NCBI GenBank assembly: GCA_951406725.2
Contig: OX597827.1
Location: forward strand, 39,928,001 to 39,992,000
Length of the DNA stretch: 64,000 bases
Direction of reading: 5' to 3'
From: Octopus vulgaris
Taxonomy: Eukaryota
Below, one piece after another: positions 1 through 64,000 of this stretch; position 1 is the first letter of the stretch, and each line of letters opens with the position of its first letter. The notes under the pieces were generated by a model, which was given only the letters and a program-made list of their open reading frames with translations, was not told the origin of the DNA and ran no database searches. Both the position numbers and the translations under genes were made by a program.

Positions 1-46
1 AAGCAATGTTGGGGAGGCAAACACAGACACACAAACATATATACAA

Positions 47-85
<39 letters not shown>

Positions 86-307
86 ACATATATATATATA
101 TATACATGATATATATATATATATATACATATATACATATACATGACAGGCTTCTTTCAGTTTCCGTCTGCCAAATCCACTCACAAGGCTTTGGTCGGCC
201 CGAGGCTATAGTAGAAGACATTTGCCCAAGGTGTCCCGCCGTGGAACTGAACCCGGAACCATGTGGTTGGTAAGTAAGCTACCTACCACACAACCACTCC
301 TACGCCT
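1..307 (-). repeat. tRNA-derived SINE, family A (other copies near 23219+, 26105-, 32700+, 35372-, 36843+, 39222-, 43315+, 47640-, 52650-)
   Basis: Head GGCGTAGGAGTGG.TGTGTGGTA...GGTTCCGGGTTCAG with A/B boxes; CCTTGGGCAA core; internal TA/TG microsatellite. Confidence 0.85.
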
Positions 308-2514
308 ATGTATGTATGTATGTATGTATGTATGTATGTATGTATGTATGTATGTATGTATGTATGCATGTGTGTATGTATGTACATATATATGCATGCA
401 TGCATACAAGTATGCATGTCATTATTCAGTTCTATTTCAAGATTTCTTGCCAATAAAGAAAGAGCCAGTTTCTAACCTAGAGCTCAGGCCCCTTCATTCG
501 AATTTCAGCATCAAGGTTTTTTGATTGCATGTATATATGTATGTGCAGATTTGTATGTTTTGTATGTATGTATGCATGTATGTATGTGTGTATGTATGTA
601 TGTATGTATGTATGTATGTATGTATGTATGTATGTATGTATGTAGATTATTTAAACTGCATCCTTTTCATGCAAGTCAACTTCCAAGTCATTGCAATTGT
701 TTGATGAACCCAGTAGCATGAAACTCAAGATACAGAAATTTGCTTTATATAAACTGTATACTACACTATAATTAAGTACTCTCTCCTTCTTTTATAGATA
801 GATTGAAATAGTTGAATATGTGTGTGGTAGTGACATTGTGTAATTTGATATACTTGTGCACCGCTTTCTATCTAGATGAGAATAGCAAAAAAAAAAAAAA
901 ACGTGAAAGTTAGGCCAGGGGTGCCCAAGTTTCTTTCTCTTTTTATTTTTATTTTCTTGTGATTCCCTTTTGATGAAATGTAATTAATTCAGAGCACATT
1001 GTGTATAAAAATCAAAGAAAATATATTAAAAAGTTAATTATAAATTTTAGCCTATGAATGACTTAATCAATAGAGAATGATTATATAGTCAGTTAACTCT
1101 TCAATAAATAAAGCAGAATTATCAAAAATGTATATTGAGAATTTACTTGTTTCTGTGCGGTTTTTTTTTTTTTACAAACTTTTATAAATATAATATTGGG
1201 TATAAAATAACTATAAAAGAGGTTGGTTAGGGGAAGACCCTAAATCATGGTGTTAATTACCAGTTAAAGGGGCACAATGCTAATAAAACCTATGATGTTA
1301 ATACAGAGGAAATTATCATGGAGTACTATGGGTGGTTGTTTATAAACAATATTGTTATGTTGTATAAAGATAAAATTTGAGATTATCAAAAATGATATCA
1401 TAACCAAAATAGGTAAAATCTGTGTATATATCAATTTTCAACATTAAAAAGTAAAGATTACATGGAATCAGTTTAATATTTATTTATGTACTTGATTATT
1501 TACTTATTAGGTGGTTTCTATAACGACTGCTCTGGGTATTTACTTATGAAATACTGGAAAGATAAACATGATATCTATATATTAATTATAAGCCAAGAAT
1601 CAAAAAAACATTAAAGATGTGTACAGATACACACACATATTTATCTATCTGCACACATGCACACATACATAAATATTTATTTGTTTACGTGGATATAGTA
1701 TAACCATCTCACATAGACTTAAGTAACTAAAAGGTATCTATTTATGAACAAGAAAGATAACAATTTATAAGGGATAATAGGTTAATAGGTTATGCACTTT
1801 TATACACATATACACATATACAAATATTTATATGTTTATATGGATATAGTATAGCCATCTCACATAGACCTAGTAGCTGAAAAATCTCTATTTAAGAACA
1901 GTAACAATTTTAAGGGATAAGAGGTTCATAGGTAAGGATATCAAAGTAAGAAAACAAAGTAATAAGAATTTATAGAAAATGATAAAAAATATATATAACT
2001 TACATTTAAAGAGACAGGGTATTAAAATTTAAGGTAGGGAAGAGATAAAAGTAACCCTAAAAGAGGAGGTTGTGGGTATGGAAGTAGTGAGAGCAGTTAA
2101 AGGTATTCAGACCAAAGAGATTTTATAAGTTGCAATGTTACAGGTATTGTTACATAAATGATTTTATAGTTTCTAGTGGGTATATAATTAGGAGACTTAT
2201 TTACATAAAAGCCATCACAAATATTCATAATATGATCAGTAGGGTAGAACATCATCAAAAGGAACAAATAGTTTAATCACCAAAGACACAATGAAGTCAG
2301 ACTAACTAGGCAGGAGTTTTCATGGGATAGTAATTACATATAGTACACCACAGGCCATAACATATAGCTTATAACATATGCAATACAATTTAATTCACCA
2401 TATAATTCAATATCCTATGATTTTATTATATATACTACTAAGGGTAAGTTTACAAGAGATACGACACCAAAATTAATTTCCACCATCAAAGTTCAAGTAT
2501 GGCACTAATATTAA

Positions 2515-3096
2515 TAACCAGCCCAGTTATGCATACCTTTCTTTCATTGGACACTAAATTCTGCTTGTGAAGACCTGTTGAGGCAAGTGAAATCGAAATC
2601 AAATTCACTGACATGGCTGATGAGAGCACCACCTGACTGACATGCATGTTAGTGGAACTTTAAGAGCACCTTCCGAGCATGATCGTTGCTAGGGCCACTT
2701 ACTGGCTGCCGTACCAGTGACACCTAAAAAGCACCATTCGAGCATGATCATTACCAGCGTCGCCTTACTGGCACATGTGCTGGTGGCACGTGAAAAACTA
2801 TATTCAAGTGAGGTTGTTGCCAATGCCACTGGACTGGCTCCTGTGCAGGTGGCACATATGTAAAAAACACCATTCAAGCATGGCCGTTGCCAGTACCGCC
2901 TGACTGGCCCTCATGCCAGTGGCACATAAAAGCATTCACTACTACACTCTCAGAGTGGTTGGCATTAGGAAGGGTATCCAGCTGCAGAAACTCTGCCAGA
3001 TCAGATTGGAGCCTGGTGCAGCGATCTGGCTTGCCAGTCCTCAGTCAAACCGTCCAACCCATGCTAGCATGGAAATCAGACGTTAAACAAGGATGA
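2515..3096 (+). repeat. RTE-tailed interspersed repeat with internal ggtggcacataaaaagcacc subrepeats
   Basis: Homologous to 6240-6878; ends in the (GAT)n-type tail. Confidence 0.7.
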
Positions 3097-5239
3097 TATA
3101 TATATATATATGTATGTATGTAGGTATGTATGTATGTATGTATGTATGTATATACATATATATTTATATATACATACATACATACATACAAACAAACAAA
3201 AATAGCCTTTGTTGATGTTGATATTCCAATGAAGGAGCCTTGGACCGAGGTTAGAAACCAGCTCTTTCTCTATTGGCAAGAAATCTTGAAACAAAACTAA
3301 CAATGACATACATACATATATTTATACACACACAAACACACACACGTATATGCATGCACCCACGTACCAACTCTGAGATCAAGAATTTTCGTCATCATCG
3401 ACATTATCATTGTGTTTGTAGAGATATATTAATCTGCGTAAATCTAAATGAGTCACTTCTGTAGCCAGTTACACAACTTCCCACAAATGAGAAATAGTTC
3501 AGATGATGAAATATGTTCCTTCTTTACCTCTGTACTTTTTTTTTTCTTTTCTCCTCTCTATTCAAGTTTGTTGATAAGAGTATTGACACTCACACATATT
3601 ACATGTGTGTGTATGTGTGCATGTTTACATATTTAAGTAAACATGTGACAGAAAATAAATTGAAATTATTCCAGTAGGAGTTGAAGCTACATCTCAACCT
3701 TTTGTTGAAACTTTTGGTACTGTATCTACTTTTATCCTCACCTTCAATGGAAGATATACCCTGCATTAGAAGACATTATACCAGCAAAATCAAAGTTTGA
3801 ATCCAGGAAGAAAAGCACATTTCAACTTGTTAAATAATTATATTCATACCTACATACTCACACACACACATACACACATTTTTATATACACTCTTACAAT
3901 ATATATGTAAATATATGTATATAAATATATATAAAGTCAAAATAAGCTACAGATACTGAGTATATGTAATAAAAAAAAGAAAAATTGGTGTGAATAAAAG
4001 AAACTGATTGCTAAATAAAAAAAATTAAAAGGGAAGATGTCGTATAATGAAACTATACACCCCTCTTGGTAAAAAGTGGTAGTAGCCAGTCATTATAAAT
4101 AGACCAGTAGCTGGTCGACAGAAGAAGGTTAGAAGGTCGAGAGTACATGTAGACTGTGTTGGTAGTTGTGTCTGTGCTGATATAGAAATTTTACTGAGTG
4201 GATGTTATAACGATCTAACCTTTTGAGGATAATAACACTAGGGCAGGGGTGCACACAATGTCAGATTGAACAATCTTATTGACAACTTTGGGATATAACA
4301 ATATCTGTCAGAGTGACAACCATCATCAAAAGACATGCAACAGTGGCAAAAGACCACTTTTCAACAATATGCAATATCTGTACACCACTTCAAACACTCT
4401 ATACACACACATGTATATATCATCATCATCATCATTTTATGTCCATGTTCTATGTTGGCATGGATTTGACAAGGATCTGATGAGTCCAAGGACTGCATCA
4501 TGCTCCAGGTTCTGCTTTGGTATGGTTTCTATAGCTGAATGCCCTTCTAAAATGTCAATCACTTTATAGTGTGTACCGGATTCCCTTTTTCTTCATGCTA
4601 CCAGCACTATTGAGGGTACCATATAGCTCACAAGTCTAGAAAACCTTGGGAGGAGGGTTGCTGCATCTTTGTTGGGAGTCAAGGTATGAGAGAAGGGGTT
4701 GAGATAAAGCATGTTCTTGTTGTAGAGAAGCTACTTGGTTACTCACATTTAGAAGAGAGAGAGAATGAACTGCTGGTCTCTCCAAAGAGATAGACAGGTC
4801 AGGAATAATAGTGAGTGAGTGAGTGAGTTGGTGGGTGAGGTGTTTCAAGAGTGTATGGGGAAGGATGAGGGAAAGTGGGAGAGAGAGAAATAGGTAAGCA
4901 ACATCTGTAAAGATTGATAAGGGCTGAGAATAGAGGTTGCATGTGTTGAGGAGGATAGCAGCAAGGTAGTTATGATGATACCACCATTGACAGGTGGGTG
5001 GGGGAAAGAGGTAACTTTATCTCTCTAATCTGCAGGAGCAGATTAGAGAGATAAACAGGTGTAGTGAATGAGGAGAGAGAATTTCATGAAGGGGTGGCCA
5101 CCATAACATGTTGTCGAGAACAAAATTAATTCATAAAGAATGTCTAATAAGTGAGATGGTTCTGGATAGCTAGCAAGAAAAGTGGTCTCGGGAGGGGGGA
5201 GCTGCAGTGGTGGAGATGTAGAGTTGTGAGTTTCACTAA

Positions 5240-5475
5240 CACAATATTTAGCTTCAATGCCTGGGAATTCCTTTATAGTTCCCCTATAGGTTCAGCTATA
5301 AGAACTAGATCCTTAGCATATAGAAGTACCCATGCACAGACCAAACTTCTATCTGATGTCCTGTAAGACCATCATGAATAGGGGGGCGGGATTGAGAACT
5401 GAGCTTTGATCAACTCCAACTCTCACACTAAATTCCTCACTGAAGTTGTTGACTCTCACTTTACTTACTGTGCAT
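5240..5475 (-). mobile_element. Short RTE RT remnant
   Basis: SKVRVNNFSEEFSVRVGVDQSSVLNP, same family as 54645-55885. Confidence 0.65.
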
Positions 5476-5919
5476 GTTTGTATGAATGTATTATGCATGC
5501 ATGCATGTATGTATGTATGTATGTATGTATGTATGTATGTATGTATGTATGTATGTATGTATGTATGTATGTATGCATGCATGTATGTATGTACATATGT
5601 GCACTGCTGTGTATTTATACATGTATGTGGCTGAATTTATGCATGTGTGTGCATGCATGTATGAATTTACTGTTTACATACACATGTATAAGCATATGCA
5701 TGAGTGTATGCATAAATGAACAGACCAGCTGGTTTGAGCAGAAAAACATGTGAACATAGACAAACTGATAACAACTGAAAATAAAAGTAAAAACAAAGAT
5801 TGAAATGCATGAGCAATAAAACTAAAACAAACTGTATCGCTTTTATCTGTGTAAACAATAAACCAATAAAAAATAACAAGATATATACACTCATATATAG
5901 CATACATACACACACAAAC

Positions 5920-5963
<44 letters not shown>

Positions 5964-6239
5964 CACACATATATACACAAAACACACTCAACATACACAT
6001 GCAAACACACATGCACACACAGAAATACCCACCCCACACATTCACATACACACATATACACACAAACATGGTGGCAAGCACCTTATCACACAAGCACACA
6101 CACACACACTTAAATACACACATACATAAATTTGACATAAAATATCAAAAACTATATGTGCAAAGAATTATTGCAAAGGCTATAAATGTGTAGTGAAAGA
6201 CTTTGACAAATCATTTAGATTATGCCAGATAAAATATTG

Positions 6240-6878
6240 GGTTTTCTTGTTTGGAAATATGCTGTGCTTGACAAGACTCGGCAAGCTCAAGTGAGACCAT
6301 AACCTTGTGGCCTATGCCAGGAGTGTAACCAGCCCACCTATGCATACCTTTCCTTCATTGGACACTAAACTCTGCTTGCAAAGACCTGTTGAGGCAAGTG
6401 AAATTGAAATCGAAATCAAATTCGATGACTGGCATCCGTGCTAGTGGAGCGCCAAGAGTACCATACAAGTGTGATCATTGCCAGAGCAACAAACTGACCT
6501 CCGTACCGATGGCACATAAAAAGCACCATTCAAGTGTGATTGTTACCTGCGTCACTTTACTGGCACTTGTGCTGGTGGCACATGAAAACACATTCGAGCA
6601 AGTGCTGCTGGACTGGCTCCTGTGCTGGTGGCACATAAAAAGCACCATTTGAGCGTGGTCATTGCCAGTACTGCCTGACTGGCCTTTGTGCCGGTGGCAC
6701 GTAAAAGCACCCACTACACTCTCAGAGTGGTTGGTGTTAGGAAGGGCATCCAGCTGTAGAAGCTCTGCCAGATCAGATTGGAGTCTGGTGCAGCCATCTG
6801 GTTCGCCAGACCTCAGTCAAATCATCCAACCCATGCTAGCATGAAAAGCGGACATTAAACGATAATGATGATGATGAT
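6240..6878 (+). repeat. RTE-tailed interspersed repeat (copy 2); an oppositely oriented tail follows at 6950-7260
   Basis: Homology to 2515-3096; (GAT)n tail. Confidence 0.7.
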
Positions 6879-7969
6879 ATATAATATAGTTGCATAGTAG
6901 TGGTTTTATCTCTAATTCATATTTTATATATGTGTATATATATATATATTATCATCATCATCATTTAACGTCCGTTTTCCATGCTAGCATGGGTTGGACG
7001 GTTCGACCTGGGTCTGGAAAGCCGTAGGCTCTAGTCTGATTTGGCAGTGTTTCTACAGCTGGATGCCCTTCCTAACGCCAACCACTCCATGAGTATAGTA
7101 GGTGTTTTTTATGTGCTACCAGCAGAGGGGCCAGAGCAGGCTGGCAGATGGCCACGATCAGTTGGTGCTTTTACATGTCACCGACACGGACGCCAGTCAG
7201 GTGGTGCTGGCATCTGCCACGTTCGGACGCTGCTTTTTACATGTCACTGGCACGGGTCTCTTATATATATATATATATATAATAATAAATATTAGGGAAT
7301 AAATCCAAATTTACAGTTGGAAAAGTATTTATTTTCTGCTTTAACATATCATGATCTCTAACCTCAATACTACAACTTATATGTACACAAATTTTGATTA
7401 TAAGCATATACTATTATTGCTACGTAAAATATAATCATCAGTCCTTAATATATTTATGAAACCAAATCACTGAGTCTTACGAAGGAGATGACAGAGGACT
7501 GAGATATGTGGTGCATTGCTGTACCCATTCAGTACAACAGAAGACCCATTCAGTACAACAGAACTGTAATCCAAAAAACTAAGCACCATGTAAAAAGCAT
7601 TGGTGTGGGTGCTGGTGTCATGTGAAAAGCACCCAGTACATTCAGTAAAATGACTGGCATTAGAAAGGGCATCCAGCTTTAGAAATCAAGCCAAAACTGA
7701 CTATGGAACCTGGTGTGGCCCCTGGCCTTGCTAGTTCCTGTCAAGTCATCCATCCATTCCAGCATGGAAAATGGATGTTAAATGTTGTTGATGATGATGA
7801 GGATGAGGATGATGTGGATGATGATGATGATGATGAAACTAGTGTTTTATTATGACATCAAATTTTTGGATTTTATAAACTGAAAAATTTCATATATTCA
7901 ATAATTACCAATGTATTTCCTGTTGGAGACTCCAAATATTTGAAACCAAATCAATAACATTCTATATAA

Positions 7970-8237
7970 GCTGTTGTGTCTGGGGAGCATCATTTTCTTT
8001 TTGCGCCTTATGATTTAACACACTCACCAGTAAAATTTCCACTTATTTCTTATTTTCAGTTTCATAAAATTTTCGTTGTGTCTTGCAACCTTTTCAAGAG
8101 TCAAGACTATTAAAAAGGTTGCAAGATGCAACGAAAATTTTAGGAAAATAAAAATAAGAAATAAGTGGAAATTTTACTAGTGAATGTGTTAAATTATAAG
8201 GGACAGGAAAAAAAATGACTTTCCCCAGACACAGCAG
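7970..8237. repeat. Foldback element (~130-bp arms); half copy at 52440-52580
   Basis: Arms are reverse complements around gagtcaagact. Confidence 0.85.
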
Positions 8238-8317
8238 AATATGCTTCAACACACAAATTCATATAAAGAATCTTGCAAACCAAATCCAAAAACGAAATAT
8301 TCTATATATGTTTTTTT

Positions 8318-8632
8318 GGTTATCTTCATATCCATGTTAACATGGATGTCTTGTTAGAAGACTGAATACTGGATTACTAGTATTGAGAGATCTTCTCATA
8401 GAGGTGCTTGCTACATAAAAGCACACACATAGATCATAGTAGACAAGAATCTTCTATCATAGACACCAGAACTCATTGTGTTCTGATACCGGTGAGAGAC
8501 GAATCTCATCTGCTATAATCTATGTGTCTGCTTTTATGTATCAAGTGCCAATATGAGAGAATCGTTCAAGGCTAATAATGCAGTGCTCAGTGTTTTAACA
8601 AGATATCCAGTGTTAAGGTGGATATAAAGATT
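8318..8632. repeat. Older, diverged foldback element
   Basis: Degenerate inverted arms (tacataaaagcacacacatagat / atctatgtgtctgcttttatgta). Confidence 0.65.
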
Positions 8633-9467
8633 ACATTTTGATATTATATTGTTTCTGTCAGTAACAATAATTTTGTGGTTATTTATTTTCATATCTATAT
8701 TCTTCATTTAATGTATTGAAATGTCTGTGTATATCTAAGGCAATGAGCTGGCAGAGCCATTCACATGCCAGATAAAATGCTTAGTGCCTTTTCTTCCGTC
8801 TTTATGTTCTGAGTCCAAATTCCACCAAGGTTGACTTTGCCTTTCGTCTTTTCAGGGTCGATAAAATAATTACCAGTTAAGTACCGGGGTCAACTTAGAC
8901 CCTCTCTTGAAATTGCTGGCTTTGGGCCAAAATTTGAAACCAATATCTGTGTTTGTGCAAGTATGTGTTTATGCTTGTGGACTTGTGAGTGTTTGCATGT
9001 GAATGTGTGTGCTTGCATGTGTGTGTACTCGTCAGTGTTTGTGTGTGCAAGTGTGTGAGAGTTTGTGTGTGTATGTGTGTGTGTACTTGTGAGTGTTTGT
9101 GCATGTGTTTGTATTTGAATGTGTGTGTTTGAGTGTGTGTCTGTATTTGTGAGTGTTTGTCTGTGCGTGTATGCTGTGTAGATGCCCCCAGGAGAGAAGT
9201 GGGCTGGTCCACTACAAATAAATAGTGGATTGTCACAGTCAGTAGCCCTGTGATACATCAGTGGTGCTGAGGAGTCGTAGCTTACGCAGTGAAAAATGAT
9301 TTTGAAGAAAAAATCACAGTGAAAAAATGTTTCTGAAGTAGGATTTGAACTAACACAGAACTACATACAGTCAAAAATAATATACAAACAGTGAAAAGCG
9401 ATATATACCCAGTGAAATTGAAAAAAGATTTATTTTGAAAAAAAAAAAATGGTTCTGTGTAGAACGA

Positions 9468-9526
<59 letters not shown>

Positions 9527-10686
9527 GTCCGTTTGAAGGATTTATAAGTCAGGTTGCTATATGTAGTAATGCTACCAGTAATAATGTTAGACTTGGTACT
9601 ACCTGCAGGCATTTTGAAAAAAAAAACTATGGTTCTGTGTGAAACAAAAAATAATAATAATCCATGCGAAGGATTAAATAATTCTGTGAGCAACAAAGAA
9701 TTTACGATGATACAAGAAGAATAAAAAAGCTATGGTTCTGTGTGGAATGACAAAATTAATAATAACTCTGTGTGAAGGATTTAATAATTCTGTGTGCAAC
9801 CAAGAATTTATGATGATTCATTTAAAGCGAGTCATGCAAGATTTCAAACATAAGCAGACATCATCTGTTGAAATTGAAAATAACCAGTTGCTAAGAAGGT
9901 TAAAAGGAACAAAGAGGATGCAATCTATTTTGTGATCGAGAATACTAAACCAGTCCTTGGAAAGACTTGAGATGAAATGTCAACTTGTGAAGGAAAAGTC
10001 GTAGAAATGGGAAATAAATAAATACTTCTGTGTGTTTAGAAAAAAAAAAAAATTTCAAAAGGGGGGCTGTTCTGTGGATGCCCCTAGGAGAGAAGAGGGC
10101 TGGTCCACTATGAATAAATAGTGGATTGTCACAGCCAGTAGTGTCGTTCGGTGAAGGTATGCTGTTCGAACCTGCGATACATCAGTGTATGTGTGTGTGT
10201 GTACTTCTGAGTGTTTATGTATGCTTGTGTGTGTTTGTGTGTATGTGTGTGTACTTGTGAGTGTTTGTGTGTGCATATGTGTGTTTACGTGCCCATGTAC
10301 TTGTGACTGTGTGTGTGTATGTGTGTTTACATGCACATGTACTTGTGACTGTGTGTGTGTGTATGAATGTGTGTGTGTTTGTGTGTGCATGGGTGTATGA
10401 ATTTGTGATTTTTGTTAAGCTGAGGCTATGGTTGAAGTAACATACCAAAAACACTATATTCAGTGAGTTCAATCACTTGAATTAAGTTAATTGATAAGTA
10501 ACCTTCTTAACTACACATCCATAACTTCGCATGCCCATGGGCTTTGTTAGGCTGACCTGCTCCAAATAGCATTGCAAAATGAGCAGAATTTGTAAACAAA
10601 CAAATAAAGTACTAACTCAAAACAAGTTGTCATAATATAACCTATTTGCCTCTTTGCTCTTTCTCACCCAGTCTCATCATCATCAT

Positions 10687-10688
<2 letters not shown>

Positions 10689-10751
<63 letters not shown>

Positions 10752-10797
10752 GCATATATATACATATATCTACATATATATATATACATACATATAC

Positions 10798-10836
<39 letters not shown>
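10689..10836. repeat. (TC)n-(TA)n microsatellite; representative of dozens of TA/TATG/TG/GATA/TAA/CAT tracts in the window
   Basis: Direct observation. Confidence 0.95.
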
Positions 10837-10837
<1 letters not shown>

Positions 10838-11039
10838 AACTAATGTAGGATAAAATTTTTATCAATGGCCAGCATATCAAAAAATACCTTTAAAGGTTAA
10901 ATTTATAAATAACTTACAAAATAAGGGCAAAAGAAAAATTCTAATGCCAAATATGCCGAAAAAAAGACAAAATTGTCCATAACCATTATAATTTATGCGA
11001 CTCGAAACAAACTGATAGAAATTTCTAAAAAATCCGTTA

Positions 11040-11100
11040 TTACCGTATTGGTTTCAATTTCGGGGTTAATTCATAAGAATTTTCCCCTCTTCAGCGATAA
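11040..11100 (-). ncRNA. Type I hammerhead ribozyme
   Basis: UUAUCG-CUGAAGA-GGGG(AA-AAUUC-UUAU-GAAUU-AA)CCCC-GAAA-UUG(AAAC)CAA-UA^-CGGUAA: all three stems pair and the catalytic core is intact. Confidence 0.8.
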
Positions 11101-11236
11101 ATATATAAGACATAAATGGAATACTTACTCATACCCATGGAAAAAGCAAGCACTAAGTCCTGAGCAGACCTAAGTACCCCAAATATATCCAAAATAGAAA
11201 ATCTTCGGCACAAATAACTTTTGTAAGTTATTTATA

Positions 11237-11280
<44 letters not shown>

Positions 11281-11321
11281 TGTATATACATATATACATA
11301 TATATATATATATATGCATAT

Positions 11322-11390
<69 letters not shown>

Positions 11391-11439
11391 TGTGTACAGT
11401 GCTCAGGTGCACTACAACTCATCTAAAGTGTATATATAA

Positions 11440-14205
11440 TCAGGTGTAGTTTCGGCGGATTTCGGAAAGCATGAGGGCCTTAAAAGATGCAGTGTCATGG
11501 CAGTCAACAACTGACGCAGGCAGTTTATTCCATGCTTCAGCAACTCTGAGCATGAAAAAATGTTTCCGAAAGTCATGGGAGCTGTATTGTTTTCTGACTT
11601 TGTAGGCATGTCCACGTGTGTTAGACACATGGAGATCAAAAAGGTGTTCAGTGTTGTTGTTGGTGAGGTGGTTGATAACTTTGTGGGTGTTTACCAAGTC
11701 CGTCGCCAAACGCCGGAGCTTCAGTGAATCCATGCCCAGGGAAACAAGGCGTTCAGAATATGGTAGGTGTCTGATGGAGGGTATGCGTTTGGTTGCACGT
11801 CTCTGGACAGATTCCAGGAGGTCAATGTTCTGTGCAAGATAGGGGTTCCCAACTGATGATGCAAATTCCAAGTGTGGTCGTACCATAGCTGTATACAGTT
11901 TTAAATAGATGGCTGGAGAGCGGCTAACAAAAGACCTGCTGAGTGATGCCAAGACACCCTCGGCCTTCCTGACAATCTTAGAGATATGCTTTGACCAACG
12001 CAAATCACTGCTGACAGTGATGCCTAGGTCACGCTCGCAAGAGGATTTCTTGATATCAGTGTTGTGGAGGGAGTATGTGAACGCAGGGTTTTTTCTCCCA
12101 AAATGCATGGTGGTACACTTGTCCACAGCCAGTTTCAGTTGCCAGTCTGTGATCCATTGCTGCATTGTGTCTAGGTCTGATTGCAGGAAAGAGTTGTAGA
12201 CATCAGGATCTGTCCTCTTGATTTCAAGGTACAGCTTGATGTCGTCTGCATATTTCAATACTGTGGCATTCTTTAAATTGGCATCTATGTCGTTAATGTA
12301 TGCCACAAACAAGAGGGGACCAAGGACAGATCCCTGTGGTACACCCGATGACATCTCATATGGTGTAGAGTGCTGTCCTAGAACTGTGACTACCTCCTTT
12401 TGGCTGAGGATGAAGGATTTCAACCAGTTAAAAAGGTCATCCCCCACACCCATTGCAGAGAGTTTCACCATAAGCCTTTTGTGTGGCACAGAGTTGAAAG
12501 CCTTAGCAAAGTCAAGGTAGACAACATCCACCCATGAGCCACTGTCAGTAATCTGAGTAATGTCCTCAAGGAACTCGACAAGCTGGTCACTGCAGCTGGA
12601 GTTAGGGACAAATCCATATTGTGAGGGTCGGATGAGACTGTGAGAGCTCCAGAAGTTCCAGAGTGTTTCTCTGACACACGATTCCATCAGTTTTGCAATA
12701 CAGCTAGTGAGACTGACTGGGCGATAGTTGACAGGTGATGCGCGGTCGCCCTTTTTGAACAGAGGAATGACACTGGCAGTTTTCCACTGCTCCGGAGTAG
12801 CACCATTGTTGAGACAGTACTGGAAGAAAATAGAAAGCTGGTGTAAAAAGAAGTGCCTGCCACGTTTGAGAAGCAGGTATGTAACTCCATCGAGACCAGG
12901 GGAGGCATAGTTGCGCTTATTTTGAAGGTGACGTCGCAGCATTGCAGGTGTAAATTCCATAGTTGTTATGGAGTTTGCTGTTAGTGATGGTGAAGATGGT
13001 ACATTTTGACTTTCAACAGTGAATATGTTTGCATAGCACTCGGCAATGAGTTCTGCGCATTCCTTGGGGTCGTCAGTGATCTGGTTTGTGTGAGGGTTGC
13101 GAAGAGGGCCCACTGGAGAGTGAGGTCTCTGCTTTGAGTGCACATATTTCCAGAAAACCTTGCTGTCAGGATTGGCTGCTATGCACTGTTCAAATTCAAG
13201 CACTGCCTTTTTTGTCACTTGCTTGAGATGGTTGGAGGATTTATTCCGCTTCTTCCTGTTGGTGTCTGATTTATGCAACCTGTATTCCCGTTCAGCAGTC
13301 CGACGTTCCCTCCTGGCAAGTCGGACCGCTGAAGTTTCCCAAATTGCCCTTTTGGGGCGGTTCTTCTTTTTTTGTTTACGTGGCACTGATGCTGCACATG
13401 CTGCCCATATTGAGTCCAGGATACTCTGGAGTATAGTATTCACATCTCCAGAGTTGTAGAATTCACGCCAGTTTGGGTGCTGTAGTTCAGTGTGGTACAG
13501 GTTCCAATCTGCTCTCTTCCAATCGAAGGAAGCAGATTGGAGATGGTTCAGGTTTTTGTTGCCCGCAAGAGCCAGATTGGCGATGATCATAGCATGATCA
13601 GAGTCACCTAGAGGTTCCTCCGTAGTGCAATTGATAACCGCTTCAGGAGTTGTGGTGAAGAGCAGGTCCAAGGTGTTGTCGCCTCTTGTTGGAGAGGTGA
13701 CTACTTGTGACCAGTTTGAGTCCAGCACAAGCTCAACAAAATCGTTTGCACTCTGTGGCCAATGGAAGGTCTCCCAATCGATCTCAGGATGATTGAAATC
13801 GCCTGCAATAAACACATAAGTGGCTGTTTTCCTGGCAGCAGCTCGGAGGACATTGCAAAGCTGTGTGTCCCGATGGTAACTTGGGGGACGATAAACAACG
13901 CCAAGCAGGAGTGTTGACATGGTCATACGCACGTCACAGAAAAAAACTTCTTCTTGTGATTCGTTCAAATCGGCACAAGGAATTACCAAAAAATCTGAAC
14001 GAACGTAGACCATCACACCACCACCACGGCGGTTAGTGCGGTCCTTACGGAAGAGGTTGTACCCCGTAATGTTGAAAACCCCATCACAGAGTAAGGAATG
14101 CGCCCATGTTTCCGTGACAGTGATGAAGTCAGGGTCAACACTTCTGACGTAGGCGTTGAACAAATGTATTTTGTTGCATAAACTGCGAGCATTTAAGGAC
14201 AACAA
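11440..14205 (-). CDS. LINE ORF2: APE endonuclease plus reverse transcriptase (921 aa, uninterrupted)
   Basis: EN motifs NARS, TETW, GDFN, LDL, SDH; RT motifs NYRPVSL, YLDFAKAF, GVPQGSVLGP, YADD; C-terminal TRGH and WNKLP typical of the CR1 group. Confidence 0.95.
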   Translation of the reverse strand: MLSLNARSLCNKIHLFNAYVRSVDPDFITVTETWAHSLLCDGVFNITGYNLFRKDRTNRRGGGVMVYVRSDFLVIPCADLNESQEEVFFCDVRMTMSTLLLGVVYRPPSYHRDTQLCNVLRAAARKTATYVFIAGDFNHPEIDWETFHWPQSANDFVELVLDSNWSQVVTSPTRGDNTLDLLFTTTPEAVINCTTEEPLGDSDHAMIIANLALAGNKNLNHLQSASFDWKRADWNLYHTELQHPNWREFYNSGDVNTILQSILDSIWAACAASVPRKQKKKNRPKRAIWETSAVRLARRERRTAEREYRLHKSDTNRKKRNKSSNHLKQVTKKAVLEFEQCIAANPDSKVFWKYVHSKQRPHSPVGPLRNPHTNQITDDPKECAELIAECYANIFTVESQNVPSSPSLTANSITTMEFTPAMLRRHLQNKRNYASPGLDGVTYLLLKRGRHFFLHQLSIFFQYCLNNGATPEQWKTASVIPLFKKGDRASPVNYRPVSLTSCIAKLMESCVRETLWNFWSSHSLIRPSQYGFVPNSSCSDQLVEFLEDITQITDSGSWVDVVYLDFAKAFNSVPHKRLMVKLSAMGVGDDLFNWLKSFILSQKEVVTVLGQHSTPYEMSSGVPQGSVLGPLLFVAYINDIDANLKNATVLKYADDIKLYLEIKRTDPDVYNSFLQSDLDTMQQWITDWQLKLAVDKCTTMHFGRKNPAFTYSLHNTDIKKSSCERDLGITVSSDLRWSKHISKIVRKAEGVLASLSRSFVSRSPAIYLKLYTAMVRPHLEFASSVGNPYLAQNIDLLESVQRRATKRIPSIRHLPYSERLVSLGMDSLKLRRLATDLVNTHKVINHLTNNNTEHLFDLHVSNTRGHAYKVRKQYSSHDFRKHFFMLRVAEAWNKLPASVVDCHDTASFKALMLSEIRRNYT

Positions 14206-14261
14206 TTTGTACCCTGCTCGCAGTTTATGATGGTGTGTAGAGGATGGCAGGTTGTTCTGGC

Positions 14262-14375
14262 TTAGTTTCCCTGAGTTGCTGTAGTCTTTTTAGTTATTGT
14301 GGGTAGAGAGCACTCAGACCAGCTGGTATCTCTCTTCCACGTTTCAGCAGTCTTGACAAATCTCCAGATTTGTCC
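14262..14375 (-). CDS. Probable C-terminal fragment of LINE ORF1 (GQIWRFVKTAETWKRDTSWSECSLPTITKKTTATQGN*)
   Basis: Open frame from the truncation point to TAA at 14264-14262, overlapping the ORF2 reading frame, which is -1 relative to it. Confidence 0.65.
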   Translation of the reverse strand, partial: GQIWRFVKTAETWKRDTSWSECSLPTITKKTTATQGN

Positions 14376-14409
14376 ATATATATATATATATACATACATA
14401 TACATATAT

Positions 14410-14451
<42 letters not shown>

Positions 14452-14556
14452 GAAGGTTTGAAAATGCAATTTTAAAAGATGTTTATTCACTTGACCCATT
14501 TCACTTTTTTAGAAAAAGATTGTCAAAAGAAACATGTATTATCTTTGTTGTGTTAA

Positions 14557-14946
14557 GTACAGGTCATCACAAAAAATTACAATACATATATACATTCTTT
14601 GATAATAATAAGAAAATGTTAAAAACAGTTTACAGAAAAAATCTTGAGAAATTATTAAAAAGTTCATAGAAAATATTAGGATTTCATTAAAAATCATGTT
14701 TTTCTAAATATATCTCCTTCTGTGTATATATATACAACCAAAATATGACCTTTTTGAACTTATAATTTTCTGTGTATATATATATATAGATACTTCCAAA
14801 CAAACATGACTTTTAATGAAATCCTAATATTTTAATGAACTTTTTAATATTTTCCCAAGATTTTTCTTTGCAAACTGTTTTTAACATGTTCTTATTATCA
14901 TCAAAGAATGTATATATGTATTGTAATTCTTTGTGACAACCAGTAC
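14557..14946. repeat. Inverted repeat (~145-bp arms) just upstream of the LINE 5' junction
   Basis: 14557-14702 is approximately the reverse complement of 14802-14946. Confidence 0.8.
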
Positions 14947-15930
14947 ACTCTGTTTTTTCGTTGTTTAAGAAAAATGTCCAGTTCCTTGGTTTTGTGTTTA
15001 TGTTTTCGTTTCTCATTGTGTTCAACGGTTTTTTGGTGTCTTGTACCCATATATGCATGTAGATGTAGGTACGTACATATATGTATGTATATATGTATAT
15101 GTTTTATTTATTACTTTGTTATTACACGACAGAACGCACGCATCCATTTCTAAGTAAGTTTGTTCTTAATATTAATACTGATGCACACTCTTAACCTTTC
15201 TGTCCCGCTCCCTTTCTCAGCCTTCCTTCTTTCTGGTTTCCTTTTCTTCTACCTTACTGTCTCTCCCTCCTTCTCTCTCATTCTTCATTCTTTCTGGTTT
15301 TTTCTACAACCATTCCTCTTTTTTCTCTCCCCTTCCCTTTCTCTTACTCCTCCTCCCCTGTCCCATCGCTGGTCAGCGATGAGGAAACTACTGTCTTTTC
15401 TGACCTTGCTTCACCCGAGTGTAGACGGCATTTTCTGTGGCTCCTTCGCTGTTCTCAAAAATAGCATTCGTAATATTTTATCTCGTTCGGCTTAACAGCC
15501 CTTCTTGTCTGTGTTACTGTTATTCTACTTGTCCTGTCTTTTACTGATTATATTTTGTACTGTCGTTACTGTCCTGTTTTTGTTACCATTTTTACCCCTC
15601 CACAAAAAAATCTCAAATTTTATTTAATTTGATTTTCGCGGGAAGGAATGTTTCAGCCGAAGTCGCGTCTTGCCTTCACCTTCGAAACGCAGAGTAGATG
15701 AAACCATGGTGACTGAAGAAGGGGAATTTTCCTTGTGTTATTTGTCCTGTACTCTATATTTTCGTTGTTTAAGAAAAATGTCCAGTTCCTTGGTTTTGTG
15801 TTTATGTTTTCGTTTCTCATTGTGTTCGACATTTTTTTGGTGTCCTGTACCCATATATGCATGCATATATACATGTAGATGTAGGTACATACATATATGT
15901 ATGTATATATGCATATGTTTTATTTATTAA
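14945..15930. mobile_element. Penelope-like remnant with ~170-bp direct terminal repeats
   Basis: 14945-15115 is repeated at 15748-15925; contains cttcgaaac...ctgaagaagggg; related copy at 18650-19130. Confidence 0.5.
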
Positions 15931-16743
15931 TTTGTTATATATATATATATATATATACTAGCTGAACTCATGAAAAATTCACAGAAAATATAAAAAATGT
16001 AAGCTTCTGTAAATTGTGTGCTGGTGTCATGAGAAATATTTTTATATTGCGACAGAGAGCTGACGGAAACATTAGCACACCAGACGAAATGCTTAGCGGT
16101 ATTTCGTCTGTCTTAGCGGTATTTCGTCTGTCTTAGTGGTATTTCGTCTGTCTTAGCGGTATTTCATCTGTCTTAGCGGTATTTCATCTGAGTTCAAATT
16201 CTGCCAAGGTTGACTTTGCCTTTCATCCTTTTGGGGTCAATAAATTAAGTACCAGTTGCGTAATGAAGTCGATCTAATCGACTGGCCCTCTCCCACAAAA
16301 ATTTCAGGACTTGGAACTGTAGTAGAAAAGTATATTGTGACAGTTACAGAATATAGAAAGAAGTGTAAAACCGATAACTATATAATCCAACCAAAATATC
16401 TTAGTTAAGCAAACATAAACAGAATTACTATTTAGCCTTCAAATACATCATACATATTCAGAGAACCCTCTTGATTTAGTAGTACAAAACGTTGTATTCT
16501 TTTATTCTTTTACTTGTTTCAGTCATTTGACCATGGCCATGCTGGAGCACTGCCCTTTAGTTGAAGAACGTGACCCCTGAACTTATTCCCTGGACTTTTT
16601 CCTTGTAAGTGGTTATTCTATCAAACTCTTCTGCTGAACAGCTAAGTTTCAGGGATGCAAACACACCAACATCGGTTGTCACACAATGGTGGGAGGGGGA
16701 CAAACACAGACACACACTCACACACACATAAGTATATACATAT

Positions 16744-16793
<50 letters not shown>

Positions 16794-17558
16794 CTGGTTT
16801 GGAGGTGGTGGTGATGCTGGCTAGTGCGATCTTGTGGTTTGCTGGTATGCTGAGAGAGATCCAGCTCTGTTTCTCCTATTTTCTAAGTACATCTGCCTTT
16901 GCTCTTGACTCATGTGTTCTTGATTCTGTAGATCTCTATCTCTCTTATTTTGAATCCTCTGCCATAGGATACATTCCCTCTCCTCTTGGCTTATTTCATT
17001 TCTTCTCTGTCTCCTCCTCACGCGATTTTGATTCCTTATTTCCAGCCGCTGTTCCTCACGCAACAGTTCTCTCCTATGCTGATGCTCTTGTGCTGTTTCC
17101 TTCATGTGATTATTCATATTTTAAAACTTGTTATTAAAACAATAAATCTCCAAAATGATTCAGAGTGGTTCAATTGAAAAGCATATACGAATGTATTAGA
17201 CAGTTTTTGTTTAAAAGGTGAAAATATTTCTGAAATACTTACCTAATATGCAAGAACACATTATATAGGATACAGTAATTAATTATATTGCAGGTAAGTA
17301 AAAAGTAAAGGGGAAAAAATAGAATTAATATATTTGATTTTGTTCAGTTCTATGAATTTAATTTTTTAAAATGCTTTCATCAATTGCTTGATACAAGAAA
17401 AAATAAATTGGAAAAATCCTGACCAAAACAGAGAAATTCCAACTTCATAAAAAATATAGAAAGAAAAAGTTGCATTTATTTCCACCATGTGACACTTATT
17501 ATCGCACACACTCACACATGCACACATATATTTATATATGTGTATATGTTTGTGTGTT

Positions 17559-17602
<44 letters not shown>

Positions 17603-17989
17603 TTTTAGTTTTTGTTTACTTATACACATCAACAAACAAGCCAATTGAACAACTTTGTGTGGTTGTTCAGTTTGCTAGAAATAACAGCCAAATCTCTCTC
17701 ATACTGTGCTCCTGTTAGTATTAAGGAAAGGGAAAATAGAATTAATATTTTTGATCTTGTCCGGCTCGAGGAATTTTTCTTTTAAATGCTTTCATCCATT
17801 ACTTGATAGAAGAAAAAAGAAATTGGAAAAATCCTGACCAAAACAGAGAAATTCTAACAAAAATATAGAAAGAGAAAGAAAATGTATTCAAAAGCCAAAA
17901 GATGTTTTTTAGCTGAGGTGTAATTTTATAATTAAAACAAATTCAAAATTAAAAAATAAAAATGCAGCTTCTTGAGATCCAGAGTGAAT

Positions 17990-18593
17990 TGCAGAAGGTC
18001 CTCAACTCTAACTTACAGAAAATGTCAGTGGTTTAATCGTGGAGAAGAGCTAGCTCAGCAGCCCAGAAGTGGTCTGCATCTAAGGAAGATTCTTTTGAAT
18101 GTTTAGTTGGATATGCATGGAATAGTTTATCATGATCTGCTTGATAATAATCACCAGTAGCTCCTGGTGTACACTGCCAACAACCAACACACTTGAAAGC
18201 AGCTTTACAGCAAAAACATCCATCATAACAAACACACGAGTCATCCTTCATCGTGATAATAATGCACTAAAGACCAAAGATCTCCTAGGAAAATATGCAT
18301 GGGAAATTATACATAACCCACCATATTCTTCATATCTTACATCTCTTTACAATTTTACAGAATCATTTGCATGGATTAAGACTTATTTCAAGAGCAGAAG
18401 TTAAAAACTAGTTAATTTCCTTTTCCACTTCTAAGCTTAAGGATTTTATCAATGTGGAATCAAAAAGCTTATTGACAGATGAAAAGAAGTCATAGAGAAG
18501 AATGATGACTATATTAACAATAAAATAGATCGGATATTGCTTTTTTTAAATGTTTTATTGAACCTTAAAAAACAAAACTTTTGTTACAACCTG

Positions 18594-18595
<2 letters not shown>
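17990..18595 (+). mobile_element. Decayed mariner fragment (C-terminal half)
   Basis: VILHRDN and WEIIHNPPYSSYL motifs. Confidence 0.65.
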
Positions 18596-18648
<53 letters not shown>

Positions 18649-19128
18649 AGAAAAAAAGGCTCTTTCGTTCGTCCTCTTGTGTATTTGATTTCCTGTATTG
18701 TATTCTCTTTTTATTTTCTCGTTTTGTAATTAATTGTATTTTTTGTACATGTATTTTTATTTTTGCAGTTTTATTGTTACGTCTTGTTCGTGTTCGTACT
18801 CATTTTGCCCCGCAGCTTGGAATTTTATTTTAATTTTCTCGCAGGAAGGCCTATTGGATTAGTGTTCTGTCTCTGCCTTCGAAACATGCCTGACTCCACT
18901 AGCGACAGCTGATGACGGGGGTTTTGTCCTTGTGTAGCTCGTCCTGTAATTGTTTTTCGTTTTTCGTTTTCTTGTTTTTCGTTTTCTTGTTTTTTGTTTT
19001 TTCCATTTCTACGTCTTATTGTGATGTCCTGTACTCACGTATAATTATTTATATATGCATGTATATATACATGTAGATGTAGGTACGTACATATATGTTT
19101 GTATGTATGCATATATTTTTATTTATCA

Positions 19129-19167
<39 letters not shown>

Positions 19168-19272
19168 CCTCCTCTCTGTTAGGAAGCACAAGAACCTATA
19201 CACACGGAAACTTCTGCCTACCAAATTCAATCATAAGGCTTCAATATACATATATGTATGTATGTATGTATG

Positions 19273-19691
19273 TATAAAAGAAAAAGAAAATGGAGATTGG
19301 GAAGGTAATAATTGTTTATTAATAACAAATCAATCATCATCCCTTACAGCTGTTTCAATTAAAACTCAGTGAATTAATTAAATATTAAATTCACATGCCC
19401 TGAGCATAATATCTTCAGAGGGAAAAAAAATATACCCTTGGATGTTTTATATTTGTGTTTATGGATTCATTATATCAGTCTGATATAATGAATCCATAAA
19501 CACATATTTCAAACATCTAAGGGTATAATATCTTTTTACCCTCTAAAGATATTATGCTCAGGGCATGTGAATTTAAGATTTAATTAATTCACTGAGTTTT
19601 AATTGAAACAGCTGTAAGGAATGATGATTGATTTGTTATTAATAAACAATTATTACCTTCCCAATCTCCATTTTCTTTTTCCTCTTTTATA
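19273..19691. repeat. Foldback palindrome with ~205-bp arms, each carrying a hammerhead-like motif
   Basis: Arms are reverse complements around ttatatcagtctgatataa. Confidence 0.9.
19340..19423 (-). ncRNA. Type I hammerhead-like ribozyme with long stem II and palindromic stem III
   Basis: UCCCU-CUGAAGA-[long stem II]-GAAA-CAGCUG-UA^-AGGGA; the 10.1-11.1 position is a U-U mismatch. Confidence 0.6.
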
Positions 19692-20016
19692 TGAATATAA
19701 ACCATATGGTTTTATATATATATATATCTCTTATTTTAAAGAAATCGATTCCCCCAAAATATTAGGTATTGAACCAGTGTTTCCTTGCAAGAAACCATCT
19801 CTTCATGAGGCTAACATAACCTCTAATTGAAAATATATATATATATATATATTTCATAGCTGCACTTGTTTGGGAAGAGTTACTTGACATCTTGTGCACT
19901 TGAAACTGAAACAATTATATCATGGGGCAATCATTTTTAGACATCACACAACTGTTATATTCAATTGTAAAGTGTCAAAATAGATTTCAAGGAATTGCAT
20001 CAGTAAGTCATAAAAA

Positions 20017-21195
20017 TATTGGGTCCTCCTATAAATAATGCAATTTTTTTCAATTGCATCAATTAAAGGTCGGTGGATGACAAGATAAACTACTTGCAAC
20101 AACTTGCTATAAAAGCAGGTAGTAATTTTACCTTGACCTTATTCTTAGTGCAAGTTTTGAAGAGTGCAGTTCGATTTTAACAGTTATTTTTTTCAAAGCT
20201 ATAATGGAAGTGACAAAGGAGCATATTCAGCATATTTTACATTATGAGTTCAATAAAGGCAACAACACAATGGAAAATGCAAGGAATATCAATGCAGTAT
20301 ATAGGGATCGGACAATAAGCGTAACCCAGTGTCAATGGTTGTTCCAGAAATTCCAAGCCAGAAACTACAGCCTAAAAGACAGGCCTTGTCCTTGAAGATT
20401 TGTAGAGCTCAACAAGGATGTTCTGCAAACCCTGGTGGAACAAAATCCCATCGTAACTGTTGAGAAGCTTGGATTTGATCATTCAACCATTCGTCGATAT
20501 GTGTGTGCCATCAGAGAAGTCAGCAAATTGGATCAATGGGTTCCTCACGTATTTTCTGGGTCTAATCACATGCAGAAAGTGAATGTGTGCTCTTTTTTGC
20601 TGTCATGTCTCACGAATCAACATTTTTTGGACCGAATAGCAACTGGTGATGTGACATAGGTTCTCTATAAAAATGTCAAGCCCTGAAGACAATGGGTAAG
20701 GAAAGGAGAAACGCTGGCACCCCACCTACGTAAGGTGTTGTTATCAGTTTGGTGGGATATGAAAGGTTTAGTCCACTTTGAACTTTTAAACCCAAACCAG
20801 ACAATAACAAAGGAGATCTACTGCAAGCAGCTTGAGTGGCTTAAGTCAGAGCTAGAAGTAAAATGACCATCTTTGGTTTCAAGACAAAAGGTGTTCTTCC
20901 ATCACGATAGTGCTTGGTCACATACAGCGAGGATGACATTCCAAGGGCTGGAGCAATTTGAATGAGAAACGATGCCCCACCCATCATATTCACTGGACAT
21001 TGACCCATATCATTATCATTTATCCTGCAGTCTTCAAAATCATTTGGATGGAAAAAATATGAATTATGTAGATGAGGTTAGAACAGTACTGGAGGAGTAT
21101 TTTCCTCATGGACAAGTAAATTTTGGAAAAGGAACTTTGCAAGTCTACCAGATAGATGGAAAAGCATTGTAGAAAATGAAGGAGAGTATGCTATA
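20017..21195 (+). mobile_element. Decayed mariner transposon
   Basis: Fragmented transposase: HILHYEFNKG, WVPH, IATGD, PHPSYSLDIDP (YSPDLAP-like); multiple stops and frameshifts. Confidence 0.88.
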
Positions 21196-21196
21196 T

Positions 21197-21805
21197 TAAA
21201 CAGTAACAGTACAGAATCATAAAATATATTTGCCAACTAAATGTGGCAGTCCCATAGAGGGTGATGTTACTTTTGATTTTAGCCCCAGAAAGACATCTCC
21301 TCCCGCTGGCTAACGACACACTGTCTGTGTCCGATTAGTATTTGTGAGGGAAAGTCATCGCTCTCATCTCTAGCTTTACGTGATACACACAAACCCAAGT
21401 TTCTGGGTAGTTACTTGTCTTCAGTGTGTGATAATCATCAGCTAGTTATGAAAACTCATTCCACTCGCAAAATACCATAAGCTTTTTCCAGCGACAAACT
21501 GTCACTGATCTTGGAAAAGGAGAAATAATCTATGTTAAATCTCTGAGTGAGAGGTAAACAGTAAGAGTATGGAATCATAAAATATATTTGCCTACTAAAT
21601 GTGGCAGTCCCACAGAGAACAATGTTACTGTTGTTTTTAGCCTCAGGAAGACATCTCCTCCAGCTGGCTAATGACACACTGTCTGTGTCTGATTAATATA
21701 TGTGAGGGGAGGTCATCGCTCTCATCTCTAGCCTTACGTGATGCACACAAACCCAGATGTTTGAGTAATTACCTGTTTTCATCATGTGATAATCACCAGC
21801 TAGTG
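21197..21805 (+). repeat. Two ~250-bp direct repeats separated by ~105 bp
   Basis: 21197-21448 is similar to 21555-21805. Confidence 0.8.
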
Positions 21806-23218
21806 ATTATGGTCCTGAGTTCAATTCCTGGTGATGCATTGTGTCCTTGAGCAACACACTCTATCTTCATGTTGCTCCAGTCCACTCAGGTGATAAAAAT
21901 GTGTAGAACCTGTATTTCAAAGGAACAGCTTTGTCACACTGTGTATCACACTGAATCTCCCCCGAGAACTACCTTAAGGGTACATATGTCAGTGGAGTGC
22001 TCACCCACTTGGAAGTTAATTTCACAAGTAAGCTGTTCCATTTATCAGACCAACTGGAACCCTCATCATCGTAACCAATGGAGTGCCAGTTTCTCCTCTT
22101 CATCAAAGAGTTACTCACAAAAGATCACAATGAAAATTTATAAATATTTATGAATAGTTTGGGATCAATCATGACAGAAGTCTCTAGTAAAGGAACAACA
22201 CAGAAGGAAAGATTTGACATATATTTTTTTTTTAAATCTGATTGTACCACCTCACAGCTTCATAAATTTTTTCAGTGACAAATTTTTTTGGGGGGTCTTC
22301 TACTACAGTTTGGCTTAATTAGACAAATCTCCTCAATGGCCAATTAGCTTCACAATCGGTCTCATGACATTGCACCCAAATAGTCAGAGAAAAACAATTG
22401 GTTCTATATCCAATGGGATAAAAAGCATTCATGACAAGTGTGAAATAGCTTATAAAGTGCTTTTGAGCATGGGAATAAATCCTGAGGAGCTTTACTTATG
22501 AACAATAACATACACACACATGTTCCTATCTATCTGTCTGTTTATCTATCTATCGATATCATCTACATAGATGTGCATGTGCGTGTGTGTATAAATGTAT
22601 ATTCAAAAACACATTGGATAAACTAACACCAATATCAGACTAGCCAGCCCTTCAAGGATATACTCAGGAAAGATCAGCCACTACAAACTCAATCATAGAC
22701 CAACTTCTGGTCATAAAGTGACAACAAAACAGAAAGAAAATAAATTAAAGTGATGCTCCAGCATGGCTGAAACCATTAAAAGGATAAAAGACTATATAAA
22801 TGCATACCTAAAACAAAAACAAAATACAAAAAAAAAAGAGATCAATCAAAATGATTAGTTTAATTTTGAGAGAAATGGAAAGGGTTGGTGGTTATAAAGC
22901 TTCCAAGGAGGAAATAGAGGAGGAAACTGAACAGAGACTGGAAAAGGAAGAAGAAATAAATAAATTAAAAAGTGCAATTATGGTGAGAAAGCCATGTGGA
23001 GTTGATTTATATGATGGCCATTGACTGACTGGAAGTCGGATGGTTGGCTGCATATAGTATTTTAAGACAAGAGTAAATGCAAGAAGTCTAGAGAGTATGC
23101 GTGATGTGGAACTAGTTTTTTTTAATGTATGCTTGGATTTTTGAATGCCATGTGTTCAGTGTGTATGTGATTGCATGTGCGTTCAAGTGCAAACGTGTTT
23201 GTTTATACCTGTCATATA

Positions 23219-23605
23219 GGCGTAGGAGTGGCTGTGTGGTAAGTAGCTTGCTTACAAACCACATGGTTCCGGGTTCAATCCCACTGTGTGGCACCTTGGG
23301 CAAGTGTCTTCTACCATAGCCTCGGGCCGACCAAAGCCTTGTGAGTGGATTTGGTGGACGGAAACTGAAAGAAGCCCATCATATATATGTATGTGCGTGT
23401 ATATGTTTGTGTGTCTGTTTGTCCCCCCAACATCGCTTGACAACCGATGCTGGTGTGTTTATGTCCCCATAACTTAGCAGTTCGGCAAAAGAGACTGATG
23501 GAATAAGTACTAGGTATACAAAGAATAAGTTCTGAGGTCGATTTGCCCGACTAAAGGCAGTGCTCCAGCATGGCCACAGTCACATGACTGAAACAAGTAA
23601 AAGAG
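23219..23605 (+). repeat. Full-length family A SINE
   Basis: tRNA head through the tgactgaaacaagtaaaagag tail. Confidence 0.88.
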
Positions 23606-24332
23606 GCAGGCACTCTGTAGTTTAATTGATAATAAAATTTGTCAGTAAGCAATAGATAAGTTGTCTAAACCCAGGCAGTGAATGTGCTGCTCTTGTCTCT
23701 CTGAAATTGGTACTAATGTCCATTAGAATGACTTGTTTTTTAACTAATATATTTGAAGGCATAAAAGACATACAGGCATATTAGACATACCCCAATTTCA
23801 GCAGCATATTCTCAGGATAAAAAAATTTTAGTGCATTAAACCTTTTGGAAGGCCAAATTTTGCATGTAGGGTCCAGGGTGGATTTCTTAAGATTTGTTTT
23901 GTTTTGAAAAAAATGTCTTATATGCCATCAAATCCAATAGATTTTTCTCTCTTTATTTTTCTTTTAGCTAAGATCGTTTACTGTTTAGCTAAATATAAGC
24001 CACTTTCAACTCAATTAGCCTAGTCTTTGATAAATTGTCCACAGTATTTAAAACCGATGTCATCTAACTTTAGAGGTTTTTGACTATAGTTAACTCTTTA
24101 GCATTTAAATGAGCCATATCATACCTAAATAGTCTACTTTGTTTTATATTCAAACTGGCCCAGATTCAGCTTCTCACACCTACCCTACAATGTTATTCTT
24201 GAAATAAACAATCGCTTCATCAAAATCTTGAAGCTACATGACCCTGCATGAATAATTTGAAACAATGTGAATCAACAAGCATTTCTTTTGACAGAGTAAT
24301 CTGAATACTAAAGGGTCATATTTTATTACATA

Positions 24333-25738
24333 CTAGCATTATGACCCGTCATTGCCAGGTCATAGTGCTAGTGCATGTATATATGTGTATATATATGTGT
24401 ACATATTACATGTACATCTATATATATATATATATATCTACACATAAAATACAAAATACAAAGTTATATCTTGATATCGCTAGTGATAACAATACTCAAA
24501 ATATATAGCAGACTGGAATTGTAGGCCCGTCTCTTGCAATTTCGATCAATTGTATCTTGTCCTCCCTCTTGTATAGAAGTGTGGCTACAATCCAGCCTAC
24601 CTCTACTTCTGGGGGGACATTTTTAATTTTTATCCGGGACATCCTACGTCCCAGATATAAAGGTAAAAATAAAATATTTCCACTTTGCAAGGTTCGAGTC
24701 GAGTACTCCCTTGCACACTCCATTGACTCGAACCTTGCTTTTATTGTGGCGAATTTACCGCCTCTGGTTAGATATCTTTCATAGTCGCACCAAGACACTT
24801 TTCGATAGTGCTTTCCTCCAGGTGTTCAAATCTTTTTTTTCTCTACATTGTATACTTTATAGACAATAGTCTTTTCTTTAATTTAATTTTTTATTTCGTT
24901 TGGTGGTGTTATCCTAGATTCACTGTCTTTGTCGGTGATCAATGCGAAATAGGTTTGTATTTCTTCCATTTTAATTTTAATGAGTCCACGCCTGCCAACG
25001 GCTGCAGCGAAATTCATTTTTGGACTTTCTTCTATCGAAGGCATTCTAACAAAAATGCTTCCGTGTAAACGGTGGAAATATTGTCAATTTCTCCAAACAG
25101 GGACACAATTCAATTTTTAAACAATAACCAAAGCTCCTTCTCCCAAAGGGGGAGGGTTACAGTTTACAATTATTTAACAAATGCAACACAACAATGTTTC
25201 CCTTACAAGGAACCAACAAACGTGATAACAATAGTTAAACAATAATAATAACAACAAACCTTACGGTGAATCAAAAAGCAGTATGCAGTTGATTTAATTT
25301 AATTTATTCCCATTCATGTGAAACCACTTATTCAAGTTCAAGTCATTGATGCAATTTTATACCAATTGCTATTTTTACTTTTGTTATGGTACGATTATAT
25401 TATACTTTAGTTTGATTTTAATTATTACTTACTACATATAATTCAATTGTTATTATTATCTCTAATTTTTATTGTTAAAGTGAAAGTATCTGACATAAAA
25501 TAGAGAAATGTTTTTGTTTCACTTTTAACACGTAATACTGAAGTAGTGGAGAAGATATGATATTGCTATGGGCTCACCGCCCTAGGCAAGAAGTTGAATA
25601 TTTTTTTTGCCCATGAAACTACATGGACCCTAAGTAAGGCATGTGTAAAATTTGAATGAAATTGGTTGTGTAGTTCTCAAGTTTTAGGGAAACACACAGA
25701 CAGACAGACACACATTCTCAGTTTTAAATATATATAGA
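24333..25738 (-). mobile_element. Helitron-like element containing a LINE ORF1-like fragment (about 24496-25070)
   Basis: Minus-strand 5' TCTATATAT...AAAACTGAG start resembles 58540; CTAG and hairpin at 24333; internal ORF RRMSRIKIKNVPPEV resembles L1/Tx1-type ORF1. Confidence 0.5.
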
Positions 25739-25977
25739 GATAACCTCATGGGAAGAGATTTGTTATACTTTTAGTTATGTTGTTGTTTAGCCCCCAGATC
25801 AATCTTGATCAAAAGCAATCAAACCATAACTATTTTGTTTTCTATTCAGTTATTCAAACATAGTATCCTTTCTAAGGTTACATTATCATTATTTAACATG
25901 CCCTTCCTGTTTTAAAAACAGTAGTATGTGAAGGAGATCTAGCAGTTATTTCTAGCAGTTCAGAAGACTACTTAGAG

Positions 25978-26579
25978 CAGTAGTTCTCAACCCTTTTTTA
26001 CCTATGAACCCATTTCGTTCCTATTTTACCCAAGGTTGGGAGACTCTCATATTCATTCAACATCTAAAAACTCCTGTTATATTTTTATGATTAAATATTA
26101 AGAATTACTCTTTTACTTGTTTCAGTCATTTGACTGCGGCCATGCTGGAGCACTGCCTTTAGTCAGACAAATCAACCCCAGGACCTTCTTATTCATTGTA
26201 AGCCTAATACTTATTCTGTTGGTCTCTTTGCTGAACTGCTAAATTACAGGGACGTAAACACACTAACACCAGTTATCAAGTGATGGTGGGAGGACGGATA
26301 GACACACAAACACACACACATTTATATGATGGGCTTCTTTCAGTTTCCATCTTCCAAATTCACATCCACTAATAAGGCTTTGGTTGGCCTGGGGTTATAG
26401 TAGACAACACTTGCCCAAGGTGCCACACAGTGGGACTGAACCCGGAACCATGTGGTTGGGAAGCAAACTTCTTATTACACAGACACTTGTATAAAAAAAA
26501 ACTATTAAATAGTTTGTGCATTGTAGAAATATAAGTAGTTTATTACAAATATCATATGGACTCTGGTTGAGAACCACTG
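25978..26579. mobile_element. hAT MITE with a nested SINE
   Basis: TIRs cagtagttctcaacc / ggttgagaaccactg; TSD acttagag/actgaggg; SINE at about 26105-26485. Confidence 0.75.
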
Positions 26580-27042
26580 ACTGAGGGCCTTCCTTATTTG
26601 CCCTGCTAGTGAGTAATTCTGAATTAAAGCTAAGCAGTTTTCTGAAACAACATTGATATATTTTTGTGTGTGTTTTGGTTAAGAAATTAATGGAGGATTA
26701 CAAGTGTGATCTGAGGAATACTTAGCTTCTATTTTTAGCAGGCTGAAAACTCATGCAGCGGTTTCCTCATTGATTCAGATTTCTTAGGGTTTTTAATTAT
26801 TATTTAGTTAAACGTTCTTTTAAGCTAGTCTGATCTGTCTTTAAAATACACCTAAGAAATTTTATCTCTTAACTAAGTTTGCCAAACAAAAAAAAATGTG
26901 CCTAAAGTGAAGCCTAAATGGTTTCACCCACATTTTTTTATTTTTTTATGGAAAAATAAAATTAAACTAGACAAAACTAATCGCCTTCAATGTGTTTCCT
27001 TCTACAATTTTCTTCTTTTTTTCTGCCAAGTTCATTTTAAAT

Positions 27043-27147
27043 TTATTCTGCCAAAGACCTATAATTGGTATCTTTGACAAATTTCGCCAGATATGTACAG
27101 CTCAGTTCCATTTTGATATTCTTGTCAACAAAATAATCCAGGGCACC
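27043..27147 (-). CDS. NATD1: NATD1-like exon 3 (GALDYFVDKNIKMELSCTYLAKFVKDTNYRSLAE*)
   Basis: Acceptor ttttataattttcag; phase 0 matches exon 2; ALD...L.C.Y..K matches the NATD1 C-terminus; total protein 125 aa. Confidence 0.88.
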   Translation of the reverse strand, partial: GALDYFVDKNIKMELSCTYLAKFVKDTNYRSLAE

Positions 27148-28539
27148 CTGAAAATTATAAAGAAAAAAAAACAGATAGAAACATATAGGTAAAAAAAAAA
27201 AAGCAAAGTAAGAAAATTTATTAAATAAGAACATTTTCAGACATAAATACAAGGTCAGAAATTTTGAGAGAGGCACCAGCAATCCACAGAACTTGACTGG
27301 TATTTTATTTTATCCAATCAAAAAGAAAGACCCTTGATGGGTTTAAAATACAGAACACAAAAGGATACAATCCTGAAAGGCATTTTGTCTACTACTCTAA
27401 CAGTTCCACCTAAGAATTAATGATATAAAAAACATAGTGGCCAGTTAAAAGATACCAAATGCATGAGAAAGATTATTTAAAACACTGTTGTTGAATCTAA
27501 TCCATTGGAGGATTAAAAGAGGAAGAGTGAGTTTGAGTGTTGTAAAGCCAAAAGGGATTCAACTTGATGCAATTATATATGATAATTCACCTTTCAGAAC
27601 TGTCTTTTTTCTCATGAGATCATAATCCTGAAATAGATTAGGTAAGAGCAAAAACAGATAGACAGACAGCTATACATGTATGCATACATACGTGCATGCA
27701 TACATACATATATACATAAATACATATATACATACATGGTGGCTGCCCCCTCGTTATCGAGTATGGCCATTGCACGAAGCTTAATCAATGTTGTTATCAT
27801 GCAATGCCTGTGCAAGAAGGTTTTATTTTAAAGTGAGGAAAGGCTGTGCACTGAGTCAATCCCACTCACTAAGCAACAGCAGCCATAAGCCGAAAAGAAG
27901 AACAAGTCAACATCATCGGTAACCACTGAGCCGCAGGTTTTATGTCGGAGTTATCCCAGTTACCTGAGTTACCATCTCCTAGAAGGATGCCCTAACAAAG
28001 GCTAGGAGTCCTTCACTCCTAATGGTTTAATCATGCGATCGAGTGCTACTGGTAACATGTAACCCAGTACAACCTGTTGCATGATTGGGTCTTCAGCGAC
28101 TAAACCGGCAACCCCACCAAGCTTGCTTGGTGAGGAGGGTGTTTATTGGACACCCTGCGGGATGAAAAACAAAACCTGTCAATGGGCGGAGGAACTCTTG
28201 AGAGTCAACGGCCATCCAATAAATGTCTTAAAGCTGTATCATGCGCGGGGACATAGAAATAATCAGACTGAATACATACATACATACATACATATATACT
28301 TGATGACCTCACTGGTGCTGGTGCCATGTGAAAAGTATCCAGTATGCTCTATGAAGTGGTTGGCATTAGGAAGGGTATCTAGCAGAAGAAACCACACCAA
28401 AGGAGACACTGGAGCTTGGTCCAGTCCTCTATTCTGCCAACTCCTACTGAATCATCCAATCCATGCCAGCATGAAATGGAAGTTAAGTGATGAAAATGAC
28501 AACAACAATGATGATGACATGCACCAGAGCCAACGCTGT

Positions 28540-29040
28540 AATGGCTTGCATTAAGTTATCTTCCCTGTAGCAGGACGTGACAAATTTAACTCTTACAACA
28601 AACATGAGGGCCCAGTTTTTCGGCGACAACTTATCGGGCGACTTCTCCAAGCAACTTCTCACCGACGATGATGGTACAGCTCCCTCTGATGCAGCTGGAG
28701 AGATGGCTGTCTCACACATAGGCACACCTGTGGACACTGTGGAAGACCTTACAACTGCTATTTTTCTCGATCTGCACATAAACTACCAAAACCTGAATTG
28801 GCTGTGCGAAAGAGCCATATTAGCTCCCAAAAACACATTTGTTGCGAAACTGAATGAAAACCTACATTGAAGCCTTCCTGGAAACCTTCACACCTACAAG
28901 TCTGTGGACATTGTTGTGGACCAAGAAGAGGCTGTTAATTTTCCCACAGAATTCCTCAATTCCTTGGACCCCTCTGGACTACCACTTCATCAACTGTACC
29001 TCAAAATTGGAGTTCCAGTCATGCTGGTGAGGAACCTGGA
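28540..29040 (+). mobile_element. Helitron Rep/Hel PIF1-helicase fragment
   Basis: LTTNMR, WLCERAILAPKN, FPTEFLNSLDPSGLP.H.L.LK.G.PVML.RNL motifs; one internal stop. Confidence 0.88.
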
Positions 29041-30281
29041 GAGAAAGAGGGAGATGATGCACAACTTTTCTGGACAGAAATTTCTGTGGCCAGCATACTG
29101 AACACTATCATTTTTGTTTTATTTTTTGCTTTCTTTAATACACACACACACACACATATATGAAATACGCTTTAATTGAAATACAGTTTATCCATGGATG
29201 TTAGTGTGCCAGTGTGTCACACTTTTTCAACTTTACTCCTAGGCTAACATATCATACCATTTTGGAATCAGGCTGACTCCATGAGTAAATTAAAAACATT
29301 CTGAGCCGAATCCAGACCTGCAATCCTGAAATTTTGGATTCCTATGCTTTCATTATTGTGATTATATTTGGCAATTTCTTTTTATCTGATTTTTAGCAAT
29401 AAATATGATCATATATATACAACAAATATATATATATATATACAACAGACTTCTTTCAGTTTCTGTTTACCAAATCCACTCACAAGGCTTTGGTCAACCC
29501 AGGGCTATAGTAAAAAACACCTGCTCAAGGTGCCACACAGAGGGACTGAACCGGGAACCATGTGGTCGGGAAACAAGCTCCTTACCACACAACCATGCCT
29601 AATGTTAAAAATATCCCATGCAAGTTGGAAAAATAATAATAAAAGGAAGAAAATAAGCAATCTCTTTTATATTACAGTTAATTAATTCCAAAGTTCATCA
29701 TTACTACAAGACCATTTCAAAATACAATAGGTATTCAACCACAAATTATCTCAATAAAATTATTTCAAAATATATTGTTATGTATTACAAAATATTGTAT
29801 CATATAAAAAATTCTTTACTACAATCAAATCGTTTCAAGAGTATGGATTCCAAAGTACATTTTAACATTCAAATCATTTCAAAATTCATCATTAAACACT
29901 CCTAAACAGATATTTCCCAAAATACATAATTAAAACTTCCTAAGTACGTAATTACAAACTGGTTTCACTTCTTGAAAGAGATATTTATTACAAAATATAC
30001 GTGTAATGGCTATATACGTATATGTATGTATGTCTCCTCTGTTTTTAATCATTCAAGTTCTTCCTCTGAAGGAGTTGGTTTCTAACAAAGATACAAAGTT
30101 CAATGTTTGGAATTCAGATAACAAAAACGACACATTTTAAAGCTGAGAAAAGTCTTGCATAGTTTTACTTTTCCATTTACAGATTGTATTTGTAATGAGT
30201 GAACCAGTTGGTTGATTTCTTTTTGTTTGTTTCTATGTATGTTTGTGTGTGTGTGTGTGTATGAATATATATATATATATA

Positions 30282-30850
30282 CGAGCAAAAGGCACACACA
30301 CACCCTCCGTCCAATGGACAGTGCTGAGTTGTCAAACATTCAAGCCAAATTTTCTCAAAACAACTTGTCCGACCGTCCCATAATTAAGCATGCCTTCATT
30401 TCAATAAAATTTCTGGTTTTGTTAAACGATGTTAAGGCAAAAAAAAAAAAAAAACTTCTTGAGAAACCAAATAGTCTTTCCTTCCTTCATGCCAAGTTTG
30501 AAGAAAATATCTCTTTTGCATCTTACTTGTTTGGTCTCTTAAATATACTGTATTTTGTGGCATTATTTCAAGCCAGCCAGCTTTTTTTGCGCAAACTTCA
30601 CATGCATGTTTCTCACATACGCATAGTATCTATCACAACAGCTGATGTACTTGCACATACAAATGCACGTTCCCACAGCTTTATCGATCGCATTCTCACC
30701 TGGAGTCGATTTTTGTAATTTTTTCAAGACTTATACACACCCTGATACCATTGGTATCTACATGTCAAATTTGAACGCAATCGGATGGAGGATGCCCGAG
30801 ATCCTAGAAGACACACACACAGACAGACAGAATGGATTTTATATAATAGA
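30282..30850 (-). mobile_element. Probable non-autonomous Helitron
   Basis: Minus-strand TCTTATTATATATAAAAT...CTGTCTGTCTG start; degenerate CTAG end with a hairpin. Confidence 0.45.
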
Positions 30851-31501
30851 TATATATTAGCTGGCCTTGTGCCATCAAAAATAATGGCTAATGGTAGTAT
30901 TTTATATATAAACTAGCAGAGATATCCGGTTGTGCTTGGGATTAAAATGGCATAGTTCTTTATTGTTTTACTTGTTTCAGTCATGTGACTGCAGCCATGC
31001 TGGAGCACCGCCTTTAGTTGAACAACTCAACCCCAGGAATTATACTTTGTAAACCTAGTAGCCATTCTATCGGTGTCTTTTGCTGAAACGCTAAGTTACA
31101 GGGATGTAAATAAAGTTACAGGGATGCAAAAAAACCAATTTTTTTTCTTAGTGAAAATCGTGCGAGTGTTAATCTACAAATTTAACAGCCTTTTTTCCAT
31201 TCATTTCTGTTTATGAACATGTATGCATGCACAAAACATGCAATAGGTGTACGTACTTACGTGTGTGTATGTGTGTTCGTAAGTGTTGCCCATATATATT
31301 TATATTATATTATACTAAATATAATATATATAATGTCTTTTACTCTCTTTTACTTGTTTCAGTCATTTGACTGCGGCCATGCTGGAGCACCACCTTTTAG
31401 TCGAGCAAATCAACCCCAGGACTTATTCTTCATAAGTCTAGTACTTATTCTATCGGTCTCTTTTGCTGAAGCGCTAAGTAACGGGGACAAAATCAAGATG
31501 C

Positions 31502-31573
31502 CTCCCCAGCGGGGAATTGAACCCCGGTCTCCCGCGTGACAAGCTAGGATACTTACCACTATACTACCAAGGA
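31502..31573 (-). tRNA. tRNA-Asp(GUC), probably a pseudogene
   Basis: TCCTTGGTAGTATAGTGGTAAGTATCCTAGCTTGTCACGCGGGAGACCGGGGTTCAATTCCCCGCTGGGGAG, close to canonical metazoan tRNA-Asp; A-G mismatch in the anticodon stem. Confidence 0.75.
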
Positions 31574-32933
31574 CAGTTATATATAATATAACCAATTTCA
31601 ATGGACTTCGCCCAAATTTGACGTCGATATTACTTAGTTTGGTTTGAAATAAAGAACTTGATTAGCTTAATAATCGTAACTTAATCCCGGGCAAGGCCAG
31701 GTTATACTGCTAGTATAATATATATTACGGAGATGTACTCGCATAGCAAGTAATTTGATCTGAGATCGTGTGCTGAAATGAAAACAACTGCAGCATGGAA
31801 GGTGTTTATAAGCCATTTAAGAAACACACAAAAGCCGTTGAAGTGAATCGAACGGCTTTTGTGTGTTTCTTAAATGGCTTATAAACACCTTCCACGCTGC
31901 AATTGTTATAATATATATATAAAACATATAATATATATATAATATATGATATATGTATATCATATATAATATTTTATTATATATATAAAATAAAATCATT
32001 ATCATTGTCATTATCATTTAACATCTGTTAATCCAAATCGTGATGAATAAAAAAAGAAGCTAGAGTGTGACCACAGTCAACCAGCTGGAACAAATATTTG
32101 AATGTTTCGAACTATTACCACTTATATCTATATATGTAGCCAATATCTGGATTTATTGGGTTGTCAGATAAATTTATTTACTTCTTTAATGTTATTTGAA
32201 TTAACAAGAAAAATATTTTCATTGTAGTGTTTTATGGGTTTTGTAGCTTTATTCAAACAACCTTTGTTTATTGTTCTTGAAATTTGAATAAATTTTATGG
32301 TTTTTTTAGACATATGATGGAAAAATAACCATTTTCAACATCTGTTTCTCTTTGCTTTCAACCAAAGCTCTAAAGCTGTCAGAACCACTTGAGACATTTG
32401 TGTTGTCTGCGGAGAAGGTGCTATTACTGAAAGAATTCATGCTTTGAGGAGGAGAAATTCAACCTCACATAATCTTCAACGCTTCATATTCTGGCCAACC
32501 TTTTCAGTACATTAAGAATCAATTGAATGAACTCATCTACAAGGACCAGTGCCAATCCACTAGGGTATTGGTGTAGAAGATGGGATTCTGTCATGATACC
32601 ATCACCCATCATCTTCATTTGGTGAGTAAAGTGCAAAGACTCAGTGCATGCGTGTCACATGCTCAGAATGAAAGAGACAAATTTCAACAATCCTCTATAG
32701 GTGCAGGCATGGCTGTGTGGTAAGAAGCTTGCTTCTCAATCACATGGTTCCAGGTTCAGTCACACAATGTGGCACCTTGGGCAAGTGTGTGGTAAGAAGC
32801 TTGCTTCTCAATCACATGGTTCCAGGTTCAGTCACACAATGTGGCACCTTGGGCAAGTGTTTTCTATTACAGCCTCGGGCCAACCAAAACCTTGTTAGTG
32901 GATTTGGTAGATGGAAACTGAAAGAACCCTGTC

Positions 32934-33006
<73 letters not shown>

Positions 33007-33108
33007 ATCCAAACAAGAAAGCACAAAAAAAACACAACAACGCGAGGCCATGGAAAAAATATGGTATTATTGGATGCTCAGGAAAGAAGGAAAGAAGGAG
33101 GGTTTAAC

Positions 33109-33155
<47 letters not shown>

Positions 33156-34469
33156 TCATCACCATCATCATCATCATCATCATCGTTGGTTAACGTCTGT
33201 TTTCTATGCTGGCATGGGTCGGACGGTTTAACTGAGGTCTAGAGAGCCACCAACTACACCAAGTTCCAATCTGATTTGGCAATGTTTCTACAGCTGGATG
33301 CCCTTCCTAATGCCAACCACCCTAAGTGTGTAGTGGGTGCTCTTTTGTGCCACTGGCACAAGAGCCAGTCGTGTGTGTGTGTGTGTGTCTGTCTGTCTGT
33401 GTTCATATATGTGTGTGTATGTATTCATGAGTGTGTGTGTCTGTGTTTGTCCCACCAACCATCGCTTGACAACCAATGCTAGTGTGTTTATGTCCCCATA
33501 ACTCAGATATTTGGGCCTCCAACCAAGCTTTTCACGATACCCTTAAAACTAAGAACTACTCCCTCATATGTATGTGCCACAAGATACTGTTGTCCAATGC
33601 TCACTAATTCTGCCAAGTTTACAGAAATGAATATGGCAGTTTACAGCATTAGATTAGGGCTAATAATTGCCTTTAATTCTGATAATGGATGATATGCAAT
33701 GAACAATGGTGTGTATGTAAAAGTTCAATGTACATTAAACTCAGCCCACACTCATATACACACAGTATTCACCACAAATGGGTTGCATAACTCAACAAAA
33801 TGATTTCACCAGAATAACAAAATTGTAAAGAAATATCAAACAGGTTCTTTGATTGACATAGGTGGTTATTAAAAGTGAAGTACACAAACCACAACAGTGG
33901 GAAATCTTTTAGAAAAACATAAATTTCAAAGCAGGAGCAGATATATCTATAACTTTCTCTAACCTGAAAAACAGGATTACCAACAAACATTCTAATTCAC
34001 TACCATCTCCCTAACGTTTTCTTTATCTTTCCCATTCCTTCCTTCACCTCAGTAAGTTGGAGGATATTTTCTGATTGGTTACTTAAAACCACAGCCACGT
34101 TGATATTAACAGTCAAGTTTCCTTGAATAGGTTAGTTATGACAATTACCATTATTTAATTGGCCTGACATGCTGCTATTTTTACATTTGGAAATATTCTC
34201 AGTCTCTTTGTCACATGCAGACACCATCAAGGATGGGAAACATGTTTTAGTGTTAAGATCAGAATCAAATTCAAAGTATATAACAACCTGTGGCTGCACA
34301 TGTGTGCTGAGAAATATATATATGCATGTATGTAAGTATGTAAATAGGCATGGGCATGGTTGTATAGTAGGAAGTTTCCCTGTTCAATCCCACTGTGGGC
34401 AAGTGTCTACTATTAAAGCTTCAGGTAGACCAAAAACTTGTGAATGGATTTGACAGATAGAAACTGCTG

Positions 34470-34810
34470 CAAACTGGCAGAAATGTTAGCACGCCAGGTG
34501 AAATGCTTAGCGGTATTTCGTCTGCGTTACGTTGTGAGTTCAAATTCCGCCGAGGTCGACTTTGCCTTTCATCCTTTCGGGGTCGATAAATTAAGTACCA
34601 GTTACGCACTGGGGTCGATGTAATCGACTTAATATCTATGTCTGTCCTTGTTTGTCCCCTCTGTGTTTAGCCCCTTGTGGGTAATAAAGAAGTAGGTATT
34701 TCATACCAGTTATGCACTGGGGTCGATATGATTGACTTAATCCGTTTGTCTGTCCTTGTTTGTCCCCTCTGTGTGTAGACACTTATGGGCCTTAAAGAAA
34801 TAAGAAACTG
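34470..34810 (+). repeat. tRNA-derived SINE, family B (other copies near 8740, 16055, 40540, 44365, 63530)
   Basis: ctggcagaa..gttagcac...gagttcaaattccgccgaggtcgactttgcctttcatcctttcggggtcgataaattaagtaccagt. Confidence 0.8.
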
Positions 34811-35371
34811 AAAGAGGCCTATTGTGTGTGTGTATGTATGTGTGTGTGTGTGTGTGCACATGCGTGTATGTGAGTCTTTGTGTCTGTGTTTGTCCTCCTC
34901 ACCACCACTCGACAGCTGGTATTGGTTTGTTTATGTCCTTTTAACTTAGTAGTACAGCAAAAGAGACTGATAGAATAAGTACCAGGCTTTAAAAAAAACT
35001 AAGTACTAAAGCCAGAGGAAACATCATTGTTGCATTAGGATGAGGCACTGGGTATCTGTACACGAGCCAGGACTTCATTGTTGGACATTGAGTCAGTCCA
35101 CTTGATGTTTAGAATCTGTTTTAGGCTGTGTAGGTGGAAATTCATGCCAAATCAGACAGGGGTCTGGTGCAGCTTCCCAGCTCTAGTTAAACTGTCCAAC
35201 CCATGCTAGCATGGACAGATGATGATGATGATTATGCTCTTATCCAGAGCAGGTCCTCCAGATCTCACAGCCCACAAAGCAGTGTCCTAAGAAGTAGGCA
35301 AAATAGACAACAACTTTGATGCAAGCTGTTAGCTTACTCTTCTCCCAGACCCTCCTTGTCAAGCCTAACTA

Positions 35372-35790
35372 CTACTCTTTTACTCTTTTACTTATTTCAG
35401 TCATTTGACTGTGGCCATGCTGGAGCACTGCCTTTAGTCAAGCAAATCGATCCCAGGACTTATTCTTTGTAAGCCTAGTACTTATTCTATCGGTCTCTTT
35501 TGCCTAACCGCTAAGTTACGGGGATGTAAACACACCAGCATCGGTTGTCAAGCGATGTTGGCGGAGACAAACACAGACACACAAACATATATATACACAC
35601 ATACATATATATATATACATATATACGACAGGCTTCTTTTCAGTTTCCGTCTACCAGATCCACTCACAAGACTTTGGTCGACCTGAGGCTATAATAGAAG
35701 ACACTTGCCCAAGGTGCCACGCAGTGGGACTGAACCCAGAACCTGTGGTTGGTAAGCAAGCTACTTACCAGACAGCCACTCCTACGCCTA
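35372..35790 (-). repeat. Full-length family A SINE
   Basis: Same consensus, with an (AGTAAAAG)n tail. Confidence 0.88.
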
Positions 35791-36072
35791 TGTTGAGGTT
35801 TCTTTTACAATTCATCAGTTGACTTCTAGAGAGAGTTTGTTTGCGATGGTGAAGCCAAAGCACGTAAATACAAAGACTACCTCCAGTTTGCAGCTGTTGA
35901 TGGTAATTGTAGAGGAGTACCCAACACTTTGGCCTTGCACTTTTGCCTCAGTGAATAATTTCCAGCAAGAAGCACACTTATGGTTTGCGAAAATTTAACA
36001 ACACTGCAATCACTAACATAGAGAGTGCAGTACATATATATATATTTAACAAAGTAACCATAGACTCATCCA

Positions 36073-36112
<40 letters not shown>

Positions 36113-36273
36113 GTGTGCATGCGTGTGTGTGCGTGCGTGTGTGTGCATGCGTGTGTGTGCGTGCGTGCATGTGTGTATCTATGTATGGATGGACAGACGG
36201 ATAGAGAGACAGACAGACAAACAGATGGAAACAGATGGATGGATGGATGGATGGATGGATGGATGGATGGATG

Positions 36274-36307
<34 letters not shown>

Positions 36308-36653
36308 CAGACAGATAACAGGCAGACAGACAGACAGATAACAGATAGACAGACACAGATAGATAGATATAGATATAGACATCCCTATATATATAGATAG
36401 ATATAGATATAAATCTAAATGTAGGCTATGACACAGAACCACACATAAACACACATATCTCATCAATTTCAAGAATCACCACTAAAATCATGTGACAATA
36501 TTTTCACAAAAAAAGATACCATTACTATATTTGGGTGAGGAAGAAGTACAAAAGTTGCTTTTATCAAATCATTAGTCAACACTTTCTCATAATCTTCTTC
36601 ACCGCTTCCAACAACATTTAGGGTTTCTTTTTCAGTGGGTTGATGGGTTAGTG

Positions 36654-37328
36654 CTGTGGTTCTCAACTGGGGTCCATATAAGATTTTGGGGGGTCCACAC
36701 AACAAAGGAGTAAATTGAGAACCAACAATAGTGTATTAGGGGCCCCTGAAAATTTTTTTCTTTAGATGTATGAGTATGTATTGCAAGAAAAGGGTTTCTT
36801 TAACCTACAAAATAGGAATTTTGAAAGAAGTTTCTACTAAATATAGGCATAGGAGTGGCTTACCAACCACATGATTCCAGGTTCACCTTGGGCAAGTGTC
36901 TTCTACTATAGCCTCAGGCTGACCAAAGCCTTGTGAGTAGATTTGGTAGACAGAAACTAAAAGAAGCCCGTCGTATATATGTAAAAGTATATATATATAT
37001 ATATATATGTATGCATGTATGTATGTGTGTGTGTTTGTCCCCGCAACATCGCTTGACAACTGATGGTGGTGTGTTTACGTCCCCGTAACTAAGCGGTTCG
37101 GCAAAAGTTACTGATAGAATAAGTACTAGGCATACAAAGAATAAGTCCTGGGGTTGATTTGCTTGACTAAAGGCGGTGCTCCAGCATGGCCACAGTCAAA
37201 TAACTGAAACAAGTAAAAGAATAAAAGAAAAATTAGTTTTTAAACATCGAATGTCTATGGGTGGGGAGGCACCAGAATAAAATAGTAATCAAAGGGGTCC
37301 ATAGATAAAAAATGGTCAAGAATCCCTG
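36654..37328. mobile_element. hAT MITE with a nested SINE
   Basis: TIRs ctgtggttctcaac / gtcaagaatccctg; TSD ggttagtg/ggttagta. Confidence 0.7.
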
Positions 37329-37931
37329 GGTTAGTAGGTGAATAGGAAGATAGGTGGGTGTTTGTGTGGATGGGTGGGTAGATAGATAGGTAGGTTATTA
37401 TGTAGGTAGGTAGGGTGAGAGGAAGATGGATAAGTAGGATAGAAAGTAGATATGTGGTAGTTAGATGTATTGGTACATGCAAGATATTGGCTTGTAGGTA
37501 TGAAAGTATCCTCATCTGTTATGATTTCTTACACAGCATTGGATTGACAGAATCAGTGGAGCAACAGACAAAACGTCTTGCAATATTTGTTCCAGCTTTA
37601 AAGTGGCAAGCTGACAGAACTGGTAGCACATTGGACAAAATGTTTAGTAACATTTTGTCCATCTTTACGTTCATCATCATCTTCATCGTTTAATGTCCGC
37701 TTTCCATGCTAGCATGGATTGGACGATTTGACTGAGGTCTGGCAAACCAGATATCTGCACCAGGCTCCAATCTGATCTGGCAGAGTTTCTACAGCTGGAT
37801 GCCCTTCCTAATGCCAACCACTCCGAGAGTGTAGTGGGTGCTTTTACGTTCCACCGCACCCACTACACTCTTGGAGTGGTTGGTGTTAGGAAGGGCATCT
37901 TAGTTCAAATTCCACTGAGGTTAAGTTAGCC

Positions 37932-40408
37932 CAGTGGTCCCCAAACCGTGCACTGCAGTGCACCGGTGCACCACAAGATGTAATTAGGTATACCTTGAAA
38001 AAGTAAGATCATATTTCAAAATATGAAAAATACAAACCGAAGTTCACTAGAAAATTCATATATAATGTCAAAGTAGCAAAAAACTAAATACTAAGTTCTA
38101 AACTAAGAATGAGAGGTGGTTGTGTCATTCAATTCATTTAGGCTAATTATGGTATGATTGTTACTCAATTTTGAATCTGAAATTTTATAAAGATAAGAAC
38201 TAGATTAGCATCAATCTGTTCTCAAAATTGACGTCTTATGGACATATTCACTTCACGACTGTTTTAGTTTATTTTGGCCGTATCCTCAGCAGTTTTCATT
38301 TCAATAATAAATATGAAAAATAAGCTATTGAACTAGAATATACAATGTTGAACTAAATCTTTTAATACATCCTCACATATTGCGGCTGTATTTCAGTTTT
38401 TTCACTCATATAGTGGTGAGAATTTTCATCTTTACAATTAATTTTGAAAAAGTTCTCAAAAGAGTCCAATAATATGTGACACGCTGCCACTTTTCACAGC
38501 TCATTGGTTACTTGTCTCAGTCTCAGTTTGACTCTGTTAGTATTCTGTGCTCTTTGTGTGAGACAATTCATATTAACAGACTAAATTACCTACAAAATGG
38601 AAAAGTTTATTAAGAGGAAACATAACAGTGATGGTTAAGAATCTGAAAGTGAACGTTTTTCAAAAACAACTAAGTGTAGTGATAATGTGAAAGCTCAACC
38701 CAGTCATAAATATTACAATAGCTATTTAAAGTTTGGGTTTCATTGGACTGGCAATGAGGATCTAATGAAGGCATGTTAAAAGTAGGCTGTTGGAGTGTTG
38801 CTTATCTGAACAAATTTGTGTTGATATGGATTCCCAGCACAAGCACTTACTTCTACGCACTCAAGTCAGATGGCTCTCAAAAGGTAAGGTGCTATGTCGC
38901 ATACATGAACTCTAGAAGGAACTGCATGCATTTTTTAAAGAAGAAAAACACAAACACTTCTTGTAATATCTACAATGTGAATTTTGGGTTTCCAAGCTGG
39001 AATATTTAACAGAGATACTTGCATAACTTAATAGTGTCAACACAAGTATGCAAGATAGAGTTGAAAACATTTTCTCTTTGACAGATAAGCTGGCTTCATT
39101 TGAAAAAAAAGTTGTAATCTGGATAAATAGAGCTGAAGGTGGTAACTTTGAAATGTTTCCCTTGATACGTAAAAGCTACAGAAAATAAATGACTCCTATT
39201 GTATTTGAACATTTGAGAAATCTCTCTTTTACTCTTTTACTTGTTTCAGTCATTTGACTGTGGCCATGCTGGAGCAAATGGCCTTTAGTCGAGCAAATTG
39301 AAACCAGGACTTATTCTTTGTAAGCCTAGTACTTATTCTATCTTTTGCCGAACCGCTAAGTTACGGGGACATAAACACACCAGCATCGGTTGTCAAGCGA
39401 TGTTGGAGGGACAAACACAGACACACAAACATATACACACACATACATATGTATATATGTATATGACAGGCTTCTTTCAGTTTCTGTCTACCAAATACAC
39501 TCACAAGGCTTTGGTCAGCTCGAGGCTATAGTAGAAGACAGTTGCCCAAGGTGCCACACAGTAGGACTGAACTCTGAACTATGTGGTAGGTAAGCAAGCT
39601 ACTTACCATACAGCCGCAGAAAAAATAAACTTTTATTTTCCATTATTGAACACAGAAGCGTATGATTGGGTTCAAAATCCCTTCGCAAAAATATGTGAAG
39701 AAGAGGAATTAACATCTATATCCAGTGATTGTGGACTTAAAATCAAGTATGCTGAGTAACCTATTGATACATTTTGGATTGCTATAATAGGAGAATACCC
39801 TTAAGTAGCAAAAAAAGCTTTATCCATTTTGATACTGTTTTCCACATTGTATTTATGTGAGTTGGGATTTTCAATCCACAATAACATTAACCCTTTTGAT
39901 ACCTACCTGGCTGAAACCGCCTCTGGCTCTTTAGTACAAATGTCTTGTTTTCATAAGTTTGAATTAAAATCTTCCACCAAACCTTAGTCACAATTTATGT
40001 TCCTAACACTAGTTAAATGATAACTAAGTTATTTTACTAAATTCTTTGTTATATTTAAAGTAATTGAAAGAAACACAGAGCATCTCAAAATAAATACAGT
40101 AACAAAAGGGTTAAATGCAAAGAAAGAGAGATGCTCCATTGCATCGAAGAAGAAATATTAAAAACATTTCCAAAAAACATCAAGCGCATGTTTCTCATTA
40201 ATAATCTTGTCTCATTTATTGAATAAAGAGTAAGTACATGCAATTTTCCTGTATTTTAAATTATCTATATATTACTTTATAGTTTATGCTATGGTAATAT
40301 GTATAAAACCCCTTTGAATAAATTTTAGAATTTATGTAAAAAGTGCACCAAAATATTTTGACTTCTTGTAAGGTGTGCCATGAGTAAAAAAAAGTTTAGG
40401 AACCACTG
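37932..40408 (+). mobile_element. Decayed hAT (Buster/ZBED5-SCAND3-like) DNA transposon
   Basis: CAGTGGT...ACCACTG termini; broken transposase motifs MEKFIKRK, YLKFGF, TQVRWLSKGKVL and the C-terminal STLYLCELGFS. Confidence 0.85.
39891..40110. mobile_element. piggyBac-type MITE
   Basis: TTAA|CCCTTTTG...CAAAAGGG|TTAA. Confidence 0.85.
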
Positions 40409-41881
40409 ACTTTCATCCCTTCATAAGTTGATAAAATAAGTACCAGTTGAGCACTGGGTCAATGTAAATGACTTACCCACCTTCCCACCCAGAATTGCTG
40501 GCCTTGTGCCAAATTTGAAACCAATCTTTTTTCCAGCTCTAAGGTGGTAGAATTGGTAGCACACCAGGCAAAATGCTTAGCAGCATTTCGTCTGTCTTTA
40601 CATTCTGAGTTCAAATTATAGTGACAAAAGCAGTATTAATACCAAAAGATATTATTTATCCCCACTTAAAAGTGGATGTTGTGTTAGAACACAGAATACT
40701 GTGAGAGTTATCATGAGAGAACCTCTCATATGGACTTGTGGTGCGTATAAGTATTCATGTTTATATCACTAGCAGGAGATAATCCATTACTATCACCACT
40801 GCCAACACTACCAGATGCCGTGATTGCAGCCTTCCTTGGCTTTATCAATGGTAGATGCCCAAAAGCTGGAAATAGCAGCAATCCCTCCACCAGTGATATA
40901 CACTGTGATATACACCAGTGATATACACCAGTAATATACTTTTTTACAATAGGACAAATTTATATTATTTGCTCTCAACCAAAGCAAGGCTCTATAACCT
41001 CACTACCTCCTCCTGATTAAAAAAAAAAGTATGGAGTGGGTCTCTAATAAACCAGCCTCTCAGTCCACAAAAAAAAGTATCTCAGTACCTAAATAGGCAC
41101 TGATATCACAAATAGCCATTGGGCTTATTCCTTGACCCACTTCGGTCGTGAATGACCATGGGATTGATTGCACCTAGAAAGTTACCCTCCAAGGTACAAG
41201 ACCGGGCAAGGTTGTTTGTGGAAGGCCAGCAGTCACCTATGCATACCGGCCTCCCCTCTCCACACCACTGATGTTATCCAAGGGAAAGGCAAAGGCCAAT
41301 ACAGCTTGGCACCAGTGATGTCGCAACTTATTTCTACAGCTGAGTGAACTGGAGTAATGTGAAATAAAGTGTCTTGCTCAAGAACACAACATGCAGCCCG
41401 GTGCGGGAATTGAACTCACAACCTCACAATCATAAGCTCGATGCTCTAACCACTGAGCCATGCTCCTTCACACTGGGCTTATTACAAAACAATTAGTAGC
41501 AACAGAAGCGGTTAATATTTATCACCCCTTAAAAGTAGACGTTGCATTAGAACACAGAATATGGCAATAGTTACCATGAAATATATATCTGTGTGTGTGT
41601 GTGTGTGCGCGTGTGTGTGTGTGTGTTTGTGCGTGTGTGTGAGTGTGTGTGTGTGCGTGTGCATGCATGCACGTTCTTGTCTCTCCTTTTCTTAATATTG
41701 TTCAATGGTTGTAAATGATTGTCCCAGTCATACAAGCAGTATCATTCATTTCCAATATCCCAAGAGAACATGTCTGGTTATGGAGAAATGTTACCTTGCT
41801 CAGAATCAGGTGAAGGTTGACAAACAGAAAGAGCTTCCAGCTTAGAAAGTTTGCCTCAATAAACCCTGCCCAACCCATGCA

Positions 41882-42001
41882 ATGACACAACAAACGAAAA
41901 TTAATTCAAATGAAAACTAGTTCAAAACAAGCAATAAGTGAAAGAATACTTTAGCTATGACTTCAACGATCCCTTTTCCACGAAAGTGGTCTGGTACTTC
42001 A
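41882..42001 (-). pseudogene. Tandem partial duplicate of the NATD1 exon 2 3' half and its donor site
   Basis: Matches 42070-42173 (gcaataagtgaaagaatactttagctatgac...ggtacttca). Confidence 0.85.
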
Positions 42002-42121
42002 TTGGCTCAAATTTATGTTAAAAGGATGACGACAATGATGGTGGTGGTGGTGGGAGGGTGATGACAAGGATGACATAACAAACAAATATTAATTCGAAAC
42101 AAGCAATAAGTGAAAGAATAC

Positions 42122-42246
42122 TTTAGCTATGACTTTAGCGATCCCTTTTCCACGAAAGTGGTCTGGTACTTCAGTATGATAGAGATCTACTTGGTTGTCT
42201 TTGATCCATTCATACTCAAGGATGGCCTGACTTGGTTCTTTGTGAT
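42122..42246 (-). CDS. NATD1: NATD1-like exon 2 ([41 protein letters not shown])
   Basis: Acceptor tttcttttcatcag; GT donor at 42121; contains DLYHTEVP and the RGKGIA acetyl-CoA motif typical of NATD1/YjdJ; 125 nt, phase 1 to phase 0. Confidence 0.92.
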
Positions 42247-44764
42247 CTGATGAAAAGAAACAAAAATCAATGGAATAAAAATGGAATGCAACTGGTTATT
42301 TAGGTAATGGGGTAAAAAAGGATAAATGATAAGGAAAGTAAGTTGATCCCTGACATGAAAATGAAAACTGAAAAATGAAAATGAAAACTGTAAAATGAAA
42401 ATGGAAATTGAAAAATGAAATTAAGAATTAAAGAGAAAAGGAAAAGTATTTTTTTAAATATTCAAATGAAACAACAGAAAAATTATAAGAAATATATTAA
42501 AATGAAACAATGGAAAAATTATATGAAACAATGGAAAAATTATAAGAAAAATATTAAAATGAAACAAGGGAAAAATTATAGCAAAAACTTGAATAATTAT
42601 TTTAGAATTTTTTTTTTAATTTAAAGAAATGTTGACAAATAAAAAAGGAAATGGAAAATCAAAACCAAACCCTTATTGTAATAGAGCTAAACTAAGTATA
42701 TCGTTGTATGTAACTAAAACACTGCCAGCTCTCCCTCTCAATCTATCACACAAGCCCTAAGTAACACATGCATTACATGGCTTCTCACACAAACTTGTCT
42801 TCTCTCTGAAGGACTGAGACAGACAGACACAGTGACAGAGGGGAAAATGAAAAACAAAGAGAATTGCTTTCTAGCAGGTGAAAATATCTTCTGGTCTACT
42901 GGGTGTATAACTGTCTGGCTATATTTTTCTTGATATAAAGGTGATATCAATATATGTCAGTTGGTCCCAGTCCTCAACATAGGAGTTTCTGCATGGTCAA
43001 AAAACATGCTGGAAATAACAGTCAATTCTCTTTCAAATCATGTCCCACTGTCTTCAATAACAGATGTATTGAGCAATGTAGTCCCTGATATACAAAAGAT
43101 GGGATGGTCACAAAAGGATTATTTCTTATAGGTATATTTGATCGAGGAAATTCTGGAGGTAAAACAGCGAACAAACAAGTTTACTTCTGGCCAATGAAGA
43201 ATGGTCTCTGCACAATCACTCAACCTATTAAAAATTGCAGACAAATTTCCTTCAAATCACCAAGTGCCCTTTTAAATTAGTAAAGATCATATTGGACAAT
43301 ATATAGCCCTACATAGGTGTGGCTGTGTGGTAAGAAGCTTGCTTCTAACCACATGGTTTTAGGTTCAGTCTCACTGCATGGCACCTTGGTCAAGTGTCTT
43401 CTACTATTGCTTCAGGTTGTGAGTGCATTTGGTAGATGGAAACTGAAAGAAACTCATCGTATGTGCGTGTGTGTGTGTTTGTATCCCACCATCACTTGAT
43501 AACTGGTGATGGTGTGCTTACAGCCCTGTAACTTAGTGGTTCAGCAAAAGAAACTGATTGAATGAGTACCAGGTTTGGAAAAATAAGTACTGATGTTGAT
43601 TCAATTGACTAAATTTTTTCAAGGTGGTGCCCCAGCATGGCCACAGTCTAATGACTGAAACAAGTAAAACAATACACACACAAACTGTTTTATGGAGATA
43701 ATATTTCATCACTGAATTAAAAATAATAAGAGAGGTCATGTCAATACTGATTAAAGTCAACAGGGGTAGTGTTGCCTCCATCGCCTCCAAATAAATCACA
43801 TGAGACAGTCTATTCTAAACTCCATTTGAGCCTACCATTGGCTATAAAAACTCACCTCCTCCTCGTCTCAGAGTCTGTTGGTTCCAGACCTTCTAAGGTC
43901 GAACCACTGACCACATTACAGTGACCTCCATCTTCATCGCCACCATCATGTCTCTCACCAAGGTCATCAACATCTCTACACAGCACCAACAACACTGCAC
44001 TGGTTCTAACATATCGCAATTTGTGAGCTTTCCTCACCAGGGTTAACAGCAAACATACAACTGATGCAGATGCATGTAGATATATGGATAAGTGTCCACC
44101 AACCACTTCCATTTATCATTCAGCTTGTGGCTGGCATTAAAGACATTTAAAGTTACCACCTTGTTCCATGTATTTCTTTATACCGTGTTCCTGTCAAACA
44201 ATATTATAGCCTTCTGAGTAAAGTCACATTAGATGGAATACAACCTATCTTTCTAAATAGCATTTGGTGATAGTGGAAGGGAATGTGAAAGTAAAAATAG
44301 AAAGCTAATGAAGAAAATTAGAAGTGCTGAAGTCAGACCACAATATGCTAAGCCTTGTAAAAGTGGCAAGCTGGCAGAAATGTTATCTTACCAGACAAAA
44401 TATTTAGCAGCCTTTCTTCTGGCTTTACATTCTGAGGTCAGATGTTGGCAAGATTGACTTTGCTTTTCATCCATTTGGAGTCAATGAGATAAGTACTAGT
44501 TCAATGTAATTGACTAGCCACTCCCCTCAAAATTACAGGCTTTGTGCCAAGAGTAGAAAGAATATGGTAAGCCTTGCAGAAGAGGTGACAAAAAGATTTG
44601 AGATGAATGGTTACAAGTTGTGCAGCATATTCATCAAACAGACATGGGTGTCTCTACATGGCTGCTCAACTTGCTAGAAATAGAAGTCAGATTTCCTTCA
44701 GCTCACACCCTACTGTCTTAAAAAGGTAAGGACATGTTAGAGAATATAGTCCTACATACTTAAA

Positions 44765-45195
44765 GTGAAGGAAAGTTATGGAAGAGGGAGACCCAGAAAG
44801 ACATGGGACAAAGTACTGAAGACCAATCTCAAAACACTGAGCCTTACAAAGGAGATGACAGAAAACTGGGATATGTGGTGCATTGTTGTATACAACAAGA
44901 CCCACCCACCACAGCAGAATATCCTAAAACTAAGATGTCATGTAAAAATCATTGGTGTGGGTGCTGGTATCATATAAAAAGCACTGGTGCTGGTGTCACA
45001 TAAACAGCACTGGTGCTGGTGTCATGTAGGAAGCGCACTCTGTAAAGTGGTTGGTGTTAGGAAGGGTATCCAGCTGTAGAAACCAAGGCAAAACAGACAA
45101 TAGAACCTGGTGCAGCCTCTGGTTTTGCCAGTTCCTGTCAAGCCATCCAGCATAGAAAACAAGTGTTAAATGATGTTGATGATGATGATGATGAC
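44765..45195 (+). mobile_element. RTE 3' end with (GAT)n tail
   Basis: GRGRPRKTW C-terminal motif, then the shared aggaagggcatccagctgtagaaac...gttaaatgatgatgat-type tail. Confidence 0.7.
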
Positions 45196-45410
45196 ACTGC
45201 AAAAAGGTTGAGAATGTCACAGCTGAAATGTAGATGTAGAGGCACCTTCATCTATTTTGCCATGCTTGTTATGGAGGTTGTTATTCACAGCAGCAACTTT
45301 CATAGCAAGCATTAATTTATTCTTAAGCATCATGTTGACCTGATCAAATAGAACTATGATCAAAGATGTTCTATCCTGTGGGGTGGCAGTCACAGATAGC
45401 ATATCTAGGT

Positions 45411-46263
45411 TAGTGATTCTCAACCATTTTTTATTTATGAACCCCTTTGATAACTATTTTACTCTGGTGGACCCCATTACAGATACTTCTTTCAAAATCC
45501 CTATTTTGTTTCTCCCACATTCACTTTTGTAGGTTTATGACAACACTCTCTGACAGAACATGTTTCAGTGGCCAAAAACATAACTACGGAGATGTACTTG
45601 CATAGCAAGTGACCTGATCTGAGATCGTGTGCTGGAACGAAAACAATTGCAGCGGGGAAGGTGTTTATAAGCCATTTGAGAAACACACAAAAACCGTTAG
45701 ATTCACTTCAACATTTAAATTTAATTTATCAAAATATTTTCGTCGCTTTCAGACCTTGACAAAATTCTGTTTCTTGTAATAAATACATCTAAGGCAATTT
45801 TTTTTCACGGACCCTTAAAATACTGCTGTAGATCCCCAATTTACCATTTTGCTTATATGGAGGTAATTATTCTGGAGGTAAAACAGCAAACAAGTTTACT
45901 TCTGGCCAATGAACAATGGTCTCTGCACAGTCACTCAACCTATTAAAAATTGCAGACAAATTTCCTTCAAATCACCAAGTGCCCTTTTAAATTAGTAAAG
46001 ATCATATTGGACAATATATAGTTTTCATTTTCATGTCAGGGATCAACTTACTTTCCTTATCATTTATCCTTTTTTACCCCATTACCTAAATAACCAGTTG
46101 CGTTCCATTTTTATTCCCTTGATTTTTGTTTCTTTTCATCAGATCACAAAGAACCAAGTCAGGCCATCCTTGAGTATGAATGGATCAAAGACAACCAAGT
46201 AGATCTCTATCATACTGAAGTACCTGGAGGAGGGGTCATATAAACCCTTGTTGGGAACCACTG
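45411..46263. mobile_element. Non-autonomous hAT (Buster/Charlie-type) MITE carrying captured local sequence
   Basis: TIRs tagtgattctcaacc / gttgggaaccactg; degenerate 8-bp NNNTANNN TSD (atctaggt/atgtacat); related copies at 25978 and 36654. Confidence 0.7.
46021..46224 (+). pseudogene. Inverted copy of the NATD1 intron 1 3' end plus the first 82 nt of exon 2
   Basis: Reverse complement of 42165-42368 with 2 mismatches in 204 bp by manual alignment. Confidence 0.92.
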
Positions 46264-46738
46264 ATGTACATTAGCCACTGTCCTCTTCCTTAAAGATTTG
46301 TGGTGGTGTGGTGAGTTAGATCTGGTTATTTCTCGCAGGCCGACTGGCAGCGTACCTACACTATTATATAAAGATGAACGTAGTAACAAAAGGTAATAGA
46401 TTTGGATACGTTACAATGGGTTATTGAAAGGATGTGTAATTTTGCAGTGGGCTCATTTACTTTCAATTATCCTCGATTTGCAAAGTTTCAGTGTCCTGTG
46501 TGGTATCACGATACTCCTGATGATCGAACCACATCATTTGTGATCTTAAACCCCGATCTTCAGATACTTACAACCTTCAAGCGGACTTTAACTGCTTCTA
46601 CGTCTTATGAAAAGCCGGTACTTGCTGCAGGTGTCCCCAACATAAACACTGAAGGACTAAAGGGCTCCACTCGTCAGGAACATTAATATCCGAGAAGGTA
46701 ACTTCCATGACCCTGAACTTCTGCGAGCTATAAACTCC

Positions 46739-46983
46739 GGTACTACTTAAGAAGAGTGGTCCCGGTGCGCGCACTCGCATGCTCGAGCTAGCTAGTCGTG
46801 ACTAGTCGATCCTTTGCGTTTTATTTACTGTTTTAAAAAAAATTATTTACTTTATGTAAAAAAATTATTTATTTTGCGTTTTATTTACTTTGCTAGGTAG
46901 TCGTTGTAGGATCGACTAGTCACGACTAGCTGGCGCGGATGCGCGAGTGCGCGCACTCGGGACCACTCTTCTTAAGTAGTACC
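46739..46983. mobile_element. Young foldback MITE with a 9-bp TSD (Mutator/MULE-like)
   Basis: TIRs of about 75 bp, outer 25 bp perfect (GGTACTACTTAAGAAGAGTGGTCCC); perfect TSD ATAAACTCC at 46730-46738 and 46984-46992. Confidence 0.88.
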
Positions 46984-47265
46984 ATAAACTCCGACGGACA
47001 AAACCACTTAAGGTCATCCCAATAACTACGTTGTAATTATAACTATAGCAAACATACACACATATCCTGAAAATGCCTACTGGTCGCTCCAGATCGAAAA
47101 ACAGCAGACAATATCTTCCTTGTACCTAGAGTTCTAGAACAGACGAAACAGAAAAAAAGACGGGATGGTCACAGCTGGACACCTTTGATCAGGATTAAAC
47201 AACATCAGCAACAAACATATCGTTAGTAACAATAATCCTTTCTACTATAGGCACAAGCCACTTAC

Positions 47266-47413
47266 TTGGAGGTTGTGGCGGTAAATCTATTATAAATTTA
47301 TTCATATTAGGTTTATGGACAACGGTAAAATCGTCAGGTAAAGCTGCGGCCATAGTCTTCGCTCTGGAAGCTAAAAGTCGTGTAACCATTCGGGGTCCAG
47401 TTAGCAAAGACAT
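47266..47413 (-). CDS. NATD1: NATD1-like GNAT acetyltransferase, coding exon 1 (MSLLTGPR...FTVVHKPNMNKFIIDLPPQPP, phase 1)
   Basis: ATG at 47413; GTAAGT donor at 47265-47260; 148 nt joins in frame to exon 2; FTVVH...KFII resembles the NATD1/YjdJ N-terminal strands. Confidence 0.85.
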
Positions 47414-47892
47414 TGTTGAGAATAAATGAACGTTTGTTTACGTTTCAGAGACAGATGCATTTGTCGGTAGACACGTGAAACAGAGACAAGTATATTACAA
47501 GGATACTCAGCTGAACAGCACACCAATCCGACATTGCCCACGTCTCTCTCTCTCTCTCTCTCTTTCTCAGTCCTTCAGAAAGAAGATGAGCGGTGTAAGA
47601 ACCAATATAATGCGTCCTTTTTTTTTTACTTTTTTCCTTATTTTACTTGTTTCAGTCATTAGACTGCGGTCATACTGGGGCACCGCCTTGAAGACTTTTT
47701 AGTTGAATGTATTGACCCCAGTATTTGTTTTAAAGCCTGGTACTTATTTTACCTATATCTTTTGTCGAACCGCTAAGTTATGGTGGCGTAAACACACCAG
47801 CACTCGTTGTCAAGCGGTGATGGTGGGGAGGGACAAACACAGACGCAAAGACACGCCCACGCACACACAGCTATATGTGTGTGTGTGTGTGT

Positions 47893-48205
47893 GAAGGCGC
47901 GTGGCTTAGTGGTTTGGGCATTGGGCTCTAGATCGCAAGGTCACGAGTTCGATTCCTGGCAAAGCATTGTGTCCTTAAGCAAGACACTTTATTTCACGTT
48001 GTTCCAGTCCACTTAGCTATCAAAAATGAGTTGTACCTGTATTTCAAAGGGCCGGCCTTGTCACACTGAATCTCCCTGAGAACTACATTAAGGGTACACG
48101 TGTCTGTGGATTGCTCAGTCACTTGCACGTTAAGTTCATGAGCAGGCTGTTCCGTTGATCGTATCAGCTGGGACCCTCGTTGTGGTAACCGACGAAGTGC
48201 TCCTA
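47893..48205 (+). repeat. tRNA-derived SINE, family C (related heads near 21810, 41130-41470 minus, 61275, 61982)
   Basis: gaaggcgcgtggcttagtggt...gagttcgattcc...tgtgtccttaagcaagacacttt. Confidence 0.8.
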
Positions 48206-48409
48206 ATATATATATATGAAAGCATATATATATGCATGAAAGCAAATATATATATGCTTTCATGCTGCACAAAGTTTTGTCAATGAAAGAGTCATAGTTT
48301 CAAAGAGACGAAAATATTTTGAAACAAATTAAATTTAAATGTTGAAATGAATCTAACATTTTTTTGTGTGTTCTTAAATGGCTTACAAACATCTTCCACA
48401 CTCCAACTA

Positions 48410-48707
48410 ATTTTTCTAATAATTTTTCCTTTTCTCTTTTTAATTCCTATTTTCATTTTTCAATTTTCATTTTCATTTTCCTGTTAAAGATCTTTTTATT
48501 TTTCTTATCTTTTATCAGTTTTCCTCATTCCTTAAATAACCTTGTTGCCATTGTTTTTTTGTTATCGTTATTTTCATTATTATTATCTGATCACAAAGAA
48601 CCAAGTCAGACCATTCCTAAGTATGAATGGATTGAAAATAACCAAGTAGATCTTTATCACACTGAAGTACTAGACCATTTTCATGGAAAAGGAATTGCCA
48701 AAGTCAT
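48410..48707 (+). pseudogene. Diverged inverted copy of NATD1 exon 2 and its upstream intron, located upstream of the gene
   Basis: 48590-48707 encodes [39 protein letters not shown]; acceptor AG is changed to TG. Confidence 0.85.
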
Positions 48708-48769
48708 CATCATCATCATCACCATCATCATCATTGTGATGTATAGGAAGAAAAAAGACAGAAGCGAAG

Positions 48770-50125
48770 AGAGAATTACGGTAGTCTTACCTATCGGTCC
48801 AGAGAAAGGGTCACTTTCAACATCTTCATGCTGTCATGATCTCCAAGGTTCACTCCACGCCCACATGTGCTATCCAATGCTCTACCTACTGGGTCTCGTG
48901 CTTCAATGAATGCCACATGTCCACCATGGCACTTCCAGTGGGATCCACAGGCTCCACTTCCAACAGAACATGCTACTCCCTCACATCCGATCCTCCCCTA
49001 CAACACAGCTTGGCTCATAATGCACCCCTGATCTGAAGATCATTCAGCCAATCTGCCCACACCCTCTTCAATCGTGTAGAGTCCAGCAGTTTCCAACACA
49101 TAGAAAACAGTTCCTGCATGCTCGTCTTGAGCCCATTTTTGGGATCTCATTCCCTCTCCGAAACATCAACACACCAGCCTTGTCTCTCCGTAGCTTGAGT
49201 CGCAGGGCAGCTCCTCCTTCCATTGCCTCCGGTGGTTTGGCAGTTAGCCCAAAACTCTTCAGGTGGCTTATGACCTTCTTTGCCAACACTATGCTCTCAT
49301 CCACCAGGAAGTCATCAATATAGGAGTTGGTGGCTCTTTTCATTTTGTCAGCCTTTCCCAGGATGGTCTTGAGAATTGTCACCATAATCTTCGGTGCTGA
49401 ATTCAGCATGAATCCCAACCTGGTCAGGCAATATGTCCATCCCTTATACCTTACCAACTGATATTTCCACAGTCTCTCAGCCACATGCACCTGCAGGTAT
49501 GCTGACTTCAAGTTGACGATTGTGGAGACCCCCGTCGTCTGCCTCCACTCTCTCCAGGTTTCGCTACAAATATCCGTAGCTTCACTGCCCATATGGCACA
49601 ATATGTAGTCATTCAGCTCCTGGAAATCCAATACTGGCCTGACTTTATGTTTTGCTGGCTGCACCACTGCAATCAACAGTAGCACTCCAGTTTTCGCTTC
49701 CTCCTTCCAAGGAATCAGAGCACTTTCCTTGATCCATTAGTCCACCTCGCCCTTGAACTCACTTCTGGCATCCCCATTCAGGATGTGCTGATAGCAGCAT
49801 ACTGTGTTCTTCAATGTTGGAGGATCTCCCTTCCAGTGCCATTCCATTGTCCACTGCCGGCCATCGAACACAGCTCAAAAATCTTTGTCTTTGATGGTGT
49901 GTGCAGCATATTTTTCTTCACAGCTCTCACCACTCTCCTGTCGCAAATTCACAGCACATAGTGCCCCTGCATCACCGAACACTACACCGGCTTCATTGAC
50001 CGTAACACCTCCCAAGTGGACAATGGCATCCATCCCCATCACGACATCAATCCCGTCCACTACACGATCAATTACAATAGCCTGCAACCTCAGTCTTGTT
50101 TTCCACCACACCTTTGCAAATGACG
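48770..50125 (-). mobile_element. Decayed Gypsy-like LTR retrotransposon pol fragment (protease-RT)
   Basis: DVVMGMD, KVRPVLDF.ELN, LKSAYLQ, RLGF.LNSAP and YIDD motifs, with stops. Confidence 0.8.
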
Positions 50126-52174
50126 TTGGGGGGGGAGAGCTTTTTATGGAAAATATTTTGGAAGTTTATGAATTCCCCCTACCCCACTTCCAGCTAGAAA
50201 AATATCTTTCATGTCTTCTTTTCGATGTTAGTATGAGACCAAACGAATTCTGCAGAGATAAGTAGTGTTATGGGATTATATATCCTAAGCTGTTTAGATC
50301 CCAAATTTTCATATATTGTCAGAGGATAGTGGTCTACTAATCCTCTGAAATGCTAACAACCAACAAATTGACAACGAAAGAATGCCATAACTTTTTCACA
50401 TTTGATGAATACAAATTTGAAAAAGTTTCTACAACTTGTAGTGGAAAAAGGTGTAGCACAAGATGTTGAGGTCACAGAGGAAATAGGCATGTGAATGACT
50501 TCAAAGTAAACAGAGGAAAAACATTGGTTTGTAGTTTAAATAATTTATCTAAATGACACTTGCATTTACTTGTTGTATACACAAACATTTCACTACATCA
50601 CATCATTACCTACTGCTTTGAGCTGGTGAAGAAATTAACAGGGTACATACTGTAGATATGATAGGGTAGAACCAAACATGTTTTGTGTCTGTGTGTGCAT
50701 TAATCATTCAGGGGTGTCTGTTTAGATTCTGCGATATTATCTGTCGTTCACGTTGAATATCTGAGAAATTACTGGCTGGCTATCTTGTGGCATATCTCTC
50801 TCTCTCCATTCCTGACTTGACTGACTGTCCCTTGACTGTATTTATAGAAGTTGGGACAGCTAGGACAGACATGCCACCTAATTTAAGTAGGTCACCTCCT
50901 GTCCACTTGAACCTTAAATGACACAGGTGAGTTTGAAGGTCAAAGGGAAACAATCCATCATTTTTTGACAGGACAAAGAAATTTCTTTTGCACCTTTTTG
51001 ATCACTGGTGGATCAGACGAGTGAGAACTCCTAGATTCAGTAGTAGTATAAGGGTCTAGCTTGATCCTGCCTGAGATTTGAAACCAAATCCACCGGCTTG
51101 TTGCTTGTCAAAACAAGCAGGAAATCCTCCACACTAGATGATTGATGAGGAAACACTCCACCACCTACGACCTGTACTGGTCAAGGAAAGGTCAGTCCTT
51201 TGCTTAAGGTTTGACCTACATTACTGACCATAGTCTATATAACAGAGAGAATTTCCTATCCCTTCCTCTTATGTGTCAGCTATGACCAAGGAGTAAAACC
51301 CACTTTTGCATCAGCCTTAACCAAGAGCAACACTTCCCTTCGCCCTTTCCTAGACATGCGAAGAGAGGCTTTTGGCCACAAGAAAGACGATGCTGCTTTT
51401 ATCCTTTCTAGTCAGCACCATGCATTCCTTACTCTTTCCCTCTCTACTAACAGACAACATTTTTCTACATATCAACTACTAACCAGCAAGGCATCTTTGT
51501 CGTCACTATCACTAGAATGGCTACTGTCTCTTTAACAACCTGTTTGGGTAAATGATGCTTACTGGTACTCTGATCTGAGAACCTTCAAGTGATACATCTA
51601 TACGCTACCTTTAGAAGTGGGCCGCATCATATTGAATTGATATGACACATCACATCCTGCCCACTACAAACTCTAGTGACGCCTTTGTTGAAACACAGCC
51701 TTTATTTCATCATCATCATCATCTAACATCTGTTATCCATACTGGCATAGGTTGGACACTTTGACAGGAGCTGGTCAGTTGGAGAGCTGTCTGTTTTGGC
51801 AGTGTTTCTATAGCTGAATGCCCTTCCTAATGCCACCTACTTCAGAAAGTGTATTGTGTTCTTTTATGTGGCACTGGTACAAATGGATATGAAAATAAAC
51901 AGATCAACACACAGACGCATAGGTACATAGGTTATAAGAACAGACAAGCACACATACGCAAATGGAGACTGAAACACATGACCATATATATACACACACA
52001 CTTTACTCCACACAAGGACACATGTGGAGATATGGGTCCACACATATAGAGATGCACGTCCATACATACAAACATGGTACATAGTTGCAAAACACACACA
52101 CACATAGACATGCACACACAAGGAGACAGAGGTACATACATATACAAACACACGCACACACACACACACACACA

Positions 52175-52212
<38 letters not shown>

Positions 52213-52605
52213 GAAAATACACAAACACGGACATGCAAGCATATGAATATGCAGAATACATACATACAGATGCACACACATACAAACATATTTACATATG
52301 TATACACATACATATATAGATACGCACACATGCATACATACATACATACATACGTACATGCATAGGCACACACACACACACAGACCCACACATATGTGCA
52401 CAAACAAACAAAAAGGAACACAGTCTAAATAACAGACAGAGTCAAGACTATTGCAAAGGTTTCAAGACACAACGAAAATTTTAGGAAAATAAAAATAAGA
52501 AATAAGTGGAAATTTTACCAGTGAGTGTGTTAAATTATAAGGCACAAAAAGAAAATAACTCTCCCCAGATACAGCAGAATATTTACATATGTATACACAT
52601 TTTTA

Positions 52606-52641
<36 letters not shown>

Positions 52642-54644
52642 ACTAATATATTCTTTGTAAGCCTAGTACTTATTCTATCGGTCTCTTTTGCCAAACCGCT
52701 AAGTTATGGGGACGTAAACACACCAGCATCGGTTGTCAAGCGATGTTGGTGGGGACAACACAGACAAACATACACACACACACACACACACATATATATA
52801 TTCATATATACGACGGGCTTCTTTCAGTTTCTGTCTACCAAATTCACTCACAAGGCTTTGGTCGGCCTGAGGCTATAGTAGAAGATACTTGCCCAAGGTG
52901 TCACGCAGTGGGACTGAACCTGGAACCATGTGGTACGTAAGCAAGCTACTTACCACACAGCCACTCCTATGCCTATTATGTAACGTTTATTTCACAATGT
53001 ACAGCTGCTTCTCTGGAGGACTTGTTATTAATAAGAACTCATTTATCCACTGTTCATTGAATTAACACTTACAATAATTTTATGGGGTTTTGGGGGGGTT
53101 TTCTTTTTACTTAATGTGTTTTACACTGTGTAGGACAAAATAAAACCAGGATTCATAAAAAAAAAAAAGAAACCTGCAAGAGTTCACAAAGAATGAACAA
53201 AGTACAACTCTGTAGCAAAGACATATCAACTGTAAACTGACATGCAAAAATGTTGCAATGGACAGGCACTGTCAGACACTTCAGGATCAAAATAGAACCA
53301 AGTCTATTGAACAGTCTGTACAACACACTATTTCTCATCAACCAATGCACAACGTTTGGTACATGCACCTTATACTTGCCATCCATGATGGAGGTATTCT
53401 CCTTGATTACTTTCAAGTTGTTGCACTTGACAAGACATGGATAATGTTTTCTTAGAAGTAAGCTGTATAAAACATGGCTTGTCATCAGGTAGGCCACGTT
53501 ACTAAAAACATTCAAGGTAATTTTTGTTTGGTGTGCTATTCAGGAAGTCCCACAATCTATAGGTTGCTCATGACCAAATTAAATGCATACTTCTCAAAAC
53601 AAACACAACAATAAAGTGTTTCTTCAGTAACATTTTTTAATTCAAGGTTTCAGATTTCACCCTAAGCAGTGTTTACATTGTTTGACATTCTTTTGTTATG
53701 AACAACTCTCTCTTGGCTTGACCAACACCTGCACAACACCTTATTTTATTTTGGTGACCAAGTTAGTACACGCCAGCACAATTTGTCCTCATTAGTCAAA
53801 AGACACCTGCTGTTATTGTTGTTTGTATTTCTAATCAGGTAACATTTTCTCTTTTTTTTTTTGTCTGTTTTGTTGCACATATTCACTTGCTTTATTCCAA
53901 AAATTGAATGCCCTTAGCTTAGATTTTTGGGGCCTACCAATTTTGAACAGCCTCAGGTGTAACAGGCCAAAACTGTAATGATGATTGGAAGCTTGACTGA
54001 TGAAAGAAAGCCACAAATGTTTCGTCCTGGTTTTTCCTGTCCATCTTTGTATCGTCTATCTGTCCATATGTGTTTATTGTTGTCTGTTATATTCTTATTC
54101 TCTTTTTTTTATTTATATATATATTGGTGCCCCAGCATGGCTGCGGCCTTCGGGCTAAAACATTTTTAAGGATTTATATGTATATGTGTGTATGTGTATA
54201 TATATATATTCATTATCATCATTATCATCATTTAATGTTCATTGTCCATGCTGGCATGGGTCGGAATGTTTGACTGGGGCTGGTAAGTTGGAAGGCTGCA
54301 CCAGACTCCAGTATGATTTGACATGGCTTTCTATGGCTGGATGCCCTTCCTAATGCCAACTACTCTAAGAGTGTAATTGGTGCTGTTACATACCAGCAGC
54401 ATGGGTGCCATTTGCATGACATCAGTATCTGCTATGACTGTAATTTTGCTTGGCTTGATAGGTCTTCTTCTCAAGCACAACATAAAACCAAAGGTCTCGG
54501 TTATTGTCTCCTTGAGGCCCAATGCTTGACAGTAACTCAGCCATTGCCTCCATGAGGCCCAATGCTTGAAAGGTGCTCTTTATGTGCCACCGACATGGTT
54601 GCCAGTTACATGATACTAGCATCGGCCATGACTATGGTTTAACT

Positions 54645-55885
54645 TGTCCTTGGCTGTCACAGCCCATGTTTCACTGCCATGTAGCATAGCTGTTCACACA
54701 CAGACATCATATGATCTGCCTTTACTCTGAGAAAGAGGCCCTTTGTTGCCAACAGAGGTAGGAGCTCTCTGAACTTTGCCTAGCCTAATCTTATTCTCAC
54801 AGCTATGCTCTCGGGGCATCCACCTCCACTACTAACTTGGTCACCTAAATAACAGAAGCTATCTACTTGCTCTAACTTGCCTCTCAGGCAGTCTATTTTC
54901 TGCACATTTTCAGCCTTTATTTTACCTGCGCATCTTCCACATACAAAATCTAGTTTCCCTGTTAACTTTCCTCTGATATTGCTGCACCTTTTATGTGTCC
55001 AAAGCTTACATCAAGTGCATCTTCTACCTGTGCCTTTTCTACAGTTTGAGTAGGGCCATCTACCTGAAGGGATTTGTGATTTATCCGCTTTCCTACTTAT
55101 TAAGACTTTGGTTTTTGTTACATTAGCTCTAAGGCCCTTTGATTCTAGACCTTGCTGCCATACCTGGAACTTCTTCTCTAGTTCTGGCAGTAATTCAGCA
55201 ATAAGAATGAGGTCATCAGCATAGAGGAGCTCCCAGGAGCAGCCTGTCTTAAATTTCTCTGTTATTGCCTGAAGAACTATGATGAACAAGAGGGGACTAA
55301 GTACCGATCTTTGGTGAACCCCTACTTGTACCTTGAATTCTTCACTGTATTCATTGCCAACCCTCACCTTACTGGTAGCATCCCTGTACATAACTTGTAC
55401 AGCTCTCACCACCACTCATCTATCCCTAGTTTCAACATTGACCACCAGATAAGGGATCAGGGGACCCTGTTGAAGGCTTTCTCCAAGTCAACAAAGGCCA
55501 ACAACAGAGGTTTATTTTTGGCTATGTATTTCTCCTGCAGCTGCCTTACTAGAAATATAGCATCAGTGATGCTTCTCCTTGTTACAAAACCAAACTGCAT
55601 CTCGTCTAGGTTAACTTTGTCCTTAATTAGTTGGGCTACGACTCTCTTTGTAACTTTTATCTCCTGATCCAAAAATTTGATACCTCTGTAATTATTTCTA
55701 TCTAAGATATCACCTTTACCTTTGTAGCAGTTGACTATGGTGCTGCTATACCAGTCATTAAGTATGACTCCTTCATGGACCACCTGATTTACAATACAGA
55801 TGACTAGACCATAACCCACACTGCCAGATATTTTAAGCATGTCAGCAGTGATTTCTGATGGGCTGGGGGCTTTCCCTGTCTTCTC
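54645..55885 (-). mobile_element. Decayed RTE-clade LINE RT fragment
   Basis: NYRGIK, FVDLEKAFNRVP, VGVHQ.SVLSPLLF and ELLYADDL motifs, with frameshifts. Confidence 0.88.
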
Positions 55886-57793
55886 ATCAATCTATACTGT
55901 AATGGAGAAAGTTGCTTATTAATTAGGTATGTAACAATTACTAAAAGTTCTAAAAGACAGCAATTATTAAAGGGTTGACCATCTGGAAATATTTTTATAA
56001 GTTCATGTTCTATGAAATTTCCTATAATTTTGATTTCTCAAGATAATTGAAATGTTTATACTCTAATTTCTTATATGTTTAAATATTCATTGCATTCATT
56101 TTGACCAATTCTTCACAAATTTAAATATTCATTGCATTCACTGCGGAGTATTCCATTTTTATTTGCAAAGTCTCACATTCTCTTTTAATGTTTTCATTTC
56201 AAGTTTTAATTCGATATTTGGAAAACCGACAGTTTAATTCTATTAATGTATATGTAATGTAAAAACATTATTAATTGAATGAAAATTTTTTTAAATACCC
56301 ATATAATTTTAATAAAAAAATTTTAAAGGGATTTTGTTGTTATGGCTGTTTGGAACACTATAAGCCTTACAATAATAACTATCCAGACCGATTTTGGCCA
56401 TTTCCCCTTTTCACTCTCAGATGTATTGATGTTTTTTCAATATTTTTTTCCCATTAAACACATTTTATGGAATGATGATGCTGAAGTAACACACGTGTGG
56501 TCCATTGGTGGAAAAAAAACTAAATAAATTGTAATCTAAATTTTTACCCCCACCATCACTTTGAAACCGCAACCTGTTCACTGACAAAACTCCGTGCTGC
56601 ATCCCTTTTATGAAGCTTTGTCAGTGAACAGGTGGCTGTTTCAACGCGAAGAGAATATTTTCACACAAATTAAATTTAAATGTTGAAGTGAAACTAATGG
56701 TTTTTGTATGTTTTTGAATGGCTTACAAACATCTCCCATGCTGCAATTGTTTTTGTTCCAGCACACAATCTCAGATCAAGTCACTTGCTATATAAGTATA
56801 TCACTGTAATTTTTTTTAAATCACTATGGATAAATGCCAGTAGTGACCTTTACAGACTCTCCAATATTTTAATTTTTAAACAGAAACAATCGGGGACTGG
56901 GTTGCAAAAATATTTATAATTTCTCAAATTTTCTTTTTTATAGCTTATAAATGTATTTATGGGGGCAAAATATTGAAAATATCAATACATGCAAGAGTGA
57001 TAAAGTAACGAGGAGGGTTGTCTTTAGATGTGCTAGAAATAACAGCCAAATTGCCCTTAAATTACTCACTTTTCCCTCTGAAAATAATAAGAATTCCTTT
57101 TTAATTTTCTTACTGAAAATGTTCTTCCCATGGTTTTGAAATAATCTATGCCATTTGAAAGGGATTTGTATAAATTTTCATCAAAAGATACCCATTTTCC
57201 TGAAAGTTATGAGGGAAAAAAGTCAGATCGTGTGAATTTTCCAAAACACCTCTCTCCATCCCCTTGGAAAAATTCTTTCCCATAAATCCCTATATACTCT
57301 GAAGCCACATCTAAGTGGTATTTGTAGAAAATTTTGTTAAAAAGAATCCATTTTTCTGGATGTTATGTCGGGAACATATACATCTGTAGTAATGCCCATT
57401 CATTAGGTTGAGGAAAAAGTTTGTGTGCCATGTTAAGCATTATTTTTAAAATAGTGCTTAACACAGTACACAGACTTTTTCCTCGGCCTAGTATTTATAC
57501 ATTTTTTTTCTTTTCATGTTTATTTCATTCATTGTTTGTAATATTCTCTCTCTCCTTCTCTATTTCTCTCTCTCTCACACACACACACTGCAAAGCTTAC
57601 AGATGGGTTGCTGAATTGTATGTTGCTTCGAAGGGAAGGTAAAACTTGACAAATTGCTTCTCCCTCTGTTGTTGGACTAAAACTGTTATTGTTTAAAAGA
57701 GAGAGATTATGACTGTGATAAAATAATGAAAGCAATATTTACTAAGCAAGTGAGCACTATTAAACAAAGAAATAATTAGACATAAAATATAGA

Positions 57794-57887
57794 GCCCGCA
57801 TAGCTCAGTCAGTAGAGCATCAGACTTTTATGACTGAATCTTCACAGAGTCATCTGAAGGTCGTGGGTTCAAGTCCCCCTGCAGGTG
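57794..57887 (+). tRNA. tRNA-Lys(UUU) with a 21-nt intron (57831-57851); possibly a pseudogene
   Basis: GCCCGCATAGCTCAGTCAGTAGAGCATCAGACTTTTA-[intron]-ATCTGAAGGTCGTGGGTTCAAGTCCCCCTGCAGGTG; intron at canonical 37/38; T-run downstream; one mismatch each in the acceptor and T stems. Confidence 0.75.
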
Positions 57888-58539
57888 AAGCATTTGTTTT
57901 ATAGGCATAGGAGTGTGGCTGTGTGGTAAGACTAAAACTCTTCAAAACAGTGCTCCAGCATGGCCACAGTCAAATGACTGAAACAAATAAAAGAATAAAA
58001 GAGTGTGGGTGTAAATGAAAGAACATAAAGATAAGCATTTCCTTCAAAATTTTATTTCATATTTCAAAAAATATTCTGACAGTGGACATTCAAAAGAAAG
58101 CCAAGCTTGGCTTACCGACTGATGATCAGAAATGAGCAACTCTGAGTACATGGAAAGTGGACATTAAACCATGATGATGATGATGATGTTTGCCCCCCCC
58201 CCTCCCAATCACTTGACAACCGATGTTGATGTGTTTACATCCCCGTAACTTAACACTTCGGTAAAAGGGACTGATAGAATAAGTACTAAGCTTACAAAGA
58301 ATAAGTCCTGGAATCAATTTGTTCAACTAAAGGCAGTGCTCTAGCATGGCCACAGTCAAATGACTGAAATGAGTAAAAGAGTATCTAATCATACACACAC
58401 ACATATATAAATTTTCTTCCTCTTCTCTCTCACTCACTCTTTCTTTTTATAATCAATATTCCTGAGATAATGACACAAATGTTGAATAAAACCAGTGAAC
58501 ATGATGTCCACCAGTTTCTATTGTCCATATAAATATATA

Positions 58540-59052
58540 TCTATATATATAAAACTGTAGTTGTGTGAGTGTCTGTCCCCTTCGATTTAGATTCCTAACT
58601 ACTCCCACATTTTGCAGTGCAGTTTAACCAAATTCGGGTATCTTATAGTCGTGATTCATATCGAGCCCGTCTGAGTATTAGCGCGCGTCTACGATGAGTC
58701 TACGATTTTAAAAATAATTTAACATCATTTTTTATTCCATTTTAATGCATAATTTTTCGTGTGTCGATGGCGGCGGAGTTGGCGTCCATGGTCACACCTG
58801 CACCTGTTTGCTTCTCCCCCTTCTTCCCTCCCCCGTGAAGCTGTGGGGAAGGGAGTGTAAGGAAATCAACGTCGTAAAGCGTTGTCAAGGAGACCAGTGT
58901 TCTTTTAGAACAACGACTTCATGGCTTGAAGACACCAAAACAGAAATGGCTAAGAAAGCCCGAATTGGCATCTATAAAGGAAGTAACTCTCTAAAAATGC
59001 TTATATAGTTATTTCCCTTACAAACCCGAGCAACGCCGGGCGATACTGCTAG
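58540..59052 (+). mobile_element. Non-autonomous Helitron
   Basis: 5' TC; 3' hairpin cccgagcaacgccggg followed by CTAG; A|T insertion site; CpG-rich interior. Confidence 0.8.
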
Positions 59053-59426
59053 TGTATAATAAAAAAAAGCACAAACAATTTTCAAAGAAATATTGTTTTT
59101 TTTTGTAAAAAAGAAAAAAAGAAAAAGAAAAAAAAAAGAAGTGGGTGATGATAATTTATATTGGTTGATGGCAAAAATGGGTAACCAGTAGTACTCAGGT
59201 TGCATACAGTCCTTTATAGCTTTTAGTAAGACATATATAAATATCAAGATTATATAAACATAACTGTTTACTAAAATTTCATAGCATATTCCGTTGGTCT
59301 AATAAAGTAAATTTGAACAATTTTGTTTCACTCACACTTTCTCTCTATTAAGATTTTAGAATTTGCTTAGGGTAATATATAGTGATCCCTGTATTACAGA
59401 CAAGGTTTATTCAATTAATACTTTAA

Positions 59427-59648
59427 CCCTTTTGATACCAACCTGCTTGAAACTGCCTCTGGCTCTGTAGTAGAAATGTCTTGTTTTCAAAAGTTCTGAA
59501 TTAAAATCTTCCACCAAAGCTTAGTCGCAATTTATGTTCCTAACACTAGTTTAGTGATAAGTTATTTTACTAAATTCTTTGTCATATTTAAAATTAATTG
59601 TAAAAAAAATCCACAGAACATCTCAACAGAAAAATGGTAACAAAAGGG
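59427..59648. mobile_element. piggyBac-type MITE, same family as 39891
   Basis: TTAA|CCCTTTTG...CAAAAGGG; internal sequence similar to 39891-40110. Confidence 0.8.
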
Positions 59649-59927
59649 TGAATGGTGTAGCTCAATATATGATGAGCAATATCTCAGAAGACTTGCTGCT
59701 AAAATAAAGGTTGCTGATGTAAAGGCAATAAGCCAGGTAAAGCAGATGGTATAAAACAGAGGTAGTAAGAAGTCAACAAGTTCAATTGAACAAAGACTGT
59801 TGTAGTGACTGTAAAAGACACAAATCAAATGTGAGCAAATGGCTGAAAGATATTAATATAGGAAGACTTTCTTATCATGTGATGACAGTCATTTTTTTTT
59901 ATGGATGTCAATTTGTCTTCAAAATAA

Positions 59928-59965
<38 letters not shown>

Positions 59966-60281
59966 GTGTGTGTGTGCATATGTGGAGTGAATAGTAACAT
60001 AATCTTAAACCTATGAAAGATACTCCAGTATATAGGGATCAGTACATGTTCGGGTTTTAAATAAGATTTTTTGCCTCTCATAAACAAACATTAGCAAGAT
60101 GATATGTGTCAGATAACCATGAAAGATCATACAAAACATTGTAAAACCAAAGTGTCTGTTTCTGCAGTGTTCATCTATCATCATGAACTCATCCTTACCC
60201 ACTATCTGATCATCACCAAAGGTTGTAAGACAAATGGTAGCAATTGTAGAGGACATAGTATGGCCCTTGCTGGATATTGCA

Positions 60282-60287
60282 TTTATT
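60282..60287 (-). promoter_or_regulatory. Candidate polyadenylation signal (AATAAA) for HDDC3
   Basis: First AATAAA on the minus strand, about 90 nt after the stop. Confidence 0.4.
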
Positions 60288-60379
60288 ATTAAGAAGATAA
60301 TAGCATTGTCTGTTCCTGTTAACTGACTCTGTGGTTAGTATGTCCAGCTCTTTGAACCTTCCCTGCAGTCACCAGTCCA

Positions 60380-60684
60380 TCAATTCAGTAACTCCAATTC
60401 AGATATATTTCTTTCTTGGAAAATAATATCGAGTGCCTTCTCCATTGGTTCATTGGTCCCGGCAAGATTTCTGACAACTTTCTTTGCCCATACAAAATAC
60501 TGTTGGACCCTTTCTTCAGTCCAGCCAACTGGTGTACTTCGGTTCAAATCACGAAGGTTGTATAGTTTGTCTGCCAGTTTCACCAACTTTGCACGGTGGC
60601 TGCTATTCTTTGCATGTTCGATTTGCAGTTTCTTACGCTCTGCCTTGGCAAGACTTTTGTCGTCTGTTACTTCAGCAACAATTC
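60380..60684 (-). CDS. HDDC3: HDDC3/MESH1 (ppGpp hydrolase / NADPH phosphatase), terminal coding exon
   Basis: IVAEVTDDKSL.K.ERK.LQIEHA...AKLVKLADKLYNLRDL...P.GW..ERV..YF.WA is diagnostic of MESH1; polypyrimidine acceptor ...ttttgttgatag; upstream exons not found in the window. Confidence 0.93.
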
Positions 60685-61549
60685 CTATCAACAAAAGAGA
60701 GAAAAGAGACAGCGAGAGATAGATAAAGGTATTATAAGGTATACAAGCACCTTCAGGGACTTGTGGTCAAGAATTTGCAATGAAATGGTTTTAAATTTGG
60801 TTTCACAGCATGGCACAATGGGCATGTTACTACACATTACTACTAGATTGAATTTGGTAAAGGAAAACTCTGAAAAACATTGCCATATGCAAGTATGCCT
60901 GAATTGCATGTTCATGTATGTTTTGTGTGTGTTTGTGTATGTGTCTGTATCTGTGGTCATGTCGGTAGTTTTGCTTACATCCCTTACTGCTGTTTATATC
61001 CCATAGTTTATCAGTTAGACAAATAGAAATCAATAATATAATTACAAGACTTGAAAACAAGGACTGGTATAAATATGATTGACTAAATATTTTTAAAGGC
61101 AGTGTCCCAGGATGGTTGCACTCCAGTGACTGAAAGCAGTAAAAGTGTAAAGAATAACACACATGCACACATGTATGTATGTATGTATGTATGTATGTAT
61201 GTATGTATGTATGTATGTATGTATGTATGTATGTATGTATGTATGATTGTATGTATGTATGTATGTATGTAAGTGGAGGCACATGGCCTAGTGGTTAGAG
61301 CAGCGGACTTGTGGTCAAGGGATCATGGGTTCAAATCACAGACCAGGCGATGTGTGTGTTTATGAGCGAAACACCTAACCTCTACATGGTTCCAGCAGAA
61401 GGTAATGGTGAACTTCTGCTGACTATTTCCTCCTGCATCTTGCAGCTCACCTGCGACGGACTGGCGTCCTGTTCAGGTGGGGAACCTATACGCCAAGGAA
61501 ACCGAGAAACCAGACCTTATGAGCCAGGCATAGCTCGAGAAGGAACAAA

Positions 61550-61587
<38 letters not shown>

Positions 61588-62486
61588 CATTGGATTGGAT
61601 TAAGTTGCCCATGTTCAGTCAACTGCATGACAGAGGCTTCAACATGTTCTCTCCACCCAACCACAGTCTATTGTAGATGCTGTGAATTTGAGCTTAAGAT
61701 CATACTGGTTTCATGAGCCTACACTGCCACACTGGCTCAACATGACTTGGCAGAGGGATGCAGTTTTTATACTCATATCCAGGAGTAGTTAAGTTGATTC
61801 CATCAACCACAATACTCAACTGTTACTTGTTTTAATCACCTTGAAAGGATGAAAAGCAAAGTCAGTCCCAGCAGTATTTGGACTCAGAATGTAGACAGAT
61901 GAAATACTGCTAAGCATTTTCACCAAGGTGCTAATGATTCTATCAGCTCAGCTATGCATATATACATGTGTGTGTGTGTGTGAAGGCGCATGGCTCAGTG
62001 GTTAGAGCATCGAGCTTACGATCATGAGGTTGTTAGCTCGAATCCCAGACCAGGTTGTGTATTGTGTTCTTGAGCAAGACACTTTATTTCACATTGCTCC
62101 AGTTCACTCAGCTGTAGAAATGAGTTGCAACATCACTAGTGCCAAGCTGTATCGGCCCCTTTGCATTTCCCTTGGATAACACTGGTGGCATGGAGAGGGG
62201 AGGCCAGTATGCATTGGCGACTACTGGTCTTCCATAAAAACAACCTTGCCCGGACTTGTGCCTAGGAGGGTAACTTTCTAGGTGAAATCCCATGGTCAGT
62301 CATGACCGAAGGGGGTCTCAGCATACATATATATATAGGTTATGAGAGGTAATGATGTCAAGAAGACCCTAAGGTGTCAGGTAATGCTGAGTAAGTGCTA
62401 TCAACAGACTATAGTTAAGCTCCAGTTTCGGTGATTATGCGAATGAGGTGTCCAACATAGGTCATATATCAGCATGTGTATATATA

Positions 62487-62772
62487 AAAAAATTAACAGA
62501 ATGAGATAAAAATCCAAGGCTGTGAAAGATTTCAGAACAATTATAAATTAGAAGCTGTTTCTGGGATATTCTATATTTCCCTTCATCTCACGTCCATTTT
62601 CACTTCACTCTCTATTTCATATCTTATCTAGAATAACTATTGCTTAACCAATTTCTCACACCATCTCCGATGAAGGGATATATAAAATATCCCGGAAACA
62701 GCTGTAAAACCTATTTATAAATGTTCTGAAATCTTTCACAGCTTTGGATTTTTAACTCATTCTTGTTAATTT
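62487..62772. repeat. Inverted repeat (~100-bp arms) with degenerate hammerhead motifs
   Basis: Arms 62487-62588 and 62669-62772; ccgatga-agggatat..atatccc-ggaaa-cagctg-ta. Confidence 0.8.
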
Positions 62773-62844
62773 ATATATATATAAGGATATGTCTATATAT
62801 ATATATATATATAAGGATATGTCTATATATATATATATATATAA

Positions 62845-62882
<38 letters not shown>

Positions 62883-64000
62883 TTGGGAACTGCTCAAGCA
62901 TTGAACCTGATACCTTAGGTATAAATATTTTTCAAATTAAAGATAAGAAATCAGAGAAATTCGACAATTCAAAAACATTACAATATAAACCAAGCCAAAA
63001 GGAGTAATTATAATATATTTAATGCATCTCTCATTAAAAAGTTCAATATCGAAACAACACTAAAAATATTCAATATCGAAACAATACTAAAAATTTCAAA
63101 ATTACAGACACACCAAAAATATTAAAGATATAATAGACATTATATGTTCGACAAATTATGCAAATCTATGAAAATAAATCAACAATGGTGACAAGCTGGT
63201 ATTTTATAAATAATGTAGAAATAATTTACAGAAACATGTCATTGCACAGAGAACACTGACATATTTTTCACATATCTTTCTGCATGTATCTGTGTCTGGT
63301 GAGCAATAATATTTCTGTGCATATGTGTGTGATGTGTGTGTGTGTGTGTGTGTACATAAGCTTGTCTCATTGTATGTGTGTATAAGGTTTGTCTGTGTAA
63401 ATGCTTATGTGTAAAGATGTGTATAAGTATCTATATGTTTGTGTTTGCATGTGTATGGTGTATGAGTACGCTTGTATGTATGTTAATGTTTGTATGTACC
63501 AGTGTGGATATAATATAAATGTGATATAAGGTGGTGAGCTGACAGAAAACATTAGCATGTCAGGTGCCAGGCGAAATGCTTAGCAGTATTTTGTCTGTCT
63601 TCACATTCTGAGTTCAAATTCTGCCATGGTCAACTTTGCCTTTCATCCTTTTGAGGTCGATAAATTAAGTACCATTTGCATACTGGGGACGATCTAATCA
63701 ATTACCCCCACTCCCCAAAAATTTCAGACCTTATACCTAGAAAAGAATATAAATGTGATATGAATATATTAATTAGGCACAGGCCTGGTGGTGTGGTCAA
63801 GATGTTTACTTTATAGCCAAGGGGTTCTTGGCTTGATCCTACTGTACAGCACCCTGGGCAAGTGTCACCTGCTTTAGCCTTAGTCTGAGCAATATTTTCT
63901 GAGTGGAATTTGGTATATGGGAACTGTGCAGAAGTTCATTAGATATAATATATATGGCTGACCCAGGAAGACATGGGATGAAGTGGTAAGGACTGATCTC

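Follow-up and report, generated by a model that had tools for sequence, protein, structure and literature searches.

The inverted copy of the NATD1 exon 2 acceptor region in intron 1 of the octopus gene is, with a probability of roughly 70%, one half of a 369-bp two-piece insert left by a single germline template-switching repair event, and would represent a tolerated scar without a working switch. The window referred to throughout is the whole 64-kb stretch of Octopus vulgaris DNA that was analysed.

The NATD1 gene and the inverted arm

NATD1 is a single-copy gene in the octopus genome, with a 125-aa product that matches PF14542. The exon translations from the window agree with the named O. 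vulgaris NATD1 protein P0003, and O. bimaculoides NATD1 has the same residues throughout exon 2 (41/41) and exon 3 (34/34). Exon 2 is present unchanged in all four named octopus NATD1 proteins, and the two annotated isoforms are alike up to their last 4 residues. The relevant parts of the gene are:

47266..47413, minus strand: coding part of NATD1 exon 1 (148 nt), with a GT donor; RNA joint 47266 to 42246 in runs X8 and X19
42122..42246, minus strand: NATD1 exon 2, 125 nt, intact; complete and with 0 other letters in the X8 and X19 contigs
27043..27147, minus strand: NATD1 exon 3 up to the stop codon
42165..42369, minus strand: donor 2, or native arm; the final 123 nt of intron 1 and the initial 82 nt of exon 2

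An earlier note on this DNA, made from the sequence alone, had reported an inverted copy of 202/204 identical letters within intron 1. The copy is real and one base pair longer than described: positions 46020-46224 are the reverse complement of 42165-42369 at 203 of 205 nt. The arms are spaced 3650 nt apart and form the longest of the 1596 inverted pairs in the window. Both mismatches (46102 and 46118) fall in the intronic part, and the 82 exonic nucleotides are paired perfectly. Coordinates likewise bear out the claims that the arm spans the pyrimidine tract, the 3′ splice site and 82 nt of exon 2, and that both arms lie antisense to one another in one pre-mRNA around a loop of about 3.6 kb. 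As its three matches in the 2.8-Gb genome are all at the NATD1 locus, the arm is no dispersed repeat; an Rfam scan of 41000-50000 gave no match. The NATD1 unit holds 22 inverted pairs of at least 80 nt, some of them bracketing exon 2, and the arm pair is distinguished from the others by its identity and its coverage of coding sequence.

Anatomy and origin of the insert

The arm forms part of a complete insert at 45862-46230, 369 bp in length and drawn from two templates, which lies inside an old miniature element (MITE). It opens with a filler; then comes 43150-43306 in direct orientation, next the inverted arm, and last a second filler:

45411..46263, no strand assigned: old non-autonomous DNA element (MITE) with terminal inverted repeats and a decayed 8-bp flanking duplication (5/8 letters alike)
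43150..43306, plus strand: donor 1, an intronic segment copied in direct orientation
45862..45868, plus strand: left filler, 7 nt
45869..46021, plus strand: insert part 1, direct copy of 43150-43306 with 2 substitutions and one 4-bp deletion
46020..46224, plus strand: insert part 2, copied from 42165-42369 in inverted orientation (203/205); in the pre-mRNA it runs antisense to the acceptor
46225..46230, plus strand: right filler, 6 nt, after which host sequence resumes

The earlier note had described half of this insert; the adjoining direct copy, the host MITE and two further copies of exon 2 were overlooked.

Microhomology of 1-4 bp is found at each joint: TGGA at the left, AG (2 bp, between parts 1 and 2) in the middle, and C and AGG at the right. 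The host TGGA together with the filler GGTAA makes a 9-mer which, within 40-50 kb, occurs solely at donor 1, its copy and the left joint, and the right filler with its preceding C makes a 7-mer confined over the same distance to donor 1, its copy and the right joint. Because these words match donor 1 alone locally, both fillers are read as copied from it. Joint matches of 1-3 bp may be due to chance, the 9-mer and 7-mer less so. Elsewhere in the genome, the two donors have matches that are either short or at best 77-78% identical. Neither a target-site duplication nor poly(A) accompanies the insert, with 14 MITE relatives serving as stand-ins for the empty site.

The host element is presumably of the hAT type. 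Of 1607 first-look candidates for relatives, 40 were scored, and other copies of the element are 83-89% identical to it. The insert is present in none of the 14 family copies examined, and the block that follows it is retained in seven of these, at 5 (one copy), 26-27 (five) and about 36 (one) letters. As relatives retain 5-36 letters before this block, host bases were lost at the insert, most likely 5-27 bp judging from these copies.

Nearby templates, microhomology at the switches, the lack of a target-site duplication or poly(A), and host loss are all features of templated repair, and the insert is likely to be a template-switching repair patch of the MMBIR/Pol-theta type. The process could have begun with a break or stalled fork inside the old MITE, the TGGA end of which would have primed on donor 1, 2.7 kb away, with 153 nt copied and one slip. 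An AG-mediated switch would then have moved copying to donor 2 (3.65 kb off, opposite strand), where 205 nt would have been copied, followed by a brief return to donor 1 and a rejoining of the host via AGG, with the loss of some 5-27 host bases. Junction marks of this kind are common to Pol theta and break-induced replication, and the enzyme is not distinguishable from sequence.

Effect on pairing, splicing and editing

The two arms are predicted to form a duplex of -357 kcal/mol, compared with -28 and -40 kcal/mol for the single arms, that would cover branch-point-like sites, the pyrimidine tract, the AG and 82 exonic nucleotides. On the transcript, the inserted arm lies 1.04 kb past the exon 1 donor and 3.65 kb ahead of its partner. 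The segment of exon 2 that would be paired contains 32 adenosines, 23 of which would recode if edited. Skipping of the 125-nt exon is predicted to cause a frameshift, as had been claimed, with a computed product of 56 aa.

Two RNA runs from separate studies, X8 and X19, each yielded one contig over this region among the contigs listed (975 and 970 nt, with depths of 139 and 121, respectively). In both, exon 1 is spliced to exon 2 (47266 to 42246, GT-AG), and exon 2 is complete, with the contig continuing past it. The major contig of both runs (2/2) has 0 other letters in exon 2, at a resolution where minority editing is invisible. Majority skipping or majority editing of exon 2 is not supported. 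Thus, of the editing or splicing switch suggested in the earlier note, the complement able to pair stands as a prediction, majority skipping or editing does not agree with the normal X8 and X19 contigs, and low-level effects fall outside contig resolution: contigs omit minority forms, hyper-edited reads would not assemble, and decay could hide a skipped product. With exon 3 lying 20.1 kb from exon 1, beyond the aligned stretch of at most 20 kb, a joint of exons 1 and 3 had no chance of being recorded.

A tolerated scar would be compatible with the order of transcription. The inserted arm is transcribed 3.65 kb ahead of its partner, so that spliceosome assembly on the emerging acceptor would likely win in most molecules, with a small minority of pre-mRNAs perhaps pairing and undergoing hyper-editing, mis-splicing or degradation. 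Human Alu editing declines with distance on an 800-bp scale (PMC4066801); were this decay to hold in octopus, the factor at 3650 nt would be 0.01. Counting against the scar reading, the predicted stability of the duplex greatly exceeds that of each arm by itself, and human inverted exon copies abolish inclusion.

The alternative that survives best, although unlikely, accepts the same origin and proposes that an appreciable minority of transcripts in neural tissue form the duplex, with the arm acting as a new editing-complementary sequence (ECS) over nt 1-82 of exon 2 or causing skipping or decay. In its favour are the perfect complementarity across part of the exon, the covering of branch-point-like sites, tract and AG, and the presence of the insert in RNA run X8, at a depth of 2.4 that could derive from DNA. 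It also gains from published work: octopus editing concentrates in hairpin-bearing introns and 3′ UTRs (PMC9699675), inverted Alu duplexes are associated with exon skipping (PMC13019944), and kb-scale or long-range structures are an acknowledged blind spot of coleoid studies (PMC8891338). For cephalopods in general, most editing sites that lie outside coding regions fall within repeats and hairpins (PMC9068888, PMC9699675). NATD1 was not found in those supplementary files of PMC8382921, PMC9699675 and PMC9068888 that were examined, and editing-site tables outside those files may bear on the matter. Literature searches returned no paper combining NATD1 and octopus, and, by title and abstract, none on point for templated insertions as a source of editing structures.

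The origin of new dsRNA structures over coding exons is an open question in cephalopods, whose recoding is extreme, and NATD1 provides a built-in control, with the paired nt 1-82 and unpaired nt 83-125 belonging to one exon. If editing occurs, repair patches would be a route to new editing sites; if it does not, a 205-bp complement situated 3.6 kb upstream of an acceptor would be tolerated, unlike in the human disease cases. A broader proposal, marginally more doubtful than the alternative above, is that local template-switch repair goes on depositing near-perfect antisense copies of unique stretches in octopus genes, some of them over exons, and so gives birth to ECSs, with NATD1 exon 2 as a dated example that is edited in neural pre-mRNA. 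Were this true, a perfect, promiscuously edited duplex would later decay into a selective one, in an animal where ADARs are very active; the NATD1 locus would have copied exon 2 three times at three ages, and editing would be limited to nt 1-82.

Frequency of similar patches

Background frequencies were estimated from 1.8 Mb outside the window, on eight chromosomes, by collecting non-repeat copies of 80-1000 bp with a partner 200 bp-10 kb away; pairs less than 200 nt apart or exceeding 1000 nt in length were excluded, as were those with over 30% repeat or tandem content. From 1603 local pairs, 57 were non-repeat, including the window. The background held two inverted copies of at least 95% identity and five of at least 90%, and three and seven direct copies at the same thresholds. 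Some of the retained inverted pairs may be the ends of low-copy elements. Besides the NATD1 insert, two two-template composites were found in the 1.8 Mb, one of which has the same direct-plus-inverted build, with 5-bp microhomology. Extrapolation gives about 3,100 composites per genome (380-11,200) and 7,800 inverted copies of at least 90% identity (2,500-18,200), and it is estimated that a few percent of such patches would touch an exon by chance. On present evidence, the NATD1 insert is a mutation of an ordinary sort that happens to occupy a conspicuous site.

The insert sits within a MITE, with 33 bases left to the right end of the element, and this raises the idea that the transposon picked up the pieces while moving or while a gap in it was repaired (Pack-type capture), which is improbable. 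The MITE differs by 11-17% from its relatives and its flanking duplication has decayed, making it far older than an insert that is about 1% from its donors. A captured piece that moves with its element is not seen, as there is one loaded copy and no second in the genome, and landing in a repeat is ordinary because repeats with distant copies make up 42% of the sampled DNA.

Presence in other runs and age

Twenty-four sequencing runs, ranked in a way that favours insert holders, were considered, and 47 sampled insert words were scored in each. At least half of these words were found in nine of the 24 runs, from seven studies; an insert-free genome is expected to hold about 49% of them, and at most 75% if the donors carry insert alleles; the words are not independent, which makes P values based on them rough. 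One of the insert-holding runs may be the source of the assembly.

Contigs of four runs (X5, X8, X9 and X19) were aligned to the locus at 88% likeness, with repeats abundant in the alignments. A contig from X5 (DNA-like) at 45731-45960 spans the left joint with 131 and 92 letters on its two sides, 0 other letters and 11 gap letters. A contig from X8 (RNA-like) at 45902-46128 spans the middle joint with 118 and 107 letters, a depth of 2.4 and 1 other letter. This single letter in the intronic contig could be an edit, and the X8 insert contig could be DNA. In X5 and X9 the arm behaves as an exact 205-nt repeat node, from which a 571-nt contig crosses the right joint; its 30 letters on the arm side are one below the required minimum. 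Node depths in X5 and X9 are 1.35 and 1.45 times single copy, where 1.0 is expected if the second arm is absent, 1.37 if heterozygous and 1.73 if homozygous, whereas the X5 contig over the left joint has full single-copy depth.

None of the three aligned runs that cover the insert lacks it, among the contigs listed. Over the non-repeat pieces listed, X5 differs from the window by 2 letters (7 pieces) and X9 by 3 (8 pieces), the pieces being biased to unbroken stretches. The insert is held under four organism labels, and since X5 (label D) is only 2 letters from the window in its 7 listed pieces, these labels are not proof of separate species. Between the insert and its donors there are 4 substitutions in 358 bp, or 1.1% (95% range 0.3-2.9%), suggesting that the insert is young, and likely older than the differences among these individuals. 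The description ‘newly born’ in the earlier note was therefore overstated, given this divergence and the presence of the insert in runs from several studies. The age may be overestimated if copying errors contributed to the substitutions.

Selection of the insert as a tissue- or temperature-dependent regulatory switch of NATD1 has a probability slightly below that of capture by the MITE. The three covering runs all carry the insert, and the 82 exonic nucleotides of the arm show 0 differences; however, a stretch of 82 nt free of differences is what 1% divergence predicts, the run list was ranked towards holders, and drift explains the spread. In addition, similar patches would number in thousands by extrapolation, and no regulated isoform was seen, the two annotated forms being alike outside their final residues. 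An assembly artefact, which near-identical arms might suggest and which had been raised as a concern, is the least probable reading of all, and already refuted for the left and middle joints, given the copy-specific differences, the bridging of those two joints in independent runs (X5 and X8, respectively), and the two-copy behaviour of the arm in X5 and X9.

Comparison with known systems

The favoured reading, a repair patch, has its closest counterpart in the multi-template microhomology-mediated templated insertions (MMB-TI) that Osia et al. 2021 (PMC8421209) describe among human germline variants. Like these, the NATD1 insert derives from several nearby templates, in both orientations, with joint microhomology and replacement of host bases. 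That study searched about 100 bp around each insert, whereas the NATD1 templates are 2.7 and 3.65 kb away with tracts of 153 and 205 nt, and one of them is the acceptor of a coding exon. The insert is also close to Pol-theta/SD-MMEJ templated insertions. Class 2 TSIPs (Onozawa and Aplan, PMC5110952) are likewise ‘patches’ at a break, a few hundred bases in length, without target-site duplication or poly(A), but with distant donors and polymorphic inserts, unlike NATD1, where both donors are within 4 kb and no empty allele was seen. From these testable features, the NATD1 insert appears to work like a multi-template repair insertion; as far as searched, this case is not in print.

Classical editing-complementary sequences, of the GRIA2 Q/R type, pair imperfectly, are conserved and have a demonstrated role in directing editing. 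At NATD1 an imperfect, conserved duplex with compensatory changes is not found: the arm is near-perfect (203/205, with intronic mismatches), too young for covariation, and accompanied by no editing in the major RNA contigs. The resemblance to ECSs and to inverted Alu pairs (PMC4066801, PMC13019944) is that intronic sequence is complementary to part of its own transcript, either an exon or a splice region; unlike the Alu pairs, the NATD1 arm is made of unique sequence and not of repeat. The arm may therefore be termed, at most, a candidate ECS.

Two human cases involve inverted exon copies that abolish inclusion: at CHM exon 12, with a stem of about 1.7 kb (1.75) and a loop of 274 nt (PMC8756506), and at MANBA exons 8-10, with an inverted copy of 13.1 kb (PMC6549551). 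NATD1 shares with these an inverted copy of exon and flank in the same pre-mRNA, microhomology at the joints and an out-of-frame exon. In contrast to their stems of 1.75 and 13 kb and short loops, the NATD1 pair has 205 bp and a 3650-nt loop, and lies upstream of the exon. Skipping of the CHM/MANBA type, which replaces the normal mRNA, is not seen at NATD1, where the exon 1-exon 2 joint has depths of 139 and 121 and full-length proteins are annotated.

Further copies of exon 2

Three partial copies of exon 2 lie within 7 kb, at 99%, 92% and 78% identity. The first belongs to the insert; the other two are:

48422..48707, plus strand: older inverted copy (78%) of exon 2 with its acceptor, located upstream of exon 1; dead
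41907..42001, minus strand: direct 95-bp copy, 92%, of the end of exon 2 and its donor site, in intron 2

In the copy at 48422-48707 the acceptor AG is changed, and there are 7 amino-acid-changing and 9 silent codon differences. A second gene at this position is ruled out by the dead acceptor and the 7 amino-acid changes in 39 codons. Both inverted copies of exon 2 stop in an A-rich, purine-skewed tract beside the acceptor (42290-42450; 52% A, 73% purine), a post-hoc observation, and this tract may serve as a template that breaks or opens readily.

Copies of NATD1 exon 2 and similar composites

NATD1 exon 2 has been copied three times, each copy being of a different age: one is the inverted arm of the intron 1 insert (45862-46230), and the other two are older and partial.

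48422-48707, inverted: partial exon 2 copy (78%), upstream of exon 1
41907-42001, direct: partial exon 2 copy (92%) that lies within intron 2 and includes a spare donor site

A contig from the DNA-like sequencing run X5, covering 45731-45960, carries 11 extra letters somewhere within that stretch, which is an allele difference inside or adjoining the insert.

Among the local copy pairs sampled elsewhere in the O. vulgaris genome (G000), a composite on chromosome C5 (L094, G000:C5:50055004-50055247) is built like the NATD1 insert, from direct (162-bp) and inverted (87-bp) local copies, with 5-bp microhomology and a 22-bp direct repeat on its flanks. Another composite, L148 (G000:C20:20198787-20199201), comprises two local copies, both direct (91%).

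The same sample contains a 3.7-kb inverted duplication (L091, G000:C5:50020424-50028687; 99.3%, 843-bp spacer), and a near-perfect palindrome of ~600 bp (L045, G000:C14:39896827-39897450; 97%), made up of a segment whose source lies ~400 bp upstream.

Other hairpins in the window

A fold-back element in intron 1 (46739-46983), ~280 nt past the exon 1 donor, has a predicted folding energy of -137 kcal/mol (z -18), and is multi-copy as judged by the depth of run contigs. It is a closer candidate ADAR substrate than the NATD1 long-range pair. Separately, inverted arms of 154 nt each (19280-19433 and 19528-19681) are 97% complementary across a 94-nt loop.

NATD1 isoforms and neighbouring sequences

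The two annotated O. vulgaris NATD1 isoforms differ only in their last four residues, implying a donor site within exon 3, at about 27059.

Upstream of NATD1, and in tandem with it, lies a minus-strand exon (~60380-60700) that we take to resemble the HDDC3/MESH1 C-terminus; a Pfam search of this exon gave no match. Broken retroelement fragments occupy 48790-50100 and 54700-55900, both minus: the first includes a reverse-transcriptase-like frame (49068-49736), for which a Pfam search returned no match, and the second an RVT_1 match (Pfam) at 55457-55891.
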